DNA of 63,951 nucleotides, counting the filler, from Licmophora abbreviata (lineage: Eukaryota), in assembly GCA_900291995.1 (NCBI GenBank). It is 16 parts of 16 records of this genome, joined end to end, with 100 filler letters (N's around TTAATTAATTAA, not from the genome) between each part and the next. Parts side by side here need not be neighbours in the genome. Positions count along the whole stretch, not along the records: positions 36,697 to 45,054 come from OLMU01003765.1; 15 more parts are not named here. The stretch is one strand, 5' to 3'. Positions within the stretch are counted from its first letter, which is position 1, and each line of letters starts with the position of its first letter. The notes beneath the pieces are model-generated. The model was not told the DNA's origin. It was given only the letters and a program-made list of their open reading frames with translations, and made no database searches. Made by a program: the position numbers and the translations under genes. Shown one piece after another: positions 1 through 63,951 of this stretch.

Positions 1-861
1 CACGGCCTCTTTCGTGAGCGGGACGCGGTGTTCCTTGCCCGCCTTCATCCGCTCGGCCGGGATGATCCACACGGCCGCGTCCAAGTCGATCTCGGCCCAT
101 GTCGCGCCGCGAACCTCGCCGGATCGTGCCGCCGTGAGCGCGACGAACTCCAGCGCCCGCGTTGCCATTCCGTCGCGCTTGCGCAGATCGGTGAACCAGT
201 CCGCCGCATCCGTCAGCGAAAGGGCGGGGTTGTGCTTCACCTTCGCCACCTTGCCGGGCTTGGGCAGCACCGCGTCGAGATTGCCGCGCCAGCGGGCCGG
301 GTTGTCGCCCGTCCGGTGCCCGCCGACCGTCGCCCAACTTAGAACTGCCTCAATGCGCCCGCGCAGCCGGGATGCCGTCTCGGTTTTGGTTGTCCAGATC
401 GGCTCCAGCACGCGCAGCACGTCCGACACGTCAATGTCCGACACGGCCATGTTGCCCAGCATCGGCACCGCGTAGGTGTCGAGCGTCGAACGCCATTGCT
501 TTTTGTGTTTCTCGTTTCGGAACTCGGCCGTTCGCGCCTCCAGCGTTTTTTCCATCGCCTGCGCGAAGGTGAGGCGGCGCTTTTCGGCCAAAGGGTCTAT
601 TCCCTGCCAGATCATATCTTTGACGCCGCGCGCCCGTTCGCGCGCCTGCGCCAGTGTCACGTCAGGATAAGAGCCAAGGCCGATCTGGCGGCGCTTGCCC
701 TTCACCGTGGCGCGCAACAGCCATGACCGCGCCCCGGTCGGTGTGACCTGCAACAGCAGCCCGTCAACGCCGCCCACCGCGACGTTGCGATTGCCGCCGG
801 TGCCAGGATGCGCAATCTTGCGAACCTCCACCGCCGACATTTCTTTCGCTTTCCTTGGCAT
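1..861 (-). CDS. P4-type tyrosine recombinase/integrase, 5' part (runs off the window edge; absent from the ORF track)
   Basis: Manual translation from ATG at 861 gives MPRKAKEMSAVEVRKIAHPGTGGNRNVAVGGVDGLLLQVTPTGARSWLLRATVKGKRRQIGLGSYPDVTLAQARERAR. The GL.L.V...G..SW and GLGSYP.VTLAQARE motifs are those of the arm-binding domain of P4-like integrases. Confidence 0.92.
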   Translation of the reverse strand, partial: MPRKAKEMSAVEVRKIAHPGTGGNRNVAVGGVDGLLLQVTPTGARSWLLRATVKGKRRQIGLGSYPDVTLAQARERARGVKDMIWQGIDPLAEKRRLTFAQAMEKTLEARTAEFRNEKHKKQWRSTLDTYAVPMLGNMAVSDIDVSDVLRVLEPIWTTKTETASRLRGRIEAVLSWATVGGHRTGDNPARWRGNLDAVLPKPGKVAKVKHNPALSLTDAADWFTDLRKRDGMATRALEFVALTAARSGEVRGATWAEIDLDAAVWIIPAERMKAGKEHRVPLTKEAV

Positions 862-1007
862 GATACACCATCCTTCCTACCCGCCTATAAGGTATGGCAT
901 TGGACGGTATTTGGCGCAACAAGTTGTTACAGGAAAATATACTAAATCATTGTTATACAATGGTTAAAAGGTGCGTGTCGTTACATGCTGATACTTGGGC
1001 ATGGCTG

Positions 1008-1022
1008 CCATCGTCTCCGCCA
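1008..1022 (+). mobile_element. Probable att core: duplicated tRNA 3' end (tRNA-Ser-like)
   Basis: CCATCGTCTCCGCCA ends in discriminator G + CCA and has no upstream T-arm GTTCGA. It lies about 150 bp from the integrase start and resembles the alphaproteobacterial tRNA-Ser(GCT) 3' end as I recall it. Confidence 0.65.
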
Positions 1023-1257
1023 CTTCCCTGAGGTGTTGAAACCACGAGTGCAGAATTACTCTGCATCACGTCGTCGGCTTAGGCTTCAGCGCTTCATGGC
1101 CCATCCCTCTCTTGGACAGATGAACAAAGCCTTATTCGCCTGATTTCAGGGGGTTAGCTCAAGGGCCAGACGCCTGTATCACTCAACGACGGGCAGGCCC
1201 GGAGATGGCTTCCCGTCTTTTCCCAGTCATCCACGTAAATGACGCCGTTTGTCGGGC

Positions 1258-2214
1258 CTAGCCGCGGGTGAAATAGTCCAGCGACCGCCGCAGATCATCG
1301 CCTTTGTATCCGCGCCCGATGAAAACGATCTGGTTTTGACGTTGAGCCGCCTCGGGCGGCAGCAACTCGGGCGGCTGCACGGACTTTCGCACCGCTTGCA
1401 ACAGCAATGGACCTGCGGGCGTTTCGAAGACGCCTTTGACGCGGACCAGATCATCGCCACGTGCATGTATAAGTGCCGACAGCCAAATGGAAAATGTGGC
1501 CCAGTCCACATCGTCCGGGATGTCTATTTTTGTGGGTTGGATCGGCTCTCCACCCTCCAAGATCCGGGGCAGATCATAAGGTGGTACAGTCGGCAAGTCT
1601 GGCAAGACGAAAGGCTCGCCCTTCACGGCAGCCTCGATCCTGGCCACCGGATTGAGATGGCGCACGGTTGCCACGACGGTGGCCAGCACAGTATCGGGAA
1701 CAGAGTCCACCTTGGTCAAGATAATGCGGTCGGCCGCTTCGATCTGCGCCCGTCCCAAATGCTCGGTGCGCAATTGGTCCGCCGCATTCATGGCGTCCAC
1801 CAGCACGATGATTTCGGCCACGCGGATGTGATGTACAAGCACGCTGTCTTGCTGGATCGCATCCAGTATGGCGGCAGGATCGGCAAGACCGCTCGTTTCT
1901 AGGACGATCTGGGCAGTCTGTCGGTCTTCGGGCTTTTGTCTGCTATGGGCATCGCACAGCGCTTGAAGGGCGGTGACAAGATCATCCTTGCCCGTACAGC
2001 AGGCACATCCGCCCGACAACATCGTGACGCCTGCGGATTGCGATGCCAGCAACGTGTCGTCCACCGGAGTTTCGGCAGCTTCGTTGATGAGAATATGGGC
2101 CTTGCCGAAGGCACCTTGGTACAGCTGATGGCGCAGCCAGGTCGTCTTGCCGGAGCCGAGGTAACCACCAAGAATGGTCAGCCGAAGACGGCCATCTTCT
2201 GGCGGCGCGATCAT
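1258..2214 (-). CDS. COG0523/CobW-family G3E GTPase metallochaperone
   Basis: GGYLGSGKTT Walker A, GCACC (CxCC) metal motif, ETSGLADP, TKVD G4 motif, and a CobW_C-like WLSAL...LVRVKG segment. Confidence 0.92.
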   Translation of the reverse strand: MIAPPEDGRLRLTILGGYLGSGKTTWLRHQLYQGAFGKAHILINEAAETPVDDTLLASQSAGVTMLSGGCACCTGKDDLVTALQALCDAHSRQKPEDRQTAQIVLETSGLADPAAILDAIQQDSVLVHHIRVAEIIVLVDAMNAADQLRTEHLGRAQIEAADRIILTKVDSVPDTVLATVVATVRHLNPVARIEAAVKGEPFVLPDLPTVPPYDLPRILEGGEPIQPTKIDIPDDVDWATFSIWLSALIHARGDDLVRVKGVFETPAGPLLLQAVRKSVQPPELLPPEAAQRQNQIVFIGRGYKGDDLRRSLDYFTRG

Positions 2215-2513
2215 GAGTTGGGTTCGGCCGCGGTGAACCGGGGATCAAGCGGATCGATGGGGTGGCCCAATTGCTGCGCCGCTTCCTGCCATACGGCTTC
2301 AAGATCAGGCAGCAATGTCGTGCGACCTGAAAAGGAAGACAGCGCAAAGCCCGGCCCGTGCCCGGGGGGACGCGCCTTGAAGCCATAGCCATTCAGCAAT
2401 CTGTTCAAAATCTGGGCACGGCGCATTTGCAGCCTTAGCCTGTCGCCGGCGTTATCGGCGCCTGCGTCGGTCCAGTGGCCAGGGCGTGTCGGGAAACCGC
2501 ATGCATTGCACAT
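2211..2513 (-). CDS. Small hypothetical protein with N-terminal CxxC...HWTD motif
   Basis: MCNACGFPTRPGHWTDAG. Its stop overlaps the cobW start (ATGA at 2211-2214), indicating translational coupling. Confidence 0.75.
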   Translation of the reverse strand: MCNACGFPTRPGHWTDAGADNAGDRLRLQMRRAQILNRLLNGYGFKARPPGHGPGFALSSFSGRTTLLPDLEAVWQEAAQQLGHPIDPLDPRFTAAEPNS

Positions 2514-2572
2514 CTGAACACCTCATCGAATTGCGGATGGGGCAGCGCGCATGGCGCTGCCCCTTTGCCATT

Positions 2573-3475
2573 TCAAATCACTTCAGGACGCTTGTCGCTA
2601 TCGAACGGGAAGCGCTGTCGGAAGTCGTCCGCAATGGTGTTGAAATCCACCCATTCGACGCCGGAATGCGTGTTGATATACTCGATCAGGCGCTCGAGCA
2701 TCAGCAGAACCTGCGGGCGGCCCGCGACGTCGGGGTGAATGGTGATCGGGAAAACCCCGTAGTCCATTTCACGATAGACCCAATCGAACTGGTCCTTCCA
2801 CATCTGCTCGATATCACGCGGGCTGACAAAACCGTGGCTGTTGGGCGCGTTCTTGATGAACATCATCGGCGGAAGATCGTCGACATACCAGTTTGCGCCG
2901 ATGTCCACGAGGTCGATCTCCTTGCCGTGCTTGAGCGGATGCATCCACTCGCCAGCGGTCTTGGAATAATCGATCACATTCCATTCGTCGCCGACACGGG
3001 CATAGAACGGCTGGAAATCACGGTAGCTTTGGCTGTGGTCGTAGGAAAATCCGTACTTGCCCAACAGCGATGCGGTCACGTTGGACATTTCCCACCACGG
3101 TGCGACATAGCCCTTGGGGGCTTCGCCGGTGAGTTTCTTGATCAGTTCGATGGACTTGACCAGAACATCCTCTTCCTGGGAAGGGGTCATCGCAACCGGG
3201 TTTTCATGCAGATAGCCATGGGCGCCAATTTCGTGTCCCGCCTCGACGATCATGTCCATCTCTTTCGGAAATGTCTCAATCGAGTGGCCTGGGATGAAGA
3301 ACGACGTCCGCATCTCGTATTTCTTGAACAGGCGCAGCAGGCGCGGCACGCCGACTTCGGTCGCGAAGATGCCGCGCTGGATGTCGTTGGGTGAATCTCC
3401 CCCGCCATAAGAGCCGATCTGGCCCGCGACAGAGTCGATATCCGTGCCGAAGGCACAGTAGATTTTCTTGGTCAT
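2573..3475 (-). CDS. CE4 polysaccharide-deacetylase-family hydrolase (HP0310/PgdA- or PuuE-like)
   Basis: [46 protein letters not shown] and [10 protein letters not shown] motifs; GAGGAG RBS. Confidence 0.9.
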
Positions 3476-3518
3476 TTTGGGTCTCCTCTTCTTTGTTTCA
3501 GTCGGTGTCAGCGCGGCA

Positions 3519-4958
3519 CTAGCCGCGGATGATCTCTTCGCAGCTCAGAGCTGCGGCCAGCAGGGCGGTGTCTTGACCGGTCGGGGCTGACAGCAGGAAG
3601 CCCGTCGGCATGCCATCGGCATCGGTGCCGTTCGGAATGGAAATGCCACACCAATCAAGGAAATTGCCCAGAGAGGTGTTGCGCAGCGTCAGGCCGTTGT
3701 GGCGAAAGAAAACCTCCTGATCCGCTTCGAGCGGCTCGATCTCCATGGCGGTGGTGGCCGTGGTCGGGCACAGCACGATTGATCGGCCCATTCTGGCCGC
3801 GATCGACGCCATCATGCGGGTGCGGGCCTGTTGCAGTNNNNNNNNNNNNNNNNNNNNNNNNNNNNNNNNNNNNNNNNNNNNTTAATTAATTAANNNNNNN
3901 NNNNNNNNNNNNNNNNNNNNNNNNNNNNNNNNNNNNNCAGCGCTCATGCTTTCGGCCAGCCTGATGCGGCGTACGACGCGGGCATCCATTTGCGCGGCTG
4001 CAGGGCCGCACACCCGCTCGCGATGCAGCGCCAGCGCTTCCGCACCAGCCAGAAAACCGTGCTCGGCGATCAGGTCGGTCAGTTCCGACAGTTCAGGAAG
4101 CGAGATGCGCTTGATCCTTGCTCCCGCAGTCTCGAGCCTGTCCACGGTCGCGTTGAAATTGGCCGCGACCGATGGCGCAAGCCCATCCAGCAAGATCTCG
4201 TCCGGGATGACGAAGGACAATCCATCGACATCTACGGGCTGTGCCTCGGGGATGTCTTTGCCGCGCAGGACCGCGTCGAACAGGGCGCAATCGGCAACCG
4301 TGTGTGCCAGTGGCCCGATCGTATCGAGGGATTTCGCCAGCGGATAGACCCCGTCCATGGGATAGCGGCCCGAAGAGGTCTTGTAGCCCACCACGCCGTT
4401 GAAAGAGGCCGGGATACGGACCGAGCCGCCCGTATCCGTGCCTATCGAAATAGGGACGATCCCGGCCGAAACGACCACGCCGGACCCCGAAGATGACCCG
4501 CCTGGGCTGCGTCTTTGACCGGTGGGGGCATGCACATTGCAGGGCGTGCCGTAATGTGGGTTGAGGCCGATCCCTGAAAAGGCGAATTCCGTCATGTTGA
4601 CCGTACCGGTGGTGATCATCCCGGCCCTGTGGGCTGTGGCGATCACCGGTGCGTCGGCCTCCGCGGGTGTATCTGTTCTGGTGACGATGGCTCCAGCGGT
4701 GGTCACGCGGCCTTTCAGGTCAAAAAGGTCCTTCCACGCCACTGGCACACCATCCAATGGGCCTGCCGGCAAGCCTGACTTGAACCGCAAGCGCGAAGCC
4801 TCGGCCTCGGCCATCGCGCGCTCGCGGGTCGTTTCGATGTAGATTGCGGTGTCGCCGTACTGTTCCAGACGGTCATATACCTCTTCGGTCAGCGTAACGG
4901 GATCAAGTTTTCCGGAACGCAGTCCCTCTGAAATATGCTGTGCGGTCGTATAGGCCAT
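3519..4958 (-). CDS. Amidase-signature-family amidase (interrupted by gap 3838-3937)
   Basis: [13 protein letters not shown] and [13 protein letters not shown] motifs; the C-terminal part ([18 protein letters not shown]...GMPTG) lies on the other side of the gap. Confidence 0.9.
3838..3937. other. Artificial contig spacer, first of 15; the others start at 8526, 12144, 24424, 27436, 33526, 36597, 45055, 48195, 51166, 53162, 56405, 59069, 61091 and 62831
   Basis: Identical N44-TTAATTAATTAA-N44 blocks that place stop codons in all six frames. Confidence 0.98.
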
Positions 4959-4974
4959 TAAAATTGCCTTGCCC

Positions 4975-6081
4975 CTAGTTGTCGATCACTGTGGCGTTGG
5001 AGGGGTTCCACGCGACGAAGGCGCTCGACCCGGCTTTGAGGCGGTCGCGGTACTTGTCCACATGCCCCTCGACATTGATCTGATTGCCATCCGCGAAGCG
5101 CACGATCATGTGCATGATATGACCGACGATTTGCAGCTTCTCGATGGTGCATCTGACGGCGTTCGAGCCAAAATTCGCGCGCCTTTCGTCTTCCGGCATG
5201 TCGGCGGGTACAAGATCCACGGCCTCGGCCGGCAGGATGATGCTCATCTCGCGGCCTTCATGGACATCGATACCCGCACGGTTCGCACCGGTCAGATGCC
5301 CAAAGGCTGTTTGCAGGATCACATTTCCATTTTCCTGGCCCACAACGGTTCCTGGCAATATGGTGTTCGAGCCGATGAAGCGGGCGACGAACTGGCTGCA
5401 GGGGCGTGTGTAAAGCTCGCGTGGCGGGCTGACCTGTTCGATGCGGCCCGCGTTCATCACGACAATCCGGTCGGACAGTGCGAGGGCCTCGGATTGCGCA
5501 TGTGTCACGAAGACAAAGGTGATCCCGAGGTCACGTTGCAGCAGTTTCAATTCGTTCTGGATGCTCTTGCGCAGGTTCGCATCGAGCGCGCCAAGGGGTT
5601 CGTCCAGCAAAAGGATGTCCGGTTCGACAACCAGCGAGCGGGCAAGGGCGATGCGCTGACGCTGGCCACCCGACAGGCGCGCGGTCGGCATGTTCGCAAT
5701 CGCGCTCAGGCCCAGCTTTTCCAGGATCTCGTCAACCTTGCGATTTGCTTGATCGCGCGGCATGTTCTTGACCTCGAGGCCGAACAGCACGTTCTGGCGC
5801 ACGTTCATATGCGGGAAAAGCGCATAGTTCTGAAAGATCATCGAGGTGGGGCGCTTCTCGGGGAGCTGGTCGTTGACCCGCTTGCCGCGGATCATCAGAT
5901 CGCCTGACGTGATCGTTTCAAACCCGGAAATCATCCGAAGGGTCGTGGACTTACCACAGCCGGAAGGGCCCAGGAATGCTATGAATTCCCCTTTCTCGAC
6001 ATCCAGATTGAAGTCGATGACGGCCGGTGTTCCATTGTCATAGGTCTTGTAGACGTTCGTGAGCTGAAGATCATAGGCCAA
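4975..6081 (-). CDS. ABC transporter ATP-binding protein (PotA-like), canonical motifs
   Basis: GPSGCGKST, FQNYALFPH, LSGGQRQR, LLDEP, VTH; TOBE-like tail; TTG start. Confidence 0.93.
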   Translation of the reverse strand: MAYDLQLTNVYKTYDNGTPAVIDFNLDVEKGEFIAFLGPSGCGKSTTLRMISGFETITSGDLMIRGKRVNDQLPEKRPTSMIFQNYALFPHMNVRQNVLFGLEVKNMPRDQANRKVDEILEKLGLSAIANMPTARLSGGQRQRIALARSLVVEPDILLLDEPLGALDANLRKSIQNELKLLQRDLGITFVFVTHAQSEALALSDRIVVMNAGRIEQVSPPRELYTRPCSQFVARFIGSNTILPGTVVGQENGNVILQTAFGHLTGANRAGIDVHEGREMSIILPAEAVDLVPADMPEDERRANFGSNAVRCTIEKLQIVGHIMHMIVRFADGNQINVEGHVDKYRDRLKAGSSAFVAWNPSNATVIDN

Positions 6082-6117
6082 GGGAAATGCGTCCTGTTCC
6101 TGGGAAAAGGGAAGGGG

Positions 6118-6143
6118 GGTTCAGCCGGCGGACCGGCTGAACC
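6118..6143 (-). terminator. Stem-loop downstream of the SBP gene (attenuating terminator or mRNA stabiliser)
   Basis: GGTTCAGCCGG-CGGA-CCGGCTGAACC forms a perfect 11-bp stem, followed by a pyrimidine tract on the minus strand. Confidence 0.65.
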
Positions 6144-6152
6144 AATGTCGAT

Positions 6153-7376
6153 TTATGCAGAGAGGAATTCGTCCCACTTCTGGATAAGCAGGTCGTACTC
6201 ATCGGGCCACTGGTGCCAGTAGGCCACGTTGGAGGCGCGCTCTTCCAAGGATCCGCCATCGCGCAAATCGCCTTCCTTGATGCCACGCTCGGTTTCACCA
6301 ACCCACGGCTTGCCTTCGTACCAGAAGGCATATTTGTCAGGATCCATGACGTTCTTGACGTTCGTTGTGGGCGAATAATAGCCTTGCTCTGACACAGCGA
6401 TCGCAGGCGGGCCTGACAGCCAGTAGTCGGCATAGGCTGCGACGGCTTCAAGGTTTGGTGACGTCTTGAGCGGGGCGACACCGATCGCCCAGCCACGATA
6501 GCCGCTTTTCATGGTCGCGTAGGAACACTCGACACCTTGTGCCTTCACGGCCATCACTGCGGGCTGCCATGCGTCTGCAATGACCATCTCGCCGGATGCC
6601 AGCAGGTTCACCAGTTCGCCGAAGTCGCCCCAAAGCGCGCGGAACTGTCCTTCTTTCTTCTTGGAGATCAGGAATTTGGCGGCTTCCTCGATGGCGGCGG
6701 CATCCGGGTTTCCGGGGTTTGACACCTCAAGCAGGTTCAGTTCGTTCATCGCCAGGACGGCTTGACCGAAGGCGATCAGCGGGTCCACGTTCAGGCCGGT
6801 TTTGCCCTTGAATTTCGGATCAAAGAGCGACGACCAGTTGGAGGCTTCTTCCGCATCCACCAGATCGGGACGATAGCCGATGGAGTCGTAGTTGTAGACC
6901 GTCGGCACCATGTTCAGGCGAGTCTGGCTTTCATCCTCCCAAATTTGGCCGACAATCTGCTGATTGAGCGCCCAACGGTCGGACGGGGTTGTGAAGGTTT
7001 CGCGAATTCCCGCCCAGTTCGTCAGGTCCGAAGCGGCAACAGGCGCAAGCTTGTCCGTGGCCACCATCGCCGCAAGACGCTCACCGATGATTTCCCAGCA
7101 GTCATAAGCATCGGAGCCGGACAGAATCTCGGTTTGGGTGTTGGGGAAGATATCCGCCTTGCCGCTAACCGACCCGACGCCGGATTTTTCCTTGAAATCG
7201 TTGAGGATGCGTTCCTGGACGGTCACCGAAAGACCAACGGTCCGCAACTCCTGGTTTGCCAGGTTCGCCGCGAATGCCTGCTGTGCGCCCAGGAAGGGCA
7301 TTCCGCCCGCCGCGAGGGCCGCAGAGCCTGCCGTGGCTTTCAGAAAGTTCCGTCTTGAGAAATTTGAGTGTGTCAC
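6153..7376 (-). CDS. Tat-exported ABC solute-binding protein (PotD/PotF-like)
   Basis: SRRNFLK twin-arginine signal with AFA cleavage site; WSSLFDPKFKGK and LLASGEMVIADAW motifs. Confidence 0.88.
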   Translation of the reverse strand: MTHSNFSRRNFLKATAGSAALAAGGMPFLGAQQAFAANLANQELRTVGLSVTVQERILNDFKEKSGVGSVSGKADIFPNTQTEILSGSDAYDCWEIIGERLAAMVATDKLAPVAASDLTNWAGIRETFTTPSDRWALNQQIVGQIWEDESQTRLNMVPTVYNYDSIGYRPDLVDAEEASNWSSLFDPKFKGKTGLNVDPLIAFGQAVLAMNELNLLEVSNPGNPDAAAIEEAAKFLISKKKEGQFRALWGDFGELVNLLASGEMVIADAWQPAVMAVKAQGVECSYATMKSGYRGWAIGVAPLKTSPNLEAVAAYADYWLSGPPAIAVSEQGYYSPTTNVKNVMDPDKYAFWYEGKPWVGETERGIKEGDLRDGGSLEERASNVAYWHQWPDEYDLLIQKWDEFLSA

Positions 7377-7441
7377 TTTTCTTCTCCATGTTGAGGTCGT
7401 TTCGTCTTTGGAAATTGGGAAGTTTTCCTTCCCTTCCGTGT

Positions 7442-8197
7442 TCAGTAGCGCCCGACCATAAGCCCACCATCCACGGTAATAACCTGACCTGTCAGATATC
7501 TCGCGGCGTCGGACGCGAGGAACGCAACGACATCCGCAATGTCATCCGGCAGGCCAATACGGCCAAGTGGAACGATATCGCCCACTGTTTTGGCCCCCTC
7601 GGGTCCAAGGGAGTGTTTTTCCGACAAAAGCTGAGCCGTCCGGATATATCCCGGCGCAACGCCATTCACCCGCACGCCGCTTCGGCCCAGTTCAACCGCA
7701 AGGCCGCGGACCAGACCGACTACCCCGGCCTTGGCTGCCGAGTAGTGCACATGCTCATCCCAGCCATAGGCGACGCCCATGATCGACGAAAGGCAGACGA
7801 CCGCACCCTTGCCGCGCGCTTTCATGCCCGGCACGGCAGGCCGGATAACGCGAAGCATCCCCTTAAGGTCGATATCAAAGGTGTGATCCCATTTCTCGTC
7901 CGTCAGTTGTTCCAGCGGAACACGGTGCGCGATCCCTGCATTGGCCACGATCGTATCTATCCTGCCAAAACGGGTTTCGATGTCCTTTACCACCGCATTG
8001 GCACGATCGGTGTCGCGCACATCGAGATGCTGGAACTCCGCCTCGCCTCCGGCCTTTCGGATCTCCTGCACGATGCTGCGGCCTTCGTCCTCGAGAATGT
8101 CGGTGGCAATCACATGATCACCGCGCGCGGCAAGAGCTTTGGCGGTGGCACGCCCTATGCCGATACCGGCGCCCGTGATCAGAGCAACTGATTTCAT
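7442..8197 (-). CDS. Short-chain dehydrogenase/reductase
   Basis: TGAGIGIG, ANAG and YSAAK motifs; the real start MKSVAL is at 8197 (ATGA overlap with the upstream SDR). Confidence 0.92.
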   Translation of the reverse strand: MKSVALITGAGIGIGRATAKALAARGDHVIATDILEDEGRSIVQEIRKAGGEAEFQHLDVRDTDRANAVVKDIETRFGRIDTIVANAGIAHRVPLEQLTDEKWDHTFDIDLKGMLRVIRPAVPGMKARGKGAVVCLSSIMGVAYGWDEHVHYSAAKAGVVGLVRGLAVELGRSGVRVNGVAPGYIRTAQLLSEKHSLGPEGAKTVGDIVPLGRIGLPDDIADVVAFLASDAARYLTGQVITVDGGLMVGRY

Positions 8198-8525
8198 AGC
8201 ATTACGTCTCCCGAATTTGGTGAAAGCGTCTGGCCGACATAGATGCGCGCCGCGTCGGAACACAGGAACGCAACCGTTTCCGCGACATCTTCGGGTTCTC
8301 CAAAGTGGCCCAAGGGAAGTTCTGCGGCTTTTGCCGCGCGCCATTCTTCGGAAAGCGCGCGTACCAAAGGTGTATTGATCGGACCGGGGGCGACAGCGTT
8401 GACGCGCACGCCTTGGGTTGACACCTCGCGGGCCAGTGCCTTGGTCATCCCGATGATCCCGGCCTTCGCCGCGGAATAATGGACCAACTCGATCCCGCCG
8501 ATCTGGCCAAGTTGCGAGGCCATGT
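8194..8525 (-). CDS. Short-chain dehydrogenase/reductase, 3' part (5' end lost in gap)
   Basis: HYSAAKAGIIG, VRVNAVAPGPINT and YVGQTL motifs. Confidence 0.85.
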
Positions 8526-8625
8526 NNNNNNNNNNNNNNNNNNNNNNNNNNNNNNNNNNNNNNNNNNNNTTAATTAATTAANNNNNNNNNNNNNNNNNNN
8601 NNNNNNNNNNNNNNNNNNNNNNNNN

Positions 8626-9454
8626 CTGCCACCACGATGCCCAGCAGGATGGTCAGGATCACCCCGACAACCGATGCCATGGCCCATTTCAGCGATCCCA
8701 CCTGGGTCACGATGATATTGCCCAGAAGGTTCACCTTTCTTCCGGACAGGGCACCCGATGTCGCGAATTCGCCCAGAACCATCACGCTGACGAAGATCGC
8801 GCCAACCACGACCCCGGGCAAGCTGAGCGGAAAGATGATCTTCCAGAAGATCCGTCCGAACCCGGCACCCAGGTCGCGGGCGGCCTCGATGATGTTGCGA
8901 TCGATCCGGCCCAGCATGAAGGCGATCGGCCCCACCATGAAGACGACATAGATCTGGGTCATGCCGATGATGACCGAAAGTTCGGAAAACAGAAGAACCT
9001 CGATCGGCGTGTCGATAAGGCCGACTTTCTGAAGGATGATGTTGATCGCCCCCTCCTTGCCCAACATGGGGCGCCAGGCCAGCACCCGGATCAGAAACGA
9101 GGTCCAAAAGGGGATCACGCACAGCACAAGCAAGACTGTTGCAACCGTCTTGCTCTTGACCAGCAAGCCCACGTAGAGAGCGGCGGGATACCCGATGAGG
9201 AAGGTCATGGTAAGAACGATCAGCCACAGCCGGATCGTGGTCCAGAGTGCACCGACATAGGCCTCCGAGCCGAAGAAGTTCCGCCAGCTGTCCAGCGTCA
9301 GTGTCGAGTTTATCGCGAAGGTCGTCTGCGTCCAGAACGAGACGTAAACGATCATCATGATCGGCGCGACCAGGAACAGGATCATCCAGACGACGCCGGG
9401 AGCAAGCAGCTGGAACGTGGTTGCTTTCTGCCGTTTGCCAATTGCCGCACTCAT
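8626..9454 (-). CDS. ABC transporter permease (PotB-like), 3' end lost in gap
   Basis: Multiple TM helices, PFWTSFLIR, and EAA loop IIEAARDLGA; start MSAAIG at 9454 overlaps the ATPase stop. Confidence 0.9.
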
Positions 9455-10536
9455 TGTGCTGCCTCCTTGCCAAATACGATCGCCTGCGCGGGATCCCATG
9501 AAAGAATGTAATTCTGTCCAACGCTCAGATCGCGTGGCTCGCCCAGACTGAGGTGATGATCGACCTCGACTGTCTTGTGGTCTGCGGTTTCAAACAGAAA
9601 GATGATCGAGGATCCGAGATATTCGCTCGCGAGGTAGCGGACAGGCAGCGCAGGCCCGGGCAGGTCTGAGACATCCGTGTCGAATATCCGTGTCCGGTCA
9701 TACCGGATCGCATAGACATCAGTGTCGTTGGTACGAACAGCAGATACAGGTGCCGCTCCGAAGGCGCCATGGAAGCTGCCGTCCTTCAGAGTTCCCTCGA
9801 AAAGATTGAAGCGATTCAGAAACAGCGCGACATCCGAAATGATCGGGCGGTCATAAATCGCATCCGGTGTGTCGTATTGCACGATCCGGCCAGAATCCAG
9901 CACCGCCACCCGGTCGCCCATTGCCAGAGCTTCGGTTTCGCTTCCCGTCACATGCAGGAAGGTCACATCAAGCCTTTCGCGAATGGTCCGCAGTTCCGTC
10001 TGCATTCTTTCACGCAAGTTGGCGTCCAATGCTCCAAGCGGCTCGTCCAGCAACACCAGTTTCGGCTGCATCACGAGCGAGCGCGCCAGTGCAACACGCT
10101 GCTTCTGGCCACCCGATATCTGATCCGGATTCCGGTCTTCCAGACCGGCAAGACCGACCATGTCGATCGAGGCCCTGACGCGATCCGTGATCTCTGCGTC
10201 CGGCACTTTGGTCGCGCCATTCCGCAAGCCGAAGGCGACGTTCTCGAAAATGGTCAGGTGTGGGAAAAGTGCGAAATTCTGAAAGACAAAGCCGATTCCG
10301 CGCTCATGAGCCGGCAGATCGGTGATGTCACGACCCTGAAACCAGATGCGGCCCGTATCCGGCGCTTCAAATCCGGCGATCACGCGCAGGAGTGAGGTCT
10401 TGCCCGACCCCGATGGCCCCAGAAGCGCAATGTAGCTGTTGTCCTCAGCGACGAAATCTATGCCGTCAAGCGCGGTCAGATTGCCATATCTGCGCGTCAC
10501 TCCCTCCAGCCGGAAAATGGGGTCACTTTGCGTCAT
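9451..10536 (-). CDS. ABC transporter ATP-binding protein (PotA-like) with degenerate H-loop
   Basis: GPSGSGKTS, FQNFALFPH, ISGGQKQR and LLDEP are intact; the H-loop reads VTGSE instead of VTHDQ. Start MTQSDP at 10536. Confidence 0.9.
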   Translation of the reverse strand: MTQSDPIFRLEGVTRRYGNLTALDGIDFVAEDNSYIALLGPSGSGKTSLLRVIAGFEAPDTGRIWFQGRDITDLPAHERGIGFVFQNFALFPHLTIFENVAFGLRNGATKVPDAEITDRVRASIDMVGLAGLEDRNPDQISGGQKQRVALARSLVMQPKLVLLDEPLGALDANLRERMQTELRTIRERLDVTFLHVTGSETEALAMGDRVAVLDSGRIVQYDTPDAIYDRPIISDVALFLNRFNLFEGTLKDGSFHGAFGAAPVSAVRTNDTDVYAIRYDRTRIFDTDVSDLPGPALPVRYLASEYLGSSIIFLFETADHKTVEVDHHLSLGEPRDLSVGQNYILSWDPAQAIVFGKEAAQ

Positions 10537-10774
10537 AAAGCCCTCTTTTCGTTGTGAACCCAAGCAACTCAGCCGCCGCACGACCTGCTTGTGGAGTGCT
10601 GCAACATGGCCTGAACACAAAATGTATATCGTATGAAATGACTAATTGGGACTTATAGCAAGAGCCATCTTTTCCCGGATCCTCAGCGAATTTTTCCCTT
10701 AATTCCGAAAAATGTTAAGAAAACCCACGGAATTTACGGCAAAAATAAATGAACAATGAGTTCTAAGTGCATTT

Positions 10775-11758
10775 TTAAACTCTATTCAGATATTTGGGGA
10801 TCGATTCGCTTTCGGGTATCAGGGCCACGATCTTGAGCCTTGCCAGACTCTTGTACGACAGTATGCGCAAATGTTCTTTTAAATATTCAGTCGAGGCGCT
10901 TGTCTGTCGTGATCCGATCAGATGGAAAAGGGCGCCGTATTGATCCAGGGCGACCGTGTCCACCGGCAAACCAAGGTCGCTGAGCGCCTTGTCCATCGCA
11001 GACAACAGCAAGCGATTGTTGTCGATGATTTCCACCAGAGCACTGTTGGGAGCCTTGCGAAGACAGTAACGCATTAGCGCATCTTCCAGTTCGGCCGCGT
11101 CCTTTGCTTTGCCACTCTCGATCTGCCGGCAGATCCGCGTGATGTGGGAATGGTCGATGAAATCGGTCGCCATCCGCAGGGCTTCCGGTTCCATCAAGCT
11201 GCGAAGCTCGAATTTCTCGCGCAAGGTCCGGGCGGTCAGTGGCCCGGCAAGCCAATGCGAGGTTGCGCCCTTTCGGATCAACCCCCGTTCATTCAGGCGG
11301 CTCAGGACATCTCTGGCGACGGTGCGACTGACGCCGAGATGGTTTGCCAGCTCGGTTTCGACCACCCGGAATTCACCGAATATCTGACAGGCCGCGATTT
11401 CCGCTTCGACCTTGTCATAGACCCGAAGCCATGTCCCCCGCACAGCCAAGGCCGAGCGCGAGGCAGGGGGAATGTCGAAATCGAAATCCTCCAGAGGCTT
11501 CCGGATCGGTTTCAGGTTGGCCGAAGGTTGTCCGACCAGATAGCCGCGTCCCCGGAACCGGTGTATCAAACCCTCGGCGTTCAGCATCCGCAGCGACGCT
11601 TGCACCGGAGCGCGGCTGGTTTGCATCAGCTTTGCGATCGGGCCTTCGATCAGAACAAACCCATCGGGCAGGCGCCCCGACACGATGTTGTATCGCAAGA
11701 CCCGGCTGATGGTTTCGTAAAGAGGCTCCTGTTCCAGGCTGTTGGGTTTCGCGGTCAT
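10775..11758 (-). CDS. GntR-family regulator with two tandem winged-HTH domains plus an FCD-like domain
   Basis: HTH1 LYETI...IAKLMQTSRAPVQASLRMLNAEGLI..RGRGY; HTH2 ETELANHLGVSRTVARDVLSRLNERGLI; then FELRSLMEPEA. Start MTAKPN at 11758. Confidence 0.85.
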   Translation of the reverse strand: MTAKPNSLEQEPLYETISRVLRYNIVSGRLPDGFVLIEGPIAKLMQTSRAPVQASLRMLNAEGLIHRFRGRGYLVGQPSANLKPIRKPLEDFDFDIPPASRSALAVRGTWLRVYDKVEAEIAACQIFGEFRVVETELANHLGVSRTVARDVLSRLNERGLIRKGATSHWLAGPLTARTLREKFELRSLMEPEALRMATDFIDHSHITRICRQIESGKAKDAAELEDALMRYCLRKAPNSALVEIIDNNRLLLSAMDKALSDLGLPVDTVALDQYGALFHLIGSRQTSASTEYLKEHLRILSYKSLARLKIVALIPESESIPKYLNRV

Positions 11759-12143
11759 TGTCCGGACGTTCCCAGGCTTGTGATGAAACGGTTCCAGGCG
11801 CGTGCCGCGTAATTGTATTCGTCCATCACCGTATTCCACAACGCGATCCGGCTGACACGTTCGCGGTAGGCTCCGCCTGCGCGGCGTTGACCCGCTCGAA
11901 CCACGATCCTGCCATCAGGCCCTTTCAGGTCGCATCGGGCGATCTCTCCTTCATACCAATAGCCCCACTCCTCAGGGCTCAGGTATTCGCGCACGCCATC
12001 GGCATTCGTCATGTAATGCCCCTGTCGCGCCATCACCGCCCCCGCCGGACCCGATAGCCACCAGTTCAGATACTCATAAGCGATATCCAACTGGCTGCCT
12101 GAAAGGTGCCGCGCGAGTGAGGCGCCCCCGTGCCAGGCGCGAT
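11755..12143 (-). CDS. Second solute-binding-protein paralogue, C-terminal part (rest lost in gap)
   Basis: YRAW...YLNWWLSGPAG...QGHY...YWYEG...RAGGAYRER...W...DEY aligns with YRGW...YADYWLSGPP...QGYY...FWYEG...RDGGSLEER...W...DEY of the 6153-7376 SBP; ATGA-coupled to the gntR gene. Confidence 0.8.
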
Positions 12144-12243
12144 NNNNNNNNNNNNNNNNNNNNNNNNNNNNNNNNNNNNNNNNNNNNTTAATTAATTAAN
12201 NNNNNNNNNNNNNNNNNNNNNNNNNNNNNNNNNNNNNNNNNNN

Positions 12244-13152
12244 ATCTCGGAAACCTATTTCCCGCTCTCGGTTGAATGCCGGGACGCCACGCGTTTCAGG
12301 GGGTCTTTGAAGTCGTGGGGGCTTGGTGTGATGGGCCTGTCCGAGATGGAATGCGACGGCGTCATGTACCGCCGTAACAAGAGCCATTTCCAAGAGGAAA
12401 AGGACAACAGCCTGCTGATTACGATCCCCCATGTCGCCGAGGTGCGTTTCCATCAGGCGTCACGCCATACGCGCTGTGCGCCAGGTGGCTTTTTGGTCGA
12501 ACAGGGCGACATGCCATATGAATTCTCTCACAGCCAGCGCAACAAACTTTGGGTGCTGAAGGTGCCGACCGCCAGTGTGCAGTCGCGCGTTGGGCCGACG
12601 GAGCGGCTGAGCGCCCTCACATTTGATGCGCGCTCCGGGATCGGGTCCTATTTCGTCGGCGCCGTGCGGAACACGATCGAAAGCATTGATGTCATCAACG
12701 ATGCCGCGCGTGAAATGGCCGGGCAACATCTGCTCGATCTTCTGTGCCTATCCATGCGCAGCGATGATCGCATTCTCGACAGTTCCGTGTCGACGATCCG
12801 TGCCGCCCATCTGCAGCGGGCCGAGCAGTTCATACGTGATAACCTGTCAAACCCCAATCTGGGGCCGCAAATGGTTGCCGAGTCTTGCGGCATATCCCTT
12901 CGGTATCTGCAGGGTTTGTTCGCCGAAAACGAGTGCTCTGTTGCGGGCTATATTCGTGACAGGCGGCTGACACGCTGTCGCGAGACGCTGGAGATGGTGC
13001 ATGACACCTCCACCATGGCCCAGATCGCGCAGAAATGGGGCTTCTACGATCAGGCCCAGTTCTGCAAGCACTACCGCGCCAAGTTCGGCTGTACGCCGAC
13101 GGAGACACGCAAGCAAAGGCGTTCGGATGCATGCGTCCGACCCGTCGTGTGA
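12244..13152 (+). CDS. AraC-family regulator (FeaR-like ligand-binding domain), 5' end lost in gap
   Basis: The frame is open from the contig edge (ISETYFPL...); C-terminal VAESCGISLRYLQGLF...IAQKWGFYDQAQF..FGCTP double HTH. Confidence 0.9.
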   Translation: MSETYFPLSVECRDATRFRGSLKSWGLGVMGLSEMECDGVMYRRNKSHFQEEKDNSLLITIPHVAEVRFHQASRHTRCAPGGFLVEQGDMPYEFSHSQRNKLWVLKVPTASVQSRVGPTERLSALTFDARSGIGSYFVGAVRNTIESIDVINDAAREMAGQHLLDLLCLSMRSDDRILDSSVSTIRAAHLQRAEQFIRDNLSNPNLGPQMVAESCGISLRYLQGLFAENECSVAGYIRDRRLTRCRETLEMVHDTSTMAQIAQKWGFYDQAQFCKHYRAKFGCTPTETRKQRRSDACVRPVV

Positions 13153-13248
13153 CGAAAGTTCGATGAACGTCCTGCACTTTTGGTTTCGCAGGCGAACGGT
13201 ATCGCCTGTCGCGCGTTCGGCAGGTGTGAAAAAGGATAGGAAAAACTG

Positions 13249-15276
13249 ATGACAAAGACGAGAGTTGCAGTAGATGTCGGGGGGACGTTCACCGACGTTT
13301 GTATCATGGACGAAGAGACCGGGCAGATCCGGATCGAAAAGACACCGTCCACTCCCGATGATCCCATGCGCGCCATCCTGACTGGCGTGTCGGATGCCAA
13401 GGTAAGCCTGTCCGACGTCACCATGTTTTCACATGGGACCACGGTGGCCACGAATGCGCTGATCACACGCAAGTTGCCGCGTGCGGCCATGGTCTGCACA
13501 GAAGGTTTCCGCGATGTCGTCGAGATCCGCCGCTCGAACAAGGAAGACCTGTGGGACACCTACAAGGATGTTGCCAAACCCTACATTCCGCGAAGGGACC
13601 GTCTGACCGTAAAGGAACGCGTGGACGCTGCTGGAAAGATCATCCAGGAGCTTGACGAGGATGAGGCGCGTCGCGTCGCCGAGATCCTGAAAAAGCGCGA
13701 TGTGAAGGCGGTCGCGGTTTGCTTCATCAACTCGTATGTCAACAGCACGAACGAAGTGCGCATGCGGGCGATCCTGCGCGAGGTGATGCCGGATGTGCAT
13801 ATCTCGATATCGTCAGAGATCATGCCCGAAATATTCGAGCATGAGCGGTTCTCCACGACGATGGTCAATGCCGTCGTGTCGCCGGTGGTCGTCGATTATG
13901 TCTCGCGCCTCAGCGACAAATTGACGGACGGTGGATACAATCGGGACCTTCTTTTGCTGCACTCGGGCGGCGGGGTCATGACACCTGCCAGCGTCAAGGA
14001 TTTCGCGGCGCGTCTTGCAGGGTCCGGAATCGCGGCGGGGGCCATCGCCAGCCGTTTCATCGGCAATCTGTGCGGCTATGAGAATTCGATCGGTTTCGAC
14101 ATGGGTGGAACCAGCACAGATGTGTCGCTGACCTACCGCGGCGAATCCACAGTGACGAAGGACTGGTATATCGAATACGGCTATCCGATCCGGTTTCCCA
14201 GCATCGAGGTGCTGACAATCGGGGCCGGCGGAGGATCTCTGGCCTGGAAGGACGAGGGGGGATCGCTGCGCAACGGGCCGCAATCCGCCGGAGCCTATCC
14301 GGGGCCTGCCTGCTACTCCAACGGCAACGAGGTGGCGACCAACAGTGATGCCAATGTTGTCTTGGGCCGCCTCGGGCATAGTCTTGCCGGCGGTGACATC
14401 ACTCTTGATCCTGCACTGGCCGAAAAGGCTGTGCGCGAGACAGTCGCAGAACCTTTCGGCATGGAACTTCACGAGGCGGCCGAGGCGATCATCGACGTGG
14501 CCAACGCCAATATGGCCAACGCGGTGCGCCTTCTGTCGATCAGCCGCGGACATGACCCGCGGGATTTCGCGCTTATCGCCTTTGGCGGTGCGGGCGCCCT
14601 GCACGGTGCTGCTGTGGCAAAGGAGCTGTCCATTCCGGTCGTGATCGTGCCGCCCAACCCGGGCGTCACCTCGGCGATGGGATGCCTGCTCGTCGATATC
14701 CAGCACGACTTTTCCGACAGCTTCATGGCGGATGCCGCAACCACGACGCCGGAAGACCTGGAAGCCGCTTTTTCAAGGATCGAGAAAGAGGCCGTTGCAC
14801 GGTTGCAACACGAAGGTGTCGCGCCCGAAGACACCGTCCTGCAACGCTCGGTCGAGATGATGTATCAAGGACAGTGGCGCTCGCTTTCCGTCTCGGCTCC
14901 GTCCCCGATCACGAGCACGAAGGACCTCGTGCAAGGCTTTCACAACGAGCATGAGCGCGAATACAATTTCCGTCGCGAAGACGCACCCGTCAGTATCTTC
15001 CGTGTTGGCGTGAAGGCGACCGGCATCGTGCAGAAGGCCAAGTTGCCGTCCTTCGAGGTCGTCAAGCACGCACCCGAACCATCCGGCACCCGCCCGGTTT
15101 GGTTCAAGGGGGAAAAATGCGAGGCCGCGATTTATGACCGCGCCAAGATGAAGGCGGGCGCTGAATTTACCGGACCCGCGATTGTCGAGCAGATCGACTC
15201 GACAGTCGTCGTGCCGCCCAAGGCTACGGCCAAAGTCGACCAATACATGAACATTCTTATTCGCGTGAAGGACTGA
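13249..15276 (+). CDS. Hydantoinase/oxoprolinase A subunit (ATP-binding; N-methylhydantoinase A or lactamase alpha type)
   Basis: VDVGGTFTD, HGTTVATNAL, DMGGTSTD, GAGGGS, GPQSAGAYPGPACY and AFGGAGALH motifs. Confidence 0.95.
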   Translation: MTKTRVAVDVGGTFTDVCIMDEETGQIRIEKTPSTPDDPMRAILTGVSDAKVSLSDVTMFSHGTTVATNALITRKLPRAAMVCTEGFRDVVEIRRSNKEDLWDTYKDVAKPYIPRRDRLTVKERVDAAGKIIQELDEDEARRVAEILKKRDVKAVAVCFINSYVNSTNEVRMRAILREVMPDVHISISSEIMPEIFEHERFSTTMVNAVVSPVVVDYVSRLSDKLTDGGYNRDLLLLHSGGGVMTPASVKDFAARLAGSGIAAGAIASRFIGNLCGYENSIGFDMGGTSTDVSLTYRGESTVTKDWYIEYGYPIRFPSIEVLTIGAGGGSLAWKDEGGSLRNGPQSAGAYPGPACYSNGNEVATNSDANVVLGRLGHSLAGGDITLDPALAEKAVRETVAEPFGMELHEAAEAIIDVANANMANAVRLLSISRGHDPRDFALIAFGGAGALHGAAVAKELSIPVVIVPPNPGVTSAMGCLLVDIQHDFSDSFMADAATTTPEDLEAAFSRIEKEAVARLQHEGVAPEDTVLQRSVEMMYQGQWRSLSVSAPSPITSTKDLVQGFHNEHEREYNFRREDAPVSIFRVGVKATGIVQKAKLPSFEVVKHAPEPSGTRPVWFKGEKCEAAIYDRAKMKAGAEFTGPAIVEQIDSTVVVPPKATAKVDQYMNILIRVKD

Positions 15277-15279
15277 GGT

Positions 15280-17241
15280 ATGAACAGCACAACCAATCAG
15301 GAACTGGACCCGGTCACATTCGAGGTTCTCAAGAATTCTTTCATTACCTCGGTTGACCAGATGGCCGAGCAGATGCTGCGGACTTGCTATTCCTTCGTGA
15401 TCTACAACCGTGATTTCTCGAACGGTCTGCATGACGCCGAAGGAAACTGCGTTGCGCAGGGCAATTCGGACATCGCGGTGCATGTCGGAACCTTGCACTA
15501 TACCTGCAAGGACGTGATCCGTGTTTTCGAAGGCGATATGTATCCCGGCGATGTCTATGCGATCAACGATCCATATGCAGGCGGTACCCACTTCAGCGAC
15601 GTGCGCCTGATCCGCCCGATCTTCGACGAAGAACAGCTGATCGGCTTCTCGCAGTCCAACGGGCACTGGTCCGATCTGGGTGGCTCCGTTCCGGGGTCGT
15701 TCAACGTTGCGGCGCATGAGATGTTCGGCGAAGCGGTGCGGATCACACCTATCCGGCTGTTTCACAAGGGCAGGTTCTGTGCCGATGTGGCGAATATGAT
15801 CGCTGCCAATACGCGCGATCCCGCATCGATCATCGGCGACATCCATTCACAGGCCCAGGCGACACAGGTGGCCGAACGCGAACTTCAGAGACTGGTGGCC
15901 AAATATGGACGCGATCAAGTCACCCAAGGCATGGGCGCGGTGCAGGACTATGTCGAACGCGCGGTGCGTCAGCGCATATCGGACTTGCCTGACGGGACAT
16001 GGGAGGCCGTGGATTATATCGACCGTGATCCGGGTGCAGGCGAGGGAATGATCCCGATCCATATCAAGATGACAATCAAGGGCGACCGGATCGTTTATGA
16101 TTTCGAGGGCAGCCACCCGACCATCTCGTCGATCTACAACTCTGCGCACGGCGCGACGTTTTCGGCTGTGGTCGCCGGGATGAAGACATTTTTCCCCGAC
16201 TTGCCGCTCAATAGCGGGTTTTACCGCATGGTCGAGGTCAAGGCTCCCAAGAACAGCGTCGTGAGTGCGGAATGGCCCGTTGCGGTGACGGGCTTTCTGA
16301 TGCCGTTCGAAAAGATCATGAACGCGATTTTCGAAATGTGGTCACAGATCATGCCGGAGCGCGCCATCGCCTGTGCCTTCAACTTGGAATATCTGCTCGC
16401 CGGTGGGAACGATCTGCGCAAGCCCGAGAAACCCATCTACATGTTTTACGAGTGGTTGCCCGGTGGCTGGGGCGGTCGTAACGGCAAGGATGGAAGCGAC
16501 GTGACAACCGCCTGTTTCGGTACCGGCTTGATGTCGCAGCCTTCGGAAGGCAACGAGCGCGTGAACCCTACGCGCGCCGATGAATTCCAGATCAAACAGG
16601 ACAGTCCCGGCCCCGGTAAATGGCGTGGCGGTGCTGGCGTGATCAAGGCGTCGACATTGCTGGAAGCCGAAAACACGGTCATGTCCTATATCTGCGACCG
16701 GGAACGTGCTGTGGTCTGGGGCGTCGAAGGTGGGTTGCCGTCGATGCCGCACGGTCTGATGATCGAGCACGCCGACACCGGCGAGGAAAAGTGGCTGGGT
16801 TCCGTATTCTCGAATTACAAGATCAAGAGCGGCGACAGGTTCACACGGCCCACCGCCGGGGGTGGCGGCTATGGTGACCCAATGGAGCGCGACCCGGAAC
16901 GTGTCCGTCAGGATGTGATTGACGAATATGTTTCGGTCAAGCGGGCAGAACTCGACTATGGTGTGGTGATCAAGGTGATTGACGCCGATATGCTGGAATA
17001 TGAGATAGACGAAGCCGCGACCGAAAAAGCCCGAGCGTATATTCGCCAAAACCGCGTGGGCTGGGCTCGAATGGACCCCGAGATCGTGTCTCGCATGTAT
17101 CAGAACGGCGAAATCGACGAGATGGACGCGGTTCGCAGATATGCCGTCATCCTAGACTGGGGGACAGGCGAGATCATGGAGAACTCGACGCGGCAGTTCC
17201 GGGAGAGCTTTGAGAAGCGTTCCGTCGCGCATTGGAGTTGA
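15280..17241 (+). CDS. Hydantoinase B/oxoprolinase subunit
   Basis: LDPVTFEV, RDFS, AVHVG, NDPYAGGTHFSD, GHWSDLGG.VPGS, GPGKWRGG and GGGGYGDP motifs. Confidence 0.95.
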   Translation: MNSTTNQELDPVTFEVLKNSFITSVDQMAEQMLRTCYSFVIYNRDFSNGLHDAEGNCVAQGNSDIAVHVGTLHYTCKDVIRVFEGDMYPGDVYAINDPYAGGTHFSDVRLIRPIFDEEQLIGFSQSNGHWSDLGGSVPGSFNVAAHEMFGEAVRITPIRLFHKGRFCADVANMIAANTRDPASIIGDIHSQAQATQVAERELQRLVAKYGRDQVTQGMGAVQDYVERAVRQRISDLPDGTWEAVDYIDRDPGAGEGMIPIHIKMTIKGDRIVYDFEGSHPTISSIYNSAHGATFSAVVAGMKTFFPDLPLNSGFYRMVEVKAPKNSVVSAEWPVAVTGFLMPFEKIMNAIFEMWSQIMPERAIACAFNLEYLLAGGNDLRKPEKPIYMFYEWLPGGWGGRNGKDGSDVTTACFGTGLMSQPSEGNERVNPTRADEFQIKQDSPGPGKWRGGAGVIKASTLLEAENTVMSYICDRERAVVWGVEGGLPSMPHGLMIEHADTGEEKWLGSVFSNYKIKSGDRFTRPTAGGGGYGDPMERDPERVRQDVIDEYVSVKRAELDYGVVIKVIDADMLEYEIDEAATEKARAYIRQNRVGWARMDPEIVSRMYQNGEIDEMDAVRRYAVILDWGTGEIMENSTRQFRESFEKRSVAHWS

Positions 17242-17247
17242 CATTGC

Positions 17248-17276
17248 CATGGCCCGGCACATCCTGCCGGGCCATG
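17248..17276 (+). terminator. Stem-loop terminator after the hydantoinase B gene
   Basis: CATGGCCCGGCA-CATCC-TGCCGGGCCATG forms a 12-bp perfect stem, followed by TGCTTT. Confidence 0.65.
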
Positions 17277-17434
17277 TGCTTTGGTAACAGCTTTACAAGA
17301 AGCCCCGTCTGTGAAGCGGGCAGGGCGCTTGCCTCGCACAGACATGTTCCTGGCCCCCGAAAGCAGGCGATCCGACAAAAGGTGCAGGGGCGTGTCACCG
17401 ACCGCTTGCCTGACAGCACTTCAAACCTTGTGGG

Positions 17435-18784
17435 TCAGTCCTGCGAGGGCGTGTCGGGAACGATCGGCAGTCGGATCGATGCCTGAAACCCGTCGGGCGC
17501 ATCGGGGCGTGGTGACACCAGAACAAGGTCGCTTCCGATCCGCTCGGCGATGGCCGTGACGATGGCCAGACCTAGCCCGCTGCCCTCGCTACTGGCATTC
17601 GCCCGCTCGAAACGACTCCCCAGTCGGGCGATCGTGTCACGCGGCACGACCGGGCCGTCATTTGCCACGCTCAGAAGACCTTCGCTTGTCAGGCGCACCT
17701 CGACCGGGGTGGTTTCTGCGCCATGGCGCAAGGCGTTCTCTACAAGATTTCGGCACAGGATGCCGAAAGCGTCGGGGTGGATGTCCGACAGCACAGGCCT
17801 GTCCGGCAGGTTCAGAACGATGCGCCCCGGCGGGCAGGCGCGCGCCAGATCCTCCACCATGATCCTCGCCACGGTCCTGATATCGGTGCCCTGATCGGTT
17901 CTCAACTGCCCGCCTTCCGCCCGCGCAAGCTGCATCAGGCGCTCGGAAAGCCGGGTCAGTCGCTTGAGTGTCGTTTCAATTTCTCGAGCGCGCGCGTCAA
18001 TCGCCGGATCACGCGTTTCTGATCGAATGCGCTGGGCCTGCCCGATGGCGCCCGCCAGAGGGGTGCGGATTTCATGGGCTGCATTGGCCGCAAAGCTGCG
18101 TTCGGCCTCGAAGGCGTTGCGCATCCGGGCAAGAAGCCCGTTGACCGTTGCCGCAAGGGGCGACAGCTCCGCTGGCAGGCCCTCGGCTGGGATTCCCGAC
18201 AGGTCTCGTGCGCTCCGCGCCTCGATGCGCGTTCGGAAATGGCGCAACGGCGCGAGACTGAACCGCACCGTCAGAATGATAGCCACCAGCGCCACCGGCA
18301 GCACGATCAACAGCGGCAGACCGAATCCAACCTGGATTTCGCGCGCGACCTCGGCGCGATGCGTCAGCGGTTCGGCCACCGTGATCCGGATCGTCCCTTG
18401 CAGCGCCGCATCACTATACAGGCGATGAGTGGCGGTCTGCTGAAACCCGGTCCTTTCATAGGGCGGGAAAATGGCCGGATCGGCCGCATGGGACTGCAGA
18501 AGAATGCGCCCTTCGCTATCGCGCACCACATAGGTGAAAAACTCGTCATGCGCGCGGACCGGGGTCAGTCGCTGCGTTATCCCCTGATCTTCCCGGCCGA
18601 CGATGTCGGTTACCGCGAGTGGCAGGATGCGCTCTGCGGTTTCGCGCAGGGCGCTGTCAAAGACCTCGTCCATCTCGCCGCGGATCGAGACAGCCGTCAC
18701 CGTCGCAGCCACAAGCCAGAGGATTGTCAGGACAAGGCCGAGCGACAGCGCAAGCCGGGCCTGCAGGCTTGCCGGCCATCTCAT
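17435..18784 (-). CDS. Sensor histidine kinase (QseC/PmrB-like)
   Basis: Two TM segments, HAMP region, H-box [18 protein letters not shown] and GSGLGLAIV. Confidence 0.93.
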
Positions 18785-19440
18785 GGCCGCCCCAGACGGT
18801 AACCCATACCGCGCTCGGTTTCGATGATCCCGGCTCCCAGTTTCTTGCGCAACCGGCTGACATGCACTTCGATCGTGTTGCTTTCCACCTCGGCGCCAAA
18901 TTCATAAAGCTTTTCTTCAAGTTGCGCCTTCGACAAAAGCTGCCCGGGACGCGCAAGAAAGGCCTCGAACAGCGCCCATTCGCGCGCGGTCAATTGCACC
19001 GGCTTGCCGTCGCGATGAACACTGTGCGCGGCAAGATCGACGTCGATGGGGCCATGGGTGATGATCGGGTTGGGGTTGCCACAATAGCGCCGCGCGACCG
19101 AGCCGATCCTTGCGGACAATTCGGCAAGGTCAAAGGGCTTCACGAGGTAGTCATCGGCACCCGCGTTCAACCCCTCGATCCGATCCGTGACCTGATCGAG
19201 TGCGGTCAGAATGATGACCGGTGTCACATCGCCCCGCAGTCGCAACGCCTTCAGAAATCCGATGCCGCGCCCATCCGGCAGCATAAGGTCGAGAAGGATC
19301 AGGTCATAAGACGTTGCGCGCAGCGCATCATCCGCAGTGTCAAGCCTGGTGACCCAATCCACCGACCGGCCATCCGCCGCAATCTGGTCGCGCACGGCCG
19401 CGCCGAGCGTCGTATCGTCCTCGATCAGCAGGATGCGCAT
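18781..19440 (-). CDS. OmpR-family response regulator
   Basis: MRILLIEDD (start 19440), [24 protein letters not shown] and [13 protein letters not shown]. Confidence 0.95.
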
Positions 19441-19483
19441 GGATGTCCCTTCCGTTTCGATGATCCAGCTTTGGCGGCTGCGG

Positions 19484-19532
19484 CTGACGCAAAGCTGACG
19501 CTTGCGGGAACACCTCTTCAGGTTCCTGTCAG
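19484..19532. promoter_or_regulatory. Putative response-regulator operator array 1
   Basis: CTGAC-N6-CTGAC-N17-TTCAG-N6-GTCAG in the divergent RR/PepSY intergenic region; same geometry as the array at 20641. Confidence 0.7.
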
Positions 19533-19583
19533 TATGGTGAGGCTTAATGCCCCTGAACAGATGCTCCACATTGAGTTTGTCCC

Positions 19584-19907
19584 ATGAAGAAGACATTGAC
19601 AATTCTTGGTTTTATCGCGGTTTTCCCGGCGGGTGCCGCATTGGCGGATGATGATTGCTATGCGCCGATGGCGGATTGGCAGCCGCGCGAGACAGTTGCT
19701 CGGCTCGCCGCCGAGAATGGCTGGGCGGTGCGTCGTATCAAGATCGACGATGGTTGCTACGAGATCGACGGCAGGGATGCCGCCGGACGGCGCATCGAGG
19801 TGACGCTCCATCCTGAGACGCTCCAGATCATCGAGTTCGAATACGAAGACGACGATGATGATGACGACGATGACCGCCGCAACCGCAAAGGTCATGACGA
19901 TGACTGA
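19584..19907 (+). CDS. Secreted PepSY-domain protein with poly-Asp tail
   Basis: Signal peptide (ALA), [27 protein letters not shown] and EVTLHPETL. Confidence 0.88.
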
Positions 19908-20565
19908 TGCAATCGATCACGACGTCCGGCATATCGATACGAGCGCGCCCGGCATGGTCCGGGTCTGGGACGCGGTCATCAGGATGTTTCACTGGGCTCT
20001 TGTCGCGACCGTCGCGCTGGCTTGGGCGAGCGCGGAAGAGCTTTCGAGGATACACGAGCTGTCCGGCTACGCGGTTGCAGGACTTGTCGCGATCCGGCTG
20101 GTATGGGGGCTTCTGGGAAGCCGCTATGCGCGCTTTTCTCAATTTGTCAGGCCCCCCCGGGCGACCCTTGCCTATCTGCGCGACATGTTGCGTGGGCAGG
20201 AACGGCGTTATCTGGGGCATAATCCGGCGGGCGCGGTCATGGTGCTGTCTTTGCTTGCAACGCTCTCCTGCGTCGCCGGCACAGGATGGCTCATGGATGC
20301 GCCCGATCGCTTGGCAATGGTGCCGTCTATTTTGGCTCCCGCATGGACGGACGAGGTCGATGCGCATCGCGCATACGGTGAGCATGCCGAGTCCATGAGA
20401 GAGACACTCGAAGAGGCGCATGAGGTCTTCGCCAACATGTTGCTCTTGCTGGTCGCGCTGCATATGGGCGGTGTGATGCTGGCGTCGGCCCGCCATCGCG
20501 AGAACCTTGCTGGCGCGATGGTCACCGGAGACAAGCGCGCGCCCGTTTCGGACGATATCACCTGA
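19900..20565 (+). CDS. Di-heme cytochrome b (Ni-hydrogenase b-type/b561 family)
   Basis: VRVWD..IRMFHW, IHELSGY, RLVWG..GSRYARF, GHNPAG, HE...LH and ENL..AMVTG motifs. Confidence 0.9.
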   Translation: MTDAIDHDVRHIDTSAPGMVRVWDAVIRMFHWALVATVALAWASAEELSRIHELSGYAVAGLVAIRLVWGLLGSRYARFSQFVRPPRATLAYLRDMLRGQERRYLGHNPAGAVMVLSLLATLSCVAGTGWLMDAPDRLAMVPSILAPAWTDEVDAHRAYGEHAESMRETLEEAHEVFANMLLLLVALHMGGVMLASARHRENLAGAMVTGDKRAPVSDDIT

Positions 20566-20595
20566 CACAAAAGCCCCAAGAGCAACCGGCCACCT

Positions 20596-20627
20596 GGCCC
20601 CGCTGTCACTGGCGGGGCCTTTTTTTC
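20596..20627 (+). terminator. Rho-independent terminator
   Basis: GGCCCCGC-N8-GCGGGGCC followed by T7. Confidence 0.8.
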
Positions 20628-20640
20628 TGGCGGGCGCTTC

Positions 20641-20689
20641 CTGACAGCGAGCTGACGTGGAAAGCGTCGGGCCGTCAGGAAACCCTCAG
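20641..20689. promoter_or_regulatory. Putative response-regulator operator array 2
   Basis: CTGAC-N6-CTGAC-N17-GTCAG-N6-CTCAG upstream of the second PepSY gene. Confidence 0.7.
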
Positions 20690-20735
20690 ATACCGGCGCC
20701 AAATTGATCTCAGCAGCAACAAAGGAGATACTGCC

Positions 20736-21125
20736 ATGAAAAAGACACTGATCGCCCTGACCCTTTTCGCCACCTTGCCAGCAGGCGCCGTGCTTGCGGA
20801 TGACGATGATTGTTTCGTGCCCCGTGATCAATGGCAGCCGCAAGAGGCCGCGATGCAACTGGCGCGGCAAAACGGCTGGACAGTGCGCGAGTTCAAGATC
20901 GACGATGCCTGCTACAAGATCGAGGGACGCGATCCCAATGGTCGTCCAATCGAGGTGAAACTCGACCCGGGCACACTCCAGGTGGTCGAATTCGAGTATG
21001 AGGATTACGATGATCGCCGCGGCTCGCTCAACCTCGCACCTGCCAATTCCGTCGCGCCCTCGGTCTCGCCGCAGCGAAATGCCCCTCTGGAACCGGATGA
21101 CAGTTCCCTGCGTCAGGTCAACTGA
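20736..21125 (+). CDS. Second secreted PepSY-domain protein (paralogue)
   Basis: MKKTL...ADDDDC.VPRDQWQP..GWTVREFKIDDACYKI..EFEYED; AAGGAG RBS. Confidence 0.88.
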   Translation: MKKTLIALTLFATLPAGAVLADDDDCFVPRDQWQPQEAAMQLARQNGWTVREFKIDDACYKIEGRDPNGRPIEVKLDPGTLQVVEFEYEDYDDRRGSLNLAPANSVAPSVSPQRNAPLEPDDSSLRQVN

Positions 21126-21769
21126 CGACCTTCCCGGCCTTGCCTTGGCAGGGCCGGCGATGGCTTTCACGCTGCGACAGACAGGTCCGTGACAGGACGC
21201 ATGCGGTTGATGCCAGCAAAAGACAGGAGCGTCGCTACTTTTCTGAGACGGTGGCGGCGCCCCTTCGTCTTGTCGTGCCGTAACCGGACGACAGGGTCGC
21301 CTGCGCCATGCGGATCATGCCCTTGATACCGGCAGAGCCGGTTGCCGCCCATACGCGCGATATCGAACAAGCCCTGGCCCAAGCTCGGCCAGCGGCGGCA
21401 ATGCGTCTCTCCGCTCTGCCAAGGGGCGATCCGTGATCATCCTGCCGGGCCAGCCTTATGGCGTGCAAACCGCGCAATGATGCCGCCGCCTCGCTCCTTC
21501 CGGCCCCCACTTTCATTGTTCTCCAAATACTCACATGGGATCTCCCGTGGCGCTGCCGAGACACATGAGGCAGACGGATGCAGGCCCGACAAGACGTGAT
21601 GGCAGAAAATGCCTTCAACCGACAGCAGGCCGATCCGAATGGCGCCTGACCAAGATTGAATAACTTCAATGCCTGGACAGGCGGGTTTTGATCCGACGCC
21701 CAAGAGACCGGCAGTCCCATGGTCCCATCATGCCGGACCTTAGGGGTTTGCGCCCTCGGCCCCCAAGCC

Positions 21770-22762
21770 CTAATCCACGGACAAGACGATTTTTCCGACA
21801 TGCCCGCCCGCTTCCAGCTCGGCATGGGCGTCGCAGGCGCGGTCAAGCGGGTGGACCGAATGGATCACCGGCTTGACGGTGCCATTTTCCAGAAGCGGCC
21901 AGACCTTGCGCTGCAGATCTGCGGCGATCAGACCCTTTTCTTGCGGCGTTTGCGGACGCAGGGTGCTGCCGCACAGGCTCTGGCGCTTGCGGATCATGCC
22001 TTCGATATTCACCTCTGCCTTCCCGCCGCCCAGAAAGGCGATGATGACGAGCCGCCCCGCAACGGCCAGTGACGCAAGATTGCGCTCCAGATACTCGGCG
22101 CAGATCATATCAAGAATGATATCGACGCCGCGCCCCTCGGTCAGGCGCAGGATCTCTTCCTCGAAACGCTCCGTTCTGTAGTTGATGGCCTCGGTGGCGC
22201 CCAAGTTCCGGCACGCCAGACATTTTTCATCTGTGCCGGCCGTGGCATAGACCGTCGCACCAAAGGCGCGGGCCAGCTGGATCGCGGTGGTGCCGATGCC
22301 GCTTGCGCCGCCATGTATCAGGACAGTGTCCCCCTCGGCCAGCCGCCCGATGCGGAAGAGGTTCGTCCAGACGGTGAAGAAGGTTTCGGGGATGGCTGCG
22401 GCCTCAATCGCCGTCAGGCTCGCGGGCCAGGGCAGAACCTGCTCTTCGGGCGCCACGCAATATTCGGCATATCCGCCGCCTGCCACCAGGGCGCAGACCT
22501 TGTCGCCATGCGAAAACCGCCTGACGCCTTCGCCGCAGGACACGATTTCGCCTGCGACTTCCAGCCCGAGCACCTCGGTGATGCCGGGAGGTGGCGGATA
22601 TCCGCCTTGGCGCTGACGCAGATCAGGGCGATTGATCCCTGCGGCTGCGACCCGGATCAGCACCTCGCCCGGGGCGGGTTCGGGAACGGCGATCCCGCGC
22701 GGCTGAAGAACCTCGGGGCCGCCTGGGCTGGTGGCGAAGATGGCTTGCATCATGTGGTTCAT
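21770..22762 (-). CDS. NAD(P)H:quinone oxidoreductase (PIG3/zeta-crystallin MDR)
   Basis: GINRPD, LGLEVAG, PETFFTVW, HGGASGIG, GSTLRP and GHVGKIVL motifs. Confidence 0.93.
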   Translation of the reverse strand: MNHMMQAIFATSPGGPEVLQPRGIAVPEPAPGEVLIRVAAAGINRPDLRQRQGGYPPPPGITEVLGLEVAGEIVSCGEGVRRFSHGDKVCALVAGGGYAEYCVAPEEQVLPWPASLTAIEAAAIPETFFTVWTNLFRIGRLAEGDTVLIHGGASGIGTTAIQLARAFGATVYATAGTDEKCLACRNLGATEAINYRTERFEEEILRLTEGRGVDIILDMICAEYLERNLASLAVAGRLVIIAFLGGGKAEVNIEGMIRKRQSLCGSTLRPQTPQEKGLIAADLQRKVWPLLENGTVKPVIHSVHPLDRACDAHAELEAGGHVGKIVLSVD

Positions 22763-22769
22763 GGAGGAT

Positions 22770-24118
22770 CTACCTTTGCAATGAAATGAATGCGGCAATA
22801 GCGCAGAACAGCCCGGTCGCCAGCAGCGACAGGCAGGTGAGTTTGATGTTGCCCGACCGCACGAGCGGTCCTGCCTCAAGCCCCATCACCCGACTGGTGA
22901 TCAGAACGTTGGCGGTGAAGGGGGAAGAGGCGGCGGTAATGCCCCATCCGATGATCGCGGCCAGCGCCAGCCAGATCAGCGCGGCTTCGGGCACAATCGG
23001 GTGCAGCACGCCCAGAAGGATACTGGCCGAAACGATTGGGTTTATGGCCCAGAGACCTCCACTGACCATCCCGACAGGAACCAGCGCGATCAGCGCGGGA
23101 ATCACGATATCCGGCGGGGCGGATAAGGCGCCGTCGAATGTGGCGATTGCTTTGGCGATGATGGCGCCCAGAAAACCGGCTCCCGATACGATCACGATTT
23201 CATTGACGCCCGTTTCGACCGTGACCGCCAGTTCTTCATGCAATCCCGGCGCGCTGCCGGCCCATGTCTGCAACGCCCACCAGGACAAAGAAAAACCCAG
23301 AACGGCGAAAGCACGGACTCGGGCATCGAAAGCCCGACCAACTGATTGAGGCCGAACGCGACCGTGACCAGCAGCGCAACCCTCAGCACGACCCGCGCCA
23401 GCACCTTCTGCTCGTGGAGCGGGGGCAGGGCGCGCGCCAGATCCGTTTGTGCTGGCGAGCTCTTCGACAGAAGATAACCGGCGATTACGTAAATCAGGCC
23501 GGCGGCGATGCCGAAGGGCAGGATCTGAAAATAATCGACCTCCGGCAGGATCGACAAGGTGATGATCGTCGACAGCGCAAGCGGTGACCACATCGGCATC
23601 GCTGCGAACCCGCGCAGCATGGCCAGCGTCAGGTCTTCGATCGCGTTCTGACGCGCAAGCGTCTCCCTGCTTTGGGCCAGCAGCGTCGCCATCAGGCTGG
23701 CCGCCCCGAAATTGAGAAAGATCGCGAAGATATGCGTGCCGAAGGTCACGAAAAGATACCGTGCCCCGCGCGGTCTGCTCGCGACCACCGCGGCGGCGCT
23801 TCGGATATCGGGTGCCCGCGAGGCGGCGCGGCTCAGCATGCCGAGGGCGATCAGGAAGGCGCCCAGGAATGTCACGCGCGACATGGCGTCCGAGGCGTCA
23901 AGCCAGCCTGTGATCCAGACCAAGAAGAACAACACGGTCACGATGCTTCCGATGATCCTTGCGGGTCGGTTGAGACGGCGGTGGTTCAAAACGGCAAGGG
24001 CGATCAACGCGCATGCCACGGGACTCTCGGGAACGGGATGCATGATCGACATGGCCCCTGCGCCCAGCAGAAAAAACGCGAGTGCAGTGTTGAGCCTTGC
24101 CTTCAAGGGATGTGCCAT
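22770..24118 (-). CDS. Multi-pass membrane protein (transporter-like), split by an apparent 1-nt frameshift at about 23309
   Basis: Two hydrophobic ORFs join if one T is added to GTG-CTT-T(T)C-GCC, giving ...MPESVLFAVLGFSLSWW...; contains LRGFAAMPMWSP and ASSPF helix-break motifs. Confidence 0.7.
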
Positions 24119-24128
24119 GACGGGCCTG

Positions 24129-25017
24129 TCAGCCATCCACGGCCTGGCGGATGCTTGCCGACAGGCCGCCATCGACGACCAATTCGGTCCCCGTGATATA
24201 GCCCGCCCTGTCCGAGGCCAGAAAAACGGCCGCCTCGGCGATATCCCAGGCGCTGCCCATCCGGCCAAGCGGACATTGCCGTGCGCGCGCCTCGCGCATC
24301 TGGGCTTCTGTCTTGTCACCGTAACTTTTCGCCAAGGTGATGCCGATCCGGGGCGTGTCGATCAGACCGGCGATGATCGCATTGACGCGGATGCCCTCCG
24401 GGGCCAGTTCGACGGCGAGTGCGNNNNNNNNNNNNNNNNNNNNNNNNNNNNNNNNNNNNNNNNNNNNTTAATTAATTAANNNNNNNNNNNNNNNNNNNNN
24501 NNNNNNNNNNNNNNNNNNNNNNNGTGGCGGAATAGGCAAGATGCGGATACCCCACATGCCGGATCGACGCGATCGACGATGTGATGGTGATGACACCGCG
24601 CCCCTGAGCGCGCATCAGCGGTAGCGCGGCCTGTGCCGCGACATGCAGCGAGGTCAGGTTGGCGTCGCTGATGCGCCGCCAGTCCACAGGGCTGGTATTC
24701 TGCGATGGGCCGCTTTTGCCAAGCCCCACATTGCAATGCAGGATATCAAGCCGTCCATGGCGCTCTTCGATATCGCCAATCAGGTCCGTGACGCTGGAAT
24801 CCTCCAGCACGTCGACCGTGCGGGCTTCGGCCTTGCCGCCCTCGTCATGGATCAGTCGCACCGTGTCGGCCGCGGATGCCGGATCGGCATCCGCCGCGAT
24901 GACATGCGCGCCCGCACGCGCCATGCATATGGCGATCGCTCGGCCGATACCGATGCCTTCGGCAATCGATCCCGCGCCGATCACAAGCGCGATCCGGTTT
25001 GCAAGCTCCTGGCTCAT
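24129..25017 (-). CDS. Short-chain dehydrogenase/reductase (interrupted by gap 24424-24523)
   Basis: GAGS..EGIGIG, CNVG and HLAYSA before the gap; IRVNAIIAGLIDTP...YITGTELVVDGG after it. Confidence 0.88.
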
Positions 25018-26519
25018 GACGCACCCGAGGCGCGTATCGCGTCCCGTTTGGCGCGTGTCGCACGCAACTCGCGCCGGATGCCCACGACGAGCGAGAAGAT
25101 TGTTATCGTGATGAAGATCCAGCAGATCGGGCTACGGAAGAAGATCAGGATATCCTCGGAGATCAGGAACGACCGGCGCAGGTTGTCCTCGAAGAGCGGG
25201 CCGAGGATGAAGCCCATCAGGAACGGGGCGGCCGCCATGTTGATCTTCATCATGATGAAGCCCAGAACGCCAAAGGCCAGCATCACACCCACATCGAACA
25301 TCTGGCTTTGAACCGCATAGCTGCCGAAGACGCAGAACATCAGTACGATGGGCAGCAGGATATGGCGCGGAATGTCCGCGATACGCGCGAAATACCGGAT
25401 CGCAAGCTTGCCCGAGCCCAGAAGCACGATGGAACTGAGCATGATCCCGATGAAGATCGCGTAGATGATCGTGATATTGTCCTGGAACATCAATGGACCC
25501 GGCGTCAGGCCCTGAAGCATGAAGGCGCCAAGGATCACCGCCGTGACGACATCGCCGGGAATACCAAGCGCGAGAAGCGGTATGAGAGTCGCTCCCGCCA
25601 CGCCGTTATTGCCCGCCTCCGAGGCGGCAACGCCTTCGACATTGCCCTTGCCGAAGGTTTCGGGCGATTTGGCCGTCCGGCGCGCCTCGCCATAGGACAG
25701 GAAGGCCGCAGCGGTGGCACCGGCGCCGGGGATGGTGCCGATGATGACACCGATGAAACTGCCGCGGACGATGGACAGCAGGCTGCCCTTGAATTCCGCA
25801 AGTGTCACGCGGCTCCGGTCCGCGGCCTTGACCGTGAAGGGGGCGACCTTGCGCACATAGAAGTCGATCACTTCCGGCAAAGCGAACAGACCGATGAGCA
25901 GGGGAATATAGCTCACGCCGCCCATCAGGTTGAAATTGCCATAGGTGAAGCGTTGCGTGCCATAGACCAGATCCAGCCCGATGGTGGAGGTCAGCAGACC
26001 CAGAAGCCCCGAGATCAGGCCCTTGGTCAGTGACGACCCCGAGATCGAGATCACCACCGTCAGAGAGAAGCAGATCAGCCAGAAGTATTCCGGTGGCCCG
26101 AAGGCCAGTGCCAGACCCGCGATCAGGCTGGCAAAGAAGATCAGCGACAGGTTGGACAGGAAATCCGCGATGCAGGACGCATAAAGCGCCATGTTGAGCG
26201 CCTTTCCCGCCTGTCCCTTCTGGGCCAGCGGGTAGCCATCCAGCACGGTGCAGGCGGCCGCCGGTGTGCCCGGGGCGCGGATCAGGATTGCCGTGATCGA
26301 CCCGCCGAACACGCCGCCCTTGTAGACCCCGACAAGCAACAGGATGCCGGTGACGGGATTGAGGTTGAAGGTGAAGGGCAGCGCCAGGGCCACGGCCATT
26401 GTGGCCGTCAGGCCCGGGATCGCCCCCACGACAACGCCAAGACAGACCCCGGCGGTGATCGCTAGGATATTGCCAAGGGTGAAGAAAAGTTCGAAACCGG
26501 TCGCGATGTTTTCAAACAT
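25014..26519 (-). CDS. tctA: Tripartite tricarboxylate transporter large permease
   Basis: GAIPGL, GGSITAIL..PGTP, DGYPLAQKG, EAGNNG, LGIPGD and GLTPGP motifs. Confidence 0.93.
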   Translation of the reverse strand: MFENIATGFELFFTLGNILAITAGVCLGVVVGAIPGLTATMAVALALPFTFNLNPVTGILLLVGVYKGGVFGGSITAILIRAPGTPAAACTVLDGYPLAQKGQAGKALNMALYASCIADFLSNLSLIFFASLIAGLALAFGPPEYFWLICFSLTVVISISGSSLTKGLISGLLGLLTSTIGLDLVYGTQRFTYGNFNLMGGVSYIPLLIGLFALPEVIDFYVRKVAPFTVKAADRSRVTLAEFKGSLLSIVRGSFIGVIIGTIPGAGATAAAFLSYGEARRTAKSPETFGKGNVEGVAASEAGNNGVAGATLIPLLALGIPGDVVTAVILGAFMLQGLTPGPLMFQDNITIIYAIFIGIMLSSIVLLGSGKLAIRYFARIADIPRHILLPIVLMFCVFGSYAVQSQMFDVGVMLAFGVLGFIMMKINMAAAPFLMGFILGPLFEDNLRRSFLISEDILIFFRSPICWIFITITIFSLVVGIRRELRATRAKRDAIRASGAS

Positions 26520-26522
26520 GGA

Positions 26523-27047
26523 TCACATCCAGTCTTCGAAAAAGCCGAGCGGCATCGGGACCTGCGCGACTTGGGTGAAAAACAGATAGACCAGCAGCGG
26601 CACGCTGATCCCGACACCAATCAGGATGACGGGCCTGCGTTCGCCGCCAATGGCAAGAAGCGCTATGGTTACCACCATGGAGGTCACCAGCATCCCCAAT
26701 TGATCGGGCAGCAGCAAATAGACCAGAAGCAGTGCGACGAGCATCAGAACGCGGCTCTTCCACTTGGGATGTGCATCGAGCGCGCCCGCTTCCTCCTCTG
26801 CAGGGATATGCGGGGCAAAGATGGCTTCGAGCAGGTGGACCAACGCGAAGATGCCGATGGCGGCCGTCAGAAGATAGGGCAGGAAAGCAGGCGAAAGCGG
26901 CAAATGCTTGACCGAAGCCGGGGTCACGACGCCGCCCGGAATGACGAAAAGTCCAAACAGGACCGAGGCCGCAAGCGTCAATGCCGCGAACAGGATTTCG
27001 CGGCGTCGCCCCTTGCGGGCATTGGTTTGAGTGGTGGTCTCGCTCAT
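26523..27047 (-). CDS. tctB: Tripartite tricarboxylate transporter small permease
   Basis: About four TM segments, located between tctC and tctA; SPAFLP and F...QVPMPLG motifs. Confidence 0.8.
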   Translation of the reverse strand: MSETTTQTNARKGRRREILFAALTLAASVLFGLFVIPGGVVTPASVKHLPLSPAFLPYLLTAAIGIFALVHLLEAIFAPHIPAEEEAGALDAHPKWKSRVLMLVALLLVYLLLPDQLGMLVTSMVVTIALLAIGGERRPVILIGVGISVPLLVYLFFTQVAQVPMPLGFFEDWM

Positions 27048-27116
27048 GGCTGCTCCTCCGATGCCGCCCGGTTTCGGCGGCGGCCCGTGCGGACCGCCAC
27101 CGAAGATGTCGTGAAT

Positions 27117-28233
27117 TTACTCGACTGTGACGCCGGCTTCGTCGACGACGGTTTTCCAGCTTGCCAATTCGCTTGCGATGAACGCGCTGAACGCTTCGGG
27201 GCTGCCGCCTTCGATATCGGCGCCGCGCGTATCGGCGAAATTGACAAAGCCTTCGCTTGCGATGACCTGGTCCAGCGCCTCGGATAGGGTTGCGATCACT
27301 GCCGTATCCGTCCCCGACGGTGCCAGCAGACCGAACCACGAGCGTGCCGCGAACCCGTCGAGTTCCGGGATATCAAGCTCGTCCAGCGTGGGGACGCCGT
27401 CGAGTTTCGACGACCGTTCCGGCGTGGTCACGGCCNNNNNNNNNNNNNNNNNNNNNNNNNNNNNNNNNNNNNNNNNNNNTTAATTAATTAANNNNNNNNN
27501 NNNNNNNNNNNNNNNNNNNNNNNNNNNNNNNNNNNGTTTCGACGACCGTTCCGGCGTGGTCACGGCCAAAGCGCGCAACGCACCCGACTCGATATGCGGC
27601 ATGGCCGAGGGCAGGTTGTCGAACATCACGTCCACGTCACCGGCCAGCAAAGCAGGTACGGCCTCGCCGCTGCCACGGAACGGAACATGGGTCATGTTCG
27701 CACCTGTGCGGGACTTGAACATCTCACCCGACAGGTGGATCGAGCTGCCAACACCGGACGATCCGAAGGTTTTGCCCTCTGCCTTGGCCGCTGCGAGGAA
27801 TTCACCGGCGGTCTGGAACGGACTGTCCTTGTTGACGACCATCACGTTGGGAATGGACATCAAAAGCTTGATCGGTGCGAAATCCGCGACCGGATCATAT
27901 TGCAGGTTCTTGTAGACCGCAGGTGCGATCCCATGCGACGACACCTGACCCATGAACAGCGTATAGCCATCGGGACGGGCATTCGCCGCTTGCGTGGTGC
28001 CAAGCGTTGCCCCCGCGCCGGGACGGTTCTCGACCGTCACGGTTTCATCCAGAACCTTGCTCAGACCGTCCGCCACCTGACGCGCCAGAATGTCGGTACG
28101 CGCCACCGGCGCTGTAGGGAACGATGATGGTGATACGCTTGGTGGGATAGTCCTGCGCCATGGCCGAGGTGCCGAAGGCCAGCATCGACGCGGCTCCAAG
28201 AGCACCGACGATCGTTCTTCTGGAAATTTTCAT
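27117..28233 (-). CDS. tctC: TctC/Bug periplasmic binding protein (false gap inside; +1 frameshift at about 28099)
   Basis: Signal peptide, YPTKRITIIVPYSAGG-/-TDILAR, VENRPGAG, PDGYTL, GSSGVGSSIHL, HVPFRGSG, DGVPTL and WFGLLAPSG. Confidence 0.85.
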
Positions 28234-28284
28234 CTTCTTCTCCTCCATTGGGTGTAGATGTCTTTCTGGGTGTTCGGATGATGT

Positions 28285-28998
28285 TCATGCAGATCCGATC
28301 GTCATGCCTCCGCAGACGAAAAGAACCTGCCCCGTCACGAATCCCGATCTCTCCGAACAGAAGAACGACACGGCATCCGCCACGTCTTCGGGTGTTCCGG
28401 TACGTTTGACCGGCACGGAGGCGATGATCTTCTCCGTGCGCGGATCCCCTGGCGGGTTGACCTTGTTGAAAAGCTCCGTCGCGATCGGACCGGGGCCGAT
28501 GGCATTCACGGTGATCCCGTGCTGTCCCAGCTCAAGGGCCCAAGTCTTGGTCATGCCATGCAGGCCCGCCTTCGTCGCCGAATATGCCGTGCGAAGTTCC
28601 TTGCCGAGGGCGACGCGGCTCGAGATGTTCACCACGCGGCCCACTCGGGCCTCCATCATCGACGGCAGGGCGGCTTGCAGGCACACGAGTGGCGCGCGCA
28701 GGTTGACCGCGGCCACCCGATCGATCGAGAACGGATCGGTCGAGATCACATCCGCAGGTTCCACGATGCCGGCATTGTTGACCAGCCGTGTCACTGATCG
28801 GCCCTTGCAGAACGCACCAAGTGCCGCCTGTGTCGCCTCGACATCCGATAGATCAAGCTCGATCACCTCGTCTGCGCTGTCATGCTCGGGCGGGATGCGG
28901 TCCACCACGGCGACCCGCAGACCATCCGCCTTCAGCCTTTTGGCAACAGCCGCCCCGATCCCTCTGGCGCCCCCTGTGACGATTGCGAAATCCTCCAT
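28285..28998 (-). CDS. Short-chain dehydrogenase/reductase (FabG-like)
   Basis: TGGARGIG, NNAG and YSATK motifs; start MEDFAIV at 28998. Confidence 0.92.
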   Translation of the reverse strand: MEDFAIVTGGARGIGAAVAKRLKADGLRVAVVDRIPPEHDSADEVIELDLSDVEATQAALGAFCKGRSVTRLVNNAGIVEPADVISTDPFSIDRVAAVNLRAPLVCLQAALPSMMEARVGRVVNISSRVALGKELRTAYSATKAGLHGMTKTWALELGQHGITVNAIGPGPIATELFNKVNPPGDPRTEKIIASVPVKRTGTPEDVADAVSFFCSERSGFVTGQVLFVCGGMTIGSA

Positions 28999-29002
28999 CG
29001 GG

Positions 29003-29767
29003 TCAGTCTTCGAACGGAATGGCTTTGTCGATCGTTTCCCAGATGAAACGACCGGACGGTTTGCGCTGTTCCTCGGCGATATGGGCGACAAGACCGGCCG
29101 CGCGCGAGATAACCGCAAAGCCGCGCATCAGCTCGACCGGGATATCCATGTCTCCAAGCAGGGCCGCCGTGGCACCTGTCGCGTTGATGGTGATGTGGCG
29201 CTGGAACTCGGCATCCACCGCCGCCGACAACGCGCGCAGCGCCTTCAGATGGCGTGGATTTTGACATTCCGCCTCGCCGATCTCCAACAGCTTGAGCGCG
29301 CGCGGATCATCGGGCTTGTGCAGATGGTGGCCAAAGCCGGGCAGATGCGCCTTTCGCGCGCGATGCTCGCGCACGATTTCGGCGGCGCGCTTGGCCTGCG
29401 TCTCCGGCTCAAGATCGACCAGTTCGGCCAACAGGCGGGCATTGTTCTCGATCGTGCCGACAAACTGACTTCCGACAGCCAGAAGGCCCGCCGCAACCGC
29501 ACCCTGCAGGTTTTCGGGCGCGGACATATAGATCGACCTTGTGGCGATGGCGCTGGGCGTAAGGCCGTGCTCCATCATGGTGATGAGGATCGCGTTCATG
29601 ATGCGCATCTGGCTGGGCGTCACGTCACGGCCCAGAATGTGCTGCATCATCACGGTGACGAAATCGCTGTCCTTCGCGAGCAGTTCATCGACAAGATTGC
29701 GGTCCCGATAAAAGATCTCGGTATCGTTATACCGGCAAAGGGATGTTGTCGGTGCGGTTTTGGACAT
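29003..29767 (-). CDS. Citrate-synthase-fold citryl-CoA-lyase-like protein
   Basis: EHGLTPS, AVAAGLL, PGFGH..HKPDDPR and SRAAGLVAHI.EE motifs; 254 aa from MSKTAP at 29767. Confidence 0.85.
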   Translation of the reverse strand: MSKTAPTTSLCRYNDTEIFYRDRNLVDELLAKDSDFVTVMMQHILGRDVTPSQMRIMNAILITMMEHGLTPSAIATRSIYMSAPENLQGAVAAGLLAVGSQFVGTIENNARLLAELVDLEPETQAKRAAEIVREHRARKAHLPGFGHHLHKPDDPRALKLLEIGEAECQNPRHLKALRALSAAVDAEFQRHITINATGATAALLGDMDIPVELMRGFAVISRAAGLVAHIAEEQRKPSGRFIWETIDKAIPFED

Positions 29768-29769
29768 GG

Positions 29770-31293
29770 TTAGCCTTCCTTGAGTGTTTCGGCATTTTGC
29801 GCGAGATGCTCTTCTGCGAGTTGCATCTTCTGGAGTTTGCCGATCGCATTGCGTGGCAAGGCCTCCAGGAAGCGAATGGATTTGGGGGTCTGCACCGGGC
29901 CAAGCCGTTCCCGGATGAAGGCAATGATATCCTCTGCGCTTGCGGCCTTGGCGTCGCGGACCTGCACGGCGGCATGGACGGCCTCGCCCCATTTTTCGTC
30001 GGGCACGCCATAGACGGCGCAATCGATGATTTCGGGATGTTCGCCCATCACCGTCTCGACATCGGCTGGATAGACGTTGAAGCCGCCGGTGATGATCATC
30101 TCCTTGGCGCGCCCCCGGATGAACACATAGCCATCCTCGTCCTTCAGACCCAGATCGCCAGTATGCAGCCAGCCATCCACGAGGGTTCGCGCGGTGACAT
30201 CCGGCTGGTTCCAGTAGCCGGTCATCAACAAATCGCCGCGAATGACGATCTCACCGGTTTCGCCCGCCGGCAGGATCTTGCCCTGCGGGTCCATGATCTC
30301 GACCTGGCTGAGGAATGTCTCTCGTCCGACCGACGCGCGCTTGGCCGGGTCAAGCAGTTCTTGCGCCGAGATCATGGTCGCGATCTGTGGCGCCTCGGTC
30401 TGACCATAGGTCGAGGCAAGACAGGGGCCGAAAATCTTCTGCGCGCGCTCGATCGCATCGGGCCGCATGGGGCCTGCCCCGTAGATCAGATTGTTCAGGT
30501 GCGCGTAATCCGAAGCGCCGACAGCATCGAGTTCCATCAGCATATAGAGAACGGTCGGCGGCACGAAGGTGGTGGTGATCCCGGCATTCTGCAGGAAATG
30601 CAGAGTTTCCTCGGGCCGCGGCCGGTCCAGCAGAACAAGGGTACCGCCCGTGGCGAGGGTCGGAAGGATATAGGTGGAGGTTCCATGCGTGATCGGTGCC
30701 GCCGCCATATAACGCTGCCCCACGCCAAGCGACCAGGCCGTAACCTGGATCGCGATATTCGTGTTCCATGCGCGGTAGGGCTGCATCACGCCCTTGGGAA
30801 GACCGGTTGTGCCGCCCGTGAACTTGATCGCCTGCGTCGCCGATAGCGGCATGTCCGCGATGGCGGGTGTCTGCCCAGCGTGATCCTTTCCAAGCTGGGC
30901 CGTGGTGTCCGGACCGCCTTCGGGGTCGCAGATAAGGAACCGCGTGTCCGCACCATCGAGCTTGCCGACCGTATCGGGCTGCGCGATGACGATCGAGGCC
31001 TGGGTGAATTCGATGGCGCGCACCAGCTCGGTCTTGGCGTTCATCGGCTGAAGCGGAACCCAGACCTTGCCCGCCGCCAGAACGGCAAGCCAGCTCACCA
31101 GGTGGTCGATCGAGTTGTAGCAGCAGATCCCGACCCTGGAGCCGAACTCCGGATCAAGCGTCTGCAGACCCACGGCCAACGCCTGAACGCGGTCGTGAAG
31201 CGCCTTGTAGCTCAGGGTCCGGTCGCCATGCTCGACAGCGATATGATCCGGCCAAAGCCGGGCCGCGCGATCAAAGAAATGGATTGGATACAT
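29770..31293 (-). CDS. Acyl-CoA synthetase (AMP-forming)
   Basis: FTGGTTGLPKG, YGQTE, WLHTGDLG, GRAKEMIITGG and LPRNAIGK motifs. Confidence 0.93.
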   Translation of the reverse strand: MYPIHFFDRAARLWPDHIAVEHGDRTLSYKALHDRVQALAVGLQTLDPEFGSRVGICCYNSIDHLVSWLAVLAAGKVWVPLQPMNAKTELVRAIEFTQASIVIAQPDTVGKLDGADTRFLICDPEGGPDTTAQLGKDHAGQTPAIADMPLSATQAIKFTGGTTGLPKGVMQPYRAWNTNIAIQVTAWSLGVGQRYMAAAPITHGTSTYILPTLATGGTLVLLDRPRPEETLHFLQNAGITTTFVPPTVLYMLMELDAVGASDYAHLNNLIYGAGPMRPDAIERAQKIFGPCLASTYGQTEAPQIATMISAQELLDPAKRASVGRETFLSQVEIMDPQGKILPAGETGEIVIRGDLLMTGYWNQPDVTARTLVDGWLHTGDLGLKDEDGYVFIRGRAKEMIITGGFNVYPADVETVMGEHPEIIDCAVYGVPDEKWGEAVHAAVQVRDAKAASAEDIIAFIRERLGPVQTPKSIRFLEALPRNAIGKLQKMQLAEEHLAQNAETLKEG

Positions 31294-31305
31294 TCTTGTT
31301 GTGCC

Positions 31306-32091
31306 TCACGTCTTGAGGCCCACGCGGTTCAGCGCGTGGGTCATTACTTCTACGATTTCCTTGCGGCGTGCCGATCCAAGGCGCGATTTCAGGGCCGAGA
31401 CGGACAACCCGGCCTTCAAGCGGCCCGAACGGTCGAACACCGCCACCGCTATGGCGCTGACATCGGGGATGATGATCGAGTTATTCACAAGATACCGGTG
31501 CTCGCGCCAATGGCGGACCATGCGGCGCACTTCGGCGACGGTCAGATCGCCATAGCGGCCATAGACCTCGCTGTTGGAGGCAATCAGGTGATCGCAGGCA
31601 TCATCCGGCAGGGCGGCGAGGATCGCCGCACTTCCCGCGCCCACGCCAAGCGGACGCCTTGAGCCCACCTTGAGGGTGTTGGCACTCAGCGGATACGAGC
31701 CGGTGGCCGTGTCGATGCACAAAGCCTCATCGCCGAAGGGCACCGTCACATAGGCGGTTTCCCCGGTGATGGCGGCTGTTTCGGCCAGCGCGGGCCGCAG
31801 TTCCATGCGAACATCGTCGAATTGCCGGGGCGAACCCGACGCGCCGGCCAGATCGAATAGCCCGATGCCGAGCGTGTATATTTTCGAATAGGGGTCAAAA
31901 CTCAGAAGCCCGCCATCCACCAGCCCTTGCAGAAGCCTGCGCGCCGTTGCGGTCGTGAGGTTGGCCTTGCGTGCCACCGTCGACAGGGTGACGCCCGTGG
32001 CATTGCGCTCTGCAACGACCGGCAAAAGACGTATCGCCTTGGCCAGCGATGTTTCTGCGCGCCGGTCGGTGATGTCGTTCGCGTCGGACAC
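31306..32091 (-). CDS. IclR-family transcriptional regulator
   Basis: HTH TLSTVARKANLTTATARRLL..YTLG, GETAY and GSRRPLGVGAGS; likely GTG start at 32091 after GGAGG (the ORF track extends it to 32130). Confidence 0.9.
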   Translation of the reverse strand: MSDANDITDRRAETSLAKAIRLLPVVAERNATGVTLSTVARKANLTTATARRLLQGLVDGGLLSFDPYSKIYTLGIGLFDLAGASGSPRQFDDVRMELRPALAETAAITGETAYVTVPFGDEALCIDTATGSYPLSANTLKVGSRRPLGVGAGSAAILAALPDDACDHLIASNSEVYGRYGDLTVAEVRRMVRHWREHRYLVNNSIIIPDVSAIAVAVFDRSGRLKAGLSVSALKSRLGSARRKEIVEVMTHALNRVGLKT

Positions 32092-32175
32092 CGGCTTCCC
32101 CCTCCAGTTCAAGCCCGCTTGATACGGCATGTGCGGGAAAACCTCGGGGAGAGGGGTGTTGAAGTCCAGTCAAAA

Positions 32176-32215
32176 ATTATCAATTTGTGGTAAAAGTTTA
32201 TCATATAATGATAAA
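32176..32215. promoter_or_regulatory. Tandem palindromic operator (probable IclR site)
   Basis: Perfect TTTATCAT-ATA-ATGATAAA (32197-32215) plus a degenerate copy ATTATCAA-TTT-GTGGTAAA 21 bp away, in the AT-rich iclR promoter. Confidence 0.6.
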
Positions 32216-32387
32216 GATATATCCAACATTTTAAAAATAAACAATTAAATTCATGTTATAATTTTCGTCGGATTCTCTCGGCACATGTCACGGTCCGCCG
32301 TATTGGCCTTTGGCCAAGCCGATCATGCAATTCATCATGAATTCTTGTTTGAATGGTCTGGCGCGGGCCGGTTCGGCCCATGCCGGA

Positions 32388-34117
32388 TCAGGCGTGATCC
32401 TGCAGGATCATGTCGCTGGCCTTCTCTCCGATCATGATCGCCGGTGCATTGGTGTTTCCGGACACGATCCGCGGCATGATCGCGCAATCGGCAACCCGCA
32501 GACCGTCGATGCCGCGCACCCGAAGCCGGGGATCGACCACCGCTGCGTCATCCACACCCATGCGGCAGGTGCCTGTCGGATGATAGATCGTGGTCGAGTT
32601 GCGCCGGATCCAGTCCAGCGTGCCCGCGTCATCCTCGGCGGTGCCGGGGGCGGGATTGTGGCTGGTCGCGATTTTTTCAGCAAGCGGGCTGTGGCTGGCG
32701 ATGCTGCGGGCGATATTGACCCCGTCGATCATCGTGCGCCTGTCGGTTTCGGTCGCCAGGTAATTCGGTCTGATCGCCGGATGCATCTCGGGATCGGCGC
32801 TGCGCAGGCGGATCTCCCCGGTGCTTTCAGGGCGCAGCTGGCACACCGACATCGTGAAGGCCGAGAACGGATGCACCCCCTCGCCGGGGCTGTCGGCGGA
32901 CCAGGGTTGAATGTGGAACTGGATGTCTGGCGTTTCCAGATCGGGCCGGGTGCGCAGGAAGCCAAAGGCCAGACTGGCCGCCATCGCCATCGGCCCGCTG
33001 CGCCGCGCGGCATATTCCAGCGCGATCAGCCCTTTGCGAAAGAGCGACCGCACCTCGTCATTCAGGGTCGGTTCCTTGCAGCGATAGACCAGCCGTGCCT
33101 GCAGATGATCCTGCAGGTTGCGGCCCACCTGGTCGCGCTCCAGATGCATCTTGATCCCAAGCGACTCGAGATGCGCGCCATCGCCGATCCCTGACAGCAT
33201 CAGGATCTGTGGCGACCCGATCGCGCCCGCCGACAGGATGACCTCGCGCCGCGCCCGCATCTCGGACCGCGTGCCGCGCGCATCCCTCAGCCGCACGCCA
33301 TAGGCGTGCCCACCATCAATCAGCACGGCCTCGGTCAGGGTGCGCGTGAGGATGGTCAGGTTGGGTCTGGCCTTCACGTCGCGCGTCAGGAACGCCGCTG
33401 CCGCCGAACAGCGCCGCCCGTTTCTGGCGGTCAGTTGGAAATATCCAACCCCCTCCTGCGCGCCATCGTTGCAATCCGGGTTGAACGGGTAACCTGCTGT
33501 CTGTGCGGCCTCGATCCAGGCGTCGNNNNNNNNNNNNNNNNNNNNNNNNNNNNNNNNNNNNNNNNNNNNTTAATTAATTAANNNNNNNNNNNNNNNNNNN
33601 NNNNNNNNNNNNNNNNNNNNNNNNNCTCGATCCAGGCGTCGCAAATCGGGCGCGACATTCGAATGTCGCTGACCGCCAATGGCCCGCCCGCGCCATGTGC
33701 AGGACTGTCCCCGCGCTCCTGATCCTGCGAGCGTTTGAACAGCGGCAGCACATCGTCCCAGCCCCAGCCCGTATTGCCCGCCTGCGCCCAGCCGTCATAA
33801 TCCTGTGGTTGCCCCCGGACATACAACAAACCGTTCAGCGATGACGAGCCGCCCAATACCTTGCCGCGCGGCCAAGCCAGCGCTCTTCCGGCCAGCCCGT
33901 CGTCCTCTTCGGTGTGATAACACCAGTCGACCGCCGGGTTATGCATGGTCTTGAAATATCCCACCGGGATATGAATCCAGGGGTTGGTGTCGGGGCCACC
34001 GGCTTCGACCAGCAGCACGCGATTGGCGGGATCGGCGCTCAGCCGGTTGGCCAGCACGCAGCCCGCCGATCCGGCGCCGATCACGATGTAATCATATTCC
34101 GTCCCTCTGGCTGTCAT
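32388..34117 (-). CDS. GMC-family (choline-dehydrogenase-like) FAD oxidoreductase (false gap inside)
   Basis: YDYIVIGAGSAG, RGKVLGGSSSLNG, GRNLQDH, YHPTGTCRMG and SGNTNAP; the contig ends overlap and join in frame at DAWIEAAQ. Confidence 0.93.
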
Positions 34118-34190
34118 GCACCGTCGGTCCCGGTCCTGTGGTTTGGCCACGGCCGCCCGCAAGGGACGGCCGCGCCGGCAGTTTCCGCGA

Positions 34191-36131
34191 TCATGCCGCC
34201 GCCTCGGGCGCCTTTTTCTGTCGCGTCACGAAGGCATAGGCACACATCGGCAAGAACAGGGCGGCTTGTGCCAGGAAGAATATGTTTCCCTGATCCGTCA
34301 TTCCAAGGAAGCCTGCAAAGGCTGCCAGACCAATGGTCCAGCGTTCCCACCCCCTCAGGTTCCTGAACACGTGACCATAGCACGCGATTGACACCGTCAG
34401 CTGGATCAGCAGCACCTCCAGCAAAGGGGGTACCACAGCCCATGTCAGGTTCGGAAAGGTCATCAATTCGGGCGAGAAGACGAAGGCGAACGGAATGATG
34501 AAGGTGGTCAGCGCGATCTTCATCGATTCCCCGGCGGTCTTGAGGAAAGACGCATCCGCCAGTTTCGCCGCCGCCAGCACACTCACCGCGATTGGTGGCG
34601 TCAGCGTCGAGAAGACCGCGAAGTAGAACACGAAGAAATGCGCCTGAAGCGGCGGCACGCCGATTTGCTGCATGAACGGCACCAGCGCCAGCGCCACGAT
34701 TAGATAGGCCACCGGGGTCGGCAGACCCATGCCAAGCACCAGCGACACGCACATCGCGCCCAACAGCAGCAGAAGCTGGCTGTCCGGCAGATACTGCACC
34801 AGAACCGCGCCAAGACGGCCCGACAGGTTGGTGGTCAGCATGACCTGCCCCAAAGGTCCGACCGCGATCAACAGCAGCGACAGGATGGCGACCAGATAAA
34901 AGCCTTCTTCCATCGCACTATAGAGCCGCGTCCATTTCGGGCGGTATTTGCCCTGGAACATCGCAAGCCCGAGCGCGATGATGATGCCCCACATCCCCGC
35001 GATCGCCGGTGAGCGATAGCCAAGCAGCAGCCACAGCACCACACCGAACGAGATGACGAAGGTCGGCAACAGCCGGATGATCATCTCGCGGTCGACCTTC
35101 TCGGTCAGCTTCGGCAATTCGTGGCGACGCGCATAGATGACGATCGCGATGCCCACACCCACCAGATAAAGCAGGCCGGGGATCATCGCCGAAAGCGCCA
35201 CGTCGATATAGGGCAGGTTCAGGAAACTGGCGATGATGAAGGCGGCAAGCCCCAGGATCGGCGGCATGATCTGCCCCGCGGTCGAGGCGGTCGCCTCGAT
35301 TGCGCCCGCCATCGGCCCGCTATACCCATAGCGTTTCATCATCGGGATGGTGAGACGCCCCGTCAGCACCACGTTGGACACCGCCTGTCCCATGATCGAA
35401 CTCACGATGCCCGACCCGATCAGAGCGGGGCCAGCCGCGCCACCCGGAAGCCTGCGGCCCGTCGACTTGCCGACTTCCAGCACCATGTCCAACATGCCGA
35501 CGCCAAGCAGGATCGCCGCATAGATGATCAGGAAATAGATCGCGTCGGCAGCAACCTGCGCCAGATAATAGAAGCCCTGATTTGTTCCGAGGCCGATATA
35601 GTTCATCACGAATTCGGGCGAATATTGCGGGGTCACGAAAAGCGGGTTTTCGATTTTGTATCCAAGAAAGAAATACGCGATCGCAATAGATACCACCGTG
35701 GTCAGCAACCACCCCCAGTGGATAAAGGTCAGCATCAGGATCGAGATGGTCATCATCCAGCCGAAGATCATGTCGGTCTCGTTGAAGAACGGCTGTGAAA
35801 CCTCGAGCTGTTGGGCGTTCAGCCGCACATAGCCCATCGCGATCGTGGCCATCACAAGCCCTACGACCGCAAAAACCATGCGCGGCCAGAAGAAGGGGCG
35901 GATCGGCCGGATTATCTCGGTTTCCGGATCGGCGATGCCGAGCTTCTCGTCACACAGGTTACGCACCGCCAGAAGGCCGGTCATCATCACGATACCAAGG
36001 ATGAAATTGGAGTAATGCTCCGAAGAGTTGCTCGTGAATCCGAACGCGGCGAAGCCGATATAAATGGTCATCAACAAGCCGATCAGCAAGAACGGTATGT
36101 CGGTCGCTTTACGCAGAGTCTTCCAGGCCAT
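34191..36131 (-). CDS. TRAP transporter fused 4TM/12TM permease (TAXI type)
   Basis: AGAIEATASTAGQIMPP, LGMGLPT, AHFFVFYFA and TPPIA motifs. Confidence 0.92.
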   Translation of the reverse strand: MAWKTLRKATDIPFLLIGLLMTIYIGFAAFGFTSNSSEHYSNFILGIVMMTGLLAVRNLCDEKLGIADPETEIIRPIRPFFWPRMVFAVVGLVMATIAMGYVRLNAQQLEVSQPFFNETDMIFGWMMTISILMLTFIHWGWLLTTVVSIAIAYFFLGYKIENPLFVTPQYSPEFVMNYIGLGTNQGFYYLAQVAADAIYFLIIYAAILLGVGMLDMVLEVGKSTGRRLPGGAAGPALIGSGIVSSIMGQAVSNVVLTGRLTIPMMKRYGYSGPMAGAIEATASTAGQIMPPILGLAAFIIASFLNLPYIDVALSAMIPGLLYLVGVGIAIVIYARRHELPKLTEKVDREMIIRLLPTFVISFGVVLWLLLGYRSPAIAGMWGIIIALGLAMFQGKYRPKWTRLYSAMEEGFYLVAILSLLLIAVGPLGQVMLTTNLSGRLGAVLVQYLPDSQLLLLLGAMCVSLVLGMGLPTPVAYLIVALALVPFMQQIGVPPLQAHFFVFYFAVFSTLTPPIAVSVLAAAKLADASFLKTAGESMKIALTTFIIPFAFVFSPELMTFPNLTWAVVPPLLEVLLIQLTVSIACYGHVFRNLRGWERWTIGLAAFAGFLGMTDQGNIFFLAQAALFLPMCAYAFVTRQKKAPEAAA

Positions 36132-36226
36132 GGAACGTATCCCAGTCGGTTTGCTTGAAGTTTGAAGCTGAACAGCGAGCTGCCGCTACGGACGAAACCG
36201 CGGCCCTGCCTGCCTCGCTTTGAAAG

Positions 36227-36256
36227 GGCCGACCGATCCCGCAGGGTCGGTCGGCC
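36227..36256 (-). terminator. Stem-loop between the TAXI SBP and permease genes
   Basis: GGCCGACCGA...TCGGTCGGCC forms a 10-bp perfect stem. Confidence 0.55.
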
Positions 36257-36293
36257 AATGTCGTCACGACATATCGCCTTCAGGTGCAGGCGA

Positions 36294-37436
36294 TCACTTG
36301 ACCTCAGGATAGGTCATCGGGTCGCATTTCTCGGTCAGCTCCCACCATCCAAGCTCTTTGAACGCGCGGATCGCACCGGGATGGGCGTTTTCCTCGGACA
36401 GACCGCAGGTCATCAGCTCGGGGTTCCAGATGTTCCAGAGCGCGTGAAGCTCTTTCATCTTGGGTCCGATCTCGGCCACGGCCTTGACCAGCTTATAGGC
36501 GGTCTCTTCGCTGAAATCCTCATGCGCGGCCTTGTAGGCGCGGTTGAAGCCGATACCCAGAGGCTCGTCCTGATGCGGCAGCGTGTTGGGCGGCAGNNNN
36601 NNNNNNNNNNNNNNNNNNNNNNNNNNNNNNNNNNNNNNNNTTAATTAATTAANNNNNNNNNNNNNNNNNNNNNNNNNNNNNNNNNNNNNNNNNNNNAGCT
36701 TGTCGACGATTTCCTTGGTTACGCCGAGGTAGCAGATTTTCTTGCCTGTCGCCTCAAGCTGGCGCACCGGGCCGGGGATCAGGAAGTTGGTCAGCGTCGG
36801 CTCTGCGCCAATCGGGGTCACGGCGGCATCCGTCGCGCCGTCGATCAGCTGCTGTGTCAGCTGTCCGGGCGTCATGTGGCGGATATCCGTGTTCTCCGGC
36901 GTCACGCCATAGCCGTATTCCAGGAACAGCCGGCTGAACACGCCCCAGTCCGACTGGCCGCGCAGACCAAGCGAAATCCGCTTGCCCTTCAGATCGGCCA
37001 TCGTCTTGAGCGAGCAGTCGAAGGTCGCAAGGAATTTGCCCTGGCCCCACCATGCCTCACCGTAAAGCAGCTTCCACGGAATCTGCACCGGCTCGGGCAG
37101 GAATTCCGCCATGCTGCCCTGGCCACCCTGATAGGCGACCTGGATCAGCGTATCCTCGGTCGCGAAAATCGAGGTTTTTCGTTTCGATTCGTTCAACGCC
37201 ATTTCGCGGATGTTGTAATTGTAGCCCGGCGTCTCCTGCGGCAGGATCATGACATCGGATTGTGCCTGAATCAGCTGGTTCATCAGGATCGTGTCGCCTG
37301 CCATCGGCCCGCATCCAAAGGGGCAAAGCAGAACGGGGATGGCCTCTACGGCCTGTGCGGCACGGTCGCCGCCAGCAATCGCGGTCAGGCTGGTGACGGC
37401 GGCCAGCGCCAGAGTTTTCATTTTGAGTCGTGGCAT
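36294..37436 (-). CDS. TAXI-family TRAP solute receptor (interrupted by gap 36597-36696)
   Basis: Signal peptide, ETPG..YN, DLKGKRISLG, LIDG.TDA, LPPNTLP, EETAYKLVK and HPGAIRAFKELG; GGGAGG RBS. Confidence 0.85.
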
Positions 37437-37589
37437 ATGTTCCTCCCATAGGACTGTGCAATTTGGCGTTTCGGACCTGTTGGCCGCTGACGCGTTCTCA
37501 TTATGCAAGACAATCTATATCACTAGCTGGACGAATTGTCATCAACGCGATAGGCTCGAGGGAAGAATTTTACCCAAAGGAGGCGGTCC

Positions 37590-38357
37590 ATGGGGCTGGT
37601 TCAGGACAATCCGATCGAGGTTGCGGGGCGGTGCTATCTTGTGGCCGGTGCCTCAGGGGGATTGGCAAGGCCGATCGTTGCAGCACTTCTGAAGCGCGGC
37701 GCGCGGCTCGTTTTGATGGATACGGATGCAGCGGGCCTGGACGATGTGATCGCGGCCCATGGTTCGGAAAACGCGCTCTCCTTCACAGGCGACATCACCG
37801 ACAAGGCCGCTCTGGATGCAGCCGTCGATTTGGGGCAGACCCGCTTTGGCCGTCTCGACGGTGGGCTGAACGCCGCTGGATTGTTGCCCATCGCGGCCTC
37901 CGACACGATGGACGTCGAACTGTTTCGCCGCTGCATAGATGTGAACCTGACCGGCGCGTTCCTCTTCAGTCAGGCTTTGGCGCCCGCTTTGCGTGCCGCA
38001 GGCGGCGGCCGCATCCTGCATATCGCGTCGGTCTCAAGCACGGTCTCAAATCCCGCCTATGCCGCCTATGCAGGCTCCAAGGGCGGTCTGGCGCAGGTCG
38101 TGCGCGTGCTGGGCCGCGAATGGGGGCCCGATGCGATCACGGTCAATGCCATCGGTCCGGCGCTCACCGAAACGGATCTGACCCGGGACTATCTTTCGAA
38201 TCCCGCCTTCCGCGCCAAGGCAATCAGTGACATTCCCATGGGACGCCTCGGCCTGCCCGAGGATCTGATCGGGCCGGCTTTGCTGCTCTTGGGTCCCGGT
38301 GGCGCCTTCATCACCGGGCAAACCATCTACGTTGACGGAGGACGCACCCTTGTCTGA
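37590..38357 (+). CDS. Short-chain dehydrogenase/reductase
   Basis: GASGGLA, NAAG, YAGSK and FITGQTIYVDGG motifs; AAAGGAGG RBS. Confidence 0.9.
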   Translation: MGLVQDNPIEVAGRCYLVAGASGGLARPIVAALLKRGARLVLMDTDAAGLDDVIAAHGSENALSFTGDITDKAALDAAVDLGQTRFGRLDGGLNAAGLLPIAASDTMDVELFRRCIDVNLTGAFLFSQALAPALRAAGGGRILHIASVSSTVSNPAYAAYAGSKGGLAQVVRVLGREWGPDAITVNAIGPALTETDLTRDYLSNPAFRAKAISDIPMGRLGLPEDLIGPALLLLGPGGAFITGQTIYVDGGRTLV

Positions 38358-39663
38358 CAGCGCATCCCATCGTGGCCTCGCCGCTCAGCGCCGCGCGGCG
38401 ACCCACGCCGCCGACCCGGAGGCTCTAGCCGAGCTGATCTACACCGCCGCCTCGACAGGTGAGGACCGCATCGGCGCATGGGAGGTGCTGGACCGCGACG
38501 CTATCGTGGAACAGGCGGGCCGCCTGATGACGCGCCCGAACTGGCAGGATCTGCCGCTGGCCGGTGTCGCCGTCGGGGTGAAGGACATTTTCGACACGTC
38601 CGATTTCGTGACGGCCTATGGCTCGCCGATCTATGCCGGGAACCGTCCGGCGGCGGATGCGGCCGCAGTTGCGGCTCTTCGCGGGGCAGGGGCGATCCTG
38701 CCGGGCAAGACGGTAACCACTGAATTCGCCTATTGGAAAGCCGGCAAGACGCGCAATCCTCGCAACCCGGATCACAGCCCCGGTGGCTCGTCGGCGGGAT
38801 CCGCCGCCGCTGTTTCTGCGGGCATGGTCCCCTTGGCCATCGGCTCGCAAACAGCCGCCTCGACGATCCGGCCCGCCGCCTATTGCGGCATCGTGGGCTT
38901 CAAGCCCAGCCTGCACCGGATCAGCCTTGCAGGCGTCAAGGGGCTGGCGGGCTCGATGGACACCGCCGGGTGCTTCGCGCGCGATGTGGCGGATGTGGCG
39001 AGCCTTGCCAGCGTGTTGGCAGGCCGCCCGGATTGGCGCGACCCGGCTGGCCCCGGCGCACCTGCGCCATCCCTGCATCTCGCCGTCACGCCCGAATGGG
39101 ACACGGCCTCGCCCTGGATGCGCGACGCGCTCGACAGCATCGTCGCATCGCTGGCCGCGCTCGGCGCGCCCGTCACACGGGCGCCCGCGCCAGCCGCCTT
39201 CACCCCGCTGGCGCAGGTGCAGACCCGCCTGATGGCCGCCGAAGCCGCCCGCGACCTTGCGACCGAAGCACGCTTTCACCGCCATAGCCTGAGCGAGCCT
39301 CTGCAGGAGTTGATCTCCACCGGGCAGGCGATGCCCCCTGACCAGCAAGAGGCCGATTACACCGCGCGCGACACCGCCTTGGCGCAGCTTGACGCGCTCT
39401 TTGCCGGGGCGGACCTCCTCTTGGCGCCAAGCGCCCTGGACGAAGCCCCCAGGTTCGAGACCGGCACCGGCAGTCCCGATCTCAGCCGTGCATGGACCCT
39501 CCTCGGTCTGCCCTCGATCACGCTGCCCGCAGGGCTTGGCCCCAACGGCCTGCCAATGGGCCTTCAGCTTGCCGCGCGGCCGGCCCGGGATCGGGCTCTT
39601 CTGCAAGCGGCCCGCTGGATCGAAGCACACCTGGCACCGGACAGGCGCCATGCAGTCGCTTGA
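38350..39663 (+). CDS. Amidase-signature-family amidase
   Basis: VKDIFD, GKTVTTEFA, PGGSSAGSAA and GSQTAASTIRPAAYCG; likely TTG start at 38350. Confidence 0.9.
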   Translation: MSDSASHRGLAAQRRAATHAADPEALAELIYTAASTGEDRIGAWEVLDRDAIVEQAGRLMTRPNWQDLPLAGVAVGVKDIFDTSDFVTAYGSPIYAGNRPAADAAAVAALRGAGAILPGKTVTTEFAYWKAGKTRNPRNPDHSPGGSSAGSAAAVSAGMVPLAIGSQTAASTIRPAAYCGIVGFKPSLHRISLAGVKGLAGSMDTAGCFARDVADVASLASVLAGRPDWRDPAGPGAPAPSLHLAVTPEWDTASPWMRDALDSIVASLAALGAPVTRAPAPAAFTPLAQVQTRLMAAEAARDLATEARFHRHSLSEPLQELISTGQAMPPDQQEADYTARDTALAQLDALFAGADLLLAPSALDEAPRFETGTGSPDLSRAWTLLGLPSITLPAGLGPNGLPMGLQLAARPARDRALLQAARWIEAHLAPDRRHAVA

Positions 39664-40423
39664 CGCTCTGATCCAGTGGCTGCAGCCGCTGCCCGCGCCC
39701 GTGTCGCTGCTGGTGATTTTTCTGATCACCATCGTCGGTGGCGTGCTGCGCGGCTTTACCGGCTTCGGCGCCGCAATGGTCATCATTCCGGTGGTGGCCC
39801 TTGTGACCTTGCCGCGTGATGCGGTGGTCTTTCACGCTCTGATCGAGATACCCACGGCACTGCAGCTTCTGCCTGATGGGCTGCGCCATGCGCGCCGCTC
39901 CACGGTGCTGCCGATGATGCTGGGCCTGACCCTCGCCGTGCCCGTGGGCATGTTGCTTCTGGTCAGCCTGCCGCCAGATGTCATGCGCGTGGCGATGTCC
40001 ATTGCGGTGCTCGGGCTTGTGACATTCATGTGGGCCGGTGTGCGTCTGCCGCCGCCGCGAGGCAACTGGGCCGGGATACTCGGCGGCACCGCCGGCGGCA
40101 TCCTTCAGGGCAGCGCAGGGGTCGGCGGCCCGCCCATTGCCGCCGCTCTAATGGCGCGCCGTGACGATGCGGGCGAAACACGCGGCAATGTGCTGGTGAT
40201 GATGGCGCTCATCATCCTCGTGTCGATCCCCGCGCAATACGCGTTCGATCTTTTCAATCGTGAAGTGGTGATCCTCGGCGTGATGATGGCCCCGGCCTAT
40301 ATGCTGTCCACGGTCTTCGGCGCCTGGCTCTTTCGCAGGACAGGCGGGCGCAATTACCGCGCCATCGCCCTTGGTATCCTTGCCATGACCGCGATCGGAA
40401 CGCTTGTGGCCTCGATTTTGTAA
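39650..40423 (+). CDS. TauE/SafE (sulfite-exporter-family) membrane protein
   Basis: RGFTGFGAAM and G.AGVGGPP repeated helix motifs, about eight TM segments; start MQSLD at 39650. Confidence 0.85.
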   Translation: MQSLDALIQWLQPLPAPVSLLVIFLITIVGGVLRGFTGFGAAMVIIPVVALVTLPRDAVVFHALIEIPTALQLLPDGLRHARRSTVLPMMLGLTLAVPVGMLLLVSLPPDVMRVAMSIAVLGLVTFMWAGVRLPPPRGNWAGILGGTAGGILQGSAGVGGPPIAAALMARRDDAGETRGNVLVMMALIILVSIPAQYAFDLFNREVVILGVMMAPAYMLSTVFGAWLFRRTGGRNYRAIALGILAMTAIGTLVASIL

Positions 40424-40432
40424 GCGCGTCGC

Positions 40433-40906
40433 TCAGTCGATCACGAACAAGGGCTGCCCGTATTCGACCATCTGGCCATCCGTCGCAAGGATCGCCTTGA
40501 CCGTTCCTGCGCGTGTTGACTCGATCGTGGTGAAAAGCTTCATCACTTCGATGATGCACAGCGGCGTTCCCACCTCGACTTGCGCGCCCACGGTGACGAA
40601 TTCCGCCTCTTCGGGCGAGGGGCGGCTGTAATACGTGCCCACCATCGGGGCGACCACCTGATTGCCGCTCACCGGCGCTGCGGCGCTGTCCGCCGGGGCC
40701 GAACTCTCCGGAGCCGGGCTTGCAGCAGCAGGTGCAGGAGCCGCCGCCGGGGCAGGGGCCGCCGAAACCTGCGCCGGTGCCGGATCCGAGGCGCCCTTGC
40801 GGCGGATCAGAATCTTCGCGCCCTCAAGCTCAAGCGAAACCTCGTCGCAATTGCTGCTGTCGACGATCTTCACGATTTCGGCAACGTCACTGTAGCTGAG
40901 CGTCAT
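40433..40906 (-). CDS. Stand-alone biotin carboxyl carrier protein (AccB-like)
   Basis: Ala/Pro linker, APMVGTYY, IEVMKL biotinylation motif and VEYGQPLF. Confidence 0.93.
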   Translation of the reverse strand: MTLSYSDVAEIVKIVDSSNCDEVSLELEGAKILIRRKGASDPAPAQVSAAPAPAAAPAPAAASPAPESSAPADSAAAPVSGNQVVAPMVGTYYSRPSPEEAEFVTVGAQVEVGTPLCIIEVMKLFTTIESTRAGTVKAILATDGQMVEYGQPLFVID

Positions 40907-40915
40907 GGGGGGTCC

Positions 40916-41800
40916 TCATTCTTCCTTGTCAGGGGTGTCTTGATCCGAGTGGAACGTCTTGGCAAAACTTTGCGCCGCTTCCTTCATGCGCGGCACAAAG
41001 CCCAGCATCTGGTTCAGCGTCATGCGCGCTTCAGGGGCGGACACGGCGATACATCCAAGGCAATTGCCCAATTGGTCGACCACCGGCACGGCCACGCAGA
41101 CCACGCCATGCATGAATTCCTGGTTGTCGGTGCCGATCCCGTCCATCCGCACCCGGTGAATGGCCTCGGTCAGCTTGCCGGGATCGGTGATCGTCGCATC
41201 CGTATAAGCGGTCAATGGCCGGGCCTCGACGATGGCGCGCAAATCGCGTTCCGCCTGAAAACTCAGCATCAGCTTGCCGATGGCGGTGCAATGCGCGGGC
41301 ACCCGGCTGCCTGCCGCAAAGCGCAGGCCAAGCGGCCATTTCGACTCGACCCGGTCCAGATAGATCACCTCCGATCCGGACAAGATGCCGTAATTGCAGG
41401 TCTCGCCGGTTTCCGCCGCGATCTCCTGCAGGATCGAGTGGCGCAGCGATCTGGGCGCGGATGTCACCAGCGCCCGTTGCGAGAGCATGATGAGCCTCGG
41501 CCCTTCGGTAAAGCCGTTATCGGCGGCGTCGCGCTCGAGAAATTCCATTTCGACCAGCATGTTCACCACCCTGTGCGTGGTCGGCTTGGTCAGACCGGTG
41601 ATACGAATCATTTCGGAAATTGAAATCGGCCTCGTGCTGCGGGCGATCAGCTCCAGAATCATGAAGGCTTTTCCGGTCACGCCCAGTTCGGCCAGCTGGT
41701 CGCGACGCGTCGACTCGATTGCATCCTCGATCAGCGGGTCATCCAGATCGTCGTTGTTGAAAAGGTTGACCACAGGCGCGCGCTTGGACTCGTTCTTCAT
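40916..41800 (-). CDS. IclR-family transcriptional regulator
   Basis: GLTKPTTHR HTH, TGETCN, GSRVPAHCTAIGK and EFMHGVVCVAVPV motifs. Confidence 0.92.
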   Translation of the reverse strand: MKNESKRAPVVNLFNNDDLDDPLIEDAIESTRRDQLAELGVTGKAFMILELIARSTRPISISEMIRITGLTKPTTHRVVNMLVEMEFLERDAADNGFTEGPRLIMLSQRALVTSAPRSLRHSILQEIAAETGETCNYGILSGSEVIYLDRVESKWPLGLRFAAGSRVPAHCTAIGKLMLSFQAERDLRAIVEARPLTAYTDATITDPGKLTEAIHRVRMDGIGTDNQEFMHGVVCVAVPVVDQLGNCLGCIAVSAPEARMTLNQMLGFVPRMKEAAQSFAKTFHSDQDTPDKEE

Positions 41801-41973
41801 GTTTCACCCTTGTTCTGTTCGATGGAGGGCCGGCGCACGACCCGTCCATCAATCAATACTATGACCTCTTGCAGAACGGAAATCAATCATCCTATACTAA
41901 ATTCGAAACGATACGTGCTTTATTTCGAGACGAGACATCACGCAGACACAGGCAGCCGGTGGACAGATTCCCA

Positions 41974-43389
41974 ATGAACCAAAGCCCCAATCCAACGCCC
42001 CAAGGCGCACGCGGCTCCGACACGGGACTGTCGCGTGTGCTGATCGCAAATCGGGGCGAAATCGCCCTGCGGGCTATTCGCGTCTGCCGCGACCGGGGGC
42101 TTTCGTCCGTTGCCGTCTATTCCGAGGCTGATTCGGACGCGCCGCATGTCTGGGCGGCCGATCACAGCGTCTGCATCGGCCCCGCCGCGGCCACCAAAAG
42201 CTACCTGTCGCCCGGCGCTTTGGTGCATGTCGCCAAGATGACGGGCTGCGATGCGGTCTATCCCGGCTACGGGTTTCTGTCGGAAAACGCCGATTTTGCG
42301 GATCCCTGCGCGCAGAACGGCCTCAAATTCGTCGGTCCTTCGGCGGATGCCATCCGGACCATGGGTGACAAGGCCCGTGCCCGCGAGGTGGCCTCCGGTC
42401 TTGGCGTGCCGGTGGTGCCCGGCTCCGAAGGCGCCTTCACCGATCCCGCCGCCGCCGAGTCCGTGGCGGCCGATGTGGGCTTTCCCATGCTGCTCAAGGC
42501 GAAAGCCGGTGGTGGCGGTCGGGGTATGCGGATCGTGCGCGAACCGGATGCCTTCCGCGCCCAGTTTCTTCAGGCCAGCCGCGAGGCCGAGGCCGCTTTC
42601 GGCGATGGCGGCGTCTATATCGAACGGTTCTTCGACGCGGTGCGCCATATCGAAATTCAGGTGATGGGCGATGGGCGCGGCGGTGCCGTGGCCTTTGATG
42701 AACGCGATTGCAGCGTGCAGCGCCGCCACCAGAAACTGATCGAGGAATCCCCGTCCCCCGCCGTCGGCCCCGATCTGCGCGCCCGCCTGAAAGAGGCGGC
42801 GCTGAAACTGACCCAAGGGATCGCCTATGAAGGCGCCGGCACCATCGAATTCATCCTCGATGTCGCGTCGGGCGAGTTCTTCTTCATCGAAATGAACACC
42901 CGCATCCAGGTGGAACATACCGTTACCGAAATGCGCATCGGCCATGATCTCATCGCGATGCAGCTTGATATCGCGGGTGGCGCGCCGCTCGATCCGGCGC
43001 TGGCCGATCATGTGGGCCGCGGCCATGCGATCGAGTTTCGCATCAACGCCGAGAACTGGAAAAACGGCTTCATGCCGTCGCCGGGCCGCCTGAACGAATG
43101 GCTGGTTCCGCAGGGTGAGGGCATCCGCCTTGATACCGCCGTCTATCGTGGCCAGCGAATTTCACCCTTCTACGATTCGATGATCGCCAAGCTGATCGTC
43201 TGGGGCGAAACCCGTGACGAGGCGCTCGCGCGGTCGCGCGCCGTGCTGGATGGCTGCCGCGTCGACGGGGTCGAGACCACGATCGGCTTTCATCGACGGT
43301 TGATCGACCACGAGGATTTTCTGCAAGACCGTGTGCATACAAGATGGATCGAGAACGACATGTCACTCGAGTCTCTGGGAGGAGCGTGA
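41974..43389 (+). CDS. Biotin carboxylase
   Basis: LIANRGEIA, PGYGFLSEN, GGGGRGMR, ERDCSVQRRHQK, EMNTRIQVEH and YDSMIAK motifs. Confidence 0.95.
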   Translation: MNQSPNPTPQGARGSDTGLSRVLIANRGEIALRAIRVCRDRGLSSVAVYSEADSDAPHVWAADHSVCIGPAAATKSYLSPGALVHVAKMTGCDAVYPGYGFLSENADFADPCAQNGLKFVGPSADAIRTMGDKARAREVASGLGVPVVPGSEGAFTDPAAAESVAADVGFPMLLKAKAGGGGRGMRIVREPDAFRAQFLQASREAEAAFGDGGVYIERFFDAVRHIEIQVMGDGRGGAVAFDERDCSVQRRHQKLIEESPSPAVGPDLRARLKEAALKLTQGIAYEGAGTIEFILDVASGEFFFIEMNTRIQVEHTVTEMRIGHDLIAMQLDIAGGAPLDPALADHVGRGHAIEFRINAENWKNGFMPSPGRLNEWLVPQGEGIRLDTAVYRGQRISPFYDSMIAKLIVWGETRDEALARSRAVLDGCRVDGVETTIGFHRRLIDHEDFLQDRVHTRWIENDMSLESLGGA

Positions 43390-44837
43390 TGAGCCGCGAC
43401 ATCAAATTCATCGACGTCACCTTGCGTGACGCGCATCAATGCCTCTGGGCCACCCGCATGACCACCGGCATGATGAAGGACATCGCGCCGTTTCTGGATC
43501 GTGCCGGGTTCGAGGCGATCGATCTGGTCGGCGGTGCCGTGTTCGATGTCTGCGTCCGCTTCCTGCGCGAAGACCCTTGGGAGCGTATGAGGATCCTCAA
43601 CACATGGATCACCGAGACGCCTCTCATCATCCACACGCGCGGCCAAAGCCTTTTCACTTTCGAATTCTTCCCCGACGACATCGTCGAACTGGCCGCCGAG
43701 CGTTTTGCCGCCAACGGGATGCGCTATCACACGCCCTATGATCCCTTGAACGACATCCGCAACTTGCGGATTCCCGTGCAGGCCGCGCGCAAGCTGGGCA
43801 TCCATACGGTGCCGGGTCTCGTCTATACCTACAGCCCCGTTCACACGGATGAGTATTACCGCAAGAAGGCCCTCGAACTGGTCGAGATCGGTGTGGACGG
43901 CATCTTCATCAAGGATCCAAGCGGGCTTCTGACGCCGGAACGCGTCGCAACCCTCGTGCCCGCGATCAAATCCGCCATCGGCGATCTGCCGTTGCAGCTG
44001 CATTCGCACTGCCTGTCGGGCCTGTCGCCCTATGTCGCGCTGCAGGCGGTCGAACACGGCATCGACGTGCTGCACACCGCCACCTCTACTCTGGCGCATG
44101 GCGCCTCGCACCCGCCCACCGAACGGGTGGTGGAAAACCTCCGCCGCCGCGGTCATTCGGCCGCGCTCGATCTCGACGCGATCCGCGAAGTGGCCGAGCG
44201 TCTGGACTACATCGCCAAGGTCGAAGGCAAACCCACAGGCCAGCCGCTCGACTATGACGAGTTCCATTTCCATCATCAGGTCGCGGGCGGCATGATCTCG
44301 AACCTGCGGGTGCAGCTTGAAACCGTGGGTCTCGCCGACCGGATCACCGAAATCCTCGAAGAGGCAGGCCGCGTGCGCGCCGATCTGGGCTATCCCATCG
44401 TGGTCAGCCCCTTCGCGCAATATATCGTGACCCAAGCCGTTCTGAACGTGACCTCGATGGACAAGGGCGGTCAGCGCTATGACAGCGTGCCCGACGAAAT
44501 CCGTCTCTATGCGCGCGGCGGCTATGGCGAGATCGCGGGCGAGATCGACGCCAACCTCTATGACAAGCTGACCGGCGGCAAGGAGATCATCACGCAACGT
44601 GCGGGTGCCCTGATCGAACCGGCCATCGCCCGTCTGCGCAAATCGCGTGGCCCCTTCGCCTCGGATGACGATCTGCTGCTCGCGGCCTTCTATGACGACA
44701 CGCAATACAAGGCCCTGAAGCAGGCGGGCCCGATCGACACCGAGTATCGGCTGGCCGGCACGCCGCTTTTGACCCTGCTGAAAGAAGTCGCCAAGCGCGA
44801 TGACATCAAGAGCTTCCATCTCAGCGTCAAACCCTGA
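43389..44837 (+). CDS. Pyruvate-carboxylase-B / oxaloacetate-decarboxylase-alpha / 5S-like carboxyltransferase without a biotinyl domain
   Basis: DVTLRDAHQ, GGAVFD, EDPWER, IKD, HSH and HQV.GGM.SNL motifs; no C-terminal MK domain; TGATG-coupled to the biotin carboxylase. Confidence 0.9.
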   Translation: MSRDIKFIDVTLRDAHQCLWATRMTTGMMKDIAPFLDRAGFEAIDLVGGAVFDVCVRFLREDPWERMRILNTWITETPLIIHTRGQSLFTFEFFPDDIVELAAERFAANGMRYHTPYDPLNDIRNLRIPVQAARKLGIHTVPGLVYTYSPVHTDEYYRKKALELVEIGVDGIFIKDPSGLLTPERVATLVPAIKSAIGDLPLQLHSHCLSGLSPYVALQAVEHGIDVLHTATSTLAHGASHPPTERVVENLRRRGHSAALDLDAIREVAERLDYIAKVEGKPTGQPLDYDEFHFHHQVAGGMISNLRVQLETVGLADRITEILEEAGRVRADLGYPIVVSPFAQYIVTQAVLNVTSMDKGGQRYDSVPDEIRLYARGGYGEIAGEIDANLYDKLTGGKEIITQRAGALIEPAIARLRKSRGPFASDDDLLLAAFYDDTQYKALKQAGPIDTEYRLAGTPLLTLLKEVAKRDDIKSFHLSVKP

Positions 44838-44881
44838 CCGCGCTTGCTCATGCAGGCGCGCCAAACACCACAGGACAGACC

Positions 44882-45054
44882 ATGACCACACCCTGCATCA
44901 TCACGACCGCGATCACCGGCGCCATCCCGCGTACCTCGGAGTGTCCCGGCCTTCCGGTCGTGCCCTCGCAGCAGATCGAATCCACTCACGAAGCCTATGA
45001 GGCCGGATCGGCGCTCGTGCATATCCATGTGCGCAATGACGACGAAAGCCCCAG
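44882..45054 (+). CDS. Beta-keto acid cleavage enzyme (BKACE/Kce/DUF849), N-terminal part
   Basis: IITTAITGA...PGLPV..QQI...EAYEAGSALVHIHVR, with the HxH Zn ligands. Confidence 0.85.
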
Positions 45055-45154
45055 NNNNNNNNNNNNNNNNNNNNNNNNNNNNNNNNNNNNNNNNNNNNTT
45101 AATTAATTAANNNNNNNNNNNNNNNNNNNNNNNNNNNNNNNNNNNNNNNNNNNN

Positions 45155-46330
45155 AATATAGCCGTCCTCGTCGATCTTCCCCAAATCGCCGGTGATGAAA
45201 AACCCGTCCCCGCGCAGCTCGGCTGCGGTCTTCTCCGGCATCTGCCAATAGCCCTTGAACACGTTCGGCCCGCGCACTTCGATCTGGCCGATCTCGCCAT
45301 CGGGCAGCGTCTCGCCGGTCTCGGGATCGGTAATCTTCAACTCCACGCCGGGCAAGGCAAAGCCCACCGTGCCTGCGCGCCGCTCTCCGTCATAGGGGTT
45401 CGAGGTGTTCATGTTGGTTTCCGTCATCCCGTAGCGTTCAAGGATGCGGTGGCCGGTGCGCTCTTCGAACTGCACATGGGTTTCCGCCAGCAACGGCGCC
45501 GACCCCGAGATGAACAGCCGCATATGCTGCACCAGATCGCCGGTGAACCGCTCATCATCCAAAAGCCGCGTATAAAAGGTCGGGACGCCCATCATCGACG
45601 TGGCTTTCGGCAGCCAAGCGATCACCTCATCGGCATCGAATTTCGGCAGGAAAATCATCTCGCCGCCAACCGACAGAATGATGTTGGTCGCCACGAAAAG
45701 GCCGTGGGTGTGGAAGATCGGCAGCGCGTGCAGCAACACGTCTTCGCCGGTAAAGCGCCAGTGATCCACCAGCACCTCGGTATTGGACAGCAGGTTCTCA
45801 TGGGTCAGCATCGCCCCCTTCGAGCGCCCGGTCGTGCCTGAGGTGTACAGAAATGCCGCCAGATCATCCTTGCCGCGCGCCACCGTGGCGAATGTCTCGG
45901 GCTGGTCTGCGGCCTGCGCCATCAGGCTGCCGCTGCCATCTGCGTTCAGTGTCGCCACCTGCGCCGACAGACCTTTGGCCATGGGTGCGATCGCACCCGT
46001 CTTTGCCCCGTCGCATACGATCAACCGCGCACCGCTGTTCTCGATGAAATAGGACAGCTCATCCACCGTATAGGCCGTGTTGAGCGGCAAGAAGATCAGC
46101 CCCGCCTGCACGCAAGCGGCATAAAGCGCCAGTGCCTCGGGGGATTTGGCGACCTGTGCCGCGACCCGGTCTCCCGGCTGCAGACCCATCGCGGTGACCG
46201 CGTTGGCGATCCGGGCGGCGGTGCCCAGAAACGCGGCATAGCTGATCGTGCCGCCACTCGGCAGATGCAGGAAGGTGGCCGTATTGCCGGCATGTTTTCC
46301 GAACAGGTTGTCATAAAGCGTGTTTGCCAT
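45155..46330 (-). CDS. matB: Malonyl-CoA synthetase (3' end lost in gap)
   Basis: YTSGTTGRSKGAML, HALPIFHTHGLFVA, MGVPTFYTRL and ERYGMTETNMNTSNPY motifs. Confidence 0.93.
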
Positions 46331-46333
46331 GGC

Positions 46334-47590
46334 TCACTTTTCCTTGGCTGGTTCGAGATGTGCTGAATTGGCCAGCGATTTGACTTCGGATGTGGCGACC
46401 ACGGTGTTGGTGGCCGCGAATTGTTCGTGGTTCTGGGCGACCTTTGCCAGATCGTACAGGTAATTGACCATCGTGCCGCCCGATCTCGCCCGCCCATTTG
46501 CCGAGGTATCTGCCTCCGCGTGCACCGCATGGATGATGGCGCCATTGCCCAGATGGAAGCGTGCGACCGGATCGACCGGTGCGCCGGTGTCATGCTTGGC
46601 GTGCAACAGGTAATGCGCCGCGAGCGCGCGCATCTGCTCAGGCGCAGCCTCGGTCCATGGGATGCCTTGCGCGTCCAGCCATGCACAGAGCCCCGGAATC
46701 GGCGATAGCGTCACGAAGGTTTTCAACCCCGGCAGCTCCGCCGCCAAATCCGACGCCACCTGCTTGATGAGCGAATTGCCGAAGGAAATACTGGCCAACC
46801 CCGCCTGACAGTTCGAGATCGAATAGAACACCGCCGTGTCGGCCTCTTCCTCGGGGAGCGTGGCGCGCTCGGGCGCCAGAAGCGCCTGCACCGATCCCGG
46901 AATACCCCGGGTCAGCGCGACCTCGACGAAAATCAGCGGCTCGTCGGGCATTGCAGGGTGGAAAAAGGCGAAACAGCGCCGGTCCTCCGGCTCCAGCCTG
47001 CGGCGCAGATCGTCCCAGCTGTCGATGGCGTGCACCGCCTCGTATTGGATGATCTTCTCAAGGATATGCGCAGGGCTTTCCCAGTTGATCGGCCGCAGCA
47101 CCAGAAATCCGCGATTGAACCACGACGCGAACAGGTGCCTGAAATCCAGATCCAGCGCTTCCAGCTCCGGCGTGCCGCGCCCCAGCCGCAACAGATCGGC
47201 GCGCATCCCCACAAGCGCCCTCGTGGCGCCGGGCACGCTGTTCAGCCTGCGGATCAACTCCTGCCGCCGCGGCTCGGCGGCGGCCATGTAGCTGCGATAA
47301 CTGGACTTGGAGGGCTCTTCCTCATAGGCATCCAGCGCGTTTCGCACCGCTTCGGGATCGATATTCATCGCCCCCGCCAGATGCTCGAAAAACCCCAGCT
47401 TCTCCTCGTCCTTCATCATCGCGAAGCCCGTCAGGATCTCGGCCGCCATGCTGGCCCCCGACGTCTCGCCGGTGCTGCCGACCAACTCATCCGCCAGTTC
47501 CGCGATCGGACGTGTCCCGTGGCGGCGCTGCGCAAAGGGGCGGTAACGCCGCTCGAAGACGGTAGAAAGAAGGTCGGCCAGCAAGGTCAT
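46334..47590 (-). CDS. matA: Malonyl-CoA decarboxylase
   Basis: SWFNRGFL, YEAVH, EPLIFVEVALT, FYSISNCQ.GL, FGNSLIK, TLSPIPG and DPVARFHLGNGA; start MTLLAD at 47590. Confidence 0.93.
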   Translation of the reverse strand: MTLLADLLSTVFERRYRPFAQRRHGTRPIAELADELVGSTGETSGASMAAEILTGFAMMKDEEKLGFFEHLAGAMNIDPEAVRNALDAYEEEPSKSSYRSYMAAAEPRRQELIRRLNSVPGATRALVGMRADLLRLGRGTPELEALDLDFRHLFASWFNRGFLVLRPINWESPAHILEKIIQYEAVHAIDSWDDLRRRLEPEDRRCFAFFHPAMPDEPLIFVEVALTRGIPGSVQALLAPERATLPEEEADTAVFYSISNCQAGLASISFGNSLIKQVASDLAAELPGLKTFVTLSPIPGLCAWLDAQGIPWTEAAPEQMRALAAHYLLHAKHDTGAPVDPVARFHLGNGAIIHAVHAEADTSANGRARSGGTMVNYLYDLAKVAQNHEQFAATNTVVATSEVKSLANSAHLEPAKEK

Positions 47591-49030
47591 TGTCCCGGAC
47601 CCATTACCGCATCCGGCAACCACGTGGCCAGCCCCGGAAAGAAGCACAGCAGGATGATCGCGACCACCATGCAGGCCACATAAGGCAGCGACCCCTTGAG
47701 GATCGTCTTGAGCGAGATATCCGGCGCGATGCCGTTGATGACATAAAGGTTCAACCCCACCGGCGGCGAGATCAGGCCGATCTCCATGTTGATCGTCAGG
47801 ATCACCGCGAACCAGATCGGATCGAACCCGGCCGTGGTGATGATCGGCAACAGGATCGGCGCGGCCATCAGGATCACCGCGACCGGCGGCAGGAAAAAGC
47901 CCGCGATCAGCAGGAAGACGTTGATCGCCCCCATCAGCACCCACCGGTTCACATCCAGCGTGCCGATCCATTCGGCGATCGACTGGGTGATGAAGAGCGA
48001 CGACAGCATGTAGCTGAACACGCCCGCAGCGGCGATGATGAACAGGATCATCACCGATTCCTTGGTGCTGTCGCGCAGCACCACCCACAATTGGCGCGGA
48101 TCCCACAGCTTGTAGATGATCATCGCGATGAGCAGGCACATCAGCGCGCCCACGGCGGCGGTTTCCGACGGCGTCGCGATGCCTCCATACATGGNNNNNN
48201 NNNNNNNNNNNNNNNNNNNNNNNNNNNNNNNNNNNNNNTTAATTAATTAANNNNNNNNNNNNNNNNNNNNNNNNNNNNNNNNNNNNNNNNNNNNACGGCG
48301 TCGCGATGCCTCCATACATGGCGTAAAGAACACCGATGATGATCGCCACGAAGGGCAGAACACGCGGCAGGATCTCGAATTTCTGTTTCCAGCTATAGCT
48401 GCTGGCCATCAGCACCTGTGCCGAACCCGATTTCCATGTGGAATAGAGCGACCACGCCATGAACAGGCTCACCAGCAACAGCCCCGGAATGACCCCGGCC
48501 AGAAACAGCCGCCCGACCGACGTTTCCGTGGCGATGCCATAGACGATCATCGTGACTGATGGCGGGATCAGGATGCCAAGCGTGCCGCCCGCCGCGATCG
48601 ATCCCGCCGCCACTTCGTCGGGATAGCCGCGCTTGCGCATCTCGGGGATGCCCATCTTTCCGATGGCAGCACAGGTGGCGGGGCTCGACCCCGACATCGC
48701 CGAGAACAGCGCGCAGGCGCCCAGGTTCGACACCACAAGCCCGCCGGGCACGCGCGTTAGCCACCGCTCCAGCGCCTCGTAAAGATCGGCCCCCGCCCTC
48801 GTCGAGGCGATCGATGCCCCCATGATGATGAACATCGGGATCGACAGAAGGGCGAAGTTGTTAAGCTTGCCGAACAGGATTTCAGGCATCAGCTCCAAGG
48901 ATCGCAGACCGTCGAAGATGATCAGGAAGCCCGCCGACACGATCAGCAGCCCGATGGCCACCGACACGCCGGAAAACAGCACCATGACGGTGGCGATGGC
49001 GACAAGCGCCCCAAGCAGAAGAGGATCCAT
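47587..49030 (-). CDS. dctM: TRAP large permease (false gap inside)
   Basis: SGSSPAT, GTLGILIPPS, GIATPSETA and ISPPVGLNL motifs. Confidence 0.92.
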
Positions 49031-49578
49031 CAGACGTTCTCCAGTCCAAAGGGTTTGTCGACCTTGATGATGACCGCCACCAGATCGGCCACCAGCTGCA
49101 GCATCAGCAGCGCGAAACCGACCGGGATAGACAGATAGGGTATCCACAGCCGCACGCCCCAGACCGTGTCCGAGCGCCAGCCGCGATCCCACGCGAAATG
49201 CCAGTATTCAAATCCGTAGAACAGCATGACCCCGACGATCAGGATCGAGACCGACAGCGTGATGATGCACAGCACGTATCTCGCCCTCGGCGGCAGCGCG
49301 AGCGGGAAGAGGTCCACATTCACATGGCCGCGCAATCGCTGCACATAAGGCAGACCGATCAGCGTGGCCGCCACCATCAGATAGATCACCGCCTCGGTCT
49401 GCCACACGGTCGATCCGTTTAGCACGAAGCGGATGAAGATCATCTGACAGGTGATCGCCACCGCCGCCACGATCATCCCGGCCGAACACCAGCCTGCCAG
49501 GGTGGAAATCGCCGCGACACCACGCAGAAAAGGATTGTTCCCGGTCTGCGCTGCGGCAGCCGAACTTTGACCGGCCAT
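49030..49578 (-). CDS. dctQ: TRAP small permease
   Basis: Four TM segments, RFVLN..TVWQTE and GHVNVDL motifs. Confidence 0.9.
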   Translation of the reverse strand: MAGQSSAAAAQTGNNPFLRGVAAISTLAGWCSAGMIVAAVAITCQMIFIRFVLNGSTVWQTEAVIYLMVAATLIGLPYVQRLRGHVNVDLFPLALPPRARYVLCIITLSVSILIVGVMLFYGFEYWHFAWDRGWRSDTVWGVRLWIPYLSIPVGFALLMLQLVADLVAVIIKVDKPFGLENV

Positions 49579-49665
49579 GCTGGACTCCCTTGAAATTCTG
49601 GTCTTTTTACAGATGTCCGCCGGGCGGACAGTTGGGGCGACCCGAACGGGCCGCCCCGCCTTGGA

Positions 49666-50652
49666 TCACTCGACCGACAGGGCCATGTCCAGAAGCTCCT
49701 GACCGTCAGCCACTTCTTCGACGAAGGACTTGTAGGACGTCTCCTGCGCCAGCTTGCGCCATGCGTCGAAATCCTCGGGCGTCATGTTGCGGATCTCGAC
49801 ACCAGCTTTCTGGAACGCCTCGACCGACGCCGCGTCTTCCTTCTTGGCCTCTTCGAGATAATAAGCTTCCGCCTTTTCCGCCGCCGCCATCAGCGCGCTC
49901 TGTTGCGCCTCTGTCAGCCCCTCGAAGGTGCTCTTGTTCATCAAGAGCGGCTGATACATGAACCACAGCGCCACATCGCCTGCGGGCGTATAGCATGCGG
50001 CCTGCTCATAGATGCGGAAGCTGACGAAGGACGAGGACGAGGTGTTGACCGCTTCCAGAACGCCGCTCTGCATGGCGTTGTAGATTTCCGACGAGGCCAT
50101 CGACGCGATCGAGGCGCCGGCACCGGCCAGCATCTGCTCGAACGCCTTGCCGGCGGCGCGCATCTGCAGGCCCGCGACATCCTCGGGCGTGGTGATGCAC
50201 TTGTCCTTGCCGACGAAACCGCCCGCCAGATAGCCGTGCACCAGCACCATGACGTCATCTTCCGCCATCTTCTCTTCCAGCTTCTCCATAAAGGGGCTGT
50301 CGGACAGGCGCGCGGCGTGGTCGTGGTTCTTCACAAGGCCGGGCATCAGCGTAAGGTTGAAGGCCGGTTGCTGGCCGCCCGCATAGCTCAGCGGCAGAAC
50401 CGTCATATCCAGCTGGCCACGGCTCAGCGGCTGATACTGTTCGCGGGCCTTGAACAGCGACCCCGAGCTGAAGATCTTGATATCCAGATCGACACCGGCG
50501 GCGGCCACTTCATCGGCCACGATCTGCGCCACTTGGTGACGGATATCCTGATTCGACCACTGATGCGACAGGCGCAGTTCGGTTGCGTTGGCGAAAGCCG
50601 CCGACGACATCAGCGCCGCCGCCGCAACGGCGGTTTTAAGCATTTTTTTCAT
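49666..50652 (-). CDS. dctP: TRAP periplasmic binding protein (probably malonate)
   Basis: Signal peptide, PEDVAGLQMR and EIYNAMQSG; first gene of the mat operon. Confidence 0.9.
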   Translation of the reverse strand: MKKMLKTAVAAAALMSSAAFANATELRLSHQWSNQDIRHQVAQIVADEVAAAGVDLDIKIFSSGSLFKAREQYQPLSRGQLDMTVLPLSYAGGQQPAFNLTLMPGLVKNHDHAARLSDSPFMEKLEEKMAEDDVMVLVHGYLAGGFVGKDKCITTPEDVAGLQMRAAGKAFEQMLAGAGASIASMASSEIYNAMQSGVLEAVNTSSSSFVSFRIYEQAACYTPAGDVALWFMYQPLLMNKSTFEGLTEAQQSALMAAAEKAEAYYLEEAKKEDAASVEAFQKAGVEIRNMTPEDFDAWRKLAQETSYKSFVEEVADGQELLDMALSVE

Positions 50653-50735
50653 GGTATTCCTCCCAAAACATATCCCCGGCGCGACCGGGGGTGTCGGCGC
50701 AGATTACGTGTGCTGTGTTTTTCAAGTCAACAATT

Positions 50736-50745
50736 TTGTATACAA
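50736..50745. promoter_or_regulatory. GntR/MatR-type operator
   Basis: Perfect palindrome TTGTATACAA between the divergent dctP and gntR genes; matches the TTGTATAC-type MatR box. Confidence 0.75.
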
Positions 50746-50792
50746 GCTGGATCATATTGCATCGCAGGCATCAGGTGATACACTTCCTTTCC

Positions 50793-51529
50793 ATGGAAAC
50801 GCGCCGTGCAGATCAGATCGCAGTGCAGCTCGAAGAGCTGATATTCGACGGAACCTTCGTCGATGGCCAGCGGCTGGACGAGGTGCGCCTCGCCGAGCAT
50901 TTCGGCGTTTCCCGCACGCCACTTCGCGAAGCTCTTCAACGGCTTGCACTCTCCGGCATGGTCGAGATGATCCCCCGCCGTGGCGCCTTCGTCCGACAGC
51001 CCGGACCGGTCCAGCTGATGGAGATGTTCGAAGTCATGGCCGAGCTCGAGGCCGCCTGCGGCCGCCTCGCCGCCATGCGCATCACCGACAGCGCCCTCGG
51101 GGATCTGCGCGCCGCCAATGCCAAATGTCTCGCGGCGGTCGAGGCGCGCGATTCCGACAGCTACTNNNNNNNNNNNNNNNNNNNNNNNNNNNNNNNNNNN
51201 NNNNNNNNNTTAATTAATTAANNNNNNNNNNNNNNNNNNNNNNNNNNNNNNNNNNNNNNNNNNNNCATCGAATCATCTACCAGCAGTCCGGCAACGGCTT
51301 TCTCGAGCAGGAAACCTCCAAACTGCACAAGCGCCTGAAGCCCTTCCGCCGCAAGCAACTCCGTTTCCGGGGTCGCATGGCGCAGTCCATGGCCGAGCAC
51401 GAAGCGATCGTTTCAGCACTCGAAGATGGCGACGCCGCCCGCGCCGAAGACACCCTTCGCAAGCATGTCGCCGTTCAGGGCGAGAAGTTCCACATCCTGA
51501 TGGCCAGCCTCAAACGCGCCGCCGAATAG
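50793..51529 (+). CDS. matR: GntR/FCD regulator of the malonate operon (interrupted by gap)
   Basis: LAEHFGVSRTPLREAL HTH; FCD part HRIIYQQSGN...SMAEHEAIV after the gap. Confidence 0.82.
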
Positions 51530-51586
51530 GGCAGGGGCATCCCGGTCCGGGGTCGCGTCCGCACCCCTCGCCGCGCCGCGTCGCTG

Positions 51587-52963
51587 CTAAGTTGGAAACA
51601 GCGGCTCCCGAACGAACCGCTCCGGATCAAGCGCGAATTCATACAGCTTCAGCCCGTCCCATTGCGGCTTGTAATGCTTGAACAGCCGCTTCTTGCGGCG
51701 CGTGTCATATGTCACACTCAGCCCGTCCCGGTGCTCCTGTCCCGCGCCGAAGGTCAGTAGCGTGGTGATATTGGTCCTTCGGGCGGCCTCCATCATCGTC
51801 CGGTGCAGGAAAATATGCTCCAGATGCCCGTATTCCCCCACCGGGTTATGCGTGATGACGATGTCCGGCTCATAAAGGCGCAGCGTCGAAATCGCTGTTT
51901 CAAGCACTGTGGGATAAAGCCCGTGGCTCTCCAGCGGGCGCAGCAGCGATACAGGCGCCGCGCCATCCGTGTCGTCCTGCGCGATATACCGCCGCAGCCG
52001 CCGGTACGGCGCTTCCACCGCAAAGGGATACTGGGTGCAGGACACCCCCACTTCCGCACAAAGCCGCTGCATGGCGGCGATCCGTGTGTCGCTGTCCGCC
52101 CGCCCCTTCATGGGCCTGAAGAAACACGCGACATGGACCTCCGCCTTTCGAGCGATCTTGCTCAGCAGCCCGCCCGCGAACAACAGCTCGTCATCCTGAT
52201 GCGCCGTGCATAGCAGAACCCGCTTGCCCCTGAAATCCTTCAGCCGCACGCTCTGGGCCAGCACCGATGGTCCGATCTCGACAACCTTGAACGTCCGGTG
52301 CCGCATCGGCGGTAGATCCTCTTCGGGCACCTCCCGGGCCAGCCCGCAGTCGATCATCGCGCGGGTCGACGCCCTGACATTCCCGTTCTTGTAATCGCCC
52401 TGCATCAGGTAGCCGCACTCCGCCAGCGCGGGCCAGATGGCCGCCAGCTCCTCCATCCGGTTCAGCTTGCCGCCATCCAGATGGATCATGTCGACGGGTC
52501 CAAATACAGGCGCGCTCGCCACCTCTCGCAGCCCGTCGATGGCGTCCTGTTTGACGAAGCTGAACCGATCCGGAAACCGCTTGAGCAACCATTCCGTCGC
52601 CGCCGGCACGAAAATGTCGACACGCGGCCATGACGGTTTGGCCTGCACCGCAAGATCGATCCCTATCGCCTTCAGATCGGGGTTGGCGTGCAGCGCCAGC
52701 AAGACCGCATGCCCGCCCGCGATGCCCACCTCCACGAAACAGCGCGACCTCTGCGCCATCGCCACCAGCGCCTTGCGCTTGGGCTCCATCAGGCTCGACA
52801 GGGTCCCCTTGTTGAAATCCTCGTCCTTGTCCGAATAGCATACGTTGCCATTCATGATGACAGGCAATCCCGCGTCCGTCAGCGACTGCGCGATGACCGT
52901 GTTGAGCGCCTTCAGATCGCTCAGGAAGCCTTTTGATGTGATCAATTCATCATAACTTTGCAC
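51587..52963 (-). CDS. Fusion of a class I SAM methyltransferase-like domain and a PIG-L/LmbE N-deacetylase domain
   Basis: FVEVGIAGG, GIDL and DMIHLDG (MTase); TAHQDDE and ITHNPVGEYGHLEH (PIG-L). Start uncertain; GTG at 52963 follows GGGAG. Confidence 0.7.
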   Translation of the reverse strand: MQSYDELITSKGFLSDLKALNTVIAQSLTDAGLPVIMNGNVCYSDKDEDFNKGTLSSLMEPKRKALVAMAQRSRCFVEVGIAGGHAVLLALHANPDLKAIGIDLAVQAKPSWPRVDIFVPAATEWLLKRFPDRFSFVKQDAIDGLREVASAPVFGPVDMIHLDGGKLNRMEELAAIWPALAECGYLMQGDYKNGNVRASTRAMIDCGLAREVPEEDLPPMRHRTFKVVEIGPSVLAQSVRLKDFRGKRVLLCTAHQDDELLFAGGLLSKIARKAEVHVACFFRPMKGRADSDTRIAAMQRLCAEVGVSCTQYPFAVEAPYRRLRRYIAQDDTDGAAPVSLLRPLESHGLYPTVLETAISTLRLYEPDIVITHNPVGEYGHLEHIFLHRTMMEAARRTNITTLLTFGAGQEHRDGLSVTYDTRRKKRLFKHYKPQWDGLKLYEFALDPERFVREPLFPT

Positions 52964-53261
52964 TGCCAAACACTCCCGACAGGCCATCCTCATGAACACC
53001 GGATATCGGATCGCATTGTGCCGCGCTCCAAGCTCCGCTGAGGCACAGAATCACATCCCCTCGAGCGCGCCAAGTCAAAGGCAATCGCGCGACGGATTTT
53101 TTTCCCGCCGTGTCCCGCCTGCCTCCAATCGCGCGACCGCGCCCCTGCGGCCTTGCAAACGNNNNNNNNNNNNNNNNNNNNNNNNNNNNNNNNNNNNNNN
53201 NNNNNTTAATTAATTAANNNNNNNNNNNNNNNNNNNNNNNNNNNNNNNNNNNNNNNNNNNN

Positions 53262-54229
53262 TAGACCGCCGTGCTGGTCTGCGTGTCGGGAATGAAGATG
53301 CCCATCCGTGCGGTATCCTCGTCCAGCGGCACGCCGCTCACGGCGGGGTATTCGTTGTTCTGACCGGCGAAATGCGCCTGCGCGAAATCGCTGGTGAAGA
53401 ACTCCAGCAGCTGGTCGGCCTCGTCCGAGTTCGGTGCGTTCGCGGCCTTGGCTGCGGTCGACAGGTTCACATGCGCGCCCCGGTCGCCCTGGTTCGGCCA
53501 GACAAAGCCCAGATTATCCAGACCCGAGGTCAGCCCCTCGACCTCACCCTCGAAGCCGCGCAGATAGTAATACTGGTTCGACACCGCGATATCGCATTCG
53601 CCCGACACGATGCCGCGCAGCTGGTCGGTGTCGCCGCCCTGCGGGGGGCGCGCCATGTTCGCCAGAACGCCCGATGCCCAGTCCCGTGCCGCCTCTTCGC
53701 CATGGACCTCAATCAACCCGGCAAGCAGCGACAGGTTGTAGATGTTCGAACCCGAGCGGATGCAGATCGTGTCTTTCCACTTGGGATCGGCCAGCTCTTC
53801 ATAGGTGCGCGGCGGGTTGTCCACACGGTCCTTGGCATAGAAGATGATCCGCGCGCGCTGCGATACGCCGAACCACATGTTGTCCGGATCGCGCAGATGC
53901 GGGGGAATGCGCTCTTCGATCACGTCCGAGTTGAACGCCTGCAGCACGCCTGCGTCTTCGGCGCGGCTCGCACGGCCCACATCCACGGTCAGGAATACAT
54001 CGGCGGGGCTGTTGTCGCCCTCGGCCTGCATCCGGGCGATCAGCTCGTCGGCCTTGGCCTCGATGCGGTTGACCGTGATGCCGGTGCGATCGGTGAACTC
54101 CTGATACAGCGCGTCGTCGGTGTCATAGTGACGGCTGGAATACACGTTGACCTCTTGCGCCAGCGCCGGAAATGCGGTGGCCGAAAGCGCAATCGCTGCG
54201 ATCAGGCTGCGGGAGGGGGATAGCGTCAT
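53262..54229 (-). CDS. futA: Fe(III) ABC transporter binding protein (FutA/FbpA), 3' end lost in gap
   Basis: VNVYSSRHY, SPADV..TVD, IYNLSL, GGDTDQ, NQYYY (Tyr ligands) and NNEYP motifs. Confidence 0.88.
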
Positions 54230-54250
54230 GAGTCTCTGCCCTTCAGATAA

Positions 54251-54300
54251 CTGAGTGAATTTGTAAGACATTCCTATCTATTTCCGACAAAAACAGTCAA
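54251..54300. promoter_or_regulatory. Two IscR/Iron-Rhodo-box-like sites upstream of futA
   Basis: CTGAG-N7-GTAAG (54251-54267) and CCGAC-N7-GTCAA (54284-54300) compared with the TGAC-N7-GTCA consensus. Confidence 0.55.
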
Positions 54301-54356
54301 TAGAAAATCCACCCCCGGGAAAAACTTTTCCCAGGGGTCTGATTTATCTTTTGAAA

Positions 54357-55163
54357 TCAGGATTTTGCGCTCAGACGCCCAAGGGCGGTGGCGCCCGTCG
54401 TCAGCGCAAAGATCACCGCAGCCACGCAAACGATCGTCGGCCCCGTGGGGGTATCCAGCACGAAAGACCCCTGCACGCCGCCAAGCGCGGCCAGCGCCGC
54501 CAGCCCCACCGCGATCAGCGCCATCCGCTCGGGCGTGGCCGCCAGCGGGCGCGCGGCGGCGGCCGGCACGATCAGCATCGCCGCGATCAAAAGCACGCCC
54601 ACCACCTTGATCGCCACCGCCACCACCACCGCCAGCGCCAGTGTCAGGCCCAGTTGCTCGCGGCGCGGATCGATCCCGCTAGCCTTTGCAAGATCGGGGC
54701 TCAGCGTCGCGGTCAACAGCGCCTGCCAGCGCCATGCCAGCAGCGCCACAACCGCCGCCGCCCCGCCCCAGATCACCGCCAGATCGGCCTTGCCCACCGC
54801 CAGGATATCGCCAAAGAGGTATCCCATCAGGTCGATCCGCACGCCCTGAAGGAACGACACCGCCACCAGCCCGAAGGCCAGCGCCGAATGGGCCATCACC
54901 CCCAGCAGGGTGTCCATCGCCATGCCGCGCCCCGACAGGCTCGACACCGCCGCCGCCATGATAAGTGCCACAACCAGCGCGCCGGTGAACACCGATATCC
55001 CGAAGGCCAGCGCCAGCGCCACGCCAAGGATCGACGCATGCGCCGTGGCATCCCCGAAATACGCCATCCGCCGCCAGACCACGAAACAGCCAAGCGGCGC
55101 CGCCGCCAGCGCCACGCCCAGACCCGCCAGCATGGCGCGAATCAGAAAATCGTCCAGCATCAT
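54357..55163 (-). CDS. znuB: Zinc ABC transporter permease
   Basis: GCFVVWRRMAYFGD..AH, YLFGDIL and PAAAAR motifs. Confidence 0.93.
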   Translation of the reverse strand: MMLDDFLIRAMLAGLGVALAAAPLGCFVVWRRMAYFGDATAHASILGVALALAFGISVFTGALVVALIMAAAVSSLSGRGMAMDTLLGVMAHSALAFGLVAVSFLQGVRIDLMGYLFGDILAVGKADLAVIWGGAAAVVALLAWRWQALLTATLSPDLAKASGIDPRREQLGLTLALAVVVAVAIKVVGVLLIAAMLIVPAAAARPLAATPERMALIAVGLAALAALGGVQGSFVLDTPTGPTIVCVAAVIFALTTGATALGRLSAKS

Positions 55164-55957
55164 CGCGCGGCCTCGTGCGTGTGTTGACGCTCATGCTCAT
55201 GGTCATGCACATGGCCATGGCCGTGCCCGTCCCCATGGGTGCAGCCGTGGTCATGCTCGTGATCGTGGTCGTGCCGATACAGCGCCAGCGCCCCCCGCGT
55301 GCCGGTGCCGAACAGCGCGCGGTATTCCTCGGCCTGCGCCACCATCTCGGGCTTGCCCTCGCAGCACACATGCCCGTTCAGACAGATCACCCTGTCGCTC
55401 GCGCTCATCACCACATGCAACTCGTGACTGACCATAAGCACCGCACAGCCCAGATCCCGCCGCACCTCTTCGATCCGACGATAGAAGGCCGCCGATCCCG
55501 GCTGATCCAGCCCCTGCGTCGCCTCGTCCAGCAACAGAAGATCCGGCATCTCCATCAAGGCCCGCGCCAGCAGCACCCGCTGGAACTGCCCCCCCGACAG
55601 ATCGCCCATCTGCCGTTCCGCCAGATCGGGCAATCCCGCCTGCTCCAGCGCCATGCGCACCGCTGCCCTTTCGTGCCGACGCGGCAGGTTCAGGAACCGC
55701 CCCACGGTCATAGGCAGCGTCGGGTCGATATGCAGCTTTTGCGGCACATAGCCGATCCTCAGCCCCTGCGCGCGCTCCACCTTGCCCGCGCTTGGCGCCA
55801 CCGCCCCGATCAGCGCGCGCAGCAATGTCGATTTGCCCGATCCGTTCGGGCCGACGATGGTGACGATCTCGCCCCGGTCGATGGCGACATCGACATGGCT
55901 CAGGATCTGTGTCCGCCCGATCCGCACGCTCAGACCCTCGGTCCGGATCAGGCTCAT
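55160..55957 (-). CDS. znuC: Zinc ABC transporter ATPase with His-rich tail
   Basis: GPNGSGKST, YVPQK, LSGGQFQR, SHELHVV and HVCCEG; start MSLIRT at 55957. Confidence 0.93.
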   Translation of the reverse strand: MSLIRTEGLSVRIGRTQILSHVDVAIDRGEIVTIVGPNGSGKSTLLRALIGAVAPSAGKVERAQGLRIGYVPQKLHIDPTLPMTVGRFLNLPRRHERAAVRMALEQAGLPDLAERQMGDLSGGQFQRVLLARALMEMPDLLLLDEATQGLDQPGSAAFYRRIEEVRRDLGCAVLMVSHELHVVMSASDRVICLNGHVCCEGKPEMVAQAEEYRALFGTGTRGALALYRHDHDHEHDHGCTHGDGHGHGHVHDHEHERQHTHEAAR

Positions 55958-56404
55958 GCCGCCTCCGCCTCTGTGCAGGCCGGGCACAGGCCCACAGCCT
56001 CGATCACCGCCTGTTCGATCTGGAACCCCGTGTCCTGCAGCGCGCGCCCCAAAAGGCCGCTTGCAGGGTCCGCATGGGTTTCGGCAACGGCATCGCATTT
56101 GCGACAGATCAGGAAAGCCGGGGTATGGGTCTCATTGGGATGGGTGCAGGCGATAAAGGCATTCATCCGTTCGATCTTGTGGGCAAAGCCGTGGCTCACC
56201 AGAAAATCCAGCGCGCGATAGGCCACGGGCGGTTGCGATCCGATGCCCTCTTCGCGCAGCACATCAAGGATTTCATAGGCACCCATCGCCCGATGCCGTT
56301 CGAGCAGCAATTCCAGCACCCGCCGCCGCACCGGCGTGAATTGCAGGCCCCGTTCCGCGCAAGCGGTTTCCACCGCAACCAGACCATCCCGGATGCATCC
56401 TTTG
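55954..56404 (-). CDS. zur: Zinc uptake regulator (5' end lost in gap)
   Basis: TPVRRRVL, GAYEIL, PPVAYRALDFL, LICRKC and GLCPAC motifs. Confidence 0.9.
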
Positions 56405-56535
56405 NNNNNNNNNNNNNNNNNNNNNNNNNNNNNNNNNNNNNNNNNNNNTTAATTAATTAANNNNNNNNNNNNNNNNNNNNNNNNNNNNNNNNNNNNNNNN
56501 NNNNGTTATAAAATTACCATTATCAAGCCGCTCAA

Positions 56536-56552
56536 ATGTTATACTATCACAT
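56536..56552. promoter_or_regulatory. Zur box
   Basis: ATGTTATACTATCACAT compared with the TGTTATAnTATAACA consensus; a partial second site GTTATAAAATTAC starts at 56505. Confidence 0.8.
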
Positions 56553-56562
56553 GGAGAGCCTC

Positions 56563-57675
56563 ATGCGCCTAGCGTCCCCCGTTCTTGCCGCCTTGTGTCT
56601 TGCGATCACCGGGGCGGCCCATGCCGACGCGCCGCGCGTCGTGGCCGATATCGCCCCGGTCCAGTCGCTTGTCGCCCGTGTGATGGACGGGGCAGGGGCG
56701 CCCGAGCTGTTGATCCGCCCCGATGCCTCGCCGCACGCCTATGCGATGCGCCCCTCCGAGGCGCGGGCGCTCGAGCAGGCCGATCTGGTGGTCTGGATGG
56801 GGCCGGGGCTGACGCCCTGGATGAGCGATGCGATCGGCACTCTGGCCGAGGATGCGGCGCATCTGACGCTGCTCACCGCGCCTGAAACGCTGGTGTTGCC
56901 GGGCCGCATCGATCCCCGCTTCGCCGCGCACGATCATGGCCACGACCATGGCCACGGTCACGGCGATGACCACGACCACGACAAGGCCAAGCACGACGAT
57001 CACGCTGGCCACGATCACGCAGGCCACGATCACGCAGGCCACGACCACGACGATCACAAGCACGACGACCACGCGGGCCACGACCACGACGACCACAAGC
57101 ACGATGATCACGCGGACCAGGGCCACAGCCACGACACTCATGATCACGCCCATGCCGGTCCCGACCCCCATGCATGGCTCGATCCGGTCAACGCCGTCGC
57201 CTGGCTCGGGCTCATCGCCCGTGACCTGTCGGCACTCGACCCCGACAATGCCGATCTCTATGCCGCCAACGCCAAGGCCGCACAGGCCGAACTGACCGCC
57301 CTTTCCGACCAGATCGCCGGTGATCTGGCACCCTTGGCCGATCGCCCCTTTCTGGTCTTTCACGACGCCTACCAGTATTTCGAGGCCCGCTTCGGCGTGA
57401 CCGCCGCCGGTGCCGTGTCGATCAGCGACGCCTCCGAACCCGGTCCCGCCCGGCTGGCCGATCTGCGTGCGCTCGTCTCGGAGCAGGATGTCGCCTGCAT
57501 CTTCGCCGAGCCGCAATTCAACACCGCGATCCTCGCATCGGTCTTCGGCGACGCGCTCCGCATCGGTCAGCTTGACCCGATCGGCGTCGATCACGCGGCC
57601 GGTCCCGGTCTCTACCCGGCCATCCTGCGTGGCATGGCCGACGCCATGACCGAGTGCCTGTCGCCGCAGGGCTGA
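56563..57675 (+). CDS. znuA: Zinc ABC transporter periplasmic binding protein with long His/Asp loop
   Basis: ASPHAY, DPHAWLDP, FHDAYQYFE and CIFAEPQF motifs; 75-aa His-rich insertion. Confidence 0.94.
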   Translation: MRLASPVLAALCLAITGAAHADAPRVVADIAPVQSLVARVMDGAGAPELLIRPDASPHAYAMRPSEARALEQADLVVWMGPGLTPWMSDAIGTLAEDAAHLTLLTAPETLVLPGRIDPRFAAHDHGHDHGHGHGDDHDHDKAKHDDHAGHDHAGHDHAGHDHDDHKHDDHAGHDHDDHKHDDHADQGHSHDTHDHAHAGPDPHAWLDPVNAVAWLGLIARDLSALDPDNADLYAANAKAAQAELTALSDQIAGDLAPLADRPFLVFHDAYQYFEARFGVTAAGAVSISDASEPGPARLADLRALVSEQDVACIFAEPQFNTAILASVFGDALRIGQLDPIGVDHAAGPGLYPAILRGMADAMTECLSPQG

Positions 57676-57684
57676 ACCAGTTCC

Positions 57685-57711
57685 ATGGGGCGGCCCATCC
57701 CGCCGCCCCAT
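57685..57711 (+). terminator. Stem-loop after znuA
   Basis: ATGGGGCGGC-N7-GCCGCCCCAT. Confidence 0.55.
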
Positions 57712-57820
57712 CCGCTAAAAACGCAGCGTCAATCTTGCGCTGCATCGCAAACCCCACCATCTTCCCCCCGAGGAGACTGCAACGCCCATCAGAGGTCGTG
57801 TGTAAAGGGGAGGATCGTAA

Positions 57821-59228
57821 ATGACTTTTGCCTCAAGGCAGGATGCGCTCGACATCCAGAATGAAATACCATGGGCCGAGCGGGATCGCCCCGGCTCGCT
57901 CTACCAGATGCTGCGCACCACGGTGGATGCCTTCCCCGACCGGCCCGCGATCAGCTATCAGCTGATGTCCGGCGCTTCCGATCCGGCCCAGACCATGACC
58001 TGGCAACAATTCCACGAACAGGTCTGCCGCGCCGCCAATCTCTTCCGCAGCCTCAAGATCAACGAAGGCGATGTCGTCGCCCTCATCATGCCCAATACGC
58101 TGGAAACGGCGGTCGCCACCATCGGTGCGGCCATCGCGGGCATCGTCAACCCGATCAACCCGCTGCTCGAACCCGAACAGATCGCCGCCATCCTGCGGGA
58201 AACCGACGCCCGTGTCGTCGTCACCCTGCGGGCCTTCCCCAAGACCGACATTGCCCAGAAAACCGCCGAGGCCGTGCGCCATGCGCCGCGCGTCCATACC
58301 GTGCTCGAGGTCGATCTCAACCGCTACCTCACCCCGCCGAAAAGCTGGATCGTCCCTCTGATCCGGCCCAAGAACCCCGGCAATCATCATGCCGATGTCA
58401 AATGCTTCACCCGCGAAATGGCGGCCCAAAGCATCACGCTGAAATTCGACGATCCCGGCACCGACCGCGTCGCCGCCTATTTCCATACCGGCGGTACCAC
58501 CGGCATGCCAAAGGTCGCGCAGCACCGCTATGCGGGCATGATCTATAACGGCTGGCTTGGGCATCGGCTTCTGTTCACCGAACAGGACAGCGTGATGTGC
58601 CCGCTGCCGCTGTTTCATGTCTTCGCCTGCCACGTCATCCTGATGGCGATGATCAAATCCGGCGCGCATGTGGTCTTCCCGACGCCCGCGGGCTATCGCG
58701 GCGAGGGGGTGTTCGACAATTTCTGGAAACTCTGTGAACGCTGGAAAACCACCTTCGTCATCACCGTGCCGACCGCCGTCTCGGCGCTGATGCAGCGCAA
58801 GGTCGATGCCGATGTCTCATCGGTCAAGAACGCGTTTTCCGGCTCGGCCCCGATGCCGCTCGAACTGTTCAAGCGTTTCGAATCCGCGACCGGCATGACC
58901 GTGATCGAAGGCTACGGCCTGACCGAAGCCACCTGCCTTGTGTCCTGCAACCCGCCCGAAGGCGCCAAGAAAGTGGGCTCCGTCGGCGTGCCCTTCCCCT
59001 ATACCGATGTGCGCATCTACAAGACCGACGCCTCGGGCGCGCCTGTCGAATGCGCGACCGATGAAGTGNNNNNNNNNNNNNNNNNNNNNNNNNNNNNNNN
59101 NNNNNNNNNNNNTTAATTAATTAANNNNNNNNNNNNNNNNNNNNNNNNNNNNNNNNNNNNNNNNNNNNCTGGGGCAGTTCACCCGGCCTTGGGAATGGGC
59201 CGACGCGGCTCAGGACGAAGCCGCCTGA
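57821..59228 (+). CDS. Acyl-CoA synthetase (interrupted by gap; probable C-terminus at 59169-59228)
   Basis: FHTGGTTGMPK, PLPLFHVFA and EGYGLTEAT; LGQFTRPWEWADAAQDEAA* follows the gap. Confidence 0.85.
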
Positions 59229-59232
59229 CACC

Positions 59233-59284
59233 GGCCTCAGAAACTGGCCTCAGAAACTGGCCTCAGAAACCGGCCTCGAACACA
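59233..59284. repeat. 13-bp tandem repeat (about four units)
   Basis: GGCCTCAGAAACT x2, GGCCTCAGAAACC, GGCCTCGAACACA. Confidence 0.85.
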
Positions 59285-59295
59285 GGCTTTTGACC

Positions 59296-59338
59296 CCGCC
59301 GCCGCGCCTCATATGGGCACGGCGGCGGTTTCATTTTT
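59296..59338. terminator. Terminator between the convergent acyl-CoA synthetase and leuA genes
   Basis: CCGCCGCCG...CGGCGGCGG stem followed by TTTCATTTTT. Confidence 0.7.
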
Positions 59339-59341
59339 CGA

Positions 59342-60934
59342 TCAACTCACATCCTTGTAGTTGATTTCCTTTCGGTTTTCGCCGACGCGCCCGCGCCGCA
59401 CCAAAAGCCGGTTCAGCGCGTTGACATAGGCTTTGGCGCTGGCCACCACCGTATCCGTATCCGCCGACTGGCCGGTGGCGATATTGCCCTCTTCCTCCAG
59501 CCGCACGGAAACCGTCGCCTGCGCATCGGTGCCTTCGGTGACCGCATGCACCTGATACAGCGACAGATGCGCTTCGTTCGGGTGCAGCTCTCGCACTGCC
59601 TTGAATGTGGCATCCACCGGTCCGTCCCCGGTCTGGCGGGTGGTCTTTTCCACGCCATCGATGGTCATGACCAGATCGGCCTCCGCAGGCCCTCCCGTGC
59701 CGCAGACGACCCGGAGCGACTTGATGACCAGCCGGTCGGTCGCCTCGTCCTCGCCCGCGCGCATCAGCGCGATCAGGTCCTCTTCATAGACTTCCTTCTT
59801 GCGATCGGCCAGATCCTTGAACCGCACGAACATGTCGTTGAGCTGGTTCTCGGCCAGCTCATAGCCCAGATCCTTCAGCTTCGCGCGCAGCGCCGCCCGC
59901 CCCGAATGCTTGCCAAGGACGATATTGGTCTCCGACAGGCCCACATCCTCGGGGCGCATGATCTCGAAGGTCTCGGCGTTCTTCAGCATCCCGTCCTGGT
60001 GGATGCCGGATTCATGGGCAAAGGCGTTCTTGCCGACAATCGCCTTGTTGTATTGCACCGGAAACCCGCTGACCGTGGCGACCCGGCGCGAGATGTTCAT
60101 GATCTTGCGGCTGTCCACCCCGGTGACATAGGGCATGATGTCCCCGCGCACCTTCAGCGCCATCACCACCTCTTCGAGTGCCGTGTTGCCCGCGCGCTCG
60201 CCCAGCCCGTTGATCGTGCATTCGATCTGCCGCGCTCCACCCGCGACCGCGGCCAGCGCATTGGCCGTCGCCAGCCCCAGATCGTTGTGGCAATGGGTGG
60301 CAAAGATCACCTCGTCCGCGCCCGGGACCTCTTCGATCAGGCGCCGGATCAGATCGGCGCTTTCCACCGGGGCGGTATAGCCCACCGTGTCGGGAATGTT
60401 GATCGTGCCGGCGCCGGCCTTGATCGCGATCTCCACCACGCGGCGCAGGTAATCCCACTCGGTCCGCGTCGCATCCATCGGCGACCATTGCACATTGTCG
60501 CACAGGTTGCGCGCATGGGTCACCGTCTCGTGGATGCGCTCGGCCATCTCGTCCTGCGTCAGGTTCGGGATCGCGCGATGCAGCGGCGAAGTGCCGATGA
60601 ACGTGTGGATGCGTGGCGAATTGGCGTGCTTCACCGCCTCCCAGCAGCGGTCGATATCCTTGAGATTGGCGCGCGCCAGCCCGCAGATCGTCGCGTCCTT
60701 CGACAGCTTGGCGATCTCGCTCACCGCGCGGAAATCCCCCTCCGAGGCGATCGGGAAACCGGCCTCGATGATATCCACGCCCATCTCGTCCAGCAGCCCG
60801 GCGATCTCCAGCTTTTCCTCGTGGGTCATGGTCGCGCCGGGGCTCTGCTCGCCATCGCGCAGGGTCGTGTCGAAAATCAGCACACGGTCCTTGCCTGAAT
60901 CTTGCGATGCACGCTCTGTGATCTTGTCAGTCAT
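59342..60934 (-). CDS. leuA: 2-isopropylmalate synthase
   Basis: [43 protein letters not shown] and the GDGPVDA regulatory domain. Confidence 0.97.
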
Positions 60935-60952
60935 GTCGGGTCTCGTTTGTTG

Positions 60953-61090
60953 TCCTAAGCCTCTTGGCGCGAAACGGCACAGCCTCTGAGCGGTCGCGCC
61001 GGGATGGCACGCTCAGAGGCGGCTTAGGATCAGCAGGGCGCAAACGCAACCCGCAGCGCGCGGCAAAGCCCCGGGCGTGCTGGTGAAAGC
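60953..61090 (-). promoter_or_regulatory. leuA leader-peptide translational attenuator (LEU-type element)
   Basis: Leader ORF ends ...ALLILSRL*; 11-bp hairpin 60982-60992/61010-61020; 9-bp helix 61021-61029/60953-60961 covering a putative SD (AGGA). Confidence 0.75.
61013..61090 (-). CDS. leuA leader peptide (start lost in gap)
   Basis: AFTSTPGALPRAAGCVCALLILSRL*, ending CTG CTG ATC CTA AGC CGC CTC TGA. Confidence 0.65.
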   Translation of the reverse strand, partial: AFTSTPGALPRAAGCVCALLILSRL

Positions 61091-61190
61091 NNNNNNNNNN
61101 NNNNNNNNNNNNNNNNNNNNNNNNNNNNNNNNNNTTAATTAATTAANNNNNNNNNNNNNNNNNNNNNNNNNNNNNNNNNNNNNNNNNNNN

Positions 61191-61281
61191 CGCCGCCAAC
61201 CTTCTGTCGGTGCTGGATGGGCTGACCCCAGACGACACCGGGCGCTTCTTCGACTGGGCCGGGACGCCCGTGCCATGGTGA
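61191..61281 (+). CDS. C-terminus of a CsgA-like SDR
   Basis: AANLLSVLDGLTPDDTGRFFDWAGTPVPW*; overlaps the cryB start. Confidence 0.75.
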
Positions 61282-62804
61282 AACGCCTTGTTCTGGTGCT
61301 GGGCGACCAGCTGAGCCATGCGCTGTCGGCGCTGCGCGCCGCCGACAAGGCCCATGACCTCATCGTCATGGCCGAGGTCGGGGACGAGGCGGGCTATGTC
61401 CCCCATCATCCGAAGAAAATCGCGCTGGTCTTTTCGGCCATGCGCCATTTCGCCGATGAGCTTATCGCCGATGGCTGGCAGGTGGCCTACACACGGCTCG
61501 ATGACGCGGAGGCCTCGCGCTCGATCGTGGGCGAGCTGATGCGCCGCGGCCAGACGCATGGCACAAGCGAGGTGATCGCCACCCGCCCCGGTGAATGGCG
61601 GCTGATCTCGGCGCTGCAAGATGCGCCCCTGTCGGTGACGATGCTGCCCGATGACAGGTTCGTCTGTTCGCTGGACGCGTTCGACACATGGGCCGAGGGG
61701 CGCAAGGAATTGCGCATGGAATGGTTCTACCGCGAGATGCGCCGCAAGACCGGCTTGATGATGGAGGGCGACAAACCCGCGGGCGGCAAATGGAATTACG
61801 ACCACGACAACCGCAAACCCGCCTCGGGCGATCTTCTGCGGGCCAAACCCCTTCGGTTTGCGCCCGATGCGATCACCGCCCAAGTGCTCGATCTGGTCGA
61901 GACGCGCTTTGGCGACAATTTCGGCACCCTGCGCCCGTTTCACTATGCCGTGACCCGCGCCGACGCGCTGCGGGCCTTGGATCATTTTGCAACGCATCTT
62001 CTGGCAGGGTTCGGGGATTATCAGGACGCGATGCTGATGCAGGATCCGTTCCTGCATCATTCGATCCTGTCGCCCTACCTCAATCTGGGGCTGCTCGGCC
62101 CGCTCGAGATCTGCCAGCGCGTCGAGGCCGAATGGCAGGCAGGCCGCGTGCCGATCAACGCCGCCGAAGGCTATATCCGGCAGGTGATCGGCTGGCGCGA
62201 ATACATGCGCGGCATCTATTTCCGCGAAGGCCCGGACTATACCGCGCGCAACGTGCTGGGCCATGACCGGGCCTTGCCCGCGCTCTATTGGGGCGCGCCG
62301 ACGCGGATGAATTGCCTCTCGCATGCCGTGGCGCAGACCCGGGACGAGGCCTATGCCCATCACATCCAGCGGCTGATGGTCACTGGAAATTTCGCCCTTC
62401 TGGCGGGGATCGACCCGCATCAGGTCCATGAATGGTATCTCGCCGTCTATATCGATGCCTATGAATGGGTCGAGGCGCCCAACACCATCGGCATGAGCCA
62501 GTTCGCCGATGGCGGGATCGTCGGCTCGAAACCCTATGTGTCCTCGGGCAATTACATCGCCAAGATGTCCGATTACTGCTCGGACTGCGCCTATGCGGTG
62601 AAGGACAAGACCGGCGCGCGGGCCTGTCCGTTCAACCTGCTCTATTGGGATTTCCTGATCCGCCACCGTGACCGCTTTGCGCGCAACCCGCGCATGGCGC
62701 AGATGTATCGCACATGGGACCGGATGGACGCGGCGCGCCGCGATACGGTGCTGTCCGAAGCGGCTGCGTTTTTGGCGCGGCTCGACGCGGGCGAGGTTGT
62801 CTGA
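61275..62804 (+). CDS. cryB: FeS-cluster cryptochrome/(6-4) photolyase (CryB/PhrB, FeS-BCP)
   Basis: LVLGDQL, HHPKK, RMEWFYR, GGKWNYD, HHIQRLM and four FeS cysteines (MNC, YCSDC, ACP). Confidence 0.92.
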   Translation: MVKRLVLVLGDQLSHALSALRAADKAHDLIVMAEVGDEAGYVPHHPKKIALVFSAMRHFADELIADGWQVAYTRLDDAEASRSIVGELMRRGQTHGTSEVIATRPGEWRLISALQDAPLSVTMLPDDRFVCSLDAFDTWAEGRKELRMEWFYREMRRKTGLMMEGDKPAGGKWNYDHDNRKPASGDLLRAKPLRFAPDAITAQVLDLVETRFGDNFGTLRPFHYAVTRADALRALDHFATHLLAGFGDYQDAMLMQDPFLHHSILSPYLNLGLLGPLEICQRVEAEWQAGRVPINAAEGYIRQVIGWREYMRGIYFREGPDYTARNVLGHDRALPALYWGAPTRMNCLSHAVAQTRDEAYAHHIQRLMVTGNFALLAGIDPHQVHEWYLAVYIDAYEWVEAPNTIGMSQFADGGIVGSKPYVSSGNYIAKMSDYCSDCAYAVKDKTGARACPFNLLYWDFLIRHRDRFARNPRMAQMYRTWDRMDAARRDTVLSEAAAFLARLDAGEVV

Positions 62805-62960
62805 CGTTTCGCTGCGTGTCGGGCCGGGGCNNNNNNNNNNNNNNNNNNNNNNNNNNNNNNNNNNNNNNNNNNNNTTAATTAATTAANNNNNNNNNNNNNN
62901 NNNNNNNNNNNNNNNNNNNNNNNNNNNNNNCGGCACGCAGCGGGCTGCGGGCCGGGCAGG

Positions 62961-63081
62961 TCAGCCCTTGACGGCTTTGACAATCTTTTCGGCGCCGTCC
63001 TTGAGGTTGTCGGCGGCGATCACGTCGAGGCCGGAGTTCGAGATGATCTCTTTCCCCTTTTCGACGTTGGTGCCTTCCAGA

Positions 63082-63113
<32 letters not shown>

Positions 63114-63951
63114 CTTGACCGCGGCGATCACGCCTTCGGCGATCACGTCGCAACGCATGATGCCGCCGAAGATGTTGACCAGAATGCCTTTGACCTGCGG
63201 GTCCGAGGTGATGATCTTGAACGCCTCGGTCACCTTTTCCTTGGTCGCACCGCCGCCCACATCGAGGAAGTTGGCAGGCTCGGCGCCATAGAGCTTGATG
63301 ATGTCCATGGTGGCCATGGCCAGGCCCGCGCCGTTGACCATGCAGCCGATCTCGCCATCAAGGGCGATGTAGTTCAGGTCGTATTTGGACGCTTCGAGTT
63401 CCTTGGGGTCTTCTTCGGTCGTGTCGCGCAGTTCGGCGATGTCGGAATGGCGGTAGACCGCGTTGGAATCGAACCCCATCTTAGCGTCGAGGCATTTGAG
63501 ATCGCCCTTGTCGGTGATGATGAGGGGATTGATCTCGAGCATCTCCATGTCCTTGTCGAGGAACAGTTGGTAGAGCGTGCCCATCAGCTTGACGCATTGT
63601 TTGACCTGCGCGCCTTCGAGGCCCAGCATGAAGGCGATCCGGCGGCCATGGAACGGCTGGTAGCCGGTGGCGGGATCGACCGAGAAGCTGAGGATCTTTT
63701 CAGGGGTCTTTTCGGCGACTTCCTCGATGTCCATGCCGCCTTCGGTGGAGGCGGCGAAGGAAATCCGCGAGGTGACACGGTCCACCAGCAGGGCCAGATA
63801 GAATTCCTTTTCGATCTCCGAGCCGTCTTCGATGTAGATGCGGTTGACCTGCTTGCCGGCGGGGCCGGTCTGCTTGGTGACGAGGGTGGGGCCCAGCATG
63901 CGCCGGGCTTCCTCGGCGGCTTCTTCGACGGATCGGGCGAGGCGGACACCG
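62961..63951 (-). CDS. sucC: Succinyl-CoA synthetase beta subunit (5' end outside the window)
   Basis: [43 protein letters not shown] and RLEGTN motifs. Confidence 0.97.

Follow-up and report, generated by a model that had tools for sequence, protein, structure and literature searches.

The stretch of DNA analysed here (the window; 63,951 nucleotides of the Licmophora abbreviata assembly GCA_900291995.1) carries a gene cluster built around a biotin-dependent carboxylase. An IclR-family regulator and a stand-alone BCCP lie on the minus strand and, divergently on the plus strand, a biotin carboxylase (BC), a carboxyltransferase (CT) and a BKACE. Our profile searches found these five genes at the coordinates where an earlier note on this DNA had placed them, each with Pfam/NCBIfam matches. 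With their neighbours, the features are:

34191..36131, minus strand: TAXI-type TRAP transporter, fused permease (DctM, 202.7 bits), located one contig earlier in the scaffold and colinear in Roseovarius litoreus
36699..37508, minus strand: 5' part of a TAXI/NMT1_3 solute-binding protein (NMT1_3, 24.2 bits for the fragment), its 3' part lost at a spacer
37590..38357, plus strand: SDR of the SDRr type (adh_short_C2, 175.9 bits)
38299..39663, plus strand: amidase-signature enzyme (Amidase, 230.7 bits), start codon uncertain, overlapping the TauE start by 14 nt
39650..40423, plus strand: TauE/SafE (TSUP) permease (TauE, 88.3 bits)
40433..40906, minus strand: stand-alone AccB-type BCCP, 157 aa (Biotin_lipoyl, 73.1 bits), 9 nt downstream of the IclR gene on the same strand
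40916..41800, minus strand: IclR-family regulator (IclR_C, 136 bits; HTH_IclR, 51.2 bits), divergent from the BC-CT-BKACE operon
41974..43389, plus strand: dedicated biotin carboxylase, 471 aa when translated from its likely start, an ATG at 41974 (ORF 41869-43389), with all three BC domains (Biotin_carb_N, 141 bits; CPSase_L_D2, 220.7 bits; Biotin_carb_C, 135.6 bits)
43389..44837, plus strand: carboxyltransferase, 482 aa, PycB/OadA/5S fold (PYC_OADA, 100.9 bits; HMGL-like, 48.2 bits)
44882..45054, plus strand: BKACE, first 57 codons, cut at the contig end (BKACE, 60.1 bits)
45055..45154, no strand: artificial contig spacer, N44-TTAATTAATTAA-N44, non-biological sequence

The segment 45055-45154, previously read as an internal sequencing gap, is rather an artificial linker: the window has 15 such N44-TTAATTAATTAA-N44 spacers, all identical, between its short contigs. 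These contigs run colinear with the genome of R. litoreus (G001; 96% identical, 99% complete), where 1057 bp take the place of this spacer and contain the missing part of the BKACE along with the 3' end of matB. The genes matA and matB, which handle malonyl-CoA, adjoin the cluster both in the window and in R. litoreus. The R. litoreus genome supplies further matches for the two transporter genes: the fused TRAP permease orthologue scores 353.1 bits with TIGR02123 (TRAP_fused; cut-off 320.65), and the whole solute-binding protein (L003:3366-4517, minus strand) 77.1 bits with NMT1_3. It also carries a CoA-transferase pair and a full-length pyruvate carboxylase (PC) of 1170 aa.

The BCCP is of the AccB type (140.2 bits with TIGR00531; cut-off 115.2), and its translation shows the biotinyl-lysine motif EVMKL. 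The BC is one of 7 paralogues in R. litoreus, the others being 43-50% identical, and its stop codon overlaps the start of the CT (TGATG, 43387-43391). This start, at 43389, replaces the one assigned before at 43344, since relatives of 480-489 aa cover 96-97% of the longer ORF.

To place the CT, we compared it with family models and aligned 81 CT sequences of its family. No Biotin_lipoyl match was found over its 482 aa. The only PycB/OadA/5S model passed is the PRK09282 PycB "domain" model (436.4 bits, cut-off 402); the equivalogs are missed widely, both for PycB (352 bits against 734, and 305 against 1182), for OadA (393.9 against 756.5) and for 5S (316 against 827). The best solved relatives are pyruvate carboxylase subunit B, the oxaloacetate decarboxylase alpha subunit and transcarboxylase 5S (PDB 5KS8_C, 2NX9 and 1RQB, with 286, 277 and 254 bits). 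Sequence sources label relatives of the CT as PycB or OadA. The HMGL-like and PYC_OADA fold is shared with these enzymes, as are R-D-x-x-Q, the lysine of KDxxG and HxH: R13, D14, Q17, R84, K175, H205 and H207 are kept in 81/81 sequences, the metal ligands (the Asp of RDxxQ, the Lys of KDxxG and HxH) among them. Unlike PycB, OadA and 5S, the CT has no biotinyl domain and stands in a catabolic gene context, and several of its loops differ. The four motif deviations listed in the earlier note fared unequally: RDAHQC (Cys in 78/81), KDPSG in place of KDMAG (68/81, with KDASG in the remaining 13) and VSPFAQ in place of VTP[TS]SQ (Ser, Phe and Ala in 81/81) are family-wide, whereas HQVAGG is lineage-specific, with Ala in 12/81 and Pro in 69/81. 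The Ser codon at 44406-44408 is as described. Two further changes run through the family, namely GGAVFD for GGATFD (Val in 81/81) and TRGQSLFTF for LRGQNLxGY, where Phe (TRGQSLFTFEFF, 81/81) stands in place of the Tyr of PC-type CTs. By these sequences, the CT belongs to a distinct family with remodelled active-site loops.

A phylogeny of 115 CT sequences, 2-oxoglutarate carboxylase (CfiA) not among them, agreed with this. The family is a clade (support 1.0), nested in a larger BCCP-less radiation (64 tips, support 0.999), and groups outside PycB, OadA and 5S, so the suspicion that it is not an ordinary PycB was supported by this comparison. None of the 64 tips has KDMAG and 3 are at least 560 aa long; outside the radiation, the corresponding figures are 31 and 31 of 51 tips. 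Within the same radiation (support 1.0) fall two CTs from clusters that resemble aryl-ketone carboxylation modules; these (L099 and L100) are stand-ins chosen by gene content, not the published HpeB, XccC or AcvE. One comes from Rhodococcus pyridinivorans pA (PPDK-like kinase, BCCP, BC, CT, phosphatase) and the other from a plasmid block of Sphingobium yanoikuyae (thioesterase, BKACE, Tm-1-like [kinase-like] protein, BCCP, BC, CT, HAD). They belong to a different subclade and are 35-39% identical to the window CT.

We then examined 80 loci with a related CT (64-100% identity), and counted neighbours within 6 kb in 60 loci. The BCCP lies within this distance of the CT in 58/60 loci, and the BC is directly upstream of the CT in 50/60. 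An SDR of either of two types, mutually only 35% identical, is found in 44/60, the IclR regulator in 41/60, the TauE permease in 26/60, homologues of the fused TRAP permease in 12/60 and the amidase in 5/60. TRAP, MFS and ABC transporters of carboxylate type all occur at related loci. The grouping of BC, CT and BKACE into one unit, as first proposed, is right in that these genes go together, but the unit was drawn too small: the conserved cluster also takes in the SDR, a carboxylate transporter and the TauE-type permease. Neither the SDR nor the amidase reaches an NCBIfam cut-off (an equivalog one, for the SDR), and any role given to the SDR is a guess, though its linkage is about as tight as that of the BKACE. 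The best NCBIfam match of the regulator, TIGR02431 (pcaR_pcaU), stays below its cut-off (156.7 bits against 284.75).

A full BKACE of the window type (BKACE1) lies directly downstream of the CT in 50/80 loci, is cut by a contig end in 3/80 further loci and is present as fragments in 4/80. A second type (BKACE2), about 30% identical to BKACE1, occurs in 12/80 loci, 7 with BKACE2 only and 5 with both; the latter suggest a pair of distinct beta-keto acids, not a single one. BKACE2 reaches no NCBIfam cut-off and is specific to the cluster, being found among 401 genomes only in one other CT-bearing genome. In 2/80 loci, the gene next to the BCCP is an aromatic-type BKACE, and in 14/80 no BKACE was seen in the fetched flanks. 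Across Alpha- and Gammaproteobacteria, CT and BKACE stay linked, as the earlier note required.

As a 57-aa fragment, the window BKACE scores 84 bits with NF053568 (3-oxoadipate:acetyl-CoA acetyltransferase; cut-off 350). The whole protein in R. litoreus (276 aa) is identical to it over the 57 residues and scores 451 bits, and the Afipia orthologue 465 bits; the naming of this model reportedly rests on an in-vitro screen. The best solved relative of BKACE1 is 3NO5 (353.5 bits). Among 11 CT-less homologues (51-66% identity) whose contexts were scanned, 5 lie in catechol, protocatechuate or hydroquinone clusters, the product of which is 3-oxoadipate. The R. litoreus and Afipia orthologues are 51-59% identical to the BKACEs of such cat, pca and hydroquinone clusters, in which the gene accompanies ring-cleavage genes; here it follows a carboxylase instead. 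The BKACE1 copies linked to a CT group together in a separate clade (support 0.80) and differ from aromatic-linked BKACEs at several conserved positions (e.g., 89 R/G, 112 V/N and 149 M/H), while the BKACEs of two CT loci (L024 and L029) nest within the aromatic clade (support 0.999), which points to independent recruitment. No match to PF00775, the intradiol dioxygenase, was found in the R. litoreus genome; that aromatic source of 3-oxoadipate is therefore missing there, and yet the BKACE is kept in the CT operon.

The earlier note knew of no characterised pathway with such a layout; one does exist. Three-component biotin-dependent methyl-ketone carboxylases are described from Aromatoleum aromaticum EbN1 (XccBCA), Rhodococcus rhodochrous GD02 (HpeCBA) and Sphingobium sp. 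SYK-6 (AcvCDE). According to the published accounts, they carboxylate the acetyl methyl group of a methyl ketone to give a beta-keto acid, the Hpe CT is a 49 kDa protein without a BCCP domain and the AcvCDE carboxyltransferase is PycB-like; in SYK-6, the beta-keto acid is converted to an acyl-CoA by the acetyl-CoA-dependent VceA, with VceA/VceB acting downstream. The cluster resembles these systems in that BC, BCCP and a BCCP-less CT are separate proteins encoded together, and its CT falls in the same radiation as those of the two stand-ins for clusters of the Hpe/Acv type. It differs from them in the subclade of the CT, in having carboxylate transporters, an SDR and TauE, and in a BKACE of the 3-oxoadipate rather than the aroyl-acetate type, about 30% identical to that of the S. 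yanoikuyae plasmid. VceA itself is presumably a member of the BKACE/DUF849 family. The known enzymes have a partner kinase and phosphatase because their substrate is a phosphorylated phenol. Homologues of these aryl-ketone partners (kinase, phosphatase, thioesterase, thiolase) were found in 0/80 loci, which argues that no phosphorylated phenol is involved and that the substrate needs no phosphate handle. Together with the carboxylate-type transporters, this fits a substrate that is already anionic.

The locus probably encodes a dedicated three-component carboxylase of the XccBCA/HpeCBA/AcvCDE kind (BC, AccB-like BCCP and BCCP-less PycB-fold CT), inside a catabolic cluster that is under IclR control and also has a BKACE, an SDR and a carboxylate transporter. 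From the observed synteny and gene content, the family scores and the place of the CT in the phylogeny, we infer a direction of flux, a substrate and a product. With ATP and bicarbonate, the BC would carboxylate the BCCP-bound biotin, and the CT would then pass the carboxyl group to an aliphatic oxo-acid, at its methyl carbon. Removal of the C1 carboxyl from 3-oxoadipate gives levulinate (4-oxopentanoate), the best candidate, which the SDR may make from 4-hydroxyvalerate. The product would then be 3-oxoadipate (beta-ketoadipate), which the BKACE would convert with acetyl-CoA to succinyl-CoA plus acetoacetate, the latter open to activation by a CoA transferase whose gene lies elsewhere. A carboxylase of the methyl-ketone kind feeding a levulinate/3-oxoadipate pathway is our best overall explanation, at a probability of roughly 0.4, and the specific sequence of levulinate carboxylation and BKACE cleavage is put forward tentatively. 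The earlier proposal of an ATP-driven carboxylation of a non-pyruvate keto compound feeding a BKACE is favoured by these comparisons (CT outside PycB, separate PC in R. litoreus, conserved CT-BKACE link), though the layout is not unprecedented. Several observations count against levulinate: the retained Arg84, the two dissimilar types of SDR at a tightly linked position, BKACE2 and the loci with both BKACEs, the 14/80 loci lacking a BKACE, the position differences in BKACE1, the regulator scoring below the PcaR/PcaU cut-off and the promiscuity of BKACEs. The TauE permease and the amidase are left unexplained by levulinate as substrate.

The same architecture and logic may apply to another substrate, or the SDR and BKACE2 may act on a separate beta-hydroxy acid; this we regard as a real possibility, short of an even chance. 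Candidates are acetoacetate (to 3-oxoglutarate and malonyl-CoA), 5-oxohexanoate (to 3-oxopimelate), a hydroxy-ketone, or a sulfonated or amide-bearing ketone. BKACE2, with its restriction to the cluster and its co-occurrence with BKACE1, speaks for it; the TauE/TSUP permease with an SsuA-like binding protein hints at sulfonates, the amidase, where present, at amides, and matA and matB at malonyl-CoA. The adjacency of matAB is nevertheless limited to 2/80 loci (L004 and L005), and the acetoacetate cycle regenerates its substrate, so its net effect would be acetyl-CoA carboxylation only. BKACE promiscuity, described in PMC4922564, also leaves room for other substrates; against them, BKACE1 exceeds the equivalog cut-off for 3-oxoadipate and has relatives in beta-ketoadipate clusters.

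The remaining explanations return to known carboxylases. That this is an ordinary pyruvate carboxylase in three subunits, with the BKACE incidental or turning oxaloacetate into oxalyl-CoA plus acetoacetate as in the Obc oxalate pathway, is very unlikely: the invariant residues listed above, the PRK09282 match, the PycB and OadA names and a weak match of BKACE1 to ObcA/Obc1 (E 5e-8) would suit it, but the CT lies outside the PycB/OadA/5S group, misses their equivalogs and has KDMAG, the GY tyrosine and VTP[TS]SQ replaced throughout the family, R. litoreus already has a PC, the regulator and the transporters are typical of catabolism, and the BKACE is of the 3-oxoadipate type. Arg84, the arginine of the LRG motif, presumably binds the pyruvate carboxylate in PC; its conservation along with the RDxxQ residues makes a 2-oxo-acid substrate conceivable, such as for a 2-oxoglutarate or 2-oxobutyrate carboxylase making a branched oxaloacetate derivative. 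We consider this highly improbable, as no conserved partner of the isocitrate dehydrogenase type (oxalosuccinate reductase) was seen, the one Iso_dh gene being in L036 only, and from a 3-substituted oxaloacetate the BKACE reaction would yield oxalyl-CoA, which no enzyme of the cluster would take further. In favour of a carboxylase for aryl methyl ketones (hydroxyphenylethanone type), as HpeCBA and AcvCDE are, stand the equal three-part make-up, the shared radiation and the finding that a BKACE neighbours such an enzyme on the S. yanoikuyae plasmid; it is scarcely to be expected here, given the missing partner enzymes, the divergent CT and BKACE and the lack in R. litoreus of an intradiol dioxygenase to use an aromatic product.

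Levulinate carboxylation was not mentioned in the literature that we searched. If the cluster encodes a levulinate carboxylase making 3-oxoadipate, a reading that we consider possible but doubtful, this enzyme would be the first case of biotin-dependent carboxylation of an aliphatic methyl-ketone acid. With the BKACE, it would open a CO2-fixing route, at the cost of one ATP, by which levulinate or 4-hydroxyvalerate is turned into succinyl-CoA and acetoacetate, a route widespread in the marine Roseobacter group, SAR116 and Arenicellales and in soil Xanthobacteraceae. It would also represent one branch of a large and almost wholly uncharacterised radiation of BCCP-less PycB-type CTs, each branch of which would probably have its own ketone substrate.

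The window contains 15 identical spacers (N44-TTAATTAATTAA-N44) between short contigs, from 3838-3937 for the first to 62831-62930 for the last; where one of them seems to open a gap or cut a gene short, this is an assembly artefact. The contig that carries the finding (36697-45054) matches part of the nearest relative genome, Roseovarius litoreus DSM 28249 (G001), with 95.9% identity along its full length, and colinearity with a single G001 contig, at ~96% identity, extends over four or more successive contigs (33626-51165). From this colinearity, the spacer at 45055-45154 replaces 1057 bp, comprising the remainder of the gene for an enzyme of beta-keto acid cleavage (BKACE) as well as the 3' end of matB. 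The gap at 45055 in the earlier note is thus an artificial contig spacer, whose content we could read from G001. The genes are arranged as follows:

Gene layout of the carboxylase locus
minus strand: TAXI-TRAP permease and its binding protein
plus strand: SDR, amidase and TauE
minus strand: biotin carboxyl carrier protein (BCCP) and IclR, 9 nt apart
plus strand: biotin carboxylase (BC), carboxyltransferase (CT; 43389..44837) and BKACE (44882..45054, cut in the window)

The BC stop and the CT start share TGATG, and this overlap places the CT start at 43389, giving a length of 482 aa, as in relatives. Profile searches found HMGL-like and PYC_OADA domains in the CT, and no biotinyl domain. The BCCP is AccB-like (TIGR00531, 140.2 bits vs a cut-off of 115.2), with an EVMKL motif in its translation. 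Domain searches therefore bore out the arrangement first noticed from the sequence, that is, BC, a CT without biotinyl domain and BKACE as a unit, with BCCP behind an IclR on the opposite strand. A promoter and terminator scan and an inverted-repeat search of the IclR-BC intergenic region returned nothing above chance.

Two candidates were discarded in this neighbourhood. The ORF at 3330-4460 (+) of the G001 locus (L003) has neither a family match nor likeness to TAXI proteins; the real gene is on the minus strand. The cluster also adjoins a malonate utilisation block (window 45155-51165; L003:12778-19286), with a MatB-like acyl-CoA synthetase, the malonyl-CoA decarboxylase MatA, TRAP DctMQP and a GntR regulator. 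We rejected a functional link to these matAB/TRAP/GntR genes: they adjoin the cluster in just 2 of 80 related loci, and are thus probably unrelated.

To place the CT, cluster representatives were searched exhaustively (5014 relatives), and from the best 150 we took the 105 with at least 430 aa, adding 10 family members and, as root, the CT domain of the full-length pyruvate carboxylase of G001; one row was removed for gaps, leaving 115 tips. The CT family formed one clade (support 1.0), nested in a 64-tip radiation of proteins mostly of 450-510 aa (support 0.999). KDMAG occurs in none of these 64 tips; among the 51 tips outside, 31 have KDMAG, and 31 are at least 560 aa long, i.e., with a BCCP domain. 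Among NCBIfam models, the CT passes the generic PRK09282 “domain” model alone, widely missing the PycB, OadA and 5S equivalogs, and the ESM Atlas offers merely generic PycB labels. Judged by its place in the tree, in a clade of its own within the KDMAG-less radiation, the CT is not an ordinary PycB. G001 encodes a normal 1170-aa pyruvate carboxylase and seven BC paralogues, so the BC of the cluster is a dedicated copy.

The BCCP-less radiation (P0123-P0270; 64 of the 115 tips, ~450-510 aa) mostly retains the RDxxQ core. Its pocket loops are extremely varied, and its members are labelled “pyruvate carboxylase subunit B” or “oxaloacetate decarboxylase alpha” in the sources; this variety under uniform names points to many mis-named carboxylases, probably with substrates beyond their labels. 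Several relatives have settings of their own. A sister-clade CT (L096:5805-12067, 53% identity, contig C10 of G153, the other genome of our class sample with the CT family) has RDAPQS but the same TRGQSIFTFEFF, KDPSG and VSPFAQ. It has no BC or BCCP beside it; its neighbours are an ADP-forming acyl-CoA synthetase, a 3-hydroxyisobutyrate-dehydrogenase-like protein, a thiolase-like and DUF35 pair, DctP, an amidase and a Rieske protein. G153 has three CT paralogues of this group. On the Burkholderia sp. THE68 plasmid NZ_AP022320.1 (L101:7986-17419), a CT 47% identical to that of the window is followed by accB, accC, DUF485, a cation/acetate symporter, carbonic anhydrase and bioA/bioF/bioD. This amounts to a further self-contained three-part carboxylase, one that brings its own supply of bicarbonate and biotin.

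We aligned the CT motifs against the solved enzymes 5KS8_C, 2NX9 and 1RQB, and counted residues in 81 family members. The four deviations originally listed were all seen: RDAHQC, KDPSG, HQVAGG and VSPFAQ vs RDxHQS, KDMAx, xQxPGG and VTP[TS]SQ. Three of them are family-level, with Cys18 in 78/81 members, Pro (68/81) or Ala (13/81) at position 177, and Ser340, Phe342 and Ala343 in 81/81; the Ala of QVAGG, however, is present in only 12/81 (Pro in 69/81), and is thus a trait of a sublineage rather than of the family. Two additional changes are family-wide: GGAVFD with Val51, and TRGQSLFTFEFF with Phe91, where canonical CTs have Tyr (both 81/81). R13, D14, Q17, R84, K175, H205 and H207 are invariant in the 81 sequences. 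The His in front of Q-x-P/A-G-G is another residue specific to the family.

A scan of species-representative genomes yielded 80 loci (CT identity 64-100%) in Roseovarius, Tateyamaria, Rhodospirillales, SAR116, Pseudolabrys, Xanthobacteraceae, Bradyrhizobium, Afipia, Arenicellales and other Gammaproteobacteria. Neighbours were counted by tblastn with chosen queries, since antisense ORFs, frequent in DNA this rich in GC, confounded a simple longest-ORF clustering. A full gene of the 3-oxoadipate type found in the window (BKACE1) follows the CT on the same strand within 400 bp in 50/80 loci, so that the linkage does extend to other genomes, as the note had asked; it is cut by a contig end in three loci and fragmentary in four. 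The other 23 loci have no BKACE downstream of the CT: seven have a second type (BKACE2), and two a different BKACE1-like gene beside BCCP. BKACE2, ~30% identical to BKACE1, occurs in 12/80 loci, five of which also have BKACE1. No BKACE was found in the fetched DNA of 14/80 loci, two of these with short flanks, and five genomes with BKACE-less CT loci carry genes of the family elsewhere. A relic of BKACE1 (the last 39 residues, L040:9512-9628) and two truncated copies (the first ~110-120 residues, L014:9510-9857 and L008:9466-9792) lie directly after the CT, showing secondary loss or decay of BKACE in some lineages. The counts below are for the 60 loci whose flanks reach 5 kb or more on either side.

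Genes within 6 kb of the CT (60 loci)
BCCP: 58/60
BC: 50/60
BKACE: 47/60
transporter (MFS metabolite/H+ symporter, TAXI-TRAP or SsuA-like ABC): 46/60
SDR: 44/60
IclR: 41/60
TauE: 26/60
amidase: 5/60

A variant locus was observed in five Alphaproteobacteria MAGs (L010, L011, L013, L016 and L017), with BCCP (-) and CT (+), no BC between them, and no BKACE within 8 kb. The neighbours in L010 are a Rieske oxygenase, a PEP-mutase/isocitrate-lyase-family protein, a MaoC dehydratase and an alpha/beta hydrolase.

The substrate groups of BKACEs reportedly originate with Bastard et al. 2014. The whole G001 and Afipia orthologues of the window gene score 451 and 465 bits against NF053568 (3-oxoadipate:acetyl-CoA acetyltransferase; cut-off 350). 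When 401 genomes were sampled evenly from the same class, 30 had BKACE1-like genes and just two (G001 and G153) the CT family, so this subfamily mostly lives without the CT. Among the 401 genomes, BKACE2 turned up in G153 alone, where it shares a contig with the CT. We fetched 12 places with a CT-less BKACE1, and scanned 11 (L089 was left out). Five of the 11 (L086, L091, L093, L094 and L095), all Alphaproteobacterial, lie within catechol, protocatechuate or hydroquinone clusters, with enol-lactonase-like hydrolases, muconate cycloisomerase, CMD, PcaH, PnpCD and maleylacetate-reductase-like Fe-ADH; two have DAO/DHDPS genes, and four no telling context. These three pathways all end in 3-oxoadipate, and at the five places BKACE appears, from its gene context, to stand in for PcaIJ/PcaF. 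Such contexts agree with DUF849 genes in Methylobacterium pca clusters, as described in PMC8963497; our substrate reading drew on that paper, on PMC4922564 and on the NCBIfam model. In a tree of 74 BKACE sequences, a single clade (support 0.80) unites 46 of the 47 copies downstream of a CT, and those of L024 and L029, also CT loci, are nested in the aromatic-linked clade (support 0.999), which suggests that a 3-oxoadipate-type BKACE joined the carboxylase on two occasions. We did not find an intradiol dioxygenase in G001, which thus lacks that aromatic source of 3-oxoadipate and has nevertheless kept this BKACE downstream of the CT. Acetoacetate could be activated in G001 by a CoA-transferase pair that the genome encodes.

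The pairing of BC, BCCP and CT is textbook. The earlier note knew of no characterised pathway with this layout; precedent exists, however, in XccBCA, HpeCBA and AcvCDE, described in studies of acetovanillone and 4-hydroxyacetophenone. According to this literature, they are three-component biotin-dependent carboxylases, each with BCCP, BC and a ~49 kDa carboxyltransferase, and they form a beta-keto acid by carboxylating phosphorylated aryl ketones at their acetyl methyl group. The same sources report 26% identity to PycB for the SYK-6 CT; they also describe how VceA, an acetyl-CoA-dependent enzyme, and VceB, a thioesterase, convert the carboxylation product, vanilloyl acetic acid. A plasmid protein search revealed two annotated clusters of similar make-up: Rhodococcus pyridinivorans pA (AMP-binding protein, PPDK-like kinase, BCCP, BC, CT, OB-fold protein and thiolase, phosphatase) and Sphingobium yanoikuyae NZ_CP047221.1 (L100:2582-9351; thioesterase, BKACE, Tm-1-like protein, BCCP, BC, CT, HAD hydrolase). 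VceA is presumably a BKACE family member as well. Both plasmid CTs fall within the BCCP-less radiation (support 1.0), but in subclades other than that of the window CT, and homologues of their kinase, phosphatase, thioesterase and thiolase were found in 0/80 loci of the window family. The Sphingobium block adjoins Tn3-family transposase genes, and its CT, annotated as “biotin carboxyl carrier protein”, is also matched on a second S. yanoikuyae plasmid and on one from Sphingomonas bisphenolicum; the block has the appearance of a mobile module for aryl-ketone carboxylation.

The CT tree and the conserved linkage support the core of the initial reading, a non-pyruvate carboxylase functionally tied to BKACE, and we predict a methyl-ketone carboxylase and BKACE design with an aliphatic oxo-acid as substrate. 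As for aryl ketones, one ATP would be spent on carboxylating a methyl ketone, and the resulting beta-keto acid would be cleaved by an acetyl-CoA-dependent enzyme with no more ATP. The type of BKACE points to 3-oxoadipate as this acid, and the substrate would then be levulinate, its sole chemically sensible decarboxylated precursor. The carboxylate of levulinate could replace the phosphate handle, which would suit the carboxylate-type transporters; the SDR may make the ketone from 4-hydroxyvalerate, and a candidate route in BKACE-less loci would hand 3-oxoadipate to PcaIJ/PcaF-type enzymes. We infer every step of this scheme, and a literature search covering few subscription journals found nothing on the cluster or on levulinate carboxylation.

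Several observations fit the levulinate scheme poorly: the SDR comes in two types, just 35% identical; BKACE2 is cluster-specific, and both BKACEs coexist in five loci; TauE and the amidase have no role; and the IclR is PcaR-like only under the cut-off. Less probably, the CT might act instead on a 2-oxo acid, a possibility that the retention of Arg84 keeps alive.

Biomass processing yields levulinate in bulk, and the compound is also the spontaneous decarboxylation product of beta-ketoadipate. If the levulinate scheme is true, the cluster would represent a new substrate class of biotin-dependent carboxylases, aliphatic oxo-acids with no need for a phosphate handle, and a new non-aromatic entry to the beta-ketoadipate node. 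Turning levulinate into succinyl-CoA and acetoacetate at the cost of one ATP would be of interest for bioconversion and for synthetic CO2-fixation design. The wider result, a radiation of probably mis-named BCCP-less CTs, may matter more than the levulinate prediction.
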